Below are positions 1 to 45,875 of a stretch of DNA of 45,875 nt, in pieces. The first letter of the stretch is position 1; the number at the start of each line of letters is the position of its first letter. Position numbers and translations under genes: made by a program. The notes beneath the pieces are model-generated. The model saw nothing but the letters and a program-made list of their open reading frames with translations. It ran no database searches and was not told where the DNA came from. This DNA is from a virus. The DNA lies in IMG/VR virus record IMGVR_UViG_3300048919_000216, positions 1 to 45,875 of that record; one strand, written 5' to 3'.

Positions 1-127
1 GCGGCGAAGGCATGCCGTGGATGGCTTATGTCGAAGGTCATCACGACGTCTTTGCGCTTGCACAGACCGCCGAGGCCGAGATCCGCGCTGCGTTCCCGCA
101 TCACCTGACCGAGGTTAACGATTGCCT
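1..127. repeat. Terminal direct repeat, exact copy of 45749..45875 (overlap of a circular contig)
   Basis: The 127 nt gcggcgaaggcatgccgtgg...gaggttaacgattgcct occur identically at both window ends. An ORF is continuous across the join. Confidence 0.95.
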
Positions 128-266
128 TGACGAAGCGGGCGGTGCTGCACTCGCGCATTTCTGGCTGATACGCACCCAAGACGCTGGCGAAGTGCAGTGC
201 TTCGAGATCGCCAGCGCTGAAGACACCGGCGCTTTCCCCGTAACCGGCGTGAGGTTCCACATATGA
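1..266 (+). CDS. Hypothetical protein, C-terminal part of a junction-spanning ORF (ATG at 45700; 104 aa on the circle)
   Basis: The frame of ORF 12..266 is in phase with ATG 45700 once the 127-nt overlap is removed. Its stop forms an ATGA with the next start at 263. Confidence 0.55.
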   Translation, partial: GEGMPWMAYVEGHHDVFALAQTAEAEIRAAFPHHLTEVNDCLDEAGGAALAHFWLIRTQDAGEVQCFEIASAEDTGAFPVTGVRFHI

Positions 267-784
267 CACAGCGTCAGAACTCCGACGACTATAACGAAGG
301 CTACGAGGCAGGCTTCGCGCGCGCGATGACGATCACGGGCCGCGCCAAGCCTCCTCAACATTTTTATGCATGCGAAATCTGCCTCTCTAACGAAGGCGAC
401 ATGGACGGGTGCCTGTACCCGGCTGAAGAGATCTTCGAAATGCGCATGGGGCTTCGGCTTTGCAGAGACCACGCCAAGGAAGTGGGCGGCGGCGATCTAT
501 CCCGCCCCCTATCTCGCCGCATCTTAAACTGCATGCCGCATCCCGACGACGACGCAATCGATCAGTTTGCACTCGGCATGAAAATGAAAATGGCGGTCAA
601 GCGAGCCGAAGGCTTCAACGGCTGGCACGACAAGCAGCAATTGAGCGCCGAAGACCTGTCCCGTATGTTGCGCGAGCATGTGAGCAAAGGCGATCCGTTG
701 GACGTGGCGATCTTCGCCATGATGCTTCAATTGCGCATGGAGCAGATCACAGAAGCGGCCCCAATGCTGGGAGGCGCAGAATGA
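263..784 (+). CDS. Hypothetical early protein (173 aa)
   Basis: Long ORF with ATGA start/stop coupling to both neighbours. No motif recognised with confidence. Confidence 0.6.
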   Translation: MTQRQNSDDYNEGYEAGFARAMTITGRAKPPQHFYACEICLSNEGDMDGCLYPAEEIFEMRMGLRLCRDHAKEVGGGDLSRPLSRRILNCMPHPDDDAIDQFALGMKMKMAVKRAEGFNGWHDKQQLSAEDLSRMLREHVSKGDPLDVAIFAMMLQLRMEQITEAAPMLGGAE

Positions 785-1056
785 ACGATCGCAGCCAGCG
801 CCGCGAAGTCCGCAATCCTGTGCTTTCCCTACCTGCTGTTAAGCGGCTCGAAGAGCTTGATCCTAGAACACGCGCGATCGTCTCCGAGCTGCTGGCTGAT
901 TTGGCTGGCGACGCCAGACGTCGAGCACAGCAATCATGGCTGAAGAACAAGGGTCCTATGGCCGCTTACTGGAAGGCCGTTGGCGCGTATGCCGCGCACT
1001 TCGGTCGAGTAGTGAAAATGAACCCCAAAAAGAAGAGCAAGGAAATCGCATCATGA
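781..1056 (+). CDS. Hypothetical early protein (91 aa)
   Basis: An internal ATG at 781 overlaps the previous stop (ATGA). The longer 460..1056 version is an Arg-rich out-of-phase extension. Confidence 0.5.
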   Translation: MNDRSQRREVRNPVLSLPAVKRLEELDPRTRAIVSELLADLAGDARRRAQQSWLKNKGPMAAYWKAVGAYAAHFGRVVKMNPKKKSKEIAS

Positions 1057-1532
1057 CCGCAAGCAATAAACAAAAGTCGCAGCAGCTTTCCGTCAAGATC
1101 AAAGACGGTCAACTCCAAATATCCATAGGCGTCGCCCTGCTTGCGTTCGCAACCCAGCAGCAAAATCAATGGCCGGAAGACTTTTTCGTCAGCGACATCG
1201 ATAAGTTTTCGAAGTCCCTCGCCAGTCGGCTTAGGAGAGAGCAAGAGGACGGAACTACGCCCGTTCATCGTATGCTCGATCAGGCAGCAGAGGAGGTGAT
1301 CGAGCAAGGTGACGAAGGCGTTGACGATGGTAACGTGGAGGACGGCATTGCTGCCGCAAAGGCGATACTGGACGCCGGGACAGCCGGAGGCGAAGCCGAT
1401 GACAAGATCACACCAGATCAAGCTTGGACCGAGCTTTGTGAGACGCCGGACATCACGTCGCCGGAAGAATACCCAGACCACGCGCTGATAACGGCTGAAC
1501 AGCTTCGTAACTTCATGGAACGCGCAATCTAG
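1053..1532 (+). CDS. Hypothetical early protein with an acidic C-terminal half (159 aa)
   Basis: ATG 1053 overlaps the stop of the preceding ORF (ATGA). It is the last gene of the plus-strand early operon. Confidence 0.55.
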   Translation: MTASNKQKSQQLSVKIKDGQLQISIGVALLAFATQQQNQWPEDFFVSDIDKFSKSLASRLRREQEDGTTPVHRMLDQAAEEVIEQGDEGVDDGNVEDGIAAAKAILDAGTAGGEADDKITPDQAWTELCETPDITSPEEYPDHALITAEQLRNFMERAI

Positions 1533-1616
1533 TTGTTTTCACGGCTTTGCCAGCGGCGAAACGCCATCACCGAGGAAACTTTGTGACACCGCTTGCAGAA
1601 TCACACGGAATCACTG

Positions 1617-1628
1617 TTTACATGTAAA
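1617..1628. promoter_or_regulatory. Perfect 12-bp palindrome TTTACATGTAAA, candidate operator of the RHH gene
   Basis: The palindrome ends 1 nt before ATG 1630 and no Shine-Dalgarno sequence lies in between. Confidence 0.4.
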
Positions 1629-1629
1629 T

Positions 1630-1842
1630 ATGACAGCTAATGACAAACGCACCATTGTACGGAAGAGCGTAGCGGCTCTGAGAGCAAAGCAAGCCGCCGC
1701 AGGCTTAGTGAATGTCAGCATCCCCATGCCGGGGGATATAGTAGCAGAGATTGACCGTTTGAAGCAGGAGCGTGGGGTTTCGTCCCGCGCACCGATATTG
1801 GAAGAGGCCGTCAGGTTTTATTTAGAGCAAACAAGGGCATAA
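1630..1842 (+). CDS. Ribbon-helix-helix (CopG/Arc/MetJ-type) DNA-binding protein, putative copy-control or replication regulator
   Basis: 70 aa. The N-terminal beta strand (KRTIVRKSV...) followed by two helices matches the RHH pattern. It lies directly upstream of the Rep-like gene and is followed by a strong terminator. Confidence 0.6.
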   Translation: MTANDKRTIVRKSVAALRAKQAAAGLVNVSIPMPGDIVAEIDRLKQERGVSSRAPILEEAVRFYLEQTRA

Positions 1843-1845
1843 AGT

Positions 1846-1879
1846 AAAAAGCCCCACCTTTGGCGAGGCGGGGCTTTTT
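1846..1879 (+). terminator. Rho-independent terminator (bidirectional appearance)
   Basis: AAAAAGCCCCACC-loop-GGCGGGGCTTTTT. A GC-rich stem is flanked by an A-run and a T-run, 4 nt after the RHH stop. Confidence 0.8.
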
Positions 1880-1894
1880 GGTCAAGCAGTCAAA

Positions 1895-1931
1895 AACTAT
1901 CTTGGGGCAGTTCGATAACCTCAAGATAGTT
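1895..1931. promoter_or_regulatory. 10-bp perfect inverted repeat AACTATCTTG-N17-CAAGATAGTT upstream of the Rep-like gene
   Basis: The arms are at 1895..1904 and 1922..1931, about 90 nt upstream of ATG 2024. It could be an operator or an origin element. Confidence 0.4.
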
Positions 1932-2023
1932 CAGAATTAACGAACCCGCAAGAGTCTGTCTTTTGCGGAGACGATGATTTTTTGTCTCTTGTCCATGCCC
2001 TCTTTTGAGAGGACAGAGGAACT

Positions 2024-2887
2024 ATGTTCCAGCAGATCGGCGTAGTGCAGGCGAAAACCGGCACCAGACGAACCGGCGCACCCGTGCGCAGAAACTCCCG
2101 CCTGAAGGGCAAATGCGAAGCCGTATTCTGGAAGGCGACGCCCCGCGACGAGGCTCGCGAGATCCTGCTTGCCGCGCGCAAGTATGAGCTTGCCATGAAG
2201 CAACCAGGTAAGCGCACCGGTCCTCTCGGCCACGTTGCGCTTGAAGTGCTGGACTACTTCACCAACCTGGTTGATTTCAACAATGGCCGTCTCGAACCGT
2301 CGATTAGTACGATCATGGAAAAGATCGGTCGCGCACGAGCTGCTGTATGCCGCGCGTTGGACGCGCTGCGCACCCACGGCTTTATCGATTGGCTACGCCG
2401 CTACGAGCCCACCGGCAATGACGGTGCAGGCCCGCAGGTGCAGCAGACAAGCAATGCCTATCGTCTAAGCCTCCCTGCCCGCGCCAAGGCGCTGTTAGGC
2501 AAGTACGCGAGGAAAGCCCCGCCCTTACCCGATGACGTGCAGCAGGCCCGCCAGGAGCGCCAGGACGCGATCAAGGCGCACATGGATAGTCTGTCGTCTG
2601 CCGATCGCTTGCGCGAGACAGTAGAGGACAGGAAGCGCGCCGAGCAGCTCGCCGGCTATGTCGAGCGTGCCGCGCAGAACCGCGCACAGCAGGCCGCTAA
2701 AACCCCTGAGAGGGCATCATCCAAGCAGATGCAGTTCCACTACGTCGAACCAGCTACAGCGAATCCCGCCCTCGCCCGCTTCCGCAAAAATTTGCAGGCA
2801 CGAAAGGCCGGAAAGCTTTTGAATGAGCGTGAGTTCACTGAAAGAACTGAATCCGGTCCTGATTTTTATAATCCTACGGATCAATAA
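2024..2887 (+). CDS. Winged-HTH replication-initiator-like protein (plasmid Rep architecture)
   Basis: 287 aa. GPLGHVALEVLDYF...STIMEKIGRARAAVCRALDALRTHGFIDWLRRY is a wHTH of the type seen in small-plasmid Rep proteins (pBBR1-Rep-like layout). It has a charged coiled C-terminal half, an AGAGGA RBS, and sits in the par/res/RHH backbone. Confidence 0.5.
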   Translation: MFQQIGVVQAKTGTRRTGAPVRRNSRLKGKCEAVFWKATPRDEAREILLAARKYELAMKQPGKRTGPLGHVALEVLDYFTNLVDFNNGRLEPSISTIMEKIGRARAAVCRALDALRTHGFIDWLRRYEPTGNDGAGPQVQQTSNAYRLSLPARAKALLGKYARKAPPLPDDVQQARQERQDAIKAHMDSLSSADRLRETVEDRKRAEQLAGYVERAAQNRAQQAAKTPERASSKQMQFHYVEPATANPALARFRKNLQARKAGKLLNEREFTERTESGPDFYNPTDQ

Positions 2888-2926
2888 GCGGACGCCGCTT
2901 GATCGGGCCGCTACCGCGTCCCTGCG

Positions 2927-2958
2927 GCGGTTCCGAACCGCGTTAAAGTGCGGTTCGG
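2927..2958. terminator. Two mutually exclusive hairpins between the convergent rep-like and resolvase genes
   Basis: One hairpin is GCGGTTC-C-GAACCGC (2927..2941). The other is CCGAACCGC-N8-GCGGTTCGG (2933..2958). AAGCGG-ACG-CCGCTT also lies right after the stop at 2887. Confidence 0.35.
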
Positions 2959-3050
2959 CGGCAACCTATACGCAGTTTCAGCACCGACAACACGCTTGGA
3001 TAGGTCTTTTGGCTCATGAGAGGGTGCAAGGGGAAATGGCGAAGAGAATA

Positions 3051-3653
3051 TTATTCCAAAGCATCCGGAGAGGCGTTTTCAGCTTCGCGTTTAAGTCGTG
3101 CGATCACCTGCCGACTGGCAGCGTATTTGCGGGAGGCACCCGATATGCTCATGCCCCCGCGCAGATCCGCAAGCATCGCTTTCGTTTGCCGTTCGCTCAG
3201 TTTTGGTGGCCGACCGAATTTTTTGCCCCCTGCCCTCGCCCGGTCCTGCCCGGCCCGGGTCCGCTCGATGAGCAGATCCCGTTCGAATTGCGCGACCGCG
3301 TTCAGAACATTCATCGTCATGGCGCCCGCCGAGCTGGTCAGGTCCAATCCGCCGAGCTGGAGGCAATGAACCCTAACCCCGTTTTCGGAAAGCATCTTGA
3401 CCGTGCTGCTGACATCGATCGCGTCGCGCCCCAGCCGATCGAGCTTCGTGACGATCAAGACGTCGTCCGGCTCCAGGCGATCGAGAAGTTTTTGAAACCC
3501 ACCGCGCTTCGATGCGGCCAGACTTCCCGACACGGTTTCCGACACGATCCGGCGCGGTTCTATCTTGAAGCCAGCTGCCTCGATTTCCATGATCTGGTTT
3601 TCGACCGTCTGGCCGACCGTGGACACCCGAACGTAAGCAAAAACCCGCGTCAT
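3051..3653 (-). CDS. Small serine recombinase (resolvase/invertase family), probable multimer resolvase
   Basis: 200 aa. The N-terminal catalytic motif is FAYVRVSTVGQ. Further motifs are LIVTKLDRLGRD and ERTRAG...GRPPKL, and there is a C-terminal HTH. At this size it is not a large serine integrase. Confidence 0.9.
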   Translation of the reverse strand: MTRVFAYVRVSTVGQTVENQIMEIEAAGFKIEPRRIVSETVSGSLAASKRGGFQKLLDRLEPDDVLIVTKLDRLGRDAIDVSSTVKMLSENGVRVHCLQLGGLDLTSSAGAMTMNVLNAVAQFERDLLIERTRAGQDRARAGGKKFGRPPKLSERQTKAMLADLRGGMSISGASRKYAASRQVIARLKREAENASPDALE

Positions 3654-3780
3654 CTTGTTTCCCCTGCCTGAAAATCAGCCCCAGCGTTACGGGCATGCCG
3701 GAAAAGCTTTGAGGGGATTTTAGGGCAGATGCAAGTAAGGTGCCGTCATATGGACGATTTCGGGCATCGTGTTCCGGCTC

Positions 3781-3808
3781 TTGACATGGAAATTGAGTCG
3801 CCTATTTT
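3781..3808 (+). promoter_or_regulatory. Candidate sigma70-type promoter TTGACA-N16-TATTTT
   Basis: The -35 is at 3781..3786 and the -10 at 3803..3808. It lies in the 690-bp non-coding stretch and points toward the small ORFs and parA. Confidence 0.35.
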
Positions 3809-4082
3809 TAAGCGGTTCCCTAAACACCTACAGGTCTTCGTAATGTTTTCGAGGCCAAACCTTCTCGGTGCTGACAATGAAGGTTAAACACCCACAGCAA
3901 GGGAACGTAGTGAAACATGCGGTCGCCACTCGACTAGTTTGGGCAGGTCCGATTCCTTCTGTTGCGTCAGCCGACACGTAAGGACGACCTTAGCGCAGGT
4001 TCACTTCTGAGCGTTCGCGGAGAGACACCATGTTTGGCTTTGCCTTCTGGTGCCTACTGCGGCATGGTCAGGAGTGATCGAT

Positions 4083-4259
4083 ATGCGATCTCAATTGTCC
4101 AAGGCCGCTGTTCAGGCACTTCCAGCTATCCTAATCCTTTTATTCGCAGCGTTCTGCGGTTATGCACTCGTTCGCCTGCTCGATCCTGAAGAGCTCAATC
4201 TCTGGATTTTCAAGTATAAGGCGCGAAGCACGATCATTGAGCAGCTGCCGACAAAATGA
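4083..4259 (+). CDS. Small single-pass membrane protein (58 aa), function unknown
   Basis: A CAGGAG Shine-Dalgarno lies 7 nt upstream of ATG 4083. The hydrophobic helix is ALPAILILLFAAFCGYALV. A 15-codon hydrophobic mini-ORF (4030..4077) precedes it, and its stop overlaps that SD. Confidence 0.4.
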   Translation: MRSQLSKAAVQALPAILILLFAAFCGYALVRLLDPEELNLWIFKYKARSTIIEQLPTK

Positions 4260-4260
4260 T

Positions 4261-4375
4261 GCGTTAACGTCAATGTGCGTCAATGATGACGCAGTATAAC
4301 GCGTCAACGTCAACGTGCGCGCTTGTTAACGCGCCATAAAGAGTTATGCTGCATCTTAACGCTACAACGTTAAAC
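4261..4375. repeat. Centromere-like iterons (GCGTYAACG family) upstream of parA
   Basis: Forward copies: GCGTTAACG 4261..4269, GCGTCAATG 4277..4285 and GCGTCAACG 4301..4309. One reverse copy lies at 4325..4332. A 7-4-7 inverted repeat TGCGTCA-ATGA-TGACGCA lies at 4276..4293. Confidence 0.6.
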
Positions 4376-4390
4376 ATGAAGGACGCGAGC

Positions 4391-5065
4391 ATGCCTGTCA
4401 TCGCAGTAGCAAACCCTAAAGGCGGCGCTGGGAAGTCTACCAGCACGCTAGTTCTAGCAACGACGCTCGCGCGCCAAGGCGCGTCAGTCACGGTTTTGGA
4501 TTGCGACCGCAATCAGCCGATAGCCGGATGGAGGGCAGGGGGGTCTAAAAATCCTGTAGTGGTTGACAGCGCCATCGACGAAGAAAGCTTTAAAGAGAAG
4601 CTGGACCACCACCGCCGCAAGTCGCAATTCGTCTTCGTGGATCTGGAAGGCACCGCCAACCGCCTCATGTCCCGCGCACTCTTCCGCGCTCATCTGGCGA
4701 TCATTCCTATCCAAGCAAGCCCAACAGATGCCGAGCTGGCCGCAAAGGCGATCCATCTGATCAAAGACGAGGGGGAGTCGTTCGATAAGGTCATTCCTTA
4801 CCGCGTTCTTTTCACGCGCACGTCGCCACAGATCAAAACCAAGATCGAACGCCAGATTTTCGAGCAGTTGAGTGGCGGGGAAATTCCCCAGTTCCGAAAC
4901 CACCTGAACGAACGCGCTGCCTATAAGAGCATGTTCTTTCATCAGCTCGACTTGGAGGAGATGGACCCCGCCGAGGTCAATGGCTTGCCCCAAGCCCGAG
5001 ACAACGCGCTGAAACTCACCGCCGAGCTTATCGATATGATTGCAGAGAAGGATGCCGCAGCATGA
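4391..5065 (+). CDS. parA: ParA partition ATPase (small type-Ib, deviant Walker A)
   Basis: The Walker A motif is [13 protein letters not shown] and there is no N-terminal HTH. An AAGGA RBS precedes ATG 4391. In-frame alternative starts exist at 4346 and 4376. Confidence 0.9.
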
Positions 5066-5346
5066 AAGACCTTGGATTTGGAAGCAAGCTGGCGGGTATC
5101 AAGCCGGATGACGAACCAGACATGGATATTCCCGACCGTAAGCTTGACGAGGTTGCCGAGCGTCACGGCTTTGTCTCGCGGGAGCCGATCCAGAAGGTCA
5201 CGCGCCGCAAAGAGGCAGAGCCTTCTGCAAACCTCAATATCCGACCTCCCGTCACGACATATAACCGCTTCGTAAACTGGGCGATGGAAAACCGCTTAAG
5301 CTATCCGGAGGCGCTTAAAGAGCTAATGGATCGCGCCAAGATATAA
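5062..5346 (+). CDS. Small centromere-binding partition protein (ParG-like, C-terminal RHH)
   Basis: 94 aa, ATGA-coupled to parA. The C-terminal segment [32 protein letters not shown] fits a ribbon-helix-helix. Confidence 0.65.
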
Positions 5347-5354
5347 TCACGCAC

Positions 5355-5378
5355 ATGCGTCAACGCGCGTTAACGCAA
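5355..5378. repeat. Second cluster of the same centromere-like repeat, downstream of the par operon
   Basis: GCGTCAACG at 5357..5365 and GCGTTAACG at 5367..5375. Confidence 0.55.
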
Positions 5379-5393
5379 ACGATGAACGTTTAT

Positions 5394-5421
5394 AGAGCCG
5401 CCCGAACTCTCAAGCGGCTCT
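5394..5421. terminator. Hairpin between convergent genes (AGAGCCGC-N12-GCGGCTCT)
   Basis: 8-bp perfect stem with weak T tracts on both sides. Confidence 0.35.
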
Positions 5422-5431
5422 ATCTGCCTTA

Positions 5432-5656
5432 TTACAGCTCATACTCTATCACGAGATCAATATCATCCGTGGCGAGGTTCAGTTGCCGAGCAATATGAGC
5501 CTGCAAACTGTCCTGGTCGAAGAAGCCGTTCCCCAGATCAAACGATGTAGTGACATCGTTTTCATCCCAGTCGCGGATCTCTGTGACCGCAAAAAGGCCC
5601 CCGGCGCCGACTCTTTCAGCGGTCTCTGTTTCTGCAAAAATGTAGTAGTTGGTCAT
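5432..5656 (-). CDS. Highly acidic small protein (74 aa), function unknown
   Basis: 16 Asp/Glu against 3 Arg and no Lys. It lies in a lower-GC segment and is divergent from the next orphan gene. Confidence 0.6.
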   Translation of the reverse strand: MTNYYIFAETETAERVGAGGLFAVTEIRDWDENDVTTSFDLGNGFFDQDSLQAHIARQLNLATDDIDLVIEYEL

Positions 5657-5815
5657 ATGAAAAATCCTATTAAGTGATTGTTATGGTGAGGTTTGTTCCT
5701 CATTACTATTTATGATTCCGCGAGCGCAAAATTCGTCGTTTCAGGCATTTTTTTTCACTTTATTTGAAGAAAGTTTTCTTGACTTTTCGGCCTATGCACA
5801 TGGCGGGCCAGACGC

Positions 5816-5844
5816 TTGACACCTTCCTGAAACAAGAACATTTA
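5816..5844 (+). promoter_or_regulatory. Candidate promoter TTGACA-N17-CATTTA for the 142-aa orphan gene
   Basis: It lies in the AT-rich 208-bp divergent intergenic region. An AAGGAAGGA RBS follows before ATG 5865. Confidence 0.3.
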
Positions 5845-5864
5845 TAGAACAAAAAGGAAGGACC

Positions 5865-6293
5865 ATGCCGCCCCGATTGATGCTAACCCCTGAAGAAATT
5901 CGAACCACGATCAGGAGGCCGCTTAGCCTTCCGATGCTGGTTTACTACGGCCAGGAATGGCAGGTTTGCTATAAGGCCAAAGGCAAGATGCCGGGCGGCA
6001 GGATCGCGATGGCGTGGGTCTATGGCCGGGAAAGCATCTTCTTTTGCGAGGTAGGGCAGGAGAGATACCTGTTCGACTTGCCGAACCCGAATGAGAAACC
6101 TTTTTTCGATAACGCCTTCAATCACAGCGTCGATGAGATCAACGAGGACGGAAGCCGCATTCGAAAGCTGGGTGGCGCGCAAAATGTCATGGCGGCAAAC
6201 GCCATATATCAGGTGCATAAATTTAACTCTTCCGGCATCATCCGGTTGAGCGAGGGCGGCAGGATTATGCGCCGTTCCGATCAGGAAGATTGA
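5865..6293 (+). CDS. Hypothetical protein (142 aa), no recognisable motif
   Basis: Strong RBS and a clean ORF, with lower GC than the structural genes. Confidence 0.6.
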   Translation: MPPRLMLTPEEIRTTIRRPLSLPMLVYYGQEWQVCYKAKGKMPGGRIAMAWVYGRESIFFCEVGQERYLFDLPNPNEKPFFDNAFNHSVDEINEDGSRIRKLGGAQNVMAANAIYQVHKFNSSGIIRLSEGGRIMRRSDQED

Positions 6294-6315
6294 TAAGCTC
6301 TAGTCACTTTTCCCC

Positions 6316-6344
6316 TTGCAATCCTGTATCCAATTGGATACATA
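6316..6344 (+). promoter_or_regulatory. Candidate TA promoter with a 16-bp perfect palindrome operator GTATCCAATTGGATAC (6326..6341)
   Basis: TTGCAA -35 at 6316..6321, then the palindrome spanning the spacer and -10. ATG 6351 follows with no SD. Confidence 0.45.
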
Positions 6345-6350
6345 GAATGC

Positions 6351-6641
6351 ATGAGCACTTTTAAGACATCACCGCAGTTCGAAAGCTGGTTGCAAAACCT
6401 GAAAGACGCCAAGGGCCGCGTTCGTATCATTGCCCGCATCCGGTCGGCAGAGCACGGCAACTTCGGCGATTGCCAGCCGGTGGGCGAGGGTGTTTCGGAA
6501 ATGCGCATTCACTTTGGCCCCGGCTACCGCCTGTACTACACGCGCAAAGGCGAGACCGTTTATTTCCTGCTGATCGGCGGCGACAAGTCCAGCCAGAAGC
6601 GTGACATTCAGAAGGCCATCGAAATGGCCCGCACCCTGTGA
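6351..6641 (+). CDS. Type II toxin, RelE/ParE superfamily (HigB-like 'addiction module killer' family)
   Basis: 96 aa. The motifs F..WL..L.D...RVRI.ARI......GNFGD..PVGEGVSE.RI..GPGYR.YY......V..LL.GGDKS.Q..DI..A match that family. Confidence 0.85.
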   Translation: MSTFKTSPQFESWLQNLKDAKGRVRIIARIRSAEHGNFGDCQPVGEGVSEMRIHFGPGYRLYYTRKGETVYFLLIGGDKSSQKRDIQKAIEMARTL

Positions 6642-6652
6642 AAGGAAGGATC

Positions 6653-6946
6653 ATGACAGAGTTTAAGAAATTCGACGCATCGGAATATCTGCACAACGAT
6701 AGTGACATGCTGGAATATCTGTCCGTCGCCATGGAAGATGAAAACCCGGACGTATTTATCACGGCGTTGAGCGACGTCGCCAAGGCGCGCGGCATGGCAA
6801 AGATCGCGGAAGCGTCCGGTCTTGGCCGTGAAAGCCTGTACAAAGCACTTAAACCCGGCTCCAAGCTTCGCTATGAGACGATGCACAAAATCGTTCACGC
6901 GCTAGGCTTCCAGCTTGTTTTAAAGCCCAGCCTAAGCGCTGCCTGA
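6653..6946 (+). CDS. Cognate HTH antitoxin (HigA-like 'addiction module antidote' family)
   Basis: F.A.EYL......L.YL..A.ED..P......L.DVA.ARGM..IA...GL.RESLYKAL.P....R..T..K...ALG..L. An AAGGAAGG RBS precedes ATG 6653. A GTG at 6638 is an alternative start. Confidence 0.85.
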   Translation: MTEFKKFDASEYLHNDSDMLEYLSVAMEDENPDVFITALSDVAKARGMAKIAEASGLGRESLYKALKPGSKLRYETMHKIVHALGFQLVLKPSLSAA

Positions 6947-7090
6947 TAGCGAAGAACCGCGTAGCAATATCATCCCACCGCGGCTGTTCTCGAGGAGGAT
7001 CCTGCAGGCGTTTTCAGTCATCACGCGCGCAATAAATTTCCACGATCGACGCGCCGGCAGGGCCTATTTTTAGAATTTCGTTCCAAGCGC

Positions 7091-7128
7091 CAAAACGCAA
7101 AAAGCCGCCCGGATCGCTCCGCGCGGCT
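7091..7128 (-). terminator. Rho-independent terminator of the Dam-type methylase gene
   Basis: On the minus strand AGCCGCGCGG-loop-CCGGGCGGCT is followed by TTTTGCGTTTTG, directly after the stop codon. Confidence 0.6.
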
Positions 7129-7133
7129 TTCGT

Positions 7134-7973
7134 TTATCCTATCGGCAGATTTGGTATTCCCGGTTCCTTGCCATCAAGGATGATGACTTCACCGACACTC
7201 TTTCCCTTGCCGCCCGCAACGGAGTAGGTGAGGGCGACAGAGACGATCGGGAAACGCGAGAACGCTTCTCGCACTTCTGGTGTGTCATTGAGTGAAACCA
7301 TAAAGCGACCTTTGATCAAGGCCAGCCGGTCGGCCATTTCCGTAAAGTCCTCACGCTTGAAGACGTTCTTTCCGTAGTCGGTTTCGCAACCGAAATAGGG
7401 CGGGTCGAGATAGAACAGCGTTCCGGGCCGGTCATATCGCTCGATGAGATTTCGCCAGTCCAGGCACTCGATGACGACACCAGCAAGCCGCTCGTGGACT
7501 TCCTCAAGCACCGGCATAAGCCGCGTGACATTGAACCGCGCGCCGCCCGTGGTATCGACACCAAAATTGCGGCCTGTGATCTTTCCGCCGAAGGCAAGCT
7601 TCTGGAGATAGAGGAAGCGCGCAGCCCGCTCCAGATCAGTGAGGGTCGAAGGATCGACCGACGCCAGCCGGTCAAACTCACGCCGTGATGTGATCTGGAA
7701 TTTCATCACTTCCATGAGCTGGGGAAAGTGACGCTGCAGAATTCGAAACAGCGTCACCACGTCGCCGGAAATGTCGTTGATGACTTCAGCGCGCGGAATG
7801 AGGCGACGGCGTAGAAAGACGCCGCCCATCCCGGTAAAGGGCTCGGCATAAAGATCATGCGGGATTTGCTCGATGAGCGCCGCGATCCGTGCGGCCAACT
7901 GCTTCTTGCCGCCGAGATAGGCAGCAGGAGGCGAGACCGGACGGACTTCCGAAAAGTGAAAAGCATTTTGCAT
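7134..7973 (-). CDS. N6-adenine DNA methyltransferase, Dam/D12 class (orphan, no cognate endonuclease)
   Basis: AYLGGKKQL at the N-terminus, EPFTGMGGVF (AdoMet motif) and FYLDPPY (catalytic DPPY). Confidence 0.85.
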   Translation of the reverse strand: MQNAFHFSEVRPVSPPAAYLGGKKQLAARIAALIEQIPHDLYAEPFTGMGGVFLRRRLIPRAEVINDISGDVVTLFRILQRHFPQLMEVMKFQITSRREFDRLASVDPSTLTDLERAARFLYLQKLAFGGKITGRNFGVDTTGGARFNVTRLMPVLEEVHERLAGVVIECLDWRNLIERYDRPGTLFYLDPPYFGCETDYGKNVFKREDFTEMADRLALIKGRFMVSLNDTPEVREAFSRFPIVSVALTYSVAGGKGKSVGEVIILDGKEPGIPNLPIG

Positions 7974-8120
7974 TGTGTCTGGTTACTTTTTCTGACAAAC
8001 CGCCCCGGCCTGCGCAGGCAAAAGGGTGCGGCAATAACCATGTGTTTTGTCGGGCGGGGTTCGACTCCAATCTGTCCCGCTGTTGCAGTCGTGAGGCTGC
8101 AACCACCCGCAAGGGCATTG

Positions 8121-8153
8121 CAAAACGGGCCGGAAGGAAAACCCAACCGGCCC
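8121..8153 (-). terminator. Terminator at the end of the late/lysis operon
   Basis: On the minus strand GGGCCGG-N13-CCGGCCC is followed by GTTTTGC, 10 nt after the stop of the last late gene. Confidence 0.5.
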
Positions 8154-8162
8154 GCTTTAAGG

Positions 8163-8597
8163 TCATCGTCTGAGAATGAGAGAGAATAGGTTTTTTACGG
8201 CGTCGGCGAAGGTCACGCCCATCGCCATTGCGCCAAAGCCGACGACTGTCAGGCCTCCGACACCCATGAGTTTCCAGCGCTGAATATCGTCTGTCACGGG
8301 CTTCATTGCCTTGACGTCTTTCGTCACGGTTGAAACGACATCATCCAGCCCTTCGACCGTTGGCTTCATTTCCGAAACATCAGCCTTCACGACGGCGACG
8401 GTTTGTTCGACGTCTCCGACGCGATCCACCATTTCATCGAGCCGCCGATGCACGACAGCCCGACTTTCAGCTGCCTTGTCTTCGGAGCGCCGGGCCTGAT
8501 CTTCCATGCGCCGTATCGAGTCTTTAAGCCCCTCCATTCCCTCTACCAGCCGTCCGAGCTGCTGGTGGATAGACGGATCAAAGTCACCAGGTGCCAT
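8163..8597 (-). CDS. Coiled-coil protein with a C-terminal transmembrane anchor (resembles the Rhizobiales DUF1515 family)
   Basis: 144 aa, charged helical repeats, then LMGVGGLTVVGFGAMAMGVTF near the C-terminus. It is the last gene of the lysis cassette and overlaps the o-spanin end by 14 nt. Confidence 0.6.
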   Translation of the reverse strand: MAPGDFDPSIHQQLGRLVEGMEGLKDSIRRMEDQARRSEDKAAESRAVVHRRLDEMVDRVGDVEQTVAVVKADVSEMKPTVEGLDDVVSTVTKDVKAMKPVTDDIQRWKLMGVGGLTVVGFGAMAMGVTFADAVKNLFSLILRR

Positions 8598-8949
8598 AGC
8601 TCAAACCACCCCCCTTGCAGACGCGGTCTTTGCTACACGCTTGACCGGAACCAAAAGAGGCTCTGGTGTAGTCGTAGAAGGCGGCGCAACGAAGAGTGCG
8701 GCGGTCTACGAAATCCGCAGCAAAGTCCCACCGCAATTGTGTGTTGCGGGGCTTTTCGATTCCGTACTTCGGAATGACCCTGTCCATCTTCTTCCGGCAC
8801 TCTTCCGGTAGATCAGGAAGATTAACACCCGCCGACGTCTTGCCCCGCGTATCAGCGGCGGCAATAAGCCTCGCCTCTTTGCTCGCACAGCCAGCGGCGA
8901 TCATCATCGCTCCAGCGGTAATCACCGTCATCCATGTTTTGATTGTCAT
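8584..8949 (-). CDS. Outer-membrane spanin lipoprotein (o-spanin, Rz1/LysC-like)
   Basis: An internal start gives MTIKTWMTVITAGAMMIAAGC with the lipobox AAGC. The gene starts inside the i-spanin gene and runs past its end, which is the overlapped architecture. Confidence 0.7.
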   Translation of the reverse strand: MTIKTWMTVITAGAMMIAAGCASKEARLIAAADTRGKTSAGVNLPDLPEECRKKMDRVIPKYGIEKPRNTQLRWDFAADFVDRRTLRCAAFYDYTRASFGSGQACSKDRVCKGGGLSYGTW

Positions 8950-9235
8950 CTTTGATTGCCTGTTCGAGTTGGGCTTCGAGCTTCTGTTGGGTGAGGGCGT
9001 CGGCCACCGCCCGCTTGCGGTAGTCTTCGAGCGCCAGCGCAGCGGCGTTGCGCTGGCGTTCCATTTCGGCGGCCTTCGCTTCAGCGGCTGTCTTTTCCGA
9101 AAGCAAAACGTAGCCTTTGAGCAACGCCGCATCATGTGAGGAGAGCCACAGCCGGAAGCCGCCAATAGCCAGCAAGACGCAAATGATGAGGGCGGCTAAG
9201 CGCCCTAGGAGTGACGTCGGGAGAAGGAAGCTCAT
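8852..9235 (-). CDS. Inner-membrane spanin (i-spanin, Rz/LysB-like)
   Basis: N-terminal TM segment LLGRLAALIICVLLAIGGF, then a coiled coil. ATG 9235 overlaps the endolysin stop (ATGA). Confidence 0.7.
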   Translation of the reverse strand: MSFLLPTSLLGRLAALIICVLLAIGGFRLWLSSHDAALLKGYVLLSEKTAAEAKAAEMERQRNAAALALEDYRKRAVADALTQQKLEAQLEQAIKDDNQNMDDGDYRWSDDDRRWLCEQRGEAYCRR

Positions 9236-9819
9236 AGCCCGCTCACGCACAGCTCGGCTTCACCGACGCGTAGGCCGTCGCCCATCTCGCGACGGTTGAC
9301 CAGGCCGCGTACGATCCGCTTACCTGCCTTGTTGAAGGCCGTCTGAGCTTCGCAGGCAAACCGCCACATGCTGGCTTCGATGCGACCCTTTGCGGTCGAT
9401 CGGCACCATGCGTCGACCCCGAAATTGTAAGCGCCCGATATCATCGAAGCCCGAACGCTGACCGGCGCTTTCGCGAGGTTTGGCGAGCATTCCATGATCT
9501 TCTGGTAGTAGTCGTCATGCACCCGGCGAAGCAGCATGTCGAAGCATTGCGCCTTCGTCTTCGTCATGCCGGGACCGATGCCCTTCGTTTCTCCGTAGCA
9601 AATATCCCAGATCTTGGCGAAAGGATCCCAATGGGATTTCAGAACCAGCCCCTCCCAAGGGATGATTGCTTTTTCGACTGCCAGTATAACGGCAGGATCC
9701 ATCTTCTGCTCTGTGGCGTAGCGATCATAGATCGCATAGCTGCCACTGGCGATGCCAAGGAGGACGGAAGCAATTGCAGCTCTACCGCGCTTCGTCGGCG
9801 TGATCTTGTTGATCGGCAT
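9232..9819 (-). CDS. SAR endolysin, phage lysozyme (GH24, P21-R-like)
   Basis: N-terminal weakly hydrophobic Gly/Ala/Ser-rich segment AAIASVLLGIASGSYAI. The catalytic region is WEGLVLKSHWDPFAKIWDICYGET (E-x8-D ... CYGxT). Confidence 0.85.
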   Translation of the reverse strand: MPINKITPTKRGRAAIASVLLGIASGSYAIYDRYATEQKMDPAVILAVEKAIIPWEGLVLKSHWDPFAKIWDICYGETKGIGPGMTKTKAQCFDMLLRRVHDDYYQKIMECSPNLAKAPVSVRASMISGAYNFGVDAWCRSTAKGRIEASMWRFACEAQTAFNKAGKRIVRGLVNRREMGDGLRVGEAELCVSGL

Positions 9820-10027
9820 CGATCATACCTTTCTGAACGAGGATTCGGGAAATGAAGGCGGCACAGGTCGCGCCGCCCGAAAGCGCAGCGAACAAGCCGC
9901 GCGGGATTTCGAAGTAACCGTCAATGATGGGAAGGAAGACTTCGATGCCGGACAAGAGACCGGCAATCAGGATCCATCGAATGGACCAAGCGCGTTTTAG
10001 CACCTGCCACTTATTGGCGATAAACAT
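9782..10027 (-). CDS. Holin (two TM helices, pinholin-like)
   Basis: 81 aa with two hydrophobic helices and a charged C-terminus. It overlaps the endolysin start and sits at the head of the lysis cassette. Confidence 0.65.
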   Translation of the reverse strand: MFIANKWQVLKRAWSIRWILIAGLLSGIEVFLPIIDGYFEIPRGLFAALSGGATCAAFISRILVQKGMIDADQQDHADEAR

Positions 10028-10083
10028 GGGGGTTTCCGGATTGTTAGAGATAAACGCTAAGAGCGTCCCTAGAGATCGGCCTG

Positions 10084-10263
10084 TTAGTCCGCCTGTGGCG
10101 AGGCCGTCTGTTCTGCTTTGAAGGCATTGATCCGGTCATCGCGCACGATTGGCGGGACATCATGCGGAACATGCAGCGTGTTCGTGTTTCCCTCTGGATA
10201 CACCACGGAGACGGTAATGTTGCCTTGCGCGTCGTACTGCAAGTAAAGCTCGACTTCTTCCAT
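10084..10263 (-). CDS. Small hypothetical protein (59 aa; below the ORF-track cutoff)
   Basis: ATG 10263 abuts the stop of the upstream gene (10264). Translation: MEEVELYLQYDAQGNITVSVVYPEGNTNTLHVPHDVPPIVRDDRINAFKAEQTASPQAD. Confidence 0.4.
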   Translation of the reverse strand: MEEVELYLQYDAQGNITVSVVYPEGNTNTLHVPHDVPPIVRDDRINAFKAEQTASPQAD

Positions 10264-11067
10264 TCACGCCACCTTGAAGAATATGCCAGCGTAACCGCTG
10301 TTGTTGCCTCTGCTAAAGTTTTGGCCGGTTAGATCAGGCCAAACGCCGAAAGCTTGAGTGTTCCCCAAGAACGAAACCGATGATGCCGTTCCTGACGCCA
10401 CCTGTGATGCCGTACCGCCAAGAAGGGCGGCGATGAAGGTCGAGTTAGAACCAAAGGCTTGAAAAACGGCTGTTGTAGTGTCGCCGTTTATGCCCATCCA
10501 GTAGAGGCCGGGATTGAGCGTTATGTTTCCGCCGACCAGAGCGCCACTCATCGCGCCGGTAGTGCCAGCCGACATATTGGCAGTAGCGCCAAGAACATTG
10601 CCGGAGGGGAGCTTCGTGACGGGATCAGCGGCATAGATCGCAAGCTGAAAAGCTTTGCCGCTTTCGGCAGTGGTCACGCGAACCGCTAATTCCGATATCG
10701 TAACCCGCTCTTTGATGACGATCGGATGAAACTTGATCTGCCCGCCAACGACTGCGGCCCCGCCAGAGACAATCGTATTGATCCCTTGATAATAGTTCCC
10801 CGGCGTGTAGCCGAAGAAATCGGAATTATCTTGCCGAACCCAAGACGCCGCCCCAGCTGCTGCATCTCGGCAAATGTACTCGATACCCGTTGCGGTATTG
10901 AGCCACTTGGAGTTTACCGAGAAGCCATCGTTCGCATCGTCAGTGACAGTCGGATTTGTCGTTGATGCTACATTTTTAGGAAGGCCGTCGATCGCCTCCA
11001 ATGCAGCATTGATCATGGCGCGAGCTTCAGCGCCGGTTGCTTTGCTACCGATCTTTCCGATAGGCAT
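10264..11067 (-). CDS. Gly/Thr/Ala-rich virion-associated protein (fibre or appendage-like), function unknown
   Basis: 267 aa from MPIGKIGS. The start shares 1 nt with the upstream stop (TGATG). The composition is typical of beta-rich fibre proteins. Confidence 0.6.
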   Translation of the reverse strand: MPIGKIGSKATGAEARAMINAALEAIDGLPKNVASTTNPTVTDDANDGFSVNSKWLNTATGIEYICRDAAAGAASWVRQDNSDFFGYTPGNYYQGINTIVSGGAAVVGGQIKFHPIVIKERVTISELAVRVTTAESGKAFQLAIYAADPVTKLPSGNVLGATANMSAGTTGAMSGALVGGNITLNPGLYWMGINGDTTTAVFQAFGSNSTFIAALLGGTASQVASGTASSVSFLGNTQAFGVWPDLTGQNFSRGNNSGYAGIFFKVA

Positions 11068-11210
11068 CAGGGTGCATCCTTCCAAATTGCGGCATCATCC
11101 CAAACGCCGTCGTCATTCCAAACGCCTCTCGCCAAAATCCAAGCCAACACCGGCGCTAAGGCTAAGGGGCGGCTGGCGGCGAGACCGAAACCAAGAGAAA
11201 ATCCGCTCAT
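11067..11210 (-). CDS. Tiny coupled ORF (47 aa) with a W-x-D/N-D repeat tail
   Basis: MSGFSLGFGLAASRPLALAPVLAWILARGVWNDDGVWDDAAIWKDAP. It has an ATGA overlap upstream and a TGATG overlap downstream. Confidence 0.35.
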   Translation of the reverse strand: MSGFSLGFGLAASRPLALAPVLAWILARGVWNDDGVWDDAAIWKDAP

Positions 11211-11491
11211 GCGCGTGGTTCCTTGAAGCCTCGTACGGCAGTCTCGATCGGCGTTGCAGTCCTGATAGAAACCACGTTACCAGGCGATAGACCGGTCGTG
11301 ATTTCACGGGTGAAACCATGCTCCAAGATCATGTAATCTTTAGTATCCGGATCTGGAGCGCCTTTCGAAATGCAGAGGTAAACGGGTTGCTGGCAGTCCA
11401 CCTGCACGCCAAATCGAGAATATGTCGCGCCATCAACGATCTCCTGCCATTGAGCAGCGCCGGGCGCTTCAAAAGTGAGCGTTACTTCCAT
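11207..11491 (-). CDS. Small hypothetical late protein (94 aa)
   Basis: An AAGGAA RBS precedes ATG 11491 (MEVTLTFE...). The longer 11554 version overlaps gpD. Confidence 0.5.
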   Translation of the reverse strand: MEVTLTFEAPGAAQWQEIVDGATYSRFGVQVDCQQPVYLCISKGAPDPDTKDYMILEHGFTREITTGLSPGNVVSIRTATPIETAVRGFKEPRA

Positions 11492-11514
11492 AGGTCGGTT
11501 CCTTGATTGAAGTT

Positions 11515-12678
11515 TTAGTTTTCGTCGGTGCGCCCCAGACGAGGCGTGAGCCACTGCGACGGCGTCTTAGGCGTGCCAGGCGCGCTATTCGGCGCGACCT
11601 TTCCGTAGTCCTTCGCTTTCGTCGACGAGCTGCTGTCGAAAGAGTTTTCCGCGTCGGACTCGCCGCCTTCCGAGGAGGAAGACTTTCCATCGTAGAGTTT
11701 GCCGGAAATGTCCGTGGTAAAGGTGCCTTTCGCCGCATACTTGTGCGTCGCCGTGTCGATCACGTATGGAACGCCATCGAGACCGGGACGGATGCGGGCG
11801 TAAAGCAGCGGCGCACCGGCGCAAATCGAAGTGTCGCCGATCACCGTGACCGAGGTGCTGCCCTCGCCACGCTTTAGGCTTTTAGCTTTTGCCTGCGCAG
11901 CCTTATCGGCTTCAGCGGGTGAAGAGAACGCCTCTGGAATGCGATAGACGCTATCGCCGTCCGCTTCCGCATCCGCCTCTATTTCGACGCGCTGCGCCTT
12001 GTCGCTGTCCTGATAGTAAGCAACGACCTTGCTGTACTTCGTCCGATCGCCGACTTCGAACTTTAGGGTGCCGAGCTGCGCAATTTCAGGCGTAACGATG
12101 ACGCTACCAATGTTCTTGCCGCTCGCGGCTTTACCCGAACCGAGGCTGGAAAAGAGCAAGCGGCTTTGTTTGATCGAGAACAAGCCATTATGCCGCTCCG
12201 CAAGCCGCCGCAAAAAATGGATGTTGCTTTCATCCTGTTGGCCGATCCAGTCATAAGTGAACTTGGATAGTTCGGGATCGATGGCAGGCGTCAGGCCGCT
12301 TTCCTCAGCGATCTGCGAGACGATATCGCCCAGGGTTTTCTTGTCCCATGCGCGTTCCTGCCGCTCCTTCAGCTTGCCGCTTCGGAAGTCCACGGCATTG
12401 CCAGAAATCTTCATGCTGTAGGGCAGGCAATCGCAACTGATCTTGTCAGCAGTGAAGGTGCCAAGCGATGCAAGATTGCTGTCGTAGCCCATCCTGACGC
12501 CGATTATCGCACCCTTTCGCGGCAAAGCGAGGAAGTTCGGCGGGCCGTCGTTAAGTTCGATATCGATGGTATCCGATTTCAGACCTTCTTTGTCGGTCAC
12601 AGTGACAGACTTCAGTCGCTCGTAGAAACCGCCTGCGACCGGCGCACCATCAATGGTGATTTCGACGCGTGGCTTCAT
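11515..12678 (-). CDS. Late control gene D / tail protein D (P2 gpD family)
   Basis: 387 aa. The family-typical N-terminus is P...I.IDG.....F..RL.S..V.D..G..SD...I.L.D, plus the IHFLRRLAERHNG motif. It follows gpU and gpX. Confidence 0.85.
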   Translation of the reverse strand: MKPRVEITIDGAPVAGGFYERLKSVTVTDKEGLKSDTIDIELNDGPPNFLALPRKGAIIGVRMGYDSNLASLGTFTADKISCDCLPYSMKISGNAVDFRSGKLKERQERAWDKKTLGDIVSQIAEESGLTPAIDPELSKFTYDWIGQQDESNIHFLRRLAERHNGLFSIKQSRLLFSSLGSGKAASGKNIGSVIVTPEIAQLGTLKFEVGDRTKYSKVVAYYQDSDKAQRVEIEADAEADGDSVYRIPEAFSSPAEADKAAQAKAKSLKRGEGSTSVTVIGDTSICAGAPLLYARIRPGLDGVPYVIDTATHKYAAKGTFTTDISGKLYDGKSSSSEGGESDAENSFDSSSSTKAKDYGKVAPNSAPGTPKTPSQWLTPRLGRTDEN

Positions 12679-12680
12679 GG

Positions 12681-12893
12681 CTAGTCCCAGAGGCTGACGA
12701 GGCGCGCTTGCGTCGTGGTGGATGAGAAGGCGGGCATGATGATCTTAGTGCCGATCGGCAGCACCGGGCCCAGCGCCGCGAGGCCGGGATTGGCCTCAAT
12801 GACCGTTTCAACGACTTTTGCCGTTCGGCCATAATGCGCGAGGCAGGCGAGATCGACCGTCTCTCCCTGCTTTGTCGTGTAGATATCTGACAT
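12681..12893 (-). CDS. Tail protein X (P2 gpX, LysM-like)
   Basis: 70 aa: Y....G.T.D......YG......E.V...NPGLA....LP.G..I..P. Confidence 0.8.
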   Translation of the reverse strand: MSDIYTTKQGETVDLACLAHYGRTAKVVETVIEANPGLAALGPVLPIGTKIIMPAFSSTTTQARLVSLWD

Positions 12894-12899
12894 GGAAAA

Positions 12900-13364
12900 T
12901 CACCGAAAAAGGTCAGAGAGGAAGCTGGTAGCGCGATCGAGAATACTGCCGCCCGATAAGGGGAGGGTGTCGGCTTGACGCTTCAGCTTTATGGAATAGG
13001 CATTGCGCGCCGCAACACCGCGCGCATTGTGGTGCGACTTGTCTTCTTCAATGCCTTGAACGGTGAAGACGCCTTGAATGACGCCTTCGGCGGCATTGCC
13101 TGTAACCAGCATCATCGGCACACCAGCCCCGGCCTGCGCTACAATGCCGTCAAGCTGAGATTGCCCGCCAAACTCTTCAGTGAAGATGACGCCGGAAATC
13201 GTAATTTCATCCGAAGTCGGACCAGTCCACTGCATAGGGTTGAGGGTCTGCCCGACCGGAATTTCCGACCAGGCCGTGTTTACCGATCGCTTGATGCCCT
13301 GATAACCGAAGCCCAGCGCTTCAAAGGCGAAATCGCCGAGCATCATTGATGTGTTGCCGGACAT
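12900..13364 (-). CDS. Tail protein U (P2 gpU)
   Basis: 154 aa starting MMLGDFAFE, with G.....I.L.G.....FGG, positioned between the tape measure and X/D. Confidence 0.8.
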   Translation of the reverse strand: MSGNTSMMLGDFAFEALGFGYQGIKRSVNTAWSEIPVGQTLNPMQWTGPTSDEITISGVIFTEEFGGQSQLDGIVAQAGAGVPMMLVTGNAAEGVIQGVFTVQGIEEDKSHHNARGVAARNAYSIKLKRQADTLPLSGGSILDRATSFLSDLFR

Positions 13365-13444
13365 GGAAGACTCTCCAAAATGCGAGGACTCGACTCCCTC
13401 CGACCGATCTGTATTTTCGGCCTCGGTAATAGTCGGGGGTTTGC

Positions 13445-13996
13445 GTGGATAGTTGGTTTTACAATATGGGCGGCAGGCGCTTTGGGCCGGTCAATGAAGA
13501 GGATCTGCGATCGCTCTTTGCGGACGGCACGATTTCAGGCGACACCCTTGTTTGGAGCGCAGGATCTGGCGGCGACTGGAGAAAGCTCGATGAAGTCGAG
13601 CAGTTCAAACCGCCAGCCGGTAGTTCACCGCCGCCCTTGCCACCGTCTGCGATCAGCGATCGTTGGGCATGGGGGATGGCTTTAACGCCGTTGCCTATGT
13701 TTGCCCTTGACGTTATCGCCGCCCGTGCGACAGGTCGCGGCTTCGATTTCGGTACTTACGCGCTGATCAGCCTGATCTTTTATCTGACCTGTTTAGCTCT
13801 TGATAATCGCGCCGTAAGCGAGGCCGGTTACGGTTCAAGAATGCGAGGGGCTGGCGCGTGGCTGCTAATTACCCCAGCAGCGTATTTGTTCGCGCGATCG
13901 AGACGCTTAGGCAAAAGCCTACTGTTAGGTTTCGTATGGATAGCAGCTTTCCTGCTACCCATACTTCTTCTTTTATGGCTTCGAGGCGAGATCTAG
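13445..13996 (+). CDS. GYF_2 (DUF4339-type) domain protein with four C-terminal TM helices; opposite-strand moron
   Basis: A GTG start gives (M)DSWFYNMGGRRFGPVNEEDLRSLFADGTISGDTLVWSAGSGGDWRKL, which is the bacterial GYF pattern. A Pro-rich linker follows, then four hydrophobic helices. It is convergent with the tape-measure stop, separated by 2 nt. Confidence 0.7.
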   Translation: MDSWFYNMGGRRFGPVNEEDLRSLFADGTISGDTLVWSAGSGGDWRKLDEVEQFKPPAGSSPPPLPPSAISDRWAWGMALTPLPMFALDVIAARATGRGFDFGTYALISLIFYLTCLALDNRAVSEAGYGSRMRGAGAWLLITPAAYLFARSRRLGKSLLLGFVWIAAFLLPILLLLWLRGEI

Positions 13997-13998
13997 CT

Positions 13999-16143
13999 CT
14001 AGTCGCTAAACGCCCCCTCAGTCGCCCGCTGCACTTCATTGCCGAGTTGTGCAGCCGCTGCGCTCCCAGCCGCTTGAGGATCTGCAACGCCCGTGATGTT
14101 AATCGGCGCATTCACGGTGACAGTGACTGGCTGCTGGTTTGTCACCCGCACATCCTGTGTCCCGTTCGGCCTGGTCATTTCCGCGATCGACGTCGCGTCG
14201 ATGCGAACAATGTCATCAGCCGTCTTCCCCGGCAGTGTGTCAGTCGTTCCGCCATAGCCAGCAGCACGAGCGCGGTTCGCGTTGTCCATCGCTGCCTGCG
14301 CAGCCACACGAGACGACAGCCCCGCTTGCGGATCGGGGGCGGTTGGGGCAGTCAGGGGATCATCCATACCAAGAAGACGCAGCAGGCCATCGCGGTATTT
14401 CTTCTGATTATCAACCTGCTGCTGAAACGTATCGCCCGGCGTGTCACCCAAGCCTTGGACGGATAGACCAAAGCCTGCTTGCGAACCGAAGCCCTTCAGC
14501 CATTGTCCGGCTCGACTAATCCACGGCAAGACCTCTGGAACATTCCCGCCGCCTTTCGATCCTTTCGAACCCGGCTTGCTGCCGTCCCCACCTATTCCCG
14601 GAAACTCGCTCAAGACGCCAACCGTTTTCAAAACGGAGAGGGCAGCGCCAGCGCCAGACAGCAACAAAAGCGCCGAGGCAAGCTTTCTCACCGTTCCCGC
14701 GAGCATCGCGATGCCAGCAGCGTAGAGAAAGAACTTGAAGCCGTAACCCGCCATCTCAGTCATGAACTGCGCAAGCGGATTGTTCTGCATTGCATCATTC
14801 AGTTCGCGGATGGAAGCGCCCCATTCCTTGGCCTGCATGAATATGCTGCCGATACGATCGGCGGCGTTGGGATCGACCGGGCCGAGGAGAAGATCGCCGA
14901 TATCATGCACGAGGTCGCGAACTCCGCCGTCGTAACCAAGCCCCTGCGTAAAGCCTTTCATTGCGGTCGTGAACTGGTCGAGTATTGTCACGCGGTTTCC
15001 GAGCGTATCGATGATTTCACCGATCGCCACCGCGCCCTCACGGATGGAGGGCAACATACCGTCACCCATTTCCGAGAACTTGTTCGAGATCTTGTTTCCA
15101 AGCAGATCGAGAACATTGCGCGTCGTGTTGGCGCGCTGGACATACTCTTGAAAGGCCGAACCAGAATATTTCGTCCGATCGGCGACAGCGCCGAGCGCAT
15201 CATCCAGCAGTTTGATGTTACCAACAAGCGGCATGAAGGCGCTTGCCTCATCACCGAAAAACTCTGACAGCAAAGAGGTCTGTTGATGCTTCGGTGCCTT
15301 GGCGATCGCCGTCAGCACCTTGCGCATGGTGCCTTTCGCATCCTTCTGCATGTCTTTCGCGATCGACGGCAGGTGCAGGCCGAGCGCCTTGGCGGCATCC
15401 TTCTGCGACTTCTTGGCGAACTCGCCTTTGGTCAAGGCCCGGATGACGTTCTTTAGCGCCGTTCCTGCGGTGCTGGCGTCGGAACCTGCCGCGATCATGG
15501 CACTACCCATGGCCGCGACGTCTTCCTTTGCAAAGCCGCTCATTTCACCGATCGCGCCGACGCGCAGCATGAAATCAGTTACGTCCTTGGCCTTGGACGC
15601 CATATTGTTTGAAAGGTGGTTGATGGCATCGGCCATGTCGCCAGTTTCGCCGACTGTCAAGCCGAGCTGCGTTTTCAGCTTGGCGAGACTTTCACCCGCA
15701 TCGGCGGCACTCATATCGAACGCGACACCAACACGCGCCGCCATTTCGGCGAAGCTTGTCAGATCCTCGGTCGCAATGCCCGACTCGCCAGCCGCAGCAA
15801 ACAGCGCAGCAATCTCGGTTGAGGCGAGGGGGATTTCGTTTGACATGCGCCGGATGGAGCGGCGCATATTTTCGAACTGTTCGTCCGTGGCCTCGACGAC
15901 TTTTTTCACGTCAGCGAAGGCGGTCTCAAATTCGATCGCGGATCCTGCCGTAGCCGAAATTCCCTCACGCGCACCGAGATAGCCGGCACCCAGGGCAATT
16001 GCTTGGCCCATGAGCCCGCGCATGGGCGCGAACGCCTTCATCTGCTGGTTTTGTAGCCGGTCGAGCGTCCGAAAAATCGGCGCGGATTTGGCAACGACAT
16101 CTTCCAGCAGGGAGATGCGCAGCGTGCTTTGCGTCACAGACAT
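13999..16143 (-). CDS. Tail tape measure protein
   Basis: 714 aa, Ala/Gly-rich helical protein with the conserved tape-measure core (MSNEIPLASTEIAALFAAAGESGI...). It follows the E/E' chaperone genes. Confidence 0.9.
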   Translation of the reverse strand: MSVTQSTLRISLLEDVVAKSAPIFRTLDRLQNQQMKAFAPMRGLMGQAIALGAGYLGAREGISATAGSAIEFETAFADVKKVVEATDEQFENMRRSIRRMSNEIPLASTEIAALFAAAGESGIATEDLTSFAEMAARVGVAFDMSAADAGESLAKLKTQLGLTVGETGDMADAINHLSNNMASKAKDVTDFMLRVGAIGEMSGFAKEDVAAMGSAMIAAGSDASTAGTALKNVIRALTKGEFAKKSQKDAAKALGLHLPSIAKDMQKDAKGTMRKVLTAIAKAPKHQQTSLLSEFFGDEASAFMPLVGNIKLLDDALGAVADRTKYSGSAFQEYVQRANTTRNVLDLLGNKISNKFSEMGDGMLPSIREGAVAIGEIIDTLGNRVTILDQFTTAMKGFTQGLGYDGGVRDLVHDIGDLLLGPVDPNAADRIGSIFMQAKEWGASIRELNDAMQNNPLAQFMTEMAGYGFKFFLYAAGIAMLAGTVRKLASALLLLSGAGAALSVLKTVGVLSEFPGIGGDGSKPGSKGSKGGGNVPEVLPWISRAGQWLKGFGSQAGFGLSVQGLGDTPGDTFQQQVDNQKKYRDGLLRLLGMDDPLTAPTAPDPQAGLSSRVAAQAAMDNANRARAAGYGGTTDTLPGKTADDIVRIDATSIAEMTRPNGTQDVRVTNQQPVTVTVNAPINITGVADPQAAGSAAAAQLGNEVQRATEGAFSD

Positions 16144-16550
16144 TTACTGCCCCATGATGTTCTTCAGTTCGGTAACTTTGTGGAAGTAGGCCAGCAGCTT
16201 TTCAGGCGACCAAAGCTCGATGGAATCGAGGGCCGTATGTCCGAAATGGGCGACGTAGACGGCGATCAATCGCCAGTCGTGGGTTTCTTCTTTTTTGTGT
16301 CGTTTCCCAACAACTCAGACGTGGCATCAACGATCTTGGAGAAATCTTTTGCGCCGATTTTTTTGAAAGCCGGAAGCGGAACGTCGGAAATGGAAGCGAG
16401 GATTGCAGACATTCTGGCAAGCTGCCCGGTCCCGATCTGGTCGCCGAGGATCAAGTCGCCGACAGTCGGCTCGCGGAAGGTGAGTTCGGAAAAAGTCTGG
16501 TCGCCATGCGTGACGGGCTTGGACAGCGAAACAGTGACGGTATCGGACAT
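16144..16550 (-). CDS. Tail assembly chaperone frameshift product (P2 gpE+E'-like), made by -1 slippage
   Basis: After A AAA AAG the -1 frame reads EETHDWRLIAVYVAHFGHTALDSIELWSPEKLLAYFHKVTELKNIMGQ*. It ends at 16144, directly abutting the tape-measure ATG (16143). Confidence 0.7.
16266..16550 (-). CDS. Tail assembly chaperone (P2 gpE-like), zero-frame product
   Basis: 94 aa from MSDTVTVSL with an AGAGG RBS. It ends ...GNDTKKKKPTTGD just after the slippery site. Confidence 0.75.
   Translation of the reverse strand: MSDTVTVSLSKPVTHGDQTFSELTFREPTVGDLILGDQIGTGQLARMSAILASISDVPLPAFKKIGAKDFSKIVDATSELLGNDTKKKKPTTGD
16290..16296 (-). promoter_or_regulatory. Slippery heptamer A AAA AAG (programmed -1 ribosomal frameshift site)
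   Basis: On the minus strand ACA AAA AAG AAG. This is the canonical X XXY YYZ pattern in the canonical position for tail chaperone genes. Confidence 0.7.
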
Positions 16551-16648
16551 GATGGAACCTCTAAGGAAAGCGCACACGGCGCGGCAGTGCGGTCGATTGA
16601 CAGCGCACGATGGGTTTGGAATAGATCTGAGAGATCGAGGAACAGACT

Positions 16649-16831
16649 ATGACCGGAAGCCTAAGCGAACTTGCAAAAGCTCTTGAGCCGCTGCGTCAGG
16701 CCGGACATTCGTCAGAAGAGTTGGTGCGGGCTTGGAACCTCATTCAGAGGGCAGGGCCATCCGTCAGCGATCTTGCCATTGCACTAACGAAAAAGAGTGC
16801 AGGGGAGCCAAACGGCAACCCCGCCCCTTGA
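16649..16831 (+). CDS. Possible small helical protein (60 aa) on the opposite strand between the tube and chaperone genes
   Basis: A GAGGAA RBS lies 8 nt upstream of the ATG. It sits in an otherwise unexplained 264-bp gap. Support is weak. Confidence 0.3.
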   Translation: MTGSLSELAKALEPLRQAGHSSEELVRAWNLIQRAGPSVSDLAIALTKKSAGEPNGNPAP

Positions 16832-16836
16832 GGCCG

Positions 16837-17351
16837 CTAATTCAGCAGCAGCGCGTTGCGGATATCCGCATATTGTGAGACGCCGCCCACCTTGAAATCG
16901 AAGTCGTCGATTTCGTAGATTTCCGCGCCGTCGATTTCCAGCTTGTAGTAATTGACGTCAACGGCGTAGTCGTTTCGGCCAGGTCGCCGCCCTTCCATGT
17001 TCCCGCGTCGGGCTTATACATTTTGCCCCGGATGGAAACGACGGCGCTATGTGTGGTGCCGTCTTCATCCACTAGCGCGCCGGTAATCAGGAACGGAGTA
17101 TCGACGCCAGGCTTGAGGCCGAAGAGTTTCAGGATCTGAGGATCAAAACCCGGCATCTTGAAGCCCATTTCCAGAGCGTTGTAGCCGAGGTGGACGTTGC
17201 GTTCCTTGATCATGCCAGCGTTGCGCATGGCCTCGCGCTTCGCTTCCGGCACGGGCAAGGTGATATCGCCGATCTGGCCCAGCTTGCTTTCGCGATCCGC
17301 CCACAACATGCAGTCGCGCAGGATGAAGCGGGGAAGTGTTTTTTCTGCCAT
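16837..17351 (-). CDS. Major tail tube protein (P2 FII family), reading frame disrupted near 16973..16975
   Basis: The N-terminal 126 aa (LPRFILRDCMLWADRESKLGQIGDITLP...) fit the tube family. The conserved C-terminus NDYAVDVNYYKLEIDGAEIYEIDDFDFKVGGVSQYADIRNALLLN is in the -1 frame with a stop at 16837..16839. The ORF-track frame (16842..17351) ends in an S/T/R-rich nonsense tail. Confidence 0.8.
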
Positions 17352-17364
17352 GTCTGGCTACTCC

Positions 17365-18828
17365 TTATGCGGCAACCGCAAGCGGGCCGGTTTCGATCAG
17401 GCCGTTCACCTCGTCCATAAGCAGACGATAGCGAAGGATGTTTCGGTGGGTCGTGATGCGGATCTGCTCCATGATGCCGACCGGCTCAAATTCCACATCG
17501 AGGAAGGTATGACCGTTCGCCATCAGCGTCGGATCGTTGAGAACCGGGAACCAGCAGCGACCGCCAAGAATGTCCTGGTTGTTGGTGAACACGCGGATAG
17601 CCGCGTTTCCATCTTCCAGCATCAGCTTGTAATTCGCCTTGATCTGCTTCCGGTCCACATAGAGGAAATAGATATCCTCCAGCGCCTCGTTGATCATGTC
17701 GGCGGTCGCGCGGACGCTATCGAACTGCCACAGCGGATCATCTGTAGCGAGGCGGCTACCCCAGGTGCGGAATCCGCCGCGCTCATTGATGACCGTCGCC
17801 ACCTGCTTTTCGTTCAGATAGTTGCTGTCATCCGGATACATGATCGTGCGCGCAACGCCGTCGATCGTGCGAATGATCTTGTTCGAGACCGAACCGGAAA
17901 CACCTTCTTCAGAGGCCACCACGCGAGCGCGGACGCCAGCGAATACAGGCGCGACCGGCTTAGTGACCGGAACGCCACCGACGTTCCTGATCACCTTTGG
18001 ATCAATGATCAGAATGCGCCCGCCGTTGATCGTTTCGCGGAAGCGCAGCGCCTCTGCGTTTGTCGTGTTCGGGCCACTGATATAGCCACGGGCGCGAATT
18101 TTCGGGCAGATGGTATTGAGGGCCGAGACGAAGGCGTTTGCAACATCGCCCACATTGGCAGTCGCCTGCGGCAACACCTTTCCGGCGTCCGCGCCACCGC
18201 CTGTGAACGTCAGAACAGGTGCCTGCGAAAGTCTCTTGCCGGGCTTGACGACTTGAACTTCGACAACCTTACCGCCATTCGCGCCCGTACCCATGATAGC
18301 CAGCAGCGTCGGCAAGCTCTTTCCCGGATCATTTCCGCCGCCCGTAGCCGTCACCACCGGTGCTTCCGTCATCTTCGAACCTTCGGAGGTCAACGATACG
18401 GAAACAACGCCGTCCTCCACCCATGCGCCCGTATCACCCGCCGTGATCACGACGCGCGGCTGATAACCAGTCAGCCCCTTGGCCTTCAACGCCGAGTAAA
18501 TACCCGTACGCGCAACAGGATCGCCGATCAGGTTAGATTGCAGAACCGCCGCGTCTGCATCATGCGCCACGCGGTTGAGGATGCACCAAGAGCCGCCTTC
18601 ATTGAAAACGGTCGTTACATCTTCCAGCAGGGTGCCAGCAGCACCCAGCGCCGCCGCCTGCTGCAGTGAGGTGACAAGCGTTGGATAGTTAAGCGGGAAG
18701 GCGGCAGGATCTGCGTCGGGCGCAGTGCCGTTGATGAATGTGATGCCTTGGCGCTGGACACGAAGAAGCGACGGGGTTGCCGCGCTTTCAACAAGTGTCA
18801 CGCCATGAGCATAGGCGAGGTCGGCCAT
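17365..18828 (-). CDS. Contractile tail sheath protein (P2 FI family)
   Basis: 487 aa, directly upstream of the tube gene. The C-terminal block RGGFRTWGSRLATDDPLWQFDSVRATADMINEAL is typical of sheath proteins. Confidence 0.9.
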   Translation of the reverse strand: MADLAYAHGVTLVESAATPSLLRVQRQGITFINGTAPDADPAAFPLNYPTLVTSLQQAAALGAAGTLLEDVTTVFNEGGSWCILNRVAHDADAAVLQSNLIGDPVARTGIYSALKAKGLTGYQPRVVITAGDTGAWVEDGVVSVSLTSEGSKMTEAPVVTATGGGNDPGKSLPTLLAIMGTGANGGKVVEVQVVKPGKRLSQAPVLTFTGGGADAGKVLPQATANVGDVANAFVSALNTICPKIRARGYISGPNTTNAEALRFRETINGGRILIIDPKVIRNVGGVPVTKPVAPVFAGVRARVVASEEGVSGSVSNKIIRTIDGVARTIMYPDDSNYLNEKQVATVINERGGFRTWGSRLATDDPLWQFDSVRATADMINEALEDIYFLYVDRKQIKANYKLMLEDGNAAIRVFTNNQDILGGRCWFPVLNDPTLMANGHTFLDVEFEPVGIMEQIRITTHRNILRYRLLMDEVNGLIETGPLAVAA

Positions 18829-18925
18829 GATGGTCTCCTTTGGAAATAACCAGCGATGTTAGGGAAGGGGGCGGCGACAAAGCGCCTGGTCGTTTCAGGC
18901 CACGCAATAGATGCGGGGCGGGGCG

Positions 18926-19387
18926 TTAAACGGTACCAGAAGGCACCAATTCGGACGGAGCGAGGATCTGTGCGGCGCGGGTTTCGCCGAACAAAGCGGT
19001 AGCGATCTGCTGCAACAGCGGCCACAGTTCGTGGTCAGAGCGATATGATGAAGCGCTTTCGAAAATCTTGCGAGTGCGTAGATCCTGCTCGGCCATTGCC
19101 GCGCCGACTGCGTCAGCCTCATCTTTCGTCATCCGCTCCCAAAGGTGAACAGGGTAGAGAACGGCCACCATTTCAGGATCTGGCACGACAGGCAGCTCTT
19201 GATACTCCCATCCGCCATCCTTTGGGACGTAATTTTCGCCCGGCTTAAGCGGGTATGAGATCGTGCCTTCAGGGTAGGCTGACAAAATTTCTTGTGATGG
19301 TTCGGTAAGGGTTTGCCAGTACCCACGTTCAGGATGGAAAAAGCCGTGGGGGTCGTCCTCAATGACGTGGTTAATTGCTTCGGCCAT
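18926..19387 (-). CDS. Hypothetical protein downstream of the tail fibre (possible fibre assembly chaperone by position)
   Basis: 153 aa. Only the position after the fibre gene supports the functional suggestion. Confidence 0.5.
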   Translation of the reverse strand: MAEAINHVIEDDPHGFFHPERGYWQTLTEPSQEILSAYPEGTISYPLKPGENYVPKDGGWEYQELPVVPDPEMVAVLYPVHLWERMTKDEADAVGAAMAEQDLRTRKIFESASSYRSDHELWPLLQQIATALFGETRAAQILAPSELVPSGTV

Positions 19388-19398
19388 GTGTCGCCTCC

Positions 19399-20667
19399 TT
19401 ATCTAAGCTCAAGCCACTTTGTTAATCCAAGATAGGAACTTCCGGCGGTAAGTCGGTAGTAGTGATTTGGAGGTACTTCGAATATTGGGAAAGCATAATA
19501 ATACGTAGTATCAGATGTACCAACAAATTGACCCCTATTTGGAGTCAGCCACGTATTTCCGTCAGAAGATACCTGTCCTTCACAGAAACCATATCTGGCC
19601 GAACCTGCGGGGGATACGACAATGGTTCTGCCAGTAGTATTCTGATATGCAACACCGGCCTGTCGATTGGCCTGTACATCCAGCCAGCTTTGACCAATGC
19701 CGAGACTTGGCGGAACGTTATTAGCCATATATTCTTTGACGGCAGCAGCGTCCGGAAACTTGTTCTGGACACCGGAAGCTATCTCAGATGAAGACGCCTT
19801 GTTACCGGCGTGGGGAACGACGTTTCCGTTGACCTTGAAGCCACCCTTCACGTCCCAAGTGCCAGAGCGGAAATCGTAATAGCCGTTGATGCTGCCATCG
19901 TAGGTCCGCATCGCCATGCCCCACCAACCGCTCAGAGAGAAGTTGTATGTGCCGAAACTCGCGCCGTCGCCATTGCCTTTGAGGAACCCGTTAAATTGAC
20001 CGCCGTCCTCAAAGTTTGGAACGCGCAATTGCGTCACAGCCCAAAGGTCGTAGAGGATAGACTTTCCGTCCGCTCCTAAGGACATGGCAGTTTTCATGTT
20101 GGCGCCGCCAGCCCAACGGTCCGTTGAACATTGAAATACTAAACTTCCAACTTGGCCCTCCGGGGTGTCCTTTATAATTCGCCAGCCGGTTCCCGTGGCA
20201 GCGTCTCCCCACCACAGTTGCGGATAGTCGAACGCGAGCTTCAGGATCCACGACATAGAGTCGCCAGCCTTATTCAGCTTCTTGCCGATCGCTGTGTTCA
20301 GCAGCGAAATGTCCACAGCGAGAGCACCAAGAGCTTCTGCTGTGGCTTGCGCCTTCGCATAGTAAGACGGCAACTGCCCGCCGAGCTTGGCTGCATTAGG
20401 CGCAGTCCCGGCAAGTATGTCGTCGATCACGGCCTGTGCGTTCGCGATCGATTGCTGAAGAGCCGATAACTGAGGCGCAACACTGACTTGGATGTAATCA
20501 AGCGCTGCTTGAACACCTTGCTCTTGCAAGATTTCGAACGTGGCCTCGAGCGCTTCACGCGCCTTCAGTCGGGCGTCGAGATTAGCCATCACCCCGTTCC
20601 ACAACGCCCGATCGATTTTCGTCGGAGGCCACGAGGGTAACTGATAGCCGTTAGACTGGTCGGGCAT
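19399..20667 (-). CDS. Tail fibre / receptor-binding protein
   Basis: 422 aa from MPDQSNGYQLP. It has an N-terminal coiled-coil shaft and a C-terminal tip ...GQSWLDVQANRQAGVAYQNTTGRTIVVS... of the kind common in fibre tips. The last 400 nt or so are conspicuously AT-richer. Confidence 0.75.
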   Translation of the reverse strand: MPDQSNGYQLPSWPPTKIDRALWNGVMANLDARLKAREALEATFEILQEQGVQAALDYIQVSVAPQLSALQQSIANAQAVIDDILAGTAPNAAKLGGQLPSYYAKAQATAEALGALAVDISLLNTAIGKKLNKAGDSMSWILKLAFDYPQLWWGDAATGTGWRIIKDTPEGQVGSLVFQCSTDRWAGGANMKTAMSLGADGKSILYDLWAVTQLRVPNFEDGGQFNGFLKGNGDGASFGTYNFSLSGWWGMAMRTYDGSINGYYDFRSGTWDVKGGFKVNGNVVPHAGNKASSSEIASGVQNKFPDAAAVKEYMANNVPPSLGIGQSWLDVQANRQAGVAYQNTTGRTIVVSPAGSARYGFCEGQVSSDGNTWLTPNRGQFVGTSDTTYYYAFPIFEVPPNHYYRLTAGSSYLGLTKWLELR

Positions 20668-20821
20668 AGTCGATGACCTCCTCGCCATTGGCTTCGATGA
20701 TGGCGGTAAGCATCGCACCCGCCATCTCGATTTCATCCAAAGGCTTGTAAGTGAACGCCCCGTGCTTGACGGACCGCGTCAGTTTCACGGCGTACTTCTT
20801 TTTTGCGGCATAGGTCGCCAT
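20651..20821 (-). CDS. Small coupled ORF (56 aa) between the large tail protein and the fibre
   Basis: MATYAAKKKYAVKLTRSVKHGAFTYKPLDEIEMAGAMLTAIIEANGEEVIDYARPV. It overlaps the fibre start by 17 nt. Confidence 0.4.
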   Translation of the reverse strand: MATYAAKKKYAVKLTRSVKHGAFTYKPLDEIEMAGAMLTAIIEANGEEVIDYARPV

Positions 20822-20829
20822 AGATCACC

Positions 20830-23091
20830 TCACAGAGCGGCAATGAATGCATCCTGCACGAACGGCACGGACACAGCGTTGTTGGTGGTAGCCGCAGGGC
20901 GCAACCGGGCTTTCGTGGTGGCCGCGCCGAGCGAGTAAGTTGAAAGGAATGTCCGGCGCTTCGGTTCGTTAGGATCGACTGTGACCGTGGTCGCCGTGGG
21001 CTGGATGACCGTGTTCCCCACCCGAATAGCCGGGCTGAAGGTGTGAGCGTTAGGATCGAAGCGATCGACAGTGAATTGCGTTATGATGGCCGACGTCGAA
21101 ACTCCGAAGTCGAATTCCTTGCTAACGGCCTTCATGTCGGTGCGATTGCGGGAGACCCGTGAAATCGCCTTGGCGTCGAGCTGGATCATCGGCTGCAAAT
21201 CGACCGTACCCATCATCACCATGCGCAGTTCTACAGATGCCGGTAGGCCGACCAGCGGATTTGCTGCTGGGTCGCCGTCATCCAATTCCGTCCAGACGGT
21301 GCGCCCTGCAGGTCGGATTTCGAACGCGAGAGCGCAACCGGGTGGAGCCCAACCGGCAAACAGCATGTCAATTTCTGTCATGCCGTTCTGCAGGGTGAGC
21401 GCATGCATCGGAATGACCGTGCGCGGGCTGCGGAAACGTGCTGCGTTGACGCGGAAACAAAAGTCAATTTCTGTTGACCCCTGCGCGAAAGCGCCATCCG
21501 TGCAGACGAACTGAGAACCGCCTGTGAACTTGTTTGCCCCCGAAATGTGGACCGAATGCGCGCCTGTCGTGACCGTCACAAAAGCATAGCGACGTCCGCT
21601 TTCGAGCAGCGTGATCGGCAAAGCGAACTTATTCCAGCCGACCACCAAATCCGAATGCTTCAGCGTGCCGCGCGCCAGCACAGAATCAAACTTCGGCGTC
21701 CCTGCAGGCGTGGTTTCGGTAATCAGCACATGCACATCACCATCATTGCCGACACGGGCAAAAGAAATGTCCAAGCTGGTCATCTGCATCGGCTGCGCGA
21801 CGAGGAACGTTTGCGCGTAGATCGAGCCGTTAAGACCGACTTCTTCGCTCACATAGTCCCAATAGCTTTCCGTGTAAGACTCGTAGCGGATGGTTCGCAC
21901 GCCGTAGCGACGATGCCCGCCGCGACCGCCATATTCGGCGACGACTTCGAACGTTTCGCCGCCGATCGCAAACGTCATCCCGACGCGCGCGCCAGAAACA
22001 ACGCCCGACCAATAAGCGTTATTCTCGCAGACCTCTTGCGTTGGGCCGTAGATGATGCGGGTGCGGGACACATCCTTCAGCACCGCAGTGATCTGCGTAT
22101 GGACGAGCTGCGAGATATTGAGCGTGCTATCGAGCGACGCATTGGAGATCCGCGTTACCTCGTCGAAGGCGGGGACCATGCGCCGATTGCGAAACATGAT
22201 GTTCGGATCGTCTTCGGCCTGCACTTCAAGACGAGCTTCGATCGTCGCCGCAAACGGGAAGCGAACGCCCTCATTGATACGCGCCAGCCAGTCGGCGTGC
22301 AGGTTGTCCCACTGGTCATAAGTCAAGCCCGGATCGAACCTGTAAGCACGCGCATCGTCGGGCAAGTTGAGTTGCAACCGGGCGGCACCCACGTCGCGCT
22401 GCATCTGCCGGATAATTTCCGGCCGAGGAATTTCGCTGAGCCTGCCGACGATGTTTGTGATCTGCGTTTCGATGGTCGATGTGCGCAGGAAAAGGCTGTC
22501 GAGATCGACTTCAAGCGCCGTCACGCGGCCTTCAACCTCGAACAGAGTTTTCACTCGGTCGCTGTTGCCTGGTTCGATCACATCGATGCCGGTTGACTTT
22601 AGCAGCACGTAAGCAATGCAGGCATCCGTTTCGGCGACGATCGGCTTTGCCGGAACCGGATTGGCTTCACCGGGCTGCACGAGCAAATTGACGACACGGC
22701 TGATCGTCTTCGGCGTGGTGCGTTGAACGATGACACTGGTTTCCGGGTCGGTCGAGGCTTCGAAAGGCCGGTTGGCGGTTTCGGTGATTTCTTCGCCGCG
22801 CAGCAGGATAGCGACCCAACGCTGATCGGAAGCAGCAGCCGGAATATTGAGCTGCAAGTTCAGGTCTTTTGGCTGCGCATGATCATAAACCACTTCACCA
22901 TTCACATAACGACCAGGTGAAACAGTGATGGTCTGCGCAGACTTGCGACTGACCGTGAACGCGGCCCAATGAGCGGGATAACCGATAGCGTCACCCCAAA
23001 CACGATCGGTCGCGGCTTGCGCTTGCGCGCCCATCGCTTCGAAATCGGCGTGTTCGGCAATTTCCGCTTCGTTAAAGAGAGTGCGCTTCAT
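20830..23091 (-). CDS. Large tail/baseplate-distal protein (753 aa), likely host-specificity or fibre-anchoring component
   Basis: It occupies the position after gpI where P2 has gpH. ATG 23091 (MKRTLFNEAE...) lies 8 nt after the gpI stop. No motif was recognised. Confidence 0.65.
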   Translation of the reverse strand: MKRTLFNEAEIAEHADFEAMGAQAQAATDRVWGDAIGYPAHWAAFTVSRKSAQTITVSPGRYVNGEVVYDHAQPKDLNLQLNIPAAASDQRWVAILLRGEEITETANRPFEASTDPETSVIVQRTTPKTISRVVNLLVQPGEANPVPAKPIVAETDACIAYVLLKSTGIDVIEPGNSDRVKTLFEVEGRVTALEVDLDSLFLRTSTIETQITNIVGRLSEIPRPEIIRQMQRDVGAARLQLNLPDDARAYRFDPGLTYDQWDNLHADWLARINEGVRFPFAATIEARLEVQAEDDPNIMFRNRRMVPAFDEVTRISNASLDSTLNISQLVHTQITAVLKDVSRTRIIYGPTQEVCENNAYWSGVVSGARVGMTFAIGGETFEVVAEYGGRGGHRRYGVRTIRYESYTESYWDYVSEEVGLNGSIYAQTFLVAQPMQMTSLDISFARVGNDGDVHVLITETTPAGTPKFDSVLARGTLKHSDLVVGWNKFALPITLLESGRRYAFVTVTTGAHSVHISGANKFTGGSQFVCTDGAFAQGSTEIDFCFRVNAARFRSPRTVIPMHALTLQNGMTEIDMLFAGWAPPGCALAFEIRPAGRTVWTELDDGDPAANPLVGLPASVELRMVMMGTVDLQPMIQLDAKAISRVSRNRTDMKAVSKEFDFGVSTSAIITQFTVDRFDPNAHTFSPAIRVGNTVIQPTATTVTVDPNEPKRRTFLSTYSLGAATTKARLRPAATTNNAVSVPFVQDAFIAAL

Positions 23092-23098
23092 TGTGTCC

Positions 23099-23764
23099 TC
23101 AATCCAAACGTTGACGATCGCGGTAGCCGCCAAAAGCGCTACTGCCGTCAATTGTGATGTTGTCGTTAAAGGTGATGCCGCGTCGCCAGGCGAAGGAAAC
23201 GGAGTAAAGCGTTTCCGGCGTCTTAGCCGTCGTCATTGCGCGCATTGCGCGGCGGATAGGTTCGAGATCAACAGACGTGATGGCGGATCGCCCGAAGGCG
23301 CTGCGCCCGATCTGTAAGCGGTTCTTTGGCGCGGTAAGCTTGAGCTTAACCAGGTAGTGCGCCACGAACGCCTTGTGCGCGATCGGCGTCAGTCCGATTA
23401 CGGCTCGACCAAAGGTGAAGCGTGACGGATGCGCGATCCGGTCAATAATTTCCGCGTCCACGAACGCGAGATATCGCTTCAAGCCGACCAATGTTCCTTT
23501 CAGCGTCGCCAAAGGCGAAGCCGGATAGACTGTCGAGACGCCCGCACATTGCGCGATCATTTCGCGCTTCCGGTCATCCGGCCAATCGTCGAACCACAAA
23601 TCAACCGAGTGATGCGCAGCAAGCCAAGGAAGGAACCGCGCAGGCGTTCGATACGGGTCCATGATTTCGGCGTAAGGGATAGGCAAATCATCCGACATGC
23701 CCGCCGCCAAAGCGTGTTCAAACTCGGCGGAAGACGACGGCAGAAGAACGGACACATCATTCAC
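23099..23764 (-). CDS. Tail protein I (P2 gpI, baseplate)
   Basis: LLP.......E.AL...... followed by DPYRTPARFLPWLAAHHSVDLWFDDWPDDRKREMI is the gpI signature. It is coupled to gpJ. Confidence 0.85.
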   Translation of the reverse strand: MNDVSVLLPSSSAEFEHALAAGMSDDLPIPYAEIMDPYRTPARFLPWLAAHHSVDLWFDDWPDDRKREMIAQCAGVSTVYPASPLATLKGTLVGLKRYLAFVDAEIIDRIAHPSRFTFGRAVIGLTPIAHKAFVAHYLVKLKLTAPKNRLQIGRSAFGRSAITSVDLEPIRRAMRAMTTAKTPETLYSVSFAWRRGITFNDNITIDGSSAFGGYRDRQRLD

Positions 23765-24714
23765 GGTCGCACCTCTACATCGATTGTGAGCGCAGTCATG
23801 ACCGGCACTCTGTAAGGGTCAGGCTCAATCACAACAGGAGCGCGATCGCGCACCTTGATGATGCCAACGCCGAAAGCCGAACCGGAAAGCAGCCCTGCCG
23901 GTATCTCGCCGCCGATCAGCGTTCGATCATTCGCCGCGGCTGTCACTCGCTTGATGGCTTCAGCCTTCAGCACGTCAGGAGACGGGCCGACCGCGGGGAC
24001 TTCCAGAACCAGCGAAACCGCATATTCGACACGGGACGCGGCCATGACAGAGATTGCAACAGCTTCCGGCGCGCGGTTGGGATGCGTAACAGCCGCACGG
24101 ACGCTGGCAAGTTCTGCAGGGGTAGGAAGGCGACCTTCCGGGCCGATAACGACCACGTCAGTATCGCCAACGCGGCCATGGATAGCACGTCCATTTACGC
24201 GCGCATCCCATAGCCCCAAAGTCTTGTCAGCGGATTGCGGCCAAGCCGTCCAGGCATCGTATAGATATCGCCCGGCAGAGGCCGAGGCGGGAACATCGAA
24301 GGACAGAAGGTAGCGACGAAGCAAAGCGTCATCACCTTCCATGATAGCGGCTGCGCTTGAAGTAGCAGGCACGATCACAATCCGAGCGAGGTTGCGACCG
24401 GCTGCGATGCCTTCAAGATTGCTGCCCTTGGCATAGGCCGCAAGCAGCGCCCGAAATGCATCGTTCACGCGCTGGCGATCCATTAGGCGCAGATAAGACC
24501 AAGCCTCGCCGACAATGCCCGCAGGATCTGTTTCAAGGCTTTGCACGTCATAGGCAGGAAGCGCCGGGTTGATGGCGCGTTGCGTTTCCCAGAAGGCCAG
24601 AAAGCGCACTTTGAAGGCCGCATAAAGCGCCTCGAAGTCCAGCGCCTCGATGGCGTCAGGCGCAGGCAGACGCGAAATATCAATGCTGGTGGGGGCGTAA
24701 ACAGCGAGTGTCAT
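23761..24714 (-). CDS. Baseplate assembly protein J (P2 gpJ)
   Basis: ATG 24714 (MTLAVYAPTSIDISRLPAPDAIEALDFEALYAAFK...) overlaps the gpW stop (ATGA). The 24879 start in the ORF track is an out-of-context extension. Confidence 0.85.
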   Translation of the reverse strand: MTLAVYAPTSIDISRLPAPDAIEALDFEALYAAFKVRFLAFWETQRAINPALPAYDVQSLETDPAGIVGEAWSYLRLMDRQRVNDAFRALLAAYAKGSNLEGIAAGRNLARIVIVPATSSAAAIMEGDDALLRRYLLSFDVPASASAGRYLYDAWTAWPQSADKTLGLWDARVNGRAIHGRVGDTDVVVIGPEGRLPTPAELASVRAAVTHPNRAPEAVAISVMAASRVEYAVSLVLEVPAVGPSPDVLKAEAIKRVTAAANDRTLIGGEIPAGLLSGSAFGVGIIKVRDRAPVVIEPDPYRVPVMTALTIDVEVRP

Positions 24715-25094
24715 GATGATCTTTCCGCGATGACGACGCGCAGGCTCTGATCTTCCGCAATGGAATAGTCGCCGCGATGACCGAGAGGAAAATAGGTGCC
24801 GTAGATTTCGAGAGACAAAGCACCCGTCACATCGGCCCGCGTGACCCTGCCGAAACGCATTCGAAAGCGCGGTTCCCAAATCTGGATGGCGGTCGCCGAC
24901 GCGGAGTAGAGTTTCAGGATATTGCGTGGCGTCATCTTCGCGTCGATCAGATCCGGAATGTCAGAGCCGAAGTCGCGACGCATGACGCGAGATCCGCGTG
25001 GCGTTTCCAAAATCTTCCTAATTGACTGCTGAGTGTGGTCCCAATCAGTCAGGGGCGCGCCGGTTACGGCGTTGACGCCTGTTGAGCTTGGCAT
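24711..25094 (-). CDS. Baseplate assembly protein W (gpW / T4 gp25-like)
   Basis: 127 aa from MPSSTGVNAVTG. I.QSIRKILETPRGSRVMRRDFGSDIPDLID is the GPW_gp25 motif. Confidence 0.85.
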   Translation of the reverse strand: MPSSTGVNAVTGAPLTDWDHTQQSIRKILETPRGSRVMRRDFGSDIPDLIDAKMTPRNILKLYSASATAIQIWEPRFRMRFGRVTRADVTGALSLEIYGTYFPLGHRGDYSIAEDQSLRVVIAERSS

Positions 25095-25242
25095 CGGGAT
25101 TTCCCTTATCGACAGGCATAACGACATTGCCGAACGGCGGCGCAAGTTCGCGCGCCTGATCGGCAGACAAAGAGATTTCCTCGCCAGCCGATCGCCAGCG
25201 CCCGGCAATCTCGCAGCCGGTTCTAACAATGTAATTTTTCAC
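25045..25242 (-). CDS. Possible small ORF (65 aa, GTG start) between gpV and gpW
   Basis: AGGGG lies 5 nt upstream of GTG 25242. It overlaps the gpW start by 50 nt and has a basic tail. Weak. Confidence 0.25.
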   Translation of the reverse strand: MKNYIVRTGCEIAGRWRSAGEEISLSADQARELAPPFGNVVMPVDKGNPDAKLNRRQRRNRRAPD

Positions 25243-25250
25243 GGGAGCCC

Positions 25251-25811
25251 CTAGTCTACGGCGAAGACAGTTTCGGAGCCTTCGACGATAGGCCACTTGC
25301 CAGATGATGAGCCGCTTTGAACGTGGACCAGGTCGCCAATTCGAGCGACCTTCTTTCCACCTTCACCGCCGAGCTGCACGTTCGAAGACTGGACAATGAC
25401 TGTATCGGCAGTGACTTTTGCGCGATCGCCAGTGGCCTCGATGACAGTGCTGCCGATCTTGATGTGAAAAGGCGTGTCGCTGTTTTCGCGGGCGTTCTCG
25501 TCACTATAGGTCGAGAAGTCGATTTGAGCGTCCGCGAGATCGCCGCTTTCCGAGACCACGTCAACCTGTTCGCCGACGCTGTAAAGCACATCAACCTTCA
25601 CGCCACCGGCAGAAAGCGTTCGGGCTTTGATCCACGGCGTGAGGAACGGCTTTTTGCCCTGCTGGGACAGCTCGACACGATACTTGCTTTTATCGTCGCT
25701 GATTTCAGCGATCTTACCCTTTCGGCGACGGTTGCGATTTCTGCGTTCCAACTCGGCAATCCGAAAATTGATATCCGTGATGTGGTCGACAAGCCATTTC
25801 GTGGCGATCAT
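25251..25811 (-). CDS. Baseplate assembly protein V / central spike (P2 gpV)
   Basis: 186 aa. RNRNRRRKGKIAEI......YRV.......P....W....... and the C-terminal beta-rich spike region fit gpV. It precedes gpW and gpJ. Confidence 0.8.
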   Translation of the reverse strand: MIATKWLVDHITDINFRIAELERRNRNRRRKGKIAEISDDKSKYRVELSQQGKKPFLTPWIKARTLSAGGVKVDVLYSVGEQVDVVSESGDLADAQIDFSTYSDENARENSDTPFHIKIGSTVIEATGDRAKVTADTVIVQSSNVQLGGEGGKKVARIGDLVHVQSGSSSGKWPIVEGSETVFAVD

Positions 25812-25814
25812 GGC

Positions 25815-26558
25815 TCAAGCCCCCACAGGCGTCAGCAGCAGCGCATCGGCCTCGTCATAGATCATGCCGAAGCGTCGCCTTGCCGCCGCCAACTCGTCAT
25901 CGTTGCCTTCGATCTGCGCTTTCATCAGCGCAAGTTTTGGTCCCATGTCTGGTTGACGCCGGACAAGATCAGCCTCGCATTTCGCGAAGAATGAGGTGAG
26001 AGGCGATGCGGCGTTCAGCGCCGAACCCCTTACCGGCTCTGCGACGGCCTCGACGGTCAGTTTTAGTTGATGAGCTGCGAGCCGAACGCCTTGCGTGTCG
26101 CCGCTCACCCGCGCCCGTTCAGACTTCTGATAGGTAAGGATAAGCGATCTAAAAATTTCCGCCCACTCATTATCGGGCGAGGCAAGCGCATCAGAGATCT
26201 GGCGCATCGTCAGATCGAGATGAAATTCGAAGTTGGCATCCGTGGCGGGAACGCCCTCAAGAATTACCTGCTCATCAGTGTTAGGATCCGTCGTGATATG
26301 AGGCGACGCTATACCCGCCTCGAAAATGAGGTCCACGTTCCCGCTACCGCCCAATGCGCGAAGCTGGAGACCGGACAGCACTTTGCTGTCATCAGCATAG
26401 ACGGAAATAAATGGGCGATCCTTATCCGTCCGCAGGCTTCCGTTGGCATCGACATCGAGCGCGCCGATTTCGCTATCTAGGACGTTATCACCGACAAGGG
26501 TCTGACCTTTCAGCGCCTCGACAGCGCAGATGCGTAGCGCAATACGAACAATAGACAT
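25815..26558 (-). CDS. Hypothetical virion protein (247 aa), head-tail connector/completion region
   Basis: It lies between the head and baseplate modules. No motif recognised. Confidence 0.6.
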   Translation of the reverse strand: MSIVRIALRICAVEALKGQTLVGDNVLDSEIGALDVDANGSLRTDKDRPFISVYADDSKVLSGLQLRALGGSGNVDLIFEAGIASPHITTDPNTDEQVILEGVPATDANFEFHLDLTMRQISDALASPDNEWAEIFRSLILTYQKSERARVSGDTQGVRLAAHQLKLTVEAVAEPVRGSALNAASPLTSFFAKCEADLVRRQPDMGPKLALMKAQIEGNDDELAAARRRFGMIYDEADALLLTPVGA

Positions 26559-26576
26559 GGGTTCACCGAAGAATGT

Positions 26577-26960
26577 TCAGACCTGATTAAGGCCGATGAT
26601 GAGGCGCGTGTGGTCTCGGTCGTTGACCGTCGCCACTTCGAATACCGGCTTTCCGGGCCGCGTCATTGCGCGGAGGCTGTCACCTTTTGACAACTTGATT
26701 TCAGGATAAGCAGTGCGATCGACATAGAGAAACGCATGTCCCGCTGCGATCTTCGAGTGAAAGGATCCTGCGCCGTTAACATCGAGCGGCCCGCCCTTTT
26801 CATCACCAGTCCGCAAAACTGCGATGATCGACTGCTGCGGCCTGCCGGGATCCGCGACCTTGTTTTTCATCGGCGAAAACCTGATTTCCTCCGCAAACTT
26901 CTGGTCAACCGACGACACCACGGCGTCCCGTGCGGCGGCAAATGATGATGCAACAGGCAT
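26577..26960 (-). CDS. Hypothetical virion protein (127 aa), possible head-tail joining/completion protein
   Basis: It lies directly downstream of the capsid gene. Its size and beta-rich pattern resemble head-closure proteins. Confidence 0.55.
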   Translation of the reverse strand: MPVASSFAAARDAVVSSVDQKFAEEIRFSPMKNKVADPGRPQQSIIAVLRTGDEKGGPLDVNGAGSFHSKIAAGHAFLYVDRTAYPEIKLSKGDSLRAMTRPGKPVFEVATVNDRDHTRLIIGLNQV

Positions 26961-27025
26961 TGGTCTCTCCGGGTAGGGTTGCGGTCATCCGGCCACCCAA
27001 AGGGCGACCGGATGATTGTTCGTGA

Positions 27026-28075
27026 TCAATTGGTGCTGAGCTGCACCAAGCAGTCAGGCTGCTTGCAAATTGCGAGCATGTTGGACTGCGATTTCAGTTC
27101 GAGGCCAGCGCCGTGATCGAGAACCTTCGTGGAAATGAAGATCGAGCCGTCTTCCTCTTCGGTCGGCGCCTGGTTAACCTGATCAATGTGATAGGCGGGC
27201 GCATCGTACGTGCGGAACATCGACTGCGTACCGGCTGGGTAGGCCGTGCCGCTATTGTCATCCACGTTTTTGACAGTCGAAATCTTCCCGTCTTTATCCT
27301 TGACCGGTAGACCGCCCTTGTATTCACGCCAGACGATATCACCAAATTCAAAGACGCGGCCCCAGTTGCCGCCGAGGCGCTGACGTTCCAAGGTCGTATG
27401 CAGGCCGGAATTCTGCGCCTGCACCCAGAACTTTTCGACGTTGGCATGTGAGATCAGCTTGGAAAAGAACTTGCTATCGACCACGGCTTCAACAGAGCCG
27501 ACCGTTTCGCCCTTGGTGTTGCTGACGACGTGATCGACAACCTCTTCGCACTTTTCGCGAACCTTCGTTCCCGCCGTTCCAAGCGCGAACTCGACCACCT
27601 TCTTTTCGACGCCGAACGTCTCGTAAAGATTGTAGAGAGTGCGCAGCTTGCCGTCCTTGATCTCGCCGCGCAGCATGCCAAGTCGCAGAAACTCGCGGGT
27701 GATGGCATGGTTTTTGCGGATCGTCACAAGCTTGCGCTCAAGTTCGGCATCCAGCGAGCGCGGGGTTATCTCGCCGCCGACGACTTCGAGCAGGCCGTCG
27801 ATATCGCCAACGAGAATGCTTTCAAGATGTACGAAATGCGGGATTGCAATTATGAAGCCGGTCTGAGTGTCGTCGCCATTCACTTCGCCAGGAGCGCCCG
27901 GCTCTTGGTGCGACAGGACAACGATCTGACCGTCACGGAAATCGATGCGAACCATGCGGGAGCGCTTCGGTTCGCTTGGCGCGAGATTGAGCGCGTTAAG
28001 AAGGCCGAACGTATTCGGCAGTTTGTTGACCTCTTCGGAAAGCTCAACGTTGGTGTAGGGAAGCAAAATTTCCAT
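27026..28075 (-). CDS. Major capsid protein, lambda gpE family
   Basis: 349 aa from MEILLPYTNVELSEEVNKLPNTFGLLNALNL (family-typical N-terminus). It is preceded by a gpD-like decoration gene and a ClpP-type protease. Confidence 0.8.
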   Translation of the reverse strand: MEILLPYTNVELSEEVNKLPNTFGLLNALNLAPSEPKRSRMVRIDFRDGQIVVLSHQEPGAPGEVNGDDTQTGFIIAIPHFVHLESILVGDIDGLLEVVGGEITPRSLDAELERKLVTIRKNHAITREFLRLGMLRGEIKDGKLRTLYNLYETFGVEKKVVEFALGTAGTKVREKCEEVVDHVVSNTKGETVGSVEAVVDSKFFSKLISHANVEKFWVQAQNSGLHTTLERQRLGGNWGRVFEFGDIVWREYKGGLPVKDKDGKISTVKNVDDNSGTAYPAGTQSMFRTYDAPAYHIDQVNQAPTEEEDGSIFISTKVLDHGAGLELKSQSNMLAICKQPDCLVQLSTN

Positions 28076-28160
28076 TGCGGAGTGATCCTTGAAAAATTGC
28101 GCAGGAAGTCGCATCCCGCGCACGCAGGCGAAAAGAGCCGGCTATGGGTGAAAGGGGGAG

Positions 28161-28601
28161 TTAGGTACGCAGGATGAGGCCGAGGCGGTCCGCCATGTCC
28201 TCAATGGCCGCAGACTGCTGGTCGGCAGTTACGCCTTCAGGCCACACAATGGAGGCGCGGGCGAGAACCGAGAAACGGCGAGAGTAAAGCAGGCCGTCGA
28301 CTCGGTCCGCGTCAGCAGCCGCTTCGCAATCCTTCAGGCAGACGCCGTGGACGATCTGGCTTCCGTCCGTTGCAGCCGGGTTCCAAGCGACCAGCTTGCC
28401 TTTCTTCGCACCGGCTGGAGCCTGATCAGTTCCGACGATCTTGCCGACCAACTGGCCCATCCTGACGAGGCGGGATTTTCCACCCTCACCGGCGAGCAAT
28501 GTGCCAACGGCCCGAGAAATCTCCGTGCTGACTTCGTGTTTCAGCAGCGAGGACATACCAGGTGTCTGCTGGAATTTCATAACAGGCAAAATGCCACTCA
28601 T
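28161..28601 (-). CDS. Head decoration protein (lambda gpD-like)
   Basis: KLVAWNPAATDGSQIVHGV...LYSRRFSVLARASIVWPEG parallels gpD (KLVAWDGTTDGAAVGIL...FYKSGTFRYEDVLWPE). Confidence 0.75.
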   Translation of the reverse strand: MSGILPVMKFQQTPGMSSLLKHEVSTEISRAVGTLLAGEGGKSRLVRMGQLVGKIVGTDQAPAGAKKGKLVAWNPAATDGSQIVHGVCLKDCEAAADADRVDGLLYSRRFSVLARASIVWPEGVTADQQSAAIEDMADRLGLILRT

Positions 28602-28652
28602 GTCGTGTTCCTTTCGAGAGGAATTTGGAGGTTCGGTTTAGCGGGTGGCCGC

Positions 28653-29711
28653 TTACTTCTTCATCTTGGCGACGCGGGCATCCATGCGAGCCGACAGCCC
28701 GCCCTTTGCCTGCGGCTTACCACCGCCATTTTCGCGGTTGAGGTCCTGTGCATTCATCATGCGCTTGGGTGGCTGGTACTCCTGCTCGCCACTGGTCTCG
28801 GCCTTCGGGGCGAGGGAAAGCGTAGCCTTGGCGGCTTCCACGGTGCTGCCGGAGTTGAAAAGATGCTCGGCAAGCGCTTCGCAGCCCTTGGCCTCGTCCA
28901 GCGCCATGATGGCCGCGCGGCGTTCCAAAGCCTCTTTAACGGCGTCAGCCGTGGCGGCAGTTGTGGACGCTGTCAGCTTTGCGACCTGGTCTTTCAGGCC
29001 ATTGTTTTCTTTTTCAAGCTGCTCGGCGCGCTCTTTGTCGGTCATGGTGGTTTCCTTCGAAGGTTTAGGCGTTTCGGTTTTCGGGGGATGGCTGGCCGTG
29101 ATCGACCATTTTTTTGTCTTCGCCATCGCAACCAGTTTTTTCGGTGCATTGTCGAAGAGGCCATAATCGAAGGCCGCGACAGGCTTCGATTTCTCGGTTG
29201 AGGTCGCGTCGGCGAAACCCTCGGTCACTGCTTCAGCTGGCGTGTACCAACGCTCGGCGATCATGATTTCGCGGCATTCTTCCGGGGTCTTTCCCGACTT
29301 GGCCGCGTAGACCCGCGCGTAAGACGTTGCCAAAGCTTCCAGAGCCTCGACTGTCTTGCCGTGTTCGGCTGAGGTGCCGAAGGTGTAGCCGCTCGGATCG
29401 TGGATCATCATGACGGAACCTGCCGTCATGGTGACGGTATGACCTGCCATCGCGATCAGGGACGCGGCAGAAGCTGCAATCCCTTCGATGATGATGTTAG
29501 TGATGCCAGGGCGAGCAGAAAGCAGGGCGTGGATCGCAGCGCCCTCGGTCGCGACACCGCCGCCTGAATTGAGATGAACGTCCAGTTCGGACTCGCCATC
29601 AACTTGCGACAAGGCCACGATGACATCAGTGGCGGTAAAGCCGTCATCGTAATAATAGTCGCCGACATAGCCGGAAAGCCGAAGCTTTCCGTCTTCAAGA
29701 ATTGCAGCCAT
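28653..29711 (-). CDS. Head maturation protease (ClpP/S14-type) fused to a scaffold-like C-terminal domain
   Basis: NSGGGVATEGAAIHALL...IEGIAASAASLIAMAG...MIHDPS carries the Ser and His motifs. The C-terminal half is a charged coiled coil. Confidence 0.85.
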   Translation of the reverse strand: MAAILEDGKLRLSGYVGDYYYDDGFTATDVIVALSQVDGESELDVHLNSGGGVATEGAAIHALLSARPGITNIIIEGIAASAASLIAMAGHTVTMTAGSVMMIHDPSGYTFGTSAEHGKTVEALEALATSYARVYAAKSGKTPEECREIMIAERWYTPAEAVTEGFADATSTEKSKPVAAFDYGLFDNAPKKLVAMAKTKKWSITASHPPKTETPKPSKETTMTDKERAEQLEKENNGLKDQVAKLTASTTAATADAVKEALERRAAIMALDEAKGCEALAEHLFNSGSTVEAAKATLSLAPKAETSGEQEYQPPKRMMNAQDLNRENGGGKPQAKGGLSARMDARVAKMKK

Positions 29712-29722
29712 TGTGGATTACC

Positions 29723-29980
29723 TTAGTAGGGGCGGAAACGACCGCTGATAGCGTGCCGCCGTGCTTTTGGTTTCTCGCCGCGCGCAATCTGGCAATTGCG
29801 GATGGCCTCGTTCAAGGCGCGCTGCACGTCCGAAAGAGACACGTTCGCGTAGCGCATCATGTCTTGCCCGAAACGGGCTTCCGTCAGCATCTCGCCTGAA
29901 AGCAAAGCCTCTTCGACTTTGCGAAGCTTGGCGGCACGATCACACCAATTGATATTCAGGGGGTCATCGACGTCTGCCAT
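29723..29980 (-). CDS. gpW-like head-tail joining protein
   Basis: 85 aa. LRKVEEALLSGEMLTEARFGQDMMRYANVSLSDVQRALNEAI...RRHAISGRF parallels lambda gpW (AL.DL.TG......V..DGR.V.F....VSDL..YI.ELE....RR....F). Confidence 0.5.
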   Translation of the reverse strand: MADVDDPLNINWCDRAAKLRKVEEALLSGEMLTEARFGQDMMRYANVSLSDVQRALNEAIRNCQIARGEKPKARRHAISGRFRPY

Positions 29981-31651
29981 TTACGCGACCTCCTTTGCGG
30001 GATCACGGTTTCCGGGGGCAGCGGCACCAAGAGGCCCGCCGCCCCCGCCTTGCGACCGGCCAAACGGATGAGGAACGCCTTCGGCATCGAACATTTTCTT
30101 TTCGCGTCCGAGCTGCACGATCTGTTCCTCGCCGTTTTTGCCAGCAAGAGCGCACTCGTCATGGAAGGTGGAAATTCCTGTTTCCAGACGAATTTTGACG
30201 GCCAAAGCCGCCTTGTAATCATCCGCAGATGGTGCAGCCGGTCCGCTCCACTCGGCCTGATAAACGCTTTCGCGATCACGGCTGAAGGCTGCATATCCAC
30301 CCTTGAAAGGGATGATCTTGCGGAAGATCATTTCATCAAGCCAGCGCTCGAAAATGCCCTGAAGGAACGGGGCGACAATCCGCGACCGGCGGCGCAGAAC
30401 CAGCGGCCAGATGCTAGCAACCGCCATCCGAACCGAGGAATACGATGCGTTGGAATGATCCATCGCAAGCGCCTCGTAGGTAATCCCAAGGCAGCGGGCG
30501 ATTTCCTTCAGCAGACTTTGGAAGAACGGCAGATACTGCGATCCGGGAGTTGCTGCCGTGTGGAACTCGAATGTTTCGCCCGGCCCAAGATGGTTGATGC
30601 GTCCGGAATCAGACATCGAAATGCCCTTCTCCTTCAGCGCATCGATCCGGTTGCCCCAAACGTCCATTAGGTCTTGCTGAAGGCCACCGATGTATTCGCC
30701 CCAATTGCCGTCAAAGCCTTCGGGCGCATCCATGTCGGAAAGTTTCTGGATGGCCTCAAAAGCGTCGTCGCTCGGCTCCGGGCTTTTGATCGTCGCCGCA
30801 AAGATCGTTTGCATCAACGCTGTTGCCAGCGTTGCGTCCGCGAGCTGATCTGATTGCGCGATAACCTTCAGTGCAGGTGTCAAAACCGAGATGCCACGTG
30901 GGCTGTTGAGGTTGGCCGCACGATCCATGACATGGATCACGTCAGCGCCATCAATAATCCGATCGGACTCGATACCGTTTTTGCGCACCCGGAATTTGTA
31001 GCCAATCGCCCGGTTTGCTTCGTCGTGGTAGATGCCTTGATCGAGACCGATGCTCTCATTCGTAGAGCGGGGGCAGCGATGCGAGGCGATCAATGAAACC
31101 TTCAGGCCCGTCTTGAGGCCGAGGCGTTGTTGCTCATCGAGAGGAAGCTGATCGAGAACGCCGAAGCCTTCACCGGAAGCAAGATAGCCGAGCAGAAGCG
31201 CTTCGGCCATTTCGGCAATCGTTGCCTTGCCTGCGAGATCGCATTCCTTCGGGTTCCACGCCCAGCGCCGCCATTCCCTTTCAACCTTCCGGCACCATGC
31301 CGCAGCCTGCTTCTTTGTGTAGCCGAAGGCTTCCAGTTGGGACCGAAGGTTGAGCTTCAGCTCGTCACCGATGGTATCGGTGATGATCTGTTGGACCGCG
31401 CCCGAAATCCACCCGCTGTTTTGCATGAAGTCAAAGGCCAGCGCCGAGGCTCGCTCGGCAGACTCTCTAACATCATTGCGGGCATCACGCGTGACCGCGC
31501 GGCGCATGGCAAGGGTTCCTGCCTTGTCGCCGCGCAGATAGCGTGCCGTCATCTTGCGCGCCTGCGGCTTGTGGGCGACCGGCGCTTCGATACGAACTGA
31601 ATTCGCTTTGACGCGATGGCGCGGTTTCTCGCTCAAGAGTATGACCCCCAA
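29981..31651 (-). CDS. Portal protein, lambda gpB family
   Basis: 556 aa, immediately after TerL. It shows conserved lambda-portal blocks. The start is uncertain (TTG 31651 overlaps the TerL end; ATG 31552 is an alternative). Confidence 0.85.
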   Translation of the reverse strand: MGVILLSEKPRHRVKANSVRIEAPVAHKPQARKMTARYLRGDKAGTLAMRRAVTRDARNDVRESAERASALAFDFMQNSGWISGAVQQIITDTIGDELKLNLRSQLEAFGYTKKQAAAWCRKVEREWRRWAWNPKECDLAGKATIAEMAEALLLGYLASGEGFGVLDQLPLDEQQRLGLKTGLKVSLIASHRCPRSTNESIGLDQGIYHDEANRAIGYKFRVRKNGIESDRIIDGADVIHVMDRAANLNSPRGISVLTPALKVIAQSDQLADATLATALMQTIFAATIKSPEPSDDAFEAIQKLSDMDAPEGFDGNWGEYIGGLQQDLMDVWGNRIDALKEKGISMSDSGRINHLGPGETFEFHTAATPGSQYLPFFQSLLKEIARCLGITYEALAMDHSNASYSSVRMAVASIWPLVLRRRSRIVAPFLQGIFERWLDEMIFRKIIPFKGGYAAFSRDRESVYQAEWSGPAAPSADDYKAALAVKIRLETGISTFHDECALAGKNGEEQIVQLGREKKMFDAEGVPHPFGRSQGGGGGPLGAAAPGNRDPAKEVA

Positions 31652-33765
31652 CGTTTGCGCTGACGCGGCTTGGCCGAGCCCTGCGCTGGTTTCGGTTGCT
31701 TTTGCTTGGTGAAGGGGCTTTCGTCAGCCAGGTCGAATAGATCATCGATCTTTTCCGGCTCGCCGTGCAGATCGCGGATGAGATCGGCCCAGCGGTCCGT
31801 TGTCAGGCGGCGCTTGTTTTCGAGATGCCAAGCCAGCGCATAGGCATAAACGGTCACGTCCCACCAGTCGTTTTTGCGACCGTTGATCTTCTTCCATTTT
31901 CGCCCAGCTTTGGGATTGACCAGCTTTTTGGATTTGCGCTTGAGGCTCGTTCGCGCCTCTTCCGCTTCATCCACCAAGCGTTCCGCCGTCAGCTCTTCGG
32001 CAAACTCATTGTCGCAAAGGTTGGCTGCGAAATGGATCGTGCCGCGCGGCCACTGCCTATCCTCGCCGACGCCCTGCACAAGATTGGCAAGCGCCGCTGC
32101 AACAGCGGTTTTCACATCGTAGAGGCCGACCGGGTAAAGCAGGACTTTCGCGATCACGCGGTTACGCTGATCTTTGATATCCTGTTTCTTCGGCGTTCCG
32201 AGCCACGGCAAGCCGATAGGCTCGCGGCCATCGAGAGCAAGCACGTTCGGGCGACCGGCGCAGAACCGATAAACACGGTCCGTCGCCCAGCCGGTATCGA
32301 CGCCTGAAATGTCCAAGCCCTTTTCTTTCCCGCTCGGCGTGACGTAGGTCCGCGAAAGCGCGTCAGAAAGCTTGATCCAAGGTTCGTCCGATTTGTCAGG
32401 CGACCCCTCGAAAACTTCACGGTCGATAAGGCAGTGCTGCCCGCGTGGGCCGACAGCAAAGACGCCCCACTTGATGCCGTAGCCCTGAACGTCAGCAGCG
32501 GACACAAGCAAGGCCGTCCATTCTGGAATGACATTGTTTGGGATGCCCGCATTGCGCGCGGCCTCGACGATTTTCTCATAATCGATTTCCTCGCCACCCG
32601 GATCGTATGGCTCCGCCAAATCCTGCTGATAAAATGTCTTCAGCTTCGTGGTGTTGCCTTCAGCATCCTTCCAGCGCTTCCAGATTTCCGCCCACTTTTC
32701 GCGCGGCGCATATGCGGCCCACAAATGATAGCTCGGTTGCCAGTCGCGGCATCTACCTTCAAGCGGTGGGCATAGCCACGTCGCAAGATCGGCGGGAGCA
32801 ATGGCAAGCGGAACCGGATCGGCGTCTTCAGGAACGCGGCGAGCGATCCAGTGCGCCTTTTCCTCCATGGCGCGCTTGTGGCCGTCGAGGATCGGCTCAT
32901 CGCAACCGAGACAGCGCATATGCACCGGCAATCCGCGCTCGGCGTCCGGCCCGCGCATCATGTCGAATTCAAGCGCCTGATAGGTGCCGCAGTGCGGGCA
33001 AGGCATGTAGCGATACCGCTGGTCGCCCGCTTCGAAGTCTTCGGTGATGGCGCACTCGCCAGCAATGCCCGGTGTCGAGCCTTGCCATTCTTTGGCTAGA
33101 TCGCCGTACATCTTTTGACGCGCTCGCGCCTGATCACGAGGGCTACCGCGACCGTCAACGTCTGCCGGGTAGCCAGTCACCTCGTCCATCGCAAGATACT
33201 TGATGGACACCATCTGCAAGCCCTTGGAAGAACCTGCATTGACGATCTGGCAGAAGCCACCGGCATAGCGCTTGAACGCGGACGTGCTGCCCTGTTCGTC
33301 GCGGCTGTTTACCGGCATCACCTTGTGCGCGATCCGAGGCGATACCTCGATTGTCGGCTGCAATTTGATGCGGTTGAACTTGGTCGCTTCTTCAAGCGTC
33401 GGAAGCACGATCATCATCGAGCCGGGCGCTTGATCCACGATGTAGCAGAACCAATTCTCAATCGCGGTCGATTTGCCGAGCTGCGCTGCCCACCGGCATG
33501 TGACGCGTCGCGCGGGATGATCCGGATGCAAGCAGTCCTGTGGTTCGCGCAGATACGGCACGCGATCTGTCAGGAAGTCACCAGGCCACGGCGAGCCGGA
33601 TTCAGGTGACACCTTTCGATAGGCGTCAGAGAATTCGCTGATCGTTAGGTCTTCGGTCGGGCGGCTCGCCGCTGCCATACCGCGAAACAAGATCGCCGCC
33701 CCGTGGGCAAGCTCTGGAAATCGCGCTCGAACGTCGTGAACCGTCACTGCCAAGCCCGCCCTCAA
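31633..33765 (-). CDS. Terminase large subunit, lambda gpA family
   Basis: 710 aa. The Walker A-like motif is RWAAQLGKS, the zinc ribbon is CPHCGTYQ...CLGCDEPI, and the C-terminal half looks like a nuclease. The start is TTG 33765 or GTG 33747. Confidence 0.9.
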   Translation of the reverse strand: MRAGLAVTVHDVRARFPELAHGAAILFRGMAAASRPTEDLTISEFSDAYRKVSPESGSPWPGDFLTDRVPYLREPQDCLHPDHPARRVTCRWAAQLGKSTAIENWFCYIVDQAPGSMMIVLPTLEEATKFNRIKLQPTIEVSPRIAHKVMPVNSRDEQGSTSAFKRYAGGFCQIVNAGSSKGLQMVSIKYLAMDEVTGYPADVDGRGSPRDQARARQKMYGDLAKEWQGSTPGIAGECAITEDFEAGDQRYRYMPCPHCGTYQALEFDMMRGPDAERGLPVHMRCLGCDEPILDGHKRAMEEKAHWIARRVPEDADPVPLAIAPADLATWLCPPLEGRCRDWQPSYHLWAAYAPREKWAEIWKRWKDAEGNTTKLKTFYQQDLAEPYDPGGEEIDYEKIVEAARNAGIPNNVIPEWTALLVSAADVQGYGIKWGVFAVGPRGQHCLIDREVFEGSPDKSDEPWIKLSDALSRTYVTPSGKEKGLDISGVDTGWATDRVYRFCAGRPNVLALDGREPIGLPWLGTPKKQDIKDQRNRVIAKVLLYPVGLYDVKTAVAAALANLVQGVGEDRQWPRGTIHFAANLCDNEFAEELTAERLVDEAEEARTSLKRKSKKLVNPKAGRKWKKINGRKNDWWDVTVYAYALAWHLENKRRLTTDRWADLIRDLHGEPEKIDDLFDLADESPFTKQKQPKPAQGSAKPRQRKRWGSYS

Positions 33766-33771
33766 TTCTGA

Positions 33772-34380
33772 TCACTGGACGGTTTCGACGCCCTCCGCTT
33801 GGCGCTTTAGCGCCTCAAGCTGCTTTGTGATCTGTTCGTTAAAGGTAGCCAGTCCGAGCTTTGCGAAGCCTTTCAGCGCCAGACGCACAGTGCGTTCGTC
33901 CCAGCCATACTTGAGCGAGAGCGTTGCAGCTTCAGGCTCGATGGCGCGCTCGAAAGAACTTTGCATTAGCGCCACGGCATCGCGCCCAGCCTGATCGACT
34001 TCATCAACAACGGTCAATTCGCCTCGCCGCTTGGCAAGGTCCATTTCCTTTAGCTCCGCATCGGCCAACGCTTTACGAGCATTGCCATCGGCCTGCGTCT
34101 TGTTGCGGAAATTCCCTGTCCCGTTTCCGCCCTCGAATGATGGCGATGGGCTGGGCGCTGCGCTGAAGAGCGTAGCCGGGGCGGAACGAATGCGGATGTT
34201 CCCCGAGCGGTGATCAACGAGGGCTGTGTAATCGACCTTATTGGACTTTCCATCGCCGCGCAGCGGCAAGGCTTCCGCGTGCTGCTTCAGGTAACGCGAG
34301 AGCGTTGAACGGTCTACCTTGTCGCCGTCACGTGTAAGTCGCGCCGCCGCCTCGGTGATGGAAACCCAATCTTCATCCAT
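33772..34380 (-). CDS. Terminase small subunit (N-terminal HTH)
   Basis: 202 aa. WVSITEAAARLTRDGDKVDRSTLSRYLK is the HTH. It lies directly upstream of TerL and downstream of the candidate cos region. Confidence 0.6.
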   Translation of the reverse strand: MDEDWVSITEAAARLTRDGDKVDRSTLSRYLKQHAEALPLRGDGKSNKVDYTALVDHRSGNIRIRSAPATLFSAAPSPSPSFEGGNGTGNFRNKTQADGNARKALADAELKEMDLAKRRGELTVVDEVDQAGRDAVALMQSSFERAIEPEAATLSLKYGWDERTVRLALKGFAKLGLATFNEQITKQLEALKRQAEGVETVQ

Positions 34381-34603
34381 CGGATTTCATTTCCTTCACA
34401 GCATCGGCAATGACTTTGTTAGCGAGCCAGTCGGATTGGACTGGTCCGTCTTTGTCTGCCGTTTCTACGCGGGAATAATTTTCCCCAATGAGCCTTACCT
34501 CGCATACGACCTTTGAGCTGCCGGGTGAGAAGCTATGCAAAAGGCGAGCACCACGAATGAAATCCGTAGCCGCGTTTCCATGCAGGTCCATCCGAAACCA
34601 CCC

Positions 34604-34776
34604 GTGCAAGCGTGCGTGCAGTGTGCGTGTATGCGTGTACCGCTTTTCGAAAGTGCAACTAGGCAAATCCCGCAGTACCCCTGTCCCGTATGGTGGTTTT
34701 TCCCCGATTACGGTCCCTAAATGGGGGGGGTGGGGGTAGGTTGTTGCGATTGTGCAACGGCCCATGGGGCATGGGG
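34604..34776. other. Candidate cos region (cosB-like repeats plus G-tracts and inverted repeat)
   Basis: TGCGTG occurs three times (34613, 34624, 34632). G8-T-G5 lies at 34723..34736, GTTGC-N6-GCAAC at about 34740..34757, and a tandem CATGGGG x2 at 34763..34776. All lie in the 459-bp non-coding gap upstream of terS. Confidence 0.4.
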
Positions 34777-34839
34777 TATACAGATCCCGGATTTCGGTCG
34801 CAGGGCAGCAGGTAAGCGGCCATAACTTTTCTGTATTTC

Positions 34840-35412
34840 CTACGGCACAAGTTTGTTCAAGACGGCGATAACCCTTTGATCAAGCAGCGGAGCCGCAGTT
34901 CGATGGAAGGCTTCGACCGTTGCGCCTTGCGACATTTCAACCGGGATGAATACGCCTGACCGAGCGAAGGTAATTTTGCTGCCCGATTTGTTAAGTCGGT
35001 AGTAAACATGGCCGTTGAACTTCGGGACAGCCTTGCGATTGGGAAACACGCCACCACGCATGAAACTTCCGGGATACAGCGTTGCTTTTCCGAACGGCCT
35101 TGCGACGACACCGGCTGGTGTTTCCTTTGGGCGCAGATATTTGAGGCGGATGTTCCCGCCTCGCGTGATCATGTCGTAGACGTATCGACCGGGCCGAGCG
35201 CCAAGCGGATTGCCGATCGCCTTCACGATGACGGCGCGGGGCAAGCCGGTTTGCTTCGTCAGAGTGCGGATAACAATCGTTTTCGAGCGATTGCCGACTT
35301 GGTTGACGATCCGGGGGAGGACTTTAGGAAACTTCGTGTTGAGAGCTTCGAGCCGCTTACCATACTTGGCAAGGTTTCTATCGGCCCAGCGCATGTTGAT
35401 GATGCCTGTCAT
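34840..35412 (-). CDS. Virion/tail completion protein (resembles lambda gpZ / HK97 gp10-type family)
   Basis: 190 aa from MTGIINMRW with a GGAGG RBS. The pattern ...VLPRIVNQVGNRSKTIVIRTLTKQTGLPRAVI.... and the basic beta-rich C-terminus resemble that family. It is the first gene after the terminator. Confidence 0.45.
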   Translation of the reverse strand: MTGIINMRWADRNLAKYGKRLEALNTKFPKVLPRIVNQVGNRSKTIVIRTLTKQTGLPRAVIVKAIGNPLGARPGRYVYDMITRGGNIRLKYLRPKETPAGVVARPFGKATLYPGSFMRGGVFPNRKAVPKFNGHVYYRLNKSGSKITFARSGVFIPVEMSQGATVEAFHRTAAPLLDQRVIAVLNKLVP

Positions 35413-35441
35413 GACCGAGCCTCCGGGAAAACAAACCCCAT

Positions 35442-35474
35442 ACAAACGCAAAAGGCGACCGGTTAAGGTCGCCT
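35442..35474 (-). terminator. Strong intrinsic terminator between the NusG-like gene and the late structural genes
   Basis: On the minus strand AGGCGACC-TTAACC-GGTCGCCT is followed by TTTTGCGTTTGT. Confidence 0.75.
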
Positions 35475-35639
35475 CTTGAACATAGCTTGCGCACTGGCCT
35501 CGAGTCGAAGTCTCAAACGAGACCGCCGAGGCTGGGTTTCCGATCGCTTCGCCCTGTAACCTGCTGGTTAGCTCTGGCAGCGTCTAGCGCTGGCATGTGA
35601 GGGTTTACGCATCGGAAGTGGCCGTTGACCGAATGACTC

Positions 35640-36299
35640 TCACAACTTCTGGAGAAACGCAAGATCAATTTCCACGTCATGGGCAAACTCGCCATACCCT
35701 TCGACACACACGTTTACGCGTGGATTTCGACCGCTCTTAACCCGCACCACGACGCAGTTGCTGCCCGCGAACAGCCCATGCGTGATATACGCCCTCTGCC
35801 CCTGCCCGATCGAGCGATCGACCGGCATGCGCTCGACGTTGACAGCCTCAAAAACCCTCTGAAAAACAAGCATTTGCTTTTCAGGGATTTCCGTATAGCG
35901 CACCCCATCACCGATGAAATCGACCACGCCTTTTACCTGCTTGATGGCATGAAATGCGGCGGCGATCGGCAGCATCCGAACGAAAACGTAGCCGCCAAAC
36001 ACGGGCCGCTCACTTACGATCTTCACGCCCCTTTTGATGGTTTGGCACTGCTCGCGCAGAACAAAAACCTCAACACCGGCTGTGGACAATTTGCTTTCGA
36101 TCGTGAAGTCGGCACCACCTGAGACCGAAAAGCAGAACCACCGCGCATCATTTGGTGTCGCTTCGAATCGCACGGCCTTGGCAGGTTCAAGCATCATTGC
36201 GTACAAACGTTCCTCTCTTGTCATTCGCGATCGGGCGAAGTCCGATATCTCTTTCGTGGCGCAAGCCCCTGCCTGCAAACCTGATTTCTTTCCCCGCAT
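35640..36299 (-). CDS. NusG/RfaH-like transcription elongation factor paralog (NGN + KOW)
   Basis: The NGN pattern is WFCFSVSGGADFTIESKLSTAGVEVFVL...RPVFGGYVFVRM...AIKQVKGVVDFIGDG. The KOW-like part is GQRAYITHGLFAGSNCVVVRV...VCVEGYGEFAHDVEIDLAFLQKL. The N-terminal start is uncertain. Confidence 0.75.
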   Translation of the reverse strand: MRGKKSGLQAGACATKEISDFARSRMTREERLYAMMLEPAKAVRFEATPNDARWFCFSVSGGADFTIESKLSTAGVEVFVLREQCQTIKRGVKIVSERPVFGGYVFVRMLPIAAAFHAIKQVKGVVDFIGDGVRYTEIPEKQMLVFQRVFEAVNVERMPVDRSIGQGQRAYITHGLFAGSNCVVVRVKSGRNPRVNVCVEGYGEFAHDVEIDLAFLQKL

Positions 36300-36305
36300 T
36301 TCCTG

Positions 36306-37478
36306 TCAAACCTTGCTCATCTGCGTTTCTACTTCTGCTAGCGCGGCCTCAACAGCCGCATCTAAATTCGTCACCCCGAGGTCAACCGCTGGAAAAGGAA
36401 GGTAGTTTGGCGCGAAGGTGAACCACGGCCAGCCACGCCGCCCGTGAAGGCGCGACCAGGCCGCGTAAAGGTCGCCATCTTTCTTGACCGGCTTGAACGC
36501 CTCCGAAATCGCACAAAGCGCGGTCGGGCATTTATGTGGCCTGCCCCTCTTCATATCGGCCATCATGTCATTGACGTTCGGCCAGCCATGGACGGCCAGT
36601 TTCTCAAGCCGGATTTCCTCTTGTGTCTTGTCGGTCCGGTTTCGGTCAAAAGCCGTGAAGACGACATTGCCGGTCGGCGGCTGCAAGAGCATCGAGAAGC
36701 GTGTTGCCATCCAAAGCGGGCTGAACGACTTCGCGTCGACCAGCTCCGGACGCTCGGCAACTTCGATAGGAACATTTTCCCACGATCTATCTCGCAAGTA
36801 GTGGGCTGGGCTGGAAAGCTTGCCCTTTCCCGACCATCGCAGGAAGGCAGGCGTTAGCCGTATGCATTCCCGCCTATCCTCTTCCGTCAGTCGATACCAA
36901 ATCTTCCGGGCCTCAGAATCGCTGAAATTGGAGAAGCCCGGATAGGTCACCAACCATTCCAGGAACTGCTTTCGCATTCTCACCTTGTTGGTCACGGCGT
37001 CCGCGCCCCCGCTCGCGTTTTTATCTGGAGTGGTATTTGGAGAGGTCAGTGGAGAGGTATTATACGCGGGGAAATCCGCCCCATCTGGCGGGGGTGTGTC
37101 GCCCCATCTGTTGGGGTCCGTCTCCCCGGCACCCTCACCCGCCCCATCCGCTAAGTCGGCATCCTCACTGGCAGCATCAGGCCAGCGCGCGATATAGGAC
37201 TTGCGTTGATGTTGCGGACCGGTCCACCCGGCAGATTGGATAACAAGCCAGCCACGATTTTCCGCAATAAGAAGATGCTCGCGCACCGTCTTGCGGTAGC
37301 GCCCGGTCTTTGTCGCCAAGTCGTCAATAGACGGAAAACAGCTATCGCCGTTCACGCCCATGAATTCGGAAAGCGCCTGCAGGACTTGGCGCGTCGTCGG
37401 CGGAAGATCGCTTTGACCTATCGACCGACGCCAGCGCCAGACCCGCGATTGCTCTTTTTTTGTCTTCACCTCGTTCAT
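36306..37478 (-). CDS. Winged-HTH replication-initiator-like protein (phage early operon)
   Basis: 390 aa from MNEVKTKKEQ. LPPTTRQVLQALSEFMGVNGDSCFPSIDDLATKTGRYRKTVREHLLIAENRGWLVI is a Rep/DnaD-type wHTH. A long C-terminal domain has no recognised motif. Confidence 0.55.
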   Translation of the reverse strand: MNEVKTKKEQSRVWRWRRSIGQSDLPPTTRQVLQALSEFMGVNGDSCFPSIDDLATKTGRYRKTVREHLLIAENRGWLVIQSAGWTGPQHQRKSYIARWPDAASEDADLADGAGEGAGETDPNRWGDTPPPDGADFPAYNTSPLTSPNTTPDKNASGGADAVTNKVRMRKQFLEWLVTYPGFSNFSDSEARKIWYRLTEEDRRECIRLTPAFLRWSGKGKLSSPAHYLRDRSWENVPIEVAERPELVDAKSFSPLWMATRFSMLLQPPTGNVVFTAFDRNRTDKTQEEIRLEKLAVHGWPNVNDMMADMKRGRPHKCPTALCAISEAFKPVKKDGDLYAAWSRLHGRRGWPWFTFAPNYLPFPAVDLGVTNLDAAVEAALAEVETQMSKV

Positions 37479-38026
37479 CGTTGGCCTTGCCCCTGCCCTT
37501 TCCATGTCTTGAAATCGTTGCGCATCGCGAAGAACGCCCGCTGCGCACGCTCCTCCTTCATGAGTTGCCTTTTGCTGGTAATGCCGAGCAGCCGCTTCAT
37601 TGACTCGTCGGCCTCGTCGATCGTGTGGATAGGGTGCTTGATCGTCCCGTCACGCCTCTCGAGGAAGCGATGAAATTCAGGCTTGTTGCACAGGATTGCC
37701 GCTTCCGCCGCAAAGTCGCCGTCCTTCAGGTTTTGCGGCCCAACGATCTGCTTTTGGAGATCCTCGTAAGCGACCTTTGAACGCCGACGCGTCCGAAGCA
37801 AAAGAAAGAGCGTGTCTAGCGCACCTGTCAGAAGCTCCAATTCGTCAGGCGAAGCCTGATCGTGAATGGTGCAGACAATCGCGCGCCCTGTTTTTGCTCT
37901 ACGCACCACTAGATGCATGCCAGCGTCGTCCTGTTCGATCTGCCAGACGTCGCCCTTCAATCTGTCCGCTATCCCTGCCAAGAGCATCAATCGTGCTTTG
38001 TCTTGCGCTAATGCTGCATCTGTCAT
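37475..38026 (-). CDS. Hypothetical early protein (183 aa)
   Basis: ATG 38026 overlaps the C5-methylase stop (ATGA), and its own stop overlaps the next start. Confidence 0.55.
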   Translation of the reverse strand: MTDAALAQDKARLMLLAGIADRLKGDVWQIEQDDAGMHLVVRRAKTGRAIVCTIHDQASPDELELLTGALDTLFLLLRTRRRSKVAYEDLQKQIVGPQNLKDGDFAAEAAILCNKPEFHRFLERRDGTIKHPIHTIDEADESMKRLLGITSKRQLMKEERAQRAFFAMRNDFKTWKGQGQGQR

Positions 38027-39831
38027 GCGGCCACCGCCTGCACGGCCAAATGGCCGCAGTTGGCGGCGGCAAGCGCTCTTGCCACGGGCGGGCATACGCT
38101 GTTGCCGACACAGGACACTTGCACATCCTTGGAGAACGGCACCCAAACCGGACCGCCATTGTGGCCGATCTGCGAGCGGTCATAGTAGCCGTCGATCTGG
38201 TAATCAGTCGGGAAGCCTTGCGCGGTGTACAGTTCGCGAGGCGTGAGCATTCGCATGCCGATATCGACCACGACGAAGGTCACTCCGTCGATTTCGAGCG
38301 TCACAAACTCGCGTTCGTCCCAAAGCCCGAAGGATCGGAGGAAATCGGCCACCTGCCGCGCCCGAGCTGCTTGCGCTTCCGTAAATGGCGGAACATCGAG
38401 CGTCGCCTCGACATGCGCGTGACGATCGTTGCATGTCGCCGTCCGCATAGGGGTGTCGTAAGCTGCACCCTCACCCGTTCCATAATAGGCTTGCATGTAG
38501 GGCGTTATCAGCCGCGTCTTGCCCTGCCCTTCCGGCATCACAGTGCCGCATGGCTGGTCCATCCCGTGACCCGTCGATGTGCCGAAGTCTCGCGCCACAT
38601 AGGCGGAAACAAGCTGCTGGTGGCTTCCTGTTTGGGTGATCGCGGAAAGCGGCGCATTGGCCGACCTTCCCGGATTGACACCACCAATGCGCCGACTGTC
38701 GCTATTGTGCTGCGCCATGTAGGCACAAAAAACGCCGTTCTGATCTTTGCTACTTGCCGTGACGGTATGCGCTGGCTTTTCAACGGAGCGGCTTGCCCCG
38801 CCCTGCTGTGCGTATGTCAAAACCGGAGCGACGACGGCATGCTTGATGCTTCCGGCCACCACTGTACCTAGCGGCTGATCGACGCTCATGCAGCGCGGTG
38901 CTTGCCCCAGCCGCTCGCCATATCCAAGCTGTACCAGGTAGGGCCGTTTCGCCTTCAGGACGAAGCGATCGAAACCACGCGCGACCCGTGCCATGGAATT
39001 GTACGCCAGCGGACGCTTGGCAACGAGGCCATGCTTTTCCTTAATCTCAACGGCGCTATCGAAGATGCTGGGGCAAGGCAGGCTGTAATCAATGCAATCG
39101 CCAACGATCCGCCAAGGTAGCTTGCGACCGGCGATAACGTCCGGATCATCCGGGCAGCCATGGGTCGGCGTAGGCCAGACGATCGGCTGACCATCAAACC
39201 GGATCACAATAAACAGCCGCTTTCGAATAGTCGCCGCGCCGAACTCGTAACCACGCAATTCGCGGCTTTCCATCTTGCCGCCAAGCTTCCGGATTGCCTT
39301 GCACCATCTGCGGTACTCCTGACCTTTCCTTTTGGGGTCAGGCATCAACCCACGTGGCGTTTCGATCAGCGGCCCGTAATCCTTGAACTCCTCGACATTT
39401 TCCATCATGACGACATCGACCTTGCCGCCGCTCTTCTGGATCCGCTCTATCCAGCCGGGAATAATCCAGCACAGGTCACGAATATTGCGCTCGACAGGCT
39501 TGCCGCCCTTCGCCTTGCTGAAATGCTTGCAGTCTGGCGAGAACCAGGCGAGCCCGATATGCTTGCCCCGCAGATGGTCGAGCGGATCGACCTTATAGAC
39601 GTTCTCAGAAAGATGGATCGTGGCAGGATGGTTAGCCGCATGCAGCGCCAGCGCCGCCGCATTGTGGTTGATGGCGTAGTCAGGAGAACGACCGAGCGCT
39701 TGCTCGATACCAGTAGACGCCCCGCCGCCACCAGCGAAACTGTCAATGATGTACGGCAGGCCATGTGCGTTAAGTGCGGGCGTCGCAGCCAGCAGGGTGC
39801 TGGCAAAGAGTGCGCCGACGTGAGCGTTCAT
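38023..39831 (-). CDS. DNA (cytosine-5) methyltransferase with an unusually long target-recognition region
   Basis: Motif I is DSFAGGGGAS, motif IV is SPDCKHFS (catalytic Cys), motif VI is ENV, motif VIII is RKRLFIVI, motif IX is TPRELYTAQGFP and motif X is GNSVCPP. About 320 aa separate motifs VIII and IX. Confidence 0.9.
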   Translation of the reverse strand: MNAHVGALFASTLLAATPALNAHGLPYIIDSFAGGGGASTGIEQALGRSPDYAINHNAAALALHAANHPATIHLSENVYKVDPLDHLRGKHIGLAWFSPDCKHFSKAKGGKPVERNIRDLCWIIPGWIERIQKSGGKVDVVMMENVEEFKDYGPLIETPRGLMPDPKRKGQEYRRWCKAIRKLGGKMESRELRGYEFGAATIRKRLFIVIRFDGQPIVWPTPTHGCPDDPDVIAGRKLPWRIVGDCIDYSLPCPSIFDSAVEIKEKHGLVAKRPLAYNSMARVARGFDRFVLKAKRPYLVQLGYGERLGQAPRCMSVDQPLGTVVAGSIKHAVVAPVLTYAQQGGASRSVEKPAHTVTASSKDQNGVFCAYMAQHNSDSRRIGGVNPGRSANAPLSAITQTGSHQQLVSAYVARDFGTSTGHGMDQPCGTVMPEGQGKTRLITPYMQAYYGTGEGAAYDTPMRTATCNDRHAHVEATLDVPPFTEAQAARARQVADFLRSFGLWDEREFVTLEIDGVTFVVVDIGMRMLTPRELYTAQGFPTDYQIDGYYDRSQIGHNGGPVWVPFSKDVQVSCVGNSVCPPVARALAAANCGHLAVQAVAA

Positions 39832-41180
39832 ACCGCACCGCCTTCAGGCGCACCGGCCTGGTTGCCCCAAAAGTCCCATTTGCCGTTCAGCCGGATATCA
39901 CCAGCGGCAAGACTTTCTTTGCGCTGGAATAGTTCGAGCTTGCGCAGATCCGGCCAGAGCGCGTCGATCCGCTCGGCAAACCAGACGGGCTTGCGGCTGT
40001 GGTCGCTCTTTACTTCGGAATAAAGGCTATCCGGTTGCGTTCCCTCTGCCGGGGCAAGCGAGATATCCCCGCGCTTTCCTATCAACAGGATTTCATGGCG
40101 ATCGCGAACCCACCGGCCCATGCCGATGTGAACCTTGTCCCAAGCCATGCAGGTGACGTATTGGAAGCCCCATGCTTGCAGCACGGTGATGCCATCCACC
40201 AAGCGGTTCGCCGTCACCCAAAGGTATAGAACCGCGTCGCGCGTGAATGGTGATTTCTCGCCAGCGCACAGCGCCGCGATTTCTTCAACCGTCATGGAAG
40301 GGTATTTCAGCCCCTTGTCCTGACCGGTTTCGTCGCTCCAAGCTTCCTGCTTCCATGGCGGATCTGCGTATCCGATAGCATAGGCGGCACGAGGCATTTC
40401 GGCAGATGAGCGCCGCCCTTGTTCGGCGATCAGCCCCACCATGCGCAAACGGGATTCGCGGCTGCTGGCACGCTCTGCCGTGCGAACAACCTTGTGTTCG
40501 GCCTTCACTGCCTTGTCAGCAGCCAGAAGCGCACGGACATAGCTTTCTTGCGCCTCAGCGGTTTCGATCTTCGAAAGGTGATCGAGTGTCACGCCATTGT
40601 TGTGACGCGTCCCGATGAGCTGCTGAATAACAGCCTTTGAGATTTTCTCGCCACGCGCTACGTCCCGTCGGATAGACCGCTCATCCCTACCGGTCGCTTC
40701 CGCAGTCGCGACGGCAAAAGTCTTGACGTCACGGACAACTTGTCCGCCACGTCCCAACGCCGCATTAGCCGCTCTGGCCTGTGCGACACCCTTTGCGGTT
40801 TCGGGAAACTTGATCAGGTGCAGTTCCTTGCGCCGCGCCATAAACAACGCCCGCTCGGCAACACTCAGATCCGATCGGATCAAGTTTTCGTCGATTTCCC
40901 ATAGCTCACGGTCGGTCTCGTCCCCCAGCTCGTGGAAGCAAAGGATGCTGGACATTCCAAGACGGGTGCAGGCTTCAAGGCGATGACCGCCAGCGCTCAA
41001 ACGAACGGCGTCATCATCCTCTTTCCCGAAAACCGTGATCGGCGTTTTGAGGCCGACGCTACGGATGGAATCCATGAAGGAAAGCACTTTGGCTTCGTCC
41101 AGGCTGCGCAGCCTGTCGCCCACCACGATTTTTTCAATGCGTCTAGCAATCGCTATTTTCTTTTTCGGTTCGAGGGTCAT
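39828..41180 (-). CDS. ParB-like nuclease domain fused to an MT-A70-family N6-adenine methyltransferase
   Basis: The N-terminal ParB/Srx fold shows LKTPITV...LSAGGHRLEA. The C-terminal part has YADPPWK (DPPW) and downstream MT-A70 blocks (LYLWVT, GFQYVTCMAWDK). Confidence 0.85.
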   Translation of the reverse strand: MTLEPKKKIAIARRIEKIVVGDRLRSLDEAKVLSFMDSIRSVGLKTPITVFGKEDDDAVRLSAGGHRLEACTRLGMSSILCFHELGDETDRELWEIDENLIRSDLSVAERALFMARRKELHLIKFPETAKGVAQARAANAALGRGGQVVRDVKTFAVATAEATGRDERSIRRDVARGEKISKAVIQQLIGTRHNNGVTLDHLSKIETAEAQESYVRALLAADKAVKAEHKVVRTAERASSRESRLRMVGLIAEQGRRSSAEMPRAAYAIGYADPPWKQEAWSDETGQDKGLKYPSMTVEEIAALCAGEKSPFTRDAVLYLWVTANRLVDGITVLQAWGFQYVTCMAWDKVHIGMGRWVRDRHEILLIGKRGDISLAPAEGTQPDSLYSEVKSDHSRKPVWFAERIDALWPDLRKLELFQRKESLAAGDIRLNGKWDFWGNQAGAPEGGAV

Positions 41181-41407
41181 AGCTCACCCATCGTTCGAAC
41201 ATAGCAGCCGTGGTCGATCGCCTTCAGCGTTGCGCTCACCTGCGCAGCGGTTCGACCGCGCTTCAGGTGTGTTTCAGGCGTAAGCGGGTTAAACTGAAAA
41301 GCCGCGCTGGACATGGCGCGGCGAACATCGGCGGGAAGAGCATCAAAGCGGCGCATCAGCGCGGCCTTTTCCGGCAATGGCGGCGGCAGGCGATCGGGTC
41401 CATCCAT
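41177..41407 (-). CDS. Hypothetical early protein (76 aa)
   Basis: Coupled to its neighbours by overlapping start and stop codons. Confidence 0.5.
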   Translation of the reverse strand: MDGPDRLPPPLPEKAALMRRFDALPADVRRAMSSAAFQFNPLTPETHLKRGRTAAQVSATLKAIDHGCYVRTMGEL

Positions 41408-41658
41408 CAGTGCGCGCCCCGCAGTTTTGCCAGATAGGAGACGCCGCGCGGCGTTGTAGTGACGATTAGACGCTTGCCGTCCCGCTCAATCTTGCAATAG
41501 CCGGCACTCTCACAGGCCTCGGCGCGCTGGCGATGAAATAGCGTGACAAGCTGCATGCGCCCGCCCATCGTAGTTTGGAGAGTGCGCAGGAAGGCACGGT
41601 CGCGCTCTTCAAGCGGAACGGTGATAACTTGAAATGATTGACCGGGTGCGGGCTTCAT
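41407..41658 (-). CDS. Hypothetical early protein (83 aa)
   Basis: Coupled ORF. A weak winged-helix-like C-terminus (IERDGKRLIVTTTPRGVSYL). Confidence 0.5.
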   Translation of the reverse strand: MKPAPGQSFQVITVPLEERDRAFLRTLQTTMGGRMQLVTLFHRQRAEACESAGYCKIERDGKRLIVTTTPRGVSYLAKLRGAH

Positions 41659-42149
41659 TCGTCACCGCCGATCATCATTGCATCGAGCTTCGAAAGCGCC
41701 TGTTTCGCCGAGGCGATCCGCTTGCGGATTTCCTTACGCTCCAAGGCGTCAACGTGACCGTCTTCGAAAGCCTTGCCGACTTCATCGACCACATCGTCGA
41801 GGACGCGATCGAGCTTCAGAAGACTGAGAGGGCAGAGCTTGACTTCCATTCCCTCACGAACATCGATCGACACCAGGCCGTAACTCAACTCGCGGGCCAT
41901 GGTGGTGAGTATGAACGGGTGCGCCGATCGGCGATCCAACTCGACGGCCAGATCCACCCGAATGAAGTTGTCTTTCCATTGATCGGCGGGCGAAGCGTAC
42001 TTGGAGAGCGGGGCAATGGTGACGCCGAGCAGGTCCGCTGCTGACGAGGTGCCGCCTACGGCATCATATGCCGCCTGCGTATTGGCCTTGAGAGCCGCGT
42101 GGAAGATAGGAGAATTTTGACGCACTGAGAGACCCCACACAAAAAGCAA
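41655..42149 (-). CDS. CII-like phage regulatory protein (CP76-type pattern)
   Basis: An HTH-like segment AADLLGVTIAPLSKYASP is followed by a C-terminal DGHVDALERKEIRKRIASAKQAL helix, as in CII/CP76 regulators. It lies after the cro-like gene. The start is uncertain (TTG 42149, GTG 42140 or GTG 42125). Confidence 0.45.
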   Translation of the reverse strand: MLFVWGLSVRQNSPIFHAALKANTQAAYDAVGGTSSAADLLGVTIAPLSKYASPADQWKDNFIRVDLAVELDRRSAHPFILTTMARELSYGLVSIDVREGMEVKLCPLSLLKLDRVLDDVVDEVGKAFEDGHVDALERKEIRKRIASAKQALSKLDAMMIGGDE

Positions 42150-42177
42150 GGAAAGAAATTCGGGAATTGATTCCGTG

Positions 42178-42195
42178 AAAACCGCTTCGAAGCGG
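42178..42195 (-). terminator. Short hairpin plus U-tract between the cro-like and CII-like genes (tR1-like position)
   Basis: On the minus strand CCGCTTCGAAGCGG is followed by TTTTCAC. Confidence 0.4.
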
Positions 42196-42200
42196 CGTAC

Positions 42201-42425
42201 TCAGATGGCCGTCACCACAACGCAGAGGCCATCACATGCAGACGAACGAAAGTTACCCGCGCCGGACAAATCAGCATGTTCCGTCTCGGCGCGGGCCGCA
42301 GCAGGCCGGGAGGAAAGGCCGCGCGATTGGAAAGAAAGCCGCAAAGGTGCGCGTACACCCCTGCGGCCCGACTGGCGCAATGCGGGTGTCACAGCACCAG
42401 GCTTTGAAGCGTCGAAAGTTTTCAT
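42201..42425 (-). CDS. Possible ORF (74 aa, Arg/Ser/Ala-rich) coupled to the cro-like stop
   Basis: It has an ATGA overlap with the cro-like gene and ends right before the hairpin. Its composition resembles a non-coding frame, so support is weak. Confidence 0.25.
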   Translation of the reverse strand: MKTFDASKPGAVTPALRQSGRRGVRAPLRLSFQSRGLSSRPAAARAETEHADLSGAGNFRSSACDGLCVVVTAI

Positions 42426-42670
42426 TCCGCAGCCTCCAAAGGAAACAGGTCGGAACGGTGGGTCTTCAGCCATTCCAGACGCTGGTCATGCATATCGATC
42501 ACGCCAACACTGTCCTCCGTGACTGATCGAATGCGTTCAACAAGATGAGCGTCGGCACGGTTTTCACCCTCTTCATAGCGCTGATAGGTTCGCGGCCTCT
42601 CGATACCGAGAAGCGCCGCCATGTCAGCAAGGGTCTTTCCGCGCGTGTGTCGCCACTGCTTCAATCTCAT
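42422..42670 (-). CDS. Cro-like XRE-family HTH regulator
   Basis: MRLKQWRHTRGKTLADMAALLGIERPRTYQRYEEGE is the HTH. It is divergent from the repressor. ATG 42670 lies 7 nt downstream of the predicted -10, so the mRNA would be leaderless. The 42697 start lies inside the promoter. Confidence 0.8.
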   Translation of the reverse strand: MRLKQWRHTRGKTLADMAALLGIERPRTYQRYEEGENRADAHLVERIRSVTEDSVGVIDMHDQRLEWLKTHRSDLFPLEAAE

Positions 42671-42677
42671 GGCCGGG

Positions 42678-42756
42678 AATATGTCGATAAACGACAATAA
42701 AAGTCAACAGCTTTAGTTGTCGATTATCGACATATCCTATTTGTCGAAAATCGCTA
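42678..42756. promoter_or_regulatory. Right immunity control region: promoter TTGACT-N18-CATATT (minus strand) plus three operators
   Basis: The operators are TGTCGATAAACGACA 42682..42696, TGTCGATTATCGACA 42718..42732 and TGTCGAAAATCGCTA 42742..42756. The -10 is at 42678..42683 and the -35 at 42702..42707. TATAAA at 42755..42760 lies 6 nt before the repressor ATG. Confidence 0.7.
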
Positions 42757-42766
42757 TAAAAATACC

Positions 42767-43399
42767 ATGTCAAATCAAATCAAAAAAATCCGGGAAATGG
42801 CTGGCAAGACGCAGGCGGAAGCGGCTGCGGTGCTTGATATTACAACCGAAAATTATAACCGGCTTGAAAAAGGAAAGACGCAGATAACTCTTTCCAAGCT
42901 GGAGAAATTGGCCGAGTTTTTCCACAGGCAACCCGCAGAACTCATCGCGAGCCATGGTAACGTGAGGACGGTTCGAGTACGTCAACACGTCCAGGCGGGC
43001 GAATGGGCCGAATCGTTGATCTGGGAAGATGATGACTGTTACGATGTGATCGTGCCGAACGATCCAGAGTTTCAAAACGTAATGCTTTATGGCGCGGAAA
43101 CGCGCGGACCATCAATGAATAAGCGATATACCGAAGGCGCAGCGGTAATATATACCGACATTATCGAAACCGGAGAGTCGCCGGTTCCGGGTCGCCGCTA
43201 CATCGTAGAGCGCGAGCGCGCAGACGGAATGCGCGAGGCGACAGTTAAGACGTTATACAAGGACGACGACGGGAAATTCTGGCTTCTGCCAGAGTCGACA
43301 GATCCTCGGCATCAAACCCCTATCGACCTAAGCGGCGGTGATGGCGATATCGTCCGTATCGTCGGAAGGGTGGCGTTCTCGGTCCAGCGCGAGAGCTAA
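42767..43399 (+). CDS. CI/LexA-like prophage repressor (XRE HTH + S24 peptidase)
   Basis: The N-terminal HTH is IREMAGKTQAEAAAVLDITTENYNRLEKG. There is a QAG/EW Ala-Gly cleavage site, a GPSMN serine motif and TVKTL (Lys). Confidence 0.9.
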   Translation: MSNQIKKIREMAGKTQAEAAAVLDITTENYNRLEKGKTQITLSKLEKLAEFFHRQPAELIASHGNVRTVRVRQHVQAGEWAESLIWEDDDCYDVIVPNDPEFQNVMLYGAETRGPSMNKRYTEGAAVIYTDIIETGESPVPGRRYIVERERADGMREATVKTLYKDDDGKFWLLPESTDPRHQTPIDLSGGDGDIVRIVGRVAFSVQRES

Positions 43400-43432
43400 A
43401 GCAGTCCGAATCAGCAACTAAATTTTTTCCCC

Positions 43433-43466
43433 GACCTATGTCATTGAACGACATAGGTCTTTTTTT
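43433..43466 (+). terminator. Rho-independent terminator of the repressor gene
   Basis: GACCTATGTC-ATTGAAC-GACATAGGTC followed by TTTTTTT. Confidence 0.85.
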
Positions 43467-43481
43467 GTTCTGATCATATGT

Positions 43482-43535
43482 TGTCGAAAATCGACATATA
43501 GCCGCTTGACTTGTATTGTCGGTTATCGACATATT
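43482..43535 (+). promoter_or_regulatory. Left immunity control region: promoter TTGACT-N18-CATATT plus two operators
   Basis: The operators are TGTCGAAAATCGACA 43482..43496 and TGTCGGTTATCGACA 43517..43531. The -35 is at 43506..43511 and the -10 at 43530..43535. This module is 30/32 identical to the right promoter module. Confidence 0.7.
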
Positions 43536-43647
43536 CACGCCGTCCCGTTCCGTTGAAGCCCTCGCGGATTGGGATTCCCCCGGATGGGCGGCGCACCCCT
43601 CATGTGACATGCCGCCCATCCACCCCCGATCAGGATGGAGTACGGCA

Positions 43648-43839
43648 ATGCAGATCCAAAGCGCCAACGACAGCGAACTGAAACAGAACATGGCAGACGC
43701 AATCCGACGCGTCGGCGAAGGTTGCACGGTCACTGACTTGCGGCAGTGGTTCACCGAAGCGGAGATCGCCCGAATGGGAGACGCGGCAAGCGCTCGCGCC
43801 CATGAAATGCAAGTCGAAGAAAATCGCGAAGCGGCTTGA
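43648..43839 (+). CDS. Small hypothetical early protein (63 aa)
   Basis: A GGATGGAG RBS precedes ATG 43648. The 43516 start in the ORF track lies inside the promoter/operator. Confidence 0.5.
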   Translation: MQIQSANDSELKQNMADAIRRVGEGCTVTDLRQWFTEAEIARMGDAASARAHEMQVEENREAA

Positions 43840-44075
43840 GCCCACCGCTTCCGGTTTCCGCACCTTTCGCCTGCGCAGGCCGGGTGCGGTTTCCCGAAGT
43901 GGAGCAGCCAGTGGCAAAGAAATCCGTGAAACATTCCCCAAAACTTAACCCACCCAAAGCGCGGCCTGAATGGCAACCGCGCAAGGAACAGTTTCGCGTG
44001 GGTGGCGTCGGCAAGCCAGTCAGCCTGCCCGCCATTGGCATGTTTCAGGCAGAGCAAAAGGCCGCGGATAAATGA
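43836..44075 (+). CDS. Possible small basic protein (start uncertain: TTG 43836 or GTG 43911 with a GGAG RBS)
   Basis: The frame is open to 44075 and its stop overlaps the next ATG (ATGA). The 5' part contains the GCCTGCGCAGGC palindrome, so the shorter version is more likely. Confidence 0.35.
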   Translation: MSPPLPVSAPFACAGRVRFPEVEQPVAKKSVKHSPKLNPPKARPEWQPRKEQFRVGGVGKPVSLPAIGMFQAEQKAADK

Positions 44076-44239
44076 CACCAAGCCCGACCGCGAAAGCGCT
44101 CTACCGCGTCATCTATCGCGACGGCTCCACCATCACCACGAAAGCTAAATCATCGGTTCAAGCTGGCGTCAACGCCGAGCGAACCAAGCGTGGCGCGATC
44201 AAGGAAATCAAGTTTCTGAGGAAGTTGAACCATGGGTGA
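44072..44239 (+). CDS. Small coupled ORF (55 aa; below the ORF-track cutoff)
   Basis: MTPSPTAKALYRVIYRDGSTITTKAKSSVQAGVNAERTKRGAIKEIKFLRKLNHG. It overlaps both neighbours. Confidence 0.4.
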   Translation: MTPSPTAKALYRVIYRDGSTITTKAKSSVQAGVNAERTKRGAIKEIKFLRKLNHG

Positions 44240-45218
44240 GAAAACGAACATCAGTTGGTGCGATCACACGTTCAATCCATGGATTGGCTGCACCCGAATT
44301 TCTCCAGCCTGCGACGGTTGCTATGCGGCTTTCATGATGGAAACCCGATATGGCCGCGCCGAGTGGGGCGGACCAGGCAAAGGCAACGGCACCCGCGTCC
44401 GTACCAGCGCCAGCAATTGGAAAAAGCCGGTCGCGTGGAACGCCAAGGCTGCGAAGGAAGGCACCCGCCCCTTTGTGTTTTGTTCATCCCTTGCCGACGT
44501 CTTCGATAATGTCGTCGAGGAGGAATGGCGCCGGGATCTATTCGACCTCATCCGCGCTACCCCTCACCTTGTCTGGCTGCTGCTGACAAAGCGCCCTCAG
44601 AACATCGCGAAGATGGCGGAGAAAGTTGGTGGCTTGCCGTCTAACGCCGCGATCGGCACGACGGTGGAGGACCAAGAGCGCGCGAACTCAAACATTCCGG
44701 CGCTGTTGAGAGCCAAAGAAGCCACCGCGCCCGCCTTTGCCTTCCTATCATGCGAACCCCTGCTGTCGCACATCCAGATTGCCGAGTACCTGCCTAACAA
44801 GCTTTGGGATGGCCTGCCGTCATGGAAACAGCCAGAAATCGATTGGGTTATCGCAGGAGGCGAGACCGACCAGGGCGACCATAAAGCGCGCCCTACTCAT
44901 CCGGGCTGGTTACGGAGCCTGCGAGACCAGTGCGCAACGGCGGGCATCCCTTTTCACTTCAAGCAGTGGGGCGAGTACGTCCCGCAGCTCGGCTCTGTCA
45001 GTCTTGATGATGACGGGGAGGTCAGCCGTTACGACTGGATGGAATGGACCGGCGAAGGCTGGGAGCATTGGCATAAGCCGATGTGGTGCGACGACCTAGA
45101 TCCGGAACACAGCATGATCCGCGCAGGCAAACACAAGACAGGCCGTTTCCTCGACAGCGCCGAACACGATGCGCGCCCTATCGTCGCCACCCCCCATTCA
45201 ACATCGACCGCAGCCTGA
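44232..45218 (+). CDS. Phage Gp37/Gp68 family protein (DUF5131, three-Cys motif)
   Basis: The N-terminal signature is TNISWCDHTFNPWIGCTRISPACDGCYA. Later blocks are VFCSSLADVFD, WLLLTKRP and DWVIAGGE....ARP.HP.W.R.LRDQC...G.PF.FKQWG. Confidence 0.85.
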   Translation: MGEKTNISWCDHTFNPWIGCTRISPACDGCYAAFMMETRYGRAEWGGPGKGNGTRVRTSASNWKKPVAWNAKAAKEGTRPFVFCSSLADVFDNVVEEEWRRDLFDLIRATPHLVWLLLTKRPQNIAKMAEKVGGLPSNAAIGTTVEDQERANSNIPALLRAKEATAPAFAFLSCEPLLSHIQIAEYLPNKLWDGLPSWKQPEIDWVIAGGETDQGDHKARPTHPGWLRSLRDQCATAGIPFHFKQWGEYVPQLGSVSLDDDGEVSRYDWMEWTGEGWEHWHKPMWCDDLDPEHSMIRAGKHKTGRFLDSAEHDARPIVATPHSTSTAA

Positions 45219-45229
45219 AAGGCAACACG

Positions 45230-45703
45230 ATGACCGAAATAACGCATGTGCCAGAGAAGTATGTTGATGAGGTTTCGGCCAGAACAAACGTTTCTCATGA
45301 CGCTTTTATCAAGCGCGACGGCGCGGGCTGGAAGCTCTGCCCCGCCGATCCAGATGAAGCTGAGGACATCGAGTCCTTTCCCCATGTGACGTTGACCCAT
45401 GGCGACATCGTGCTGTTTCACTCTTATCGCCACCTCGGCGAATACGAGCTCGATGTTGCCGAGGATGGCACATGGAAGGTCGCGCCGGAACCGCCCTGCT
45501 ACGCGAACAGCTTTGGCCTTCCTTGGTACTGGGAAAGCATGACGCACAATATCCCCGATCTGATTGAGCACAACGGCGACGAGATCAAGCCAGGATCTAA
45601 GGTGGAGATTGAAGCCTGGTGGTGGTCTGACAGCGCGGAGCCATGGCAATTCACCGTCGAAGGTGAGACCGCCCGCTTCGTCAAGGTCGAGGGCCGGGCA
45701 TGA
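45230..45703 (+). CDS. Hypothetical early protein (157 aa)
   Basis: ATG 45230 (MTEITHVPEKY...) lies 12 nt after the previous stop. The 45083 start is an Arg-rich extension overlapping the previous gene. Confidence 0.55.
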   Translation: MTEITHVPEKYVDEVSARTNVSHDAFIKRDGAGWKLCPADPDEAEDIESFPHVTLTHGDIVLFHSYRHLGEYELDVAEDGTWKVAPEPPCYANSFGLPWYWESMTHNIPDLIEHNGDEIKPGSKVEIEAWWWSDSAEPWQFTVEGETARFVKVEGRA

Positions 45704-45875
45704 CGGAGACCGCAACGCAACTCGAATGGCATGCCCTGTTTAGTGACGGCGGCGAAGGCATGCCGTGGATGGCTTATGTCGAAGGTCATCACGACGTCTT
45801 TGCGCTTGCACAGACCGCCGAGGCCGAGATCCGCGCTGCGTTCCCGCATCACCTGACCGAGGTTAACGATTGCCT
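45700..45875 (+). CDS. N-terminal part of the junction-spanning hypothetical protein (continues at 1..266)
   Basis: ATG 45700 overlaps the previous stop (ATGA). It reads MTETATQLEWHALFSDGGEGMPWMAYVEGHHDV... into the terminal repeat. Confidence 0.55.
   Translation, partial: MTETATQLEWHALFSDGGEGMPWMAYVEGHHDVFALAQTAEAEIRAAFPHHLTEVNDC
45749..45875. repeat. Terminal direct repeat, exact copy of 1..127
   Basis: Identical 127-mer at both ends. Confidence 0.95.

What the first reader, a model, noticed from the sequence alone, without database searches (positions are those of the whole stretch)
1630..6946. Phage-plasmid lifestyle: full maintenance backbone and no integrase
One 5-kb block holds a Rep-like initiator, an RHH regulator, a small serine resolvase (200 aa, so not a large serine integrase), a type-Ib ParA plus RHH centromere-binding protein with flanking repeats, and a RelE/HigB-type TA pair. 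The rest of the circle is a complete temperate phage: CI/Cro immunity, lambda-type head, P2-type contractile tail and lysis genes. I found no tyrosine recombinase, large serine integrase, transposase or protelomerase in any frame. This predicts a circular, low-copy extrachromosomal prophage (P1-like strategy) built from an unrelated lambda-head/P2-tail chassis in a high-GC, probably rhizobial host.
Basis: partly seen in the sequence, partly recalled or inferred. Interest (0 to 1): 0.7.

Follow-up and report, generated by a model that had tools for sequence, protein, structure and literature searches.

The report
Agrobacterium phage that lives as a plasmid
This 45.7-kb circle is a complete temperate phage with no integrase; instead it carries a full plasmid maintenance kit built on the classic Agrobacterium pTAR replicon, so it is a solid but unsurprising new example of the known "phage-plasmid" lifestyle.

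Summary
Window 1630-6946 encodes, in order:
- a CopG-type RHH protein;
- a RepA that matches the Swiss-Prot replication protein of Agrobacterium plasmid pTAR (BLASTP 8e-95);
- a 200-aa gamma-delta-like serine resolvase with a three-subsite res-like array beside it;
- a 224-aa type-Ib ParA, and a 94-aa partner with a predicted RHH-like C-terminus;
- CGTYAAYG repeat clusters on both sides of the par operon;
- a RelE/ParE-type toxin with its HI1420 antidote.

HMM sweeps of all called genes and the ten longest alternative ORFs found no tyrosine or large serine integrase, transposase or protelomerase. Called genes cover 92% of the sequence, and the largest gap is 272 bp.

The contig ends in an exact 127-bp overlap, so the assembler closed a 45,748-bp circle. 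It is collinear at 70-92% aa identity with pAtCFBP5507b, a 46,243-bp circular plasmid in a finished A. salinitolerans genome. Siblings in over ten Agrobacterium/Rhizobium assemblies lie only on contigs of 49.4 kb or less.

A second, phage-type initiator sits in the Cro-side early operon. The element therefore has separate maintenance and lytic replicons, as P1 does, but built from unrelated parts.

Verdict: phage-plasmid (confidence about 0.8). It is a new member of a known kind, of moderate interest. The extrachromosomal state of this contig is inferred, not measured.

The parts
1630..1842 (+). 70-aa CopG-family ribbon-helix-helix protein. It is probably a regulator of the replicon (inferred).
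   Evidence: Pfam RHH_1 5.8e-8. Kept next to repA in all siblings, and in a Rhodobacter contig with a 44% RepA.
1846..1879 (.). G+C-rich hairpin with T/A runs on both sides. It is terminator-like and separates the RHH gene from repA.
   Evidence: Inverted repeat, 14-nt arms, 93% complementary. Terminator scan hit. Conserved in the siblings.
1895..1931 (.). 13-nt inverted repeat in the repA leader. It is a candidate operator (inferred).
   Evidence: repeat I12. Its right arm is invariant in 8 relatives.
2024..2887 (+). RepA, a 287-aa plasmid replication initiator of the pTAR family with a winged-helix core.
   Evidence: BLASTP 8e-95 to Swiss-Prot P15394. Identity is 77-80% in the two segments that align in frame. 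1022 homologues, some named replication protein A. Present in 154 PLSDB plasmids. AlphaFold model shows a wHTH. Weak PHROG replication-initiator hits.
2888..3050 (.). Conserved non-coding stretch downstream of repA. It is a candidate cis-acting region, possibly oriV (inferred).
   Evidence: 86-89% nucleotide identity to six siblings, against 71-73% for the adjacent resolvase gene. Its folding energy is not exceptional.
3051..3653 (-). 200-aa small serine recombinase of the resolvase/invertase family. It most likely resolves plasmid multimers.
   Evidence: Pfam Resolvase 1.6e-35. Full-length alignment to gamma-delta resolvase, 1.4e-23. PHROG DNA invertase 2e-54. Too short for the extra domains of large serine integrases.
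3665..3766 (.). res-like array directly upstream of the resolvase gene. It consists of three inverted pairs of TGCCNGNAA-type half-sites (exact matches at 3665, 3687, 3696 and 3758; degenerate copies starting near 3719 and 3741).
   Evidence: 4 of the 18 window matches fall in these 102 bp. In the sibling L001 the co-varied motif TGCTCAAAA occurs 3 times in 46 kb, all at the same position. Alignment.
4262..4315 (.). Upstream centromere/operator-like repeat cluster (parS-like) in front of parA.
   Evidence: 5 CGTYAAYG copies in 54 bp. Window total is 20 against 7.4 +/- 3.0 expected. Same motif upstream of parA in L001.
4391..5065 (+). ParA, a 224-aa type-Ib Walker partition ATPase. The longest ORF starts at 4346.
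   Evidence: Pfam CbiA, VirC1, MipZ and AAA_31. PHROG ParA-like 5e-31. ParF of TP228, 2.2e-16. Homologues are 224 aa. NCBIfam ParA_partition scores 110 bits, below its cut-off of 180.
5062..5346 (+). 94-aa ParB/ParG-like partner, translationally coupled to parA. It has a disordered N-terminus and a C-terminal strand-helix-helix region.
   Evidence: No Pfam, PHROG, NCBIfam or PDB sequence hit. 99 homologues, always 'hypothetical'. AlphaFold helices at 64-76 and 81-91 with pLDDT 87-95. Most of the top fold matches are RHH proteins (Arc, MatP, ORF56, TacA, AmrZ), but all at E>1.
5356..5377 (.). Downstream repeat palindrome with the same motif as the upstream cluster.
   Evidence: (repeat I10). 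The same motif lies downstream of the partner gene in L001.
5432..5656 (-). 74-aa ORF of unknown function.
   Evidence: No hit in Pfam, PHROGs, NCBIfam or PADLOC.
5865..6293 (+). 142-aa ORF of unknown function that appears to travel with the par/TA cassette.
   Evidence: 59-62% identical copies in four siblings. A 142-aa gene sits between the par genes and an HI1420-type antidote on a 238-kb non-phage Agrobacterium contig; its homology to this ORF was not checked. No family hit.
6351..6641 (+). 96-aa RelE/ParE-superfamily toxin (HigB/Gp49-like).
   Evidence: Pfam Gp49 1.6e-6. PHROG toxin 3e-33. NCBIfam TIGR02683, 131 bits against a cut-off of 62.85.
6638..6946 (+). 102-aa HTH antidote (HI1420 family, HigA-like). 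It overlaps the toxin stop codon by 4 nt.
   Evidence: Pfam dnstrm_HI1420 1.7e-32. NCBIfam TIGR02684, 104 bits against a cut-off of 53.7.
36306..37505 (-). Second, phage-type replication initiator (399 aa) in the Cro-side early operon. It is probably the lytic replicon.
   Evidence: PHROG phrog_270 replication initiation protein, 1.3e-30. Pfam HTH_36.
42422..43539 (.). Immunity region: Cro-like gene 42422-42697(-), CI 42767-43399(+) with an S24 autocleavage domain, and operator blocks at 42674-42735 and 43506-43539.
   Evidence: Pfam HTH_3 plus Peptidase_S24. 34-nt arms, 91% complementary, flank cI.
8163..35451 (-). Lysis, P2-type contractile tail, lambda-type head and packaging genes. This is the complete virion module.
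   Evidence: Pfam hits. TerS and a neck protein by PHROGs. Collinear with L001 at 66-92% aa identity.
45749..45875 (.). Exact copy of bases 1-127. This is the assembler's overlap that closes the circle; the unit length is 45,748 bp.

Best explanation
The window is the closed genome (45,748 bp) of a temperate myovirus-type phage of Agrobacterium/Rhizobium whose prophage is a circular plasmid rather than a chromosomal insert.

In the lysogen, a LexA-like CI repressor (inferred) keeps the lytic genes off. The 5.3-kb block then maintains the DNA.
- A pTAR-family RepA initiates replication at a nearby origin. The conserved non-coding DNA flanking repA is the candidate.
- A small RHH protein probably tunes this.
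- A gamma-delta-like serine resolvase acts on a three-subsite res next to its gene and converts replicon dimers to monomers.
- A type-Ib ParA ATPase and its 94-aa DNA-binding partner segregate copies through short repeats on both sides of the par operon.
- A RelE/ParE-type toxin with its antidote kills or arrests cells that lose the element.

On SOS induction CI would cleave itself. The Cro-side early operon would then express a CII-like regulator, two DNA methyltransferases, a second phage-type initiator (the lytic replicon) and a NusG-like factor. Lambda-type heads, P2-type tails and lysis genes follow.

What is shown: the gene identities, the repeats, circular closure, collinearity with a deposited circular plasmid, and the absence of any integrase.

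What is inferred: the origin position, the roles of the RHH protein and the resolvase, low copy number, inducibility and infectivity.
For: Maintenance genes and sites.

The RepA family is a real plasmid replicase.
- It matches Swiss-Prot P15394, the 'Replicating protein' of pTAR.
- The family occurs in 154 PLSDB plasmids, including 9-21 kb Agrobacterium plasmids and pAgK84, where it is annotated repA.

No integrase, transposase or protelomerase.
- Pfam was run on all called genes and on the ten longest alternative ORFs. PHROGs was run on the block genes, the second initiator and the unknowns.
- Called genes cover 92% of the sequence and the largest uncovered gap is 272 bp.
- There is no dif-like site for Xer-mediated integration.

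Circularity and comparative evidence.
- The contig has an exact 127-bp terminal overlap.
- It is collinear end to end with pAtCFBP5507b, a 46,243-bp circular plasmid of a finished A. salinitolerans genome. That plasmid has the same RHH-RepA-resolvase-ParA-partner block and no integrase.
- Seven further loci from isolates and metagenomes show the same junctions between phage genes and the block.
- All contigs on record with this RepA are 49.4 kb or shorter, and six of them are 45.7-49.4 kb. A metagenome scan found no long contig with a close RepA.

Temperate and complete: CI with an S24 domain and flanking operators, a CII-like activator, a full virion and lysis set, and a second initiator in the early operon.
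Against: - There is no physical evidence for this contig: no coverage ratio, no junction reads and no plasmid preparation.
- A circular assembly can also come from an excised or replicating integrative phage. Mesorhizobium MesoLjLa5 is deposited as a circular plasmid, yet it carries a tyrosine integrase and no rep or par genes.
- RepA has no Pfam or NCBIfam model, and its predicted structure matches only generic winged-helix proteins.
- I could not retrieve pTAR ParA or ParB for direct comparison.
- The RHH fold of the 94-aa protein rests on an AlphaFold model whose fold matches are not significant.
- No cultured phage has a TerL above 35% identity, so virion production has never been seen for this lineage.
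- The origin is not located: no clear iterons were found, and the conserved downstream region does not fold exceptionally.
Confidence: 0.8

Rival explanations
1. It is an ordinary integrative temperate phage caught as its excised or replicating circle. It would integrate through the small serine recombinase, host Xer recombinases or an unrecognised recombinase, and the Rep/Par/TA genes would be accessory cargo.
For: A circular assembly alone cannot tell the two apart. A related-head phage, MesoLjLa5, is deposited as a circular 'plasmid' although it has an integrase at the equivalent genome position. The recombinase's catalytic domain also matches the N-terminus of a PHROG integrase family (phrog_95, 3.8e-27).
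Against: - The recombinase is 200 aa and aligns over its full length to gamma-delta resolvase. It lacks the large C-terminal domains of serine integrases.
- It sits beside a three-subsite res-like array.
- There is no dif-like site.
- No relative lies on a contig longer than 49.4 kb or next to chromosomal genes.
- A complete replicon, partition system, resolution system and addiction module together would be an odd cargo for an integrating phage.
Confidence: 0.07
2. It is a plasmid carrying a domesticated or defective phage (a tailocin-like or cryptic element). It would be maintained as a plasmid but no longer produce infectious virions.
For: No isolated phage is related; the best TerL match in 50,697 phage records is 35% identical. 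Every relative comes from bacterial assemblies or metagenomes.
Against: - All modules needed for a virion, for packaging and for lysis are intact: TerS, TerL, portal, protease, decoration protein, capsid, neck, sheath, tube, tape measure, baseplate, fibres and lysozyme.
- They are conserved at 66-92% aa identity with a sibling, without visible decay.
- CI keeps its S24 autocleavage domain.
Confidence: 0.11
3. It is an assembly chimera in which a small pTAR-type plasmid was wrongly joined to a phage contig.
For: pTAR-type replicons are common on small Agrobacterium plasmids. The par/TA cassette also occurs on a non-phage 238-kb contig.
Against: Both junctions recur in a finished genome and in seven or more independent assemblies. 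These are the junction from the DUF5131 operon to RHH-RepA and the junction from the TA pair or ParB to Dam, lysis and tail genes.
Confidence: 0.01

Closest known systems
pAtCFBP5507b (NZ_CP109971.1), a 46,243-bp circular plasmid of Agrobacterium salinitolerans CFBP5507
   Same: It is collinear over nearly the whole genome. Amino-acid identities: RepA 87%, ParA 92%, 94-aa partner 78%, resolvase 72.5%, RHH 72%, TerL 92%, portal 89%, capsid 85%, CI 89%. It has the same par repeats and a res-like array, and no integrase.
   Different: - It is annotated only as a plasmid.
- It carries a BrnT toxin, LigD, an SOS-response peptidase and a DUF2806 gene where the window has the RelE/HI1420 pair.
- It has a different methyltransferase and early-gene set and different lysis genes.
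Plasmid pTAR of Agrobacterium tumefaciens (RepA, Swiss-Prot P15394). It is listed as a representative type-Ib partition system with a 192-308-aa ParA and a 46-131-aa ParB (PMC3235114).
   Same: The RepA is homologous: 64% overall, and 77-80% in the two in-frame segments. The partition layout is the same: a small ParA, a roughly 94-aa partner and short repeats at the par promoter. That pTAR ParB binds such repeats and represses the operon is my recollection of Kalnin et al. 2000; the paper is not held in the library.
   Different: pTAR is described as a tartrate-utilisation plasmid, not a phage (PMC4231840). I could not retrieve pTAR ParA, ParB or parS sequences, so identity of the partition cassette is untested.
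Phage-plasmid P1 (and the phage-plasmid class of Pfeifer et al. 2021, PMC7969092)
   Same: The same strategy, function by function:
- a plasmid initiator for maintenance and a separate lytic replicon;
- ParA/ParB partition;
- a site-specific recombinase for dimer resolution;
- a toxin-antitoxin addiction module;
- a repressor-controlled lytic programme;
- no integrase.
PMC7969092 states that phage-plasmids need no integrase, may encode dimer-resolving recombinases, and that known ones encode toxin-antitoxin systems.
   Different: I found no evidence that the window's components belong to the P1 families. Here the parts are a pTAR-type RepA, type-Ib partition and a serine resolvase with res. 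PMC3235114 places P1 partition in type Ia. The other P1 parts (iteron RepA, tyrosine Cre/lox, Phd/Doc) are from my own knowledge. The virion combines a lambda-type head with a P2-type tail.
pLM21S1 of Sinorhizobium sp. LM21 and Rhizobium phage RHEph10, the phage-plasmids already reported in Rhizobiaceae (PMC5537653, PMC7969092)
   Same: An extrachromosomal prophage in a rhizobial host.
   Different: pLM21S1 is 117.5 kb and uses a RepC-like (repABC-type) replication system (PMC5537653). I found no sign of relatedness: megablast of bases 1-25000 found no phage record, and tblastn with TerL listed neither pLM21S1 nor RHEph10 among its matches.
Mesorhizobium sp. L-2-11 'plasmid' MesoLjLa5 (NZ_AP023261.1, 56.7 kb)
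   Same: Related lambda-type head module (TerL 70% identical). A DUF5131-containing early operon has the same orientation relative to the tail and lysis genes.
   Different: It has a tyrosine site-specific integrase where the window has the maintenance block, and no rep or par genes. Its tail is Mu-like, and it encodes a primase/P4-alpha type replication module.

Membership tests
Phage-plasmid (sensu Pfeifer et al. 2021, PMC7969092) | Encodes the functions of a temperate phage: lysogeny control, packaging, virion structure and lysis | tested here: met
   CI/Cro/CII-like genes, TerS and TerL, portal, protease, capsid, sheath, tube, baseplate, fibres and lysozyme.
Phage-plasmid (sensu Pfeifer et al. 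2021, PMC7969092) | Encodes plasmid replication and/or partition functions | tested here: met
   pTAR-family RepA. Type-Ib ParA with partner and repeats.
Phage-plasmid (sensu Pfeifer et al. 2021, PMC7969092) | The prophage is physically extrachromosomal in the lysogen | not testable with these tools
   Indirect evidence only: circular closure, a sibling deposited as a circular plasmid, and all related contigs 49.4 kb or shorter.
Phage-plasmid (sensu Pfeifer et al. 2021, PMC7969092) | Produces infectious virions | not testable with these tools
   The gene set is complete, but no cultured relative exists.
pTAR-type replicon | RepA homologous to pTAR RepA (P15394) | tested here: met
   BLASTP 8e-95, 64% identity, and 77-80% in the in-frame segments.
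pTAR-type replicon | Origin of replication of the pTAR type next to repA | tested here: inconclusive
   The conserved non-coding flanks (81-89% nt identity) are candidates. No clear iterons were found, and no pTAR ori sequence was available for comparison.
Type-Ib partition system (criteria as summarised in PMC3235114) | [quoted passage not shown] | tested here: met
   224 aa. The Walker box starts at residue 9 of the 224-aa form. The best structural relative is ParF of TP228.
Type-Ib partition system (criteria as summarised in PMC3235114) | Small partner protein of 46-131 aa encoded downstream | tested here: met
   94 aa, overlapping the parA stop codon. It co-occurs with this ParA allele in relatives.
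Type-Ib partition system (criteria as summarised in PMC3235114) | The partner is a ribbon-helix-helix DNA-binding protein (ParG-like) | tested here: inconclusive
   The AlphaFold model has an extended segment followed by two helices, with pLDDT 87-95. Most of the top fold matches are RHH proteins, at rmsd about 1.7 A over about 35 residues for the best ones, but all at E>1. No sequence-family hit.
Type-Ib partition system (criteria as summarised in PMC3235114) | [quoted passage not shown] | tested here: met
   CGTYAAYG clusters at 4262-4315 and 5358-5375, conserved in position in L001. Binding was not tested.
Small serine resolvase with a res site (Tn3/gamma-delta type) | Roughly 185-200-aa protein with an N-terminal catalytic domain and a C-terminal HTH | tested here: met
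   Pfam Resolvase covers residues 4-144. The alignment to gamma-delta resolvase covers residues 3-185.
Small serine resolvase with a res site (Tn3/gamma-delta type) | A res site with several dimer-binding subsites adjacent to the gene | tested here: met
   Three inverted half-site pairs in 3665-3766. A co-varying motif occupies the same place in L001. Function is inferred.
Small serine resolvase with a res site (Tn3/gamma-delta type) | It is not an invertase: no pair of inverted crossover sites flanking an invertible segment | tested here: met
   No strong inverted repeats flank the tail-fibre genes or any segment near the recombinase gene.
Large serine or tyrosine integrase, transposase or protelomerase (integrative or N15-like linear lifestyle) | Presence of the corresponding catalytic protein | tested here: not met
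   No such Pfam or PHROG hit in the called genes or the ten longest alternative ORFs. PHROGs covered the block genes, the second initiator and the unknowns only. The largest uncovered gap is 272 bp.
P1 group of phage-plasmids | Homology to P1 RepA, ParA/ParB (type Ia), Cre or the P1 virion genes | tested here: not met
   The components map to other families: pTAR RepA, type-Ib ParA, a serine resolvase, and a lambda-head/P2-tail virion. Megablast of bases 1-25000 against 50,697 phage records found nothing.
RelE/ParE-type toxin with HI1420 antidote (type II TA) | Both proteins score above the curated NCBIfam cut-offs and are adjacent | tested here: met
   TIGR02683: 131 bits against a cut-off of 62.85. 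TIGR02684: 104 bits against 53.7. The genes overlap by 4 nt.

The most novel reading that the evidence does not exclude
These elements form an undescribed, genus-spanning group of Agrobacterium/Rhizobium phage-plasmids built on the pTAR/pAgK84 replicon family. Their RepA-resolvase core is fixed, while the ParAB/TA stability cassette is swapped with ordinary large plasmids.

If so, the classic pTAR-type small plasmids and this phage lineage share and exchange one backbone. Phage infection could then displace, by incompatibility, resident pTAR-family plasmids such as biocontrol plasmid pAgK84. The 44-kb pTAR itself might be a relative or derivative of such a phage-plasmid.
Probability: 0.3. Interest if true: 0.5.

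Novelty: new member of a known kind. Interest (0 to 1): 0.38.

Why it matters
Phage-plasmids are well established, with P1, N15, SSU5 and hundreds predicted (PMC7969092). The lifestyle itself is therefore not news.

What this element adds:
- It is a clean, fully parsed example in Agrobacterium/Rhizobium, a group of agricultural importance. The only rhizobial phage-plasmids named in the papers I could search are the unrelated repC-type pLM21S1/RHEph10 and the siphophages B1VFA and V1VFA-S, reported with parA, parB and repC (PMC12509600).
- It ties a temperate phage to the pTAR replicon family that drives many small agrobacterial plasmids, including pAgK84.
- It shows that a RefSeq 'plasmid' (pAtCFBP5507b) is in fact a phage genome.
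- It shows the partition cassette being exchanged between siblings and with a non-phage replicon.

In practice it offers a candidate transducing or engineering vehicle. It also raises a possible source of plasmid incompatibility in Agrobacterium strains.

Tried and rejected
- Megablast of bases 1-25000 against 50,697 phage records found no match.
- RepA has no model in Pfam or NCBIfam. By PDB sequence search it gave only a marginal IclR hit. A fold search of the AlphaFold model returned only generic winged-helix regulators, so structure did not add specificity.
- The 94-aa partner gave only noise by PDB sequence search and non-significant fold matches.
- I tried to identify pTAR ParA and ParB among the homologues. 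None is named as such. The 1,376-bp NCBI record with a 90% identical partner is an anonymous WGS contig. The Kalnin et al. 2000 paper is not held.
- An iteron search around repA found no convincing repeat family. The conserved downstream region does not fold better than shuffled sequence (z = -0.9).
- Rfam and tRNA scans found nothing, so there is no tRNA-type attP hint.
- A dif-like site for Xer-mediated integration was not found.
- I tried to prove circularity of a sibling IMG/VR contig by finding the split DUF5131 gene at both ends. Only one end was retrieved.
- PADLOC gave no defence-system hit for the unknown block genes; the only match was a weak NsnC hit to the RelE-type toxin.
- Literature searches for this group found no description of it. 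The supplement of PMC7969092 is not held, so I cannot exclude that a relative is listed there.
- A full six-frame HMM sweep was not feasible. I scanned all called genes and the ten longest alternative ORFs, and argued from coding density for the rest.

Full report
**1. The observation**

The window is 45,875 bp, and its first 127 bases are repeated exactly at its end. This is the usual signature of an assembler closing a circle, so the unit genome is 45,748 bp.

- A 70-aa CopG-type RHH protein lies at 1630-1842 (Pfam RHH_1, 5.8e-8).
- A 287-aa protein lies at 2024-2887.
- A 200-aa serine recombinase lies at 3051-3653 on the minus strand (Pfam Resolvase 1.6e-35). It aligns over its full length to gamma-delta resolvase at 1.4e-23.
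- A ParA-type ATPase follows (Pfam CbiA, VirC1, MipZ; PHROG ParA-like 5e-31).
- A 94-aa gene overlaps the ParA stop codon.
- A RelE/ParE-type toxin and its HI1420-family antidote follow. Both score above NCBI's curated cut-offs: 131 bits against 62.85, and 104 bits against 53.7.

ParA most likely starts at 4391, giving 224 aa as in all homologues, not at the first ATG at 4346.

The "flanking repeats" are real. CGTYAAYG occurs 20 times in the window against 7.4 +/- 3.0 expected. Five copies lie within 54 bp just upstream of parA (4262-4315), and two or three lie in a palindrome just downstream of the 94-aa gene (5358-5375).

**2. What the "Rep-like" protein is**

It has no Pfam or NCBIfam model and only weak PHROG hits to replication initiators (2e-5 to 4e-3).

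A search of 5.8 billion proteins returned 1022 homologues. Among them is Swiss-Prot P15394, the "Replicating protein" RepA of Agrobacterium tumefaciens. From my own knowledge, this is the plasmid pTAR protein.
- BLASTP gives 8e-95 and 64% identity.
- In the two segments that align in frame (residues 1-105 and 151-232) identity is 77-80%.
- The middle part of the 1988 entry does not align with any modern homologue. I infer old frameshift errors.

The same family occurs in 154 deposited alphaproteobacterial plasmids. These include 9-21 kb Agrobacterium plasmids and pAgK84, where it is annotated repA.

An AlphaFold model shows a winged-helix core. The fold search returned only generic winged-helix proteins. 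The assignment as a plasmid initiator therefore rests on homology, and that homology is strong.

**3. Partition, resolution and addiction**

*Partition.* The closest solved relative of ParA is ParF of TP228 (2.2e-16). Its 224 aa and the 94-aa partner fit the type-Ib criteria as summarised in PMC3235114, which names pTAR as a representative of that type.

The partner has no family hit. Its 99 homologues are all "hypothetical". The AlphaFold model has a disordered N-terminal half, then an extended segment and two confident helices (pLDDT 87-95). Most of the top fold matches are ribbon-helix-helix proteins (Arc, MatP, ORF56, TacA, AmrZ), but all at E>1. The RHH claim is therefore plausible, not proven.

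*Resolution.* Directly upstream of the resolvase gene I found three inverted pairs of TGCCNGNAA-type half-sites in 3665-3766. In the sibling plasmid the half-site has co-varied to TGCTCAAAA. Its only three occurrences in 46 kb sit at the same place.

This is the layout of a Tn3/gamma-delta-type res site. No inverted crossover sites flank the tail-fibre genes or any nearby segment. I therefore read the enzyme as a multimer resolvase rather than a host-range invertase (about 0.7 confidence).

**4. No integrase**

- Pfam scans covered all called genes, the unannotated small genes and the ten longest alternative ORFs.
- PHROG scans covered the block genes, the second initiator and the unknowns.
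- Neither library gave a tyrosine recombinase, large serine integrase, transposase or protelomerase.
- The only "integrase" hit is the resolvase's catalytic domain matching the N-terminus of a 651-position profile.
- Called genes cover 92% of the circle, and the largest uncovered gap is 272 bp, so nothing of integrase size is hidden.
- There is no dif-like site and no tRNA gene.

**5. The rest of the element**

- The head is lambda-type: gpA terminase, lambda-family portal, ClpP-type protease, gpD decoration protein and gpE capsid.
- The tail is P2-type: sheath, tube, gpD and gpJ.
- A TerS and a neck protein and a lysozyme complete a virion and lysis set.
- CI (42767-43399) has HTH_3 plus a Peptidase_S24 autocleavage domain. 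It is flanked by 34-nt operator blocks that are 91% complementary.
- A CII-like activator is present.
- The Cro-side early operon also encodes a second initiator at 36306-37505 (phrog_270, 1.3e-30).

The element thus has one replicon in the maintenance block and another in the lytic operon. P1 has the same logic (oriR/RepA and oriL/RepL, from my own knowledge).

**6. Relatives**

*The sibling plasmid.* Megablast found one plasmid record, pAtCFBP5507b. It is a 46,243-bp circular plasmid of the finished genome of A. salinitolerans CFBP5507. The window is collinear with it almost end to end:

| Protein | aa identity |
|---|---|
| RepA | 87% |
| ParA | 92% |
| 94-aa partner | 78% |
| Resolvase | 72.5% |
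| TerL | 92% |
| Portal | 89% |
| Capsid | 85% |
| CI | 89% |

PGAP annotated no integrase there. The par repeats occupy the same two positions.

*Other siblings.* A Rhizobium rhizogenes scaffold and five IMG/VR contigs of 38-49 kb carry the same RHH-RepA-resolvase block joined to the same phage genes. The RepA clusters include proteins from A. pusense, A. fabrum, A. tumefaciens, Agrobacterium sp. LAD9 and Rhizobium sp. AN5.

Across the 17 contigs on record the longest is 49.4 kb, and six are 45.7-49.4 kb. A metagenome scan found no long contig with a close RepA. Integrated prophages would normally sit in large chromosomal contigs, so this pattern fits a separate replicon.

*Cassette exchange.* The RepA-resolvase core is constant, but the partition cassette is not. 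Three siblings carry a ParA only 37-38% identical and lack the 94-aa partner. The window's ParA-partner cassette (partner 96% identical) also sits on a 238-kb non-phage contig of A. cavarae, followed by a 142-aa gene and an HI1420-type antidote.

*A caution.* Mesorhizobium "plasmid" MesoLjLa5 has a TerL 70% identical and a similarly placed DUF5131 operon. Where the window has its maintenance block, MesoLjLa5 has a tyrosine integrase, and it has no rep or par genes. This looks like the integrative counterpart of the same head lineage. It also shows that a "circular plasmid" label is not proof of plasmid lifestyle.

*Cultured phages.* No cultured phage has a TerL above 35% identity.

**7. Mechanism**

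The most likely model (confidence about 0.8) is a phage-plasmid.
- The lysogen holds the genome as a circular plasmid.
- The pTAR-type RepA replicates it from an origin in the conserved non-coding DNA flanking repA. Those flanks are 81-89% nt identical to siblings, against 71-73% for the neighbouring resolvase gene.
- The resolvase and res convert dimers to monomers.
- ParA, its partner and the repeats partition the copies.
- The RelE-type TA pair punishes loss.
- CI autocleavage on SOS would switch on the early operon, with its own initiator, and then the late genes.

Gene identities, repeats, synteny and closure are shown. The origin position, the roles of the RHH protein and the resolvase, copy number and inducibility are inferred.

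Rivals:
- an integrative phage caught as a circle (0.07);
- a defective phage on a plasmid (0.11);
- an assembly chimera (0.01, refuted by the recurring junctions).

**8. Comparison and novelty**

The element works like P1 function by function, but I found no evidence that any component is homologous to the P1 parts. It is not N15-like, because it has no protelomerase.

The rhizobial phage-plasmids named in the searchable literature differ from it. pLM21S1/RHEph10 is 117.5 kb and uses a RepC-type system (PMC5537653, PMC7969092). The siphophages B1VFA and V1VFA-S are reported to carry repC and parAB (PMC12509600).

I found no paper describing this pTAR-replicon group. The supplementary lists of the main catalogue are not held.

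The finding is correct and well supported, but it is a new member of a well-known kind. Interest is moderate (0.38). The most novel reading not excluded concerns exchange and incompatibility between this phage lineage and the pTAR/pAgK84-type plasmids. I give it about 0.3 probability.

Noticed in passing
window 1-127 and 45749-45875: An exact 127-bp terminal direct repeat. This is an assembler overlap that indicates a closed circle of 45,748 bp. Genes near the ends (for example 12-266) are therefore duplicated in the window.
   Followed up: yes
window 36306-37505 (-): A second, phage-type replication initiator (phrog_270, 1.3e-30) lies in the Cro-side early operon. The element therefore carries two unrelated initiators, one for maintenance and one probably for lytic replication.
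   Followed up: partly
window 7134-7973 (-), 38023-39831 (-), 39828-41180 (-): Three DNA methyltransferases: a D12-class Dam, a C5-cytosine methylase and a 450-aa protein with an MT-A70 N6-adenine methylase domain. From reading the sequence and from the PGAP label on the counterpart gene in the sibling plasmid, the last appears to have a ParB-like N-terminal domain, although Pfam reported only MT-A70. It is not a partition ParB. Together they look like an anti-restriction set.
   Followed up: partly
window 42674-42735 and 43506-43539: The cI gene is bracketed by near-identical 34-nt blocks in inverted orientation (91% complementary). The left block is part of a longer palindrome between cro and cI. 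This looks like two operator sets, so the rightward operon that runs towards the maintenance block may also be under CI control.
   Followed up: no
window 13445-13996 (+): A 183-aa protein with a GYF_2 domain and several apparent membrane helices is encoded on the opposite strand inside the tail operon. The position and orientation suggest a moron.
   Followed up: no
L094 (A. cavarae contig JBNWDH010000008.1, 113421-133705); L002, L006 and L008: The window's ParA-partner cassette (partner 96% identical) sits among metabolic genes on a 238-kb non-phage contig, followed by a 142-aa gene and an HI1420-type antidote. Three sibling phage-plasmids carry a ParA only 37-38% identical and lack the 94-aa partner. 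The stability cassette is exchanged independently of the RepA-resolvase core.
   Followed up: partly
L010/L011 (NZ_AP023261.1, Mesorhizobium plasmid MesoLjLa5): This deposited 56.7-kb circular 'plasmid' has TerL 70% identical and a tyrosine integrase at the position equivalent to the window's maintenance block. It has no rep or par genes, so it is probably an excised integrative phage rather than a plasmid.
   Followed up: partly
P0013 (Swiss-Prot P15394) against window 2024-2887: The 1988 pTAR RepA entry matches at 77-80% in residues 1-105 and 151-232. It is unalignable across the winged-helix wing, which is nearly invariant in all modern homologues. The database entry probably contains frameshift errors.
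   Followed up: partly
window 2888-3050: This 163-bp non-coding stretch downstream of repA is 86-89% nt identical to six siblings. It is more conserved than the adjacent resolvase gene (71-73%) and contains a perfect GCGGTTCCGAACCGC palindrome. It is a candidate origin or other cis element; its fold is not exceptional.
   Followed up: partly
L016 (IMGVR_UViG_3300048858_000048, 52.6 kb): This is another DUF5131-bearing viral contig, from a different lineage. It carries a 56% identical RepA, a 33% resolvase and a 32% ParA. The pTAR-type replicon may therefore have been taken up by more than one phage lineage.
   Followed up: no
window 3767-4255: The spacer between the res-like array and the par repeats is about 300-400 bp longer than in most siblings. 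It holds a 69-aa ORF (4050-4259) with an apparent membrane helix. The sibling pAtCFBP5507b has a DUF2806 gene inserted at the same place, so this looks like an insertion hot spot.
   Followed up: no
window 35640-36299 (-): A NusG-domain protein (Pfam NusG 2.4e-12) lies between the early replication genes and the packaging genes. It may be an antiterminator for late transcription.
   Followed up: no

Follow-up and report, generated by a model that had tools for sequence, protein, structure and literature searches.

The best-understood controls of late genes in temperate phages are the Q, N, Ogr/Delta and Mor/C systems. In lambda, a leader of about 200 nt with a strong terminator must be overcome before the late genes are expressed (Q, qut, tR'). 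The HK022 put and EAR RNAs are structured antiterminators. Among specialised NusG paralogs, RfaH at ops and UpxY at opsX are loaded via a hairpin in the non-template DNA strand (PMC11685472). The non-template hairpin of E. coli ops, 5'-GCGGTAGC, has the form GCG-GT-AGC, and RfaH acts at an ops pause that lacks a pause hairpin; the opsX element of Bacteroides consists of an RNA pause hairpin directly beside a non-template DNA hairpin, 5'-YGCGNAGCR (PMC11685472). For LoaP, a hairpin in the leader RNA and a pause have been described, and a strong leader terminator is read through (PMC12691694).

The DNA analyzed here, called the window, comprises the full 45,875 nucleotides of IMG/VR record IMGVR_UViG_3300048919_000216. 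Judged from its sequence, it probably carries a late-gene switch made of a NusG paralog and a composite cis element behind the paralog's gene. This is a NusG-paralog antitermination candidate at the position of lambda Q, with an unusually elaborate leader, and as such it appears to be new.

The window has the layout of a lambda-like temperate myovirus of about 46 kb, and the phage is temperate and of the Agrobacterium/Rhizobium type. A CI-like repressor gene (42767..43399, plus strand) and, divergent from it on the minus strand, Cro-like and CII-like genes were assigned with PHROGs. The early operon is encoded on the minus strand in the order Cro-like, CII-like, ParB-MT-A70 methylase (39828..41180), C5 methylase, uncharacterised gene, HTH replication initiator and NusG-like gene. 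Its genes are packed tightly, and the start codon of the closing NusG-like gene (35640..36299, minus strand, 219 aa) is located 7 nt past the initiator stop codon. From two overlapping sigma-70-like promoter matches, found in a consensus scan by the cro-like gene (42678..42723, minus strand), we infer the start of the operon that ends in the NusG-like gene. The first late gene (34840..35412, minus strand, ATG at 35412) encodes a Neck1/tail-completion-like protein of 190 aa (PHROG 27, E=3.4e-13). Its ribosome-binding site, GGAGG, was read from the sequence at 35424-35420, and 190-aa homologues are present at the same place in the related loci L021, L029, L030 and L032. A gap of 460 nt separates it from terS, which is followed on the same strand by the genes for terL, portal, protease, major capsid, sheath, tape measure, tail and endolysin (9232..9819, minus strand). 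This co-directional minus-strand block extends from 35412 to about 7134 and thus comprises about 28 kb of head, tail and lysis genes, against the roughly 27 kb given in a preliminary description of this DNA. That description had also reported no late activator of the Q, Ogr/Delta or Mor/C kind, and no such protein was matched among the other window ORFs tested.

The final early gene had been described as encoding a protein with NGN and KOW domains, and this assignment was borne out by Pfam, profile comparison, AlphaFold2 and Foldseek. Three parts can be distinguished: an N-terminal extension (aa 1-50), the NGN domain (aa 53-144) and the KOW barrel (aa ~165-219). The NusG/NGN family PF02357 of Pfam matches residues 53-144 with E=2.4e-12 and 47.6 bits, compared with a cut-off of 22.2 bits. 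In a family-profile comparison, residues 53-217 were aligned to residues 8-179 of E. coli NusG (E=1e-10), with the block GY(V/I)FV opposite PGYVLV of E. coli NusG; RfaH scored more weakly in the same comparison (E=2e-3). A separate KOW match was not returned in the Pfam search of the protein. The barrel is indicated by the profile alignment, which reaches NusG residue 179, and by structure modelling. The AlphaFold2 model (mean pLDDT 76) has an NGN fold and, behind it, a KOW barrel of five strands (residues 169-218, pLDDT 80-91), and a Foldseek search with this model returned NusG and RfaH structures as top matches, along with Spt5. In this single prediction, made from a 12-sequence alignment and compatible with fold switching, the C-terminal domain was modelled as a beta-barrel without an alpha-hairpin, whereas that of RfaH forms an autoinhibitory alpha-hairpin. 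The N-terminal extension (codons at 36150..36299, minus strand) is family-specific and carries the block RMTRxERLxAMxLEPAKAxRF, which is conserved in family alignments. It was modelled with pLDDT <50 at residues 1-17 and with short predicted helices at residues 20-46, and it has no counterpart in E. coli NusG and RfaH, as their alignments begin only at residue ~53.

The protein was further compared with the curated paralog models of NCBIfam, which gave the score order UpxY (66 bits), NusG, LoaP and RfaH. It remained under the cut-off of every model tried, including the best-scoring UpxY model NF033644 (66.2 against 100 bits, E=3e-18), the LoaP model NF033641 (43.1 against 125 bits) and the RfaH models TIGR01955 and NF006534 (39.7 and 36 bits against 144.5 and 124). 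The protein thus belongs to the NusG superfamily but to none of the characterised paralog families, and because of these scores its probable activity as an antiterminator is deduced from fold and context.

The gene has already been annotated as an antiterminator or NusG, as annotation only. PHROG 6386, 'transcription antiterminator', matches the protein with E=5.6e-37, and members of the same family with the same synteny are entered in GenBank as 'transcription antitermination protein NusG' for the Sinorhizobium phages phi2LM21 and phi3LM21 and the Rhizobium phage vB_RleM_PPF1. According to a survey from 2025, a transcription antiterminator ORF is present in all phiLM21-like prophages and is located near the end of the early region in phiLM21. 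A literature search, which mostly did not extend to subscription journals, yielded no paper that describes leader RNA, motif or terminator, no functional test of the NusG-like gene, and no phage NusG paralog that controls late genes.

Behind the gene, an intrinsic terminator is located at 35442..35474 on the minus strand. It consists of an 8-bp GC-rich stem (AGGCGACC at 35474..35467 and GGUCGCCU at 35460..35453), which can be extended to 12 bp, a 6-nt loop and a U-rich tail, UUUUGCGUUUGU, that reaches to 35442. A strong terminator with an 8-bp GC stem had been noted earlier about 165 nt downstream of the gene; it was found to begin 166 nt past the stop codon and to be the top-ranked hairpin in a 16-kb scan, with a folding energy of -20.5 kcal/mol (z=-4.9) that was equalled by none of 200 shuffles. 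The helix is kept in 59 of 64 aligned elements, with 98.9% pairing and compensatory changes; the five copies without it are L092, L044, L147, L112 and L058. Intrinsic terminators are not enriched in the late region (21 found, 21.9 expected). This counts against the proposed switch in that the need for processivity beyond the leader terminator is hypothetical, and any such need may concern Rho.

The most distinctive part of the system, which was overlooked in the preliminary description, is a conserved structured RNA of about 200 nt between gene and terminator. The element covers 198 nt on the minus strand (35445..35642) and extends from the NusG-like stop codon through the terminator. For its analysis, related loci were collected in several ways. 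A first group was composed of three GenBank phages, one Rhizobium rhizogenes contig and ten metagenomic or isolate contigs, which share the layout HTH initiator, NusG-like gene, gap of ~205-330 nt to the next called gene, and late genes. Viral contigs were then scanned with 14 bases taken from the most conserved block and filtered with an nhmmer profile, resulting in 67 element-positive loci. Since this viral set was chosen by the motif, motif invariance is circular there, and it was re-measured on loci retrieved by protein. The motif-free set consisted of 42 further viral loci, for which three NusG-like proteins served as the only query.

The gap after the NusG-like gene is more conserved than the proteins and is still recognisable where the NusG-like protein is 30-37% identical to that of the window. 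RNAalifold on related gaps gave several helices with compensatory changes, and nine helices were defined: PL, PJ, P1, P1a, P1b, the outer and inner stems of P2, the motif hairpin and the terminator. The 5' domain (35538..35617, minus strand), delimited with RNAalifold and pair counts, is closed by the long-range helix PL, which pairs 35617-35611 with 35544-35538 and encloses a three-way junction of P1 (35603-35600 with 35555-35552), P1a (35592-35588 with 35582-35578) and P1b (35570-35566 with 35561-35557), all on the minus strand. PJ, a helix of 3 bp, is stacked just outside P1. Downstream follows P2 (35497..35532, minus strand), a candidate pause hairpin with an outer and an inner stem separated by an asymmetric internal loop and a folding energy of -17.3 kcal/mol.

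Support for these helices comes from covariation. Among 27 distant sequences, 24 of 45 pairs show compensatory change, and 92% of the cells are paired, compared with 23-45% in slid controls; the covariation score of 0.274 (0.150 for shuffles) was reached by none of 500 shuffles. With 64 sequences, compensatory changes were found in 31 of the 45 base pairs at 93% pairing. Every helix of the 5' domain shows such changes. PL is paired to 98.6-100%, and one of its positions is occupied by UA in 33, GC in 22, AU in 4 and CG in 3 sequences. In P2, two-sided changes affect 4 of 7 outer pairs and all 6 inner pairs in the 64-sequence alignment. G-U pairs are frequent, and as such wobbles fit only the sense strand, the RNA must be the one transcribed in the direction of the gene. 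Covariance model R1, built from the 27 distant viral sequences, none of which belongs to the clade of the window, matched the window only at 35445..35642 on the minus strand, over the full length (73.5 bits, E=5e-20). No Rfam 15 family was found over the window at gathering thresholds, and matches over 35380..35720 were at chance level (E>1). Folded alone, the leader of the window is not significantly more stable than shuffles (z=-1.19), so that the structure rests on comparison. This comparative evidence makes the leader a strong candidate to found a new family of structured RNAs. Two further readings were rejected: translational read-through of the stop codon, as relatives have in-frame stops shortly after it, and pairing of the conserved 5' block (UGAGAGUCAU) with the sequence behind the motif, which on inspection was not kept across clades.

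Directly after the 3' end of P2, a near-invariant ops-like motif, CAGTGC-GCAA-GCTATG, is located at 35481..35496 on the minus strand. It occurs once in the window, its general form is (C/A)AG(T/A)GC-NNNN-GCTATG, and it represents the candidate loading and pause site. The core in the window is GCG-CA-AGC (35492..35485). The spacing to P2 is fixed, with no insertions or deletions in 57 sequences; the distance from motif to terminator varies. Among 46 distinct elements retrieved by protein and hence independently of the motif, GC-NNNN-GC-TAT(G/A) is present in 45; the motif is absent from one related element, L153. Folded as RNA, it gives only a weak hairpin (-2.2 kcal/mol, z=-0.13), and its positions show no covariation. 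This combination of invariance, lack of covariation and weak RNA folding points to sequence-specific recognition. The trailing T-G presumably corresponds to the pyrimidine-G step of consensus pause sites. With its hairpin form of the ops type and its fixed spacing to P2, the motif together with P2 resembles a UpxY-type composite ops site, in which the putative pause is deduced from the form of the sequence. Two classes of motif loop were distinguished, GNNA (GTAA 9, GATA 5, GAAA 5, GCAA 3) and TACN (TACT 11, TACA 10, TACC 2). When loop class was compared with the residues of the protein, mutual information reached at most 0.42 bit, and no column separated the classes cleanly.

An ops-like 12-mer, GGCGGTCTCGTT at 35527..35516, had been put forward in the preliminary description. 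The sequence is present and matches ops, GGCGGTAGCGTG, at 9 of 12 positions, but it makes up the 5' arm and loop of P2, which vary and covary among relatives, and it was rejected as a conserved sequence signal. The conserved motif lies about 25 nt further downstream. The wider proposal, a NusG paralog at the position of lambda Q that gates the late genes, loses its original ops site but receives strong comparative support from the gene order conserved across loci.

Linkage of the element to the gene is close. A NusG-like ORF ends just upstream of it in 64 of the 67 element-positive loci, and the other three have less than 200 nt of upstream sequence. Conversely, model R1 detected the element at the NusG-like stop codon in all 41 protein-retrieved viral loci with downstream sequence; the single miss of the 42 is a contig that ends inside the NusG-like gene. 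The order gene, leader, terminator, packaging genes was kept in all related loci examined, even at 24-35% protein identity, and a 41-kb circular plasmid of Rhizobium rhizoryzae has the same layout with a weak match to the model. A large terminase gene is found 0.8-2.3 kb past the element in 30 of the 40 loci with enough downstream sequence. Four of the other ten were sampled and contain divergent TerL_ATPase genes or a protease-capsid fusion. Terminase types over all loci with a match were GpA in 29 and TerL_ATPase in 11, and the first gene past the terminator differs between loci. The unit therefore precedes at least two unrelated packaging modules, which argues that NusG-like gene, leader and terminator travel together, as expected for a switch.

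The locus shares features with each of the described systems and is identical to none. As in RfaH/ops, a specialised NusG paralog is combined with a short element that forms part of a long leader. The element's core, GCG-NN-AGC, is built like GCG-GT-AGC and is likewise followed by a T-G step, and by analogy read-through of a terminator over a long, horizontally mobile operon would be expected. Unlike in the RfaH system, the factor is encoded immediately upstream of its own site, and the motif comes after a structured RNA domain of ~120 nt and a hairpin; the 12-mer GGCGGTAGCGTG is absent in full from the phage leader, with 6 of 12 positions matched by the conserved motif. UpxY is the best-scoring curated family, the fixed arrangement of P2 plus motif resembles the composite build of opsX in sequence architecture, the motif core is similar to 5'-YGCGNAGCR, and the factor gene adjoins its target operon in both systems. 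The upxY gene, however, is located downstream of the ops site as first gene of the operon, whereas the phage gene is upstream; the arms GCG and AGC are separated by two bases (NN) here and by one in the Bacteroides motif; and the setting is a phage instead of a polysaccharide (Bacteroides capsule) locus.

The LoaP leaders of Bacillus (dfn/mln) resemble the phage locus in combining a NusG paralog with an RNA element in the leader and a strong terminator of the leader, with the pause being putative here, and LoaP is a precedent for RNA participation in loading. LoaP binds a small UNCG hairpin, whereas the phage leader is a multi-helix RNA whose conserved motif hairpin has loops of the GNNA or TACN class and not UNCG. 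The arrangement in lambda is similar in position: the factor gene closes the early-right operon and comes right ahead of the late genes, and the leader of ~200 nt ends in a strong terminator that has to be overcome for late expression, as with Q, qut and tR'. The protein fold, in contrast, is unrelated to that of Q, and Q is loaded at the promoter-proximal, sigma-dependent pause of a dedicated late promoter, of which none was found here.

In the proposed switch, early transcription after induction would pass the NusG-like gene and the leader, the latter assumed to be transcribed by read-through from the early operon, and would halt at the terminator. Once accumulated, the NusG-like protein would bind RNA polymerase paused at P2 and the ops-like site. 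The NGN domain may read a small hairpin of the non-template DNA strand (GCG-NN-AGC), as in RfaH and UpxY, and the leader RNA may contribute to loading, as in LoaP. The modified polymerase would then pass the terminator and run through the head, tail and lysis genes over ~28 kb. As the factor would be encoded upstream of its own loading site, such a circuit would carry an inherent delay and would act as a delayed feed-forward switch. A further step, offered tentatively and short of probable, is that the leader represents a cis-acting RNA of a new class and that the factor strictly requires it as a partner, reading the non-template DNA hairpin and the folded nascent RNA jointly. If so, the mode of RfaH and UpxY and that of LoaP and lambda N would be joined in a single element, and the GNNA and TACN loop classes would be separate specificities among co-resident phages.

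The adjacency of gene, leader and terminator could also be read without any switch, in that the terminator simply ends the early operon, the late genes are expressed from a separate promoter, the RNA is a 3'-UTR element or a stable small RNA, and the protein acts elsewhere, for instance on host genes or by opposing Rho on transcripts of the early or late region. Lambda makes a short terminated RNA from pR', and stable small RNAs typically show a structured 3' end of ~200 nt closed by a terminator. Only about 30 nt, however, separate the terminator tail from the ribosome-binding site of the first late gene, with no sigma-70-like site reported there, and the strict adjacency of stop codon, element and packaging genes across shuffled modules would be hard to explain if these parts were unrelated; this arrangement is regarded as unlikely. 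The same linkage bears on a role of the leader RNA as the regulator itself, either similar to put or EAR or as an attenuator that senses a ligand or factor, with the NusG-like protein as a general helper. Although the 5' domain is far larger than known ops pause hairpins and put and EAR demonstrate that structured antiterminator RNAs exist, the element was never found without the NusG-like gene where upstream sequence exists. Inspection across clades revealed no upstream complement of the 5' arm of the terminator, and the invariant, non-covarying motif, weak as an RNA hairpin, suggests recognition by a factor. An RNA acting in this way is considered quite improbable.

Lastly, the conserved stretch might be mainly a DNA signal, such as a late promoter, a site controlled by methylation, or one used in packaging or replication. 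Two GANTC sites are present, GAGTC at 35639..35635 and GACTC at 35506..35502, and the phage encodes a CcrM-like methylase, the ParB-MT-A70 protein of the early operon (39828..41180), but the sites are missing in most of the clade of the window. GCTATG resembles CTATAT, which we take to be the alphaproteobacterial -10 consensus; no -35-like hexamer was seen by eye 16-18 nt from it, the sigma-70-like consensus scan reported no promoter near the leader, and a -10 box was rejected as the main reading of the motif. The linear PPF1 record ends in the next intergenic gap and not in the leader gap, and the extensive compensatory changes, including G-U pairs, show selection on the sense-strand RNA. A signal that is mainly DNA is accordingly rated as very improbable.

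With the late-gene switch as the preferred reading, widespread alphaproteobacterial phages and phage-plasmids appear to use a universal elongation factor fold in place of the well-studied phage regulators. To our knowledge, no NusG paralog has been characterised in this bacterial class. Factor gene, candidate loading site and terminator are contained within 900 bp, which would offer a compact and portable system for the study of NusG-paralog recruitment, and a self-contained cassette of factor plus site might find use in the engineering of Rhizobium and Agrobacterium, as a device for timing or insulation. The loci found number at least 99, and the protein family comprises 122 representative clusters at E<1e-10. 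In a peptide-pattern scan of genome contigs, a single close locus (L004) was retrieved, along with 16 distant NusG paralogs that belong to other phyla.

The four middle bases of the ops-like motif (35490..35487, minus strand, in the window) were compared across the related loci L001-L195 and belonged to either a GNNA or a TACN class, each of which occurred within every major clade of the element. The two classes could mark distinct specificities; a residue change clearly tracking the class was sought in the NusG-like proteins, and none was found. The terminator hairpin 3' of the motif was missing in five copies of the element (L092, L044/L147, L112 and L058), all of which kept the RNA domain and the motif. 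These copies may represent rearranged or decaying prophages, or differently regulated variants.

Two GANTC sites of the CcrM type were located in the leader on the minus strand, namely GAGTC immediately past the stop codon of the NusG-like gene (35639..35635) and GACTC on the 3' side of the leader hairpin P2 (35506..35502). The P2-side site (CGAYTC) was retained in most of the distant clades and was missing from most of the window's own clade. A ParB-MT-A70 methylase is encoded by the phage itself (39828..41180).

A GC-rich terminator-like hairpin with seven G-C pairs and the tail TTTTCAGTTT (41301..41322, minus strand) was located in the intergenic gap that follows the CII-like gene and precedes the first methylase gene. 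This hairpin is part of the early operon, lies upstream of the gene for the NusG-like protein, and could be a tR1-like checkpoint. Promoter-like hexamers formed two overlapping sets at 42678..42723 on the minus strand, TCGACA-18-TATTGT and TTGACT-18-CATATT, and an identical overlapping pair of sets was present at 43491..43535 on the plus strand. The two copies flank the CI-like gene and are inverted relative to each other, an arrangement that suggests duplicated promoter-operator modules firing outward. Gene content at one early position differed between the window and close relatives: in L021 (2047..2700) and L029 (2066..2719), the methylase/PAPS-reductase genes are separated from the replication initiator gene by HicA/HicB, a toxin-antitoxin pair encoded on the opposite strand, whereas the window carries a different gene, phrog_10379, at this position. 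This is a case of mosaic early regions.

A second long non-coding gap (34381..34839) separates the first late gene, which is Neck1-like, from terS. The linear record of Rhizobium phage PPF1 ends approximately 90 nt past the homologous Neck1-like gene, and a cohesive or packaging end is probably located in this gap, in which case late transcription would need to cross it.

The window may represent a phage-plasmid instead of an integrated prophage. Its plus strand carries a gene for a ParA-like partition protein (4346..5065) and, further along, a toxin/repressor pair (6351..6946); the window ORFs tested included no integrase gene. The closest plasmid-database records were a 46,243-bp Agrobacterium salinitolerans plasmid, with 82% identity over 61% of the 28-40 kb region of the window, and a circular plasmid of 40,977 bp from Rhizobium rhizoryzae.
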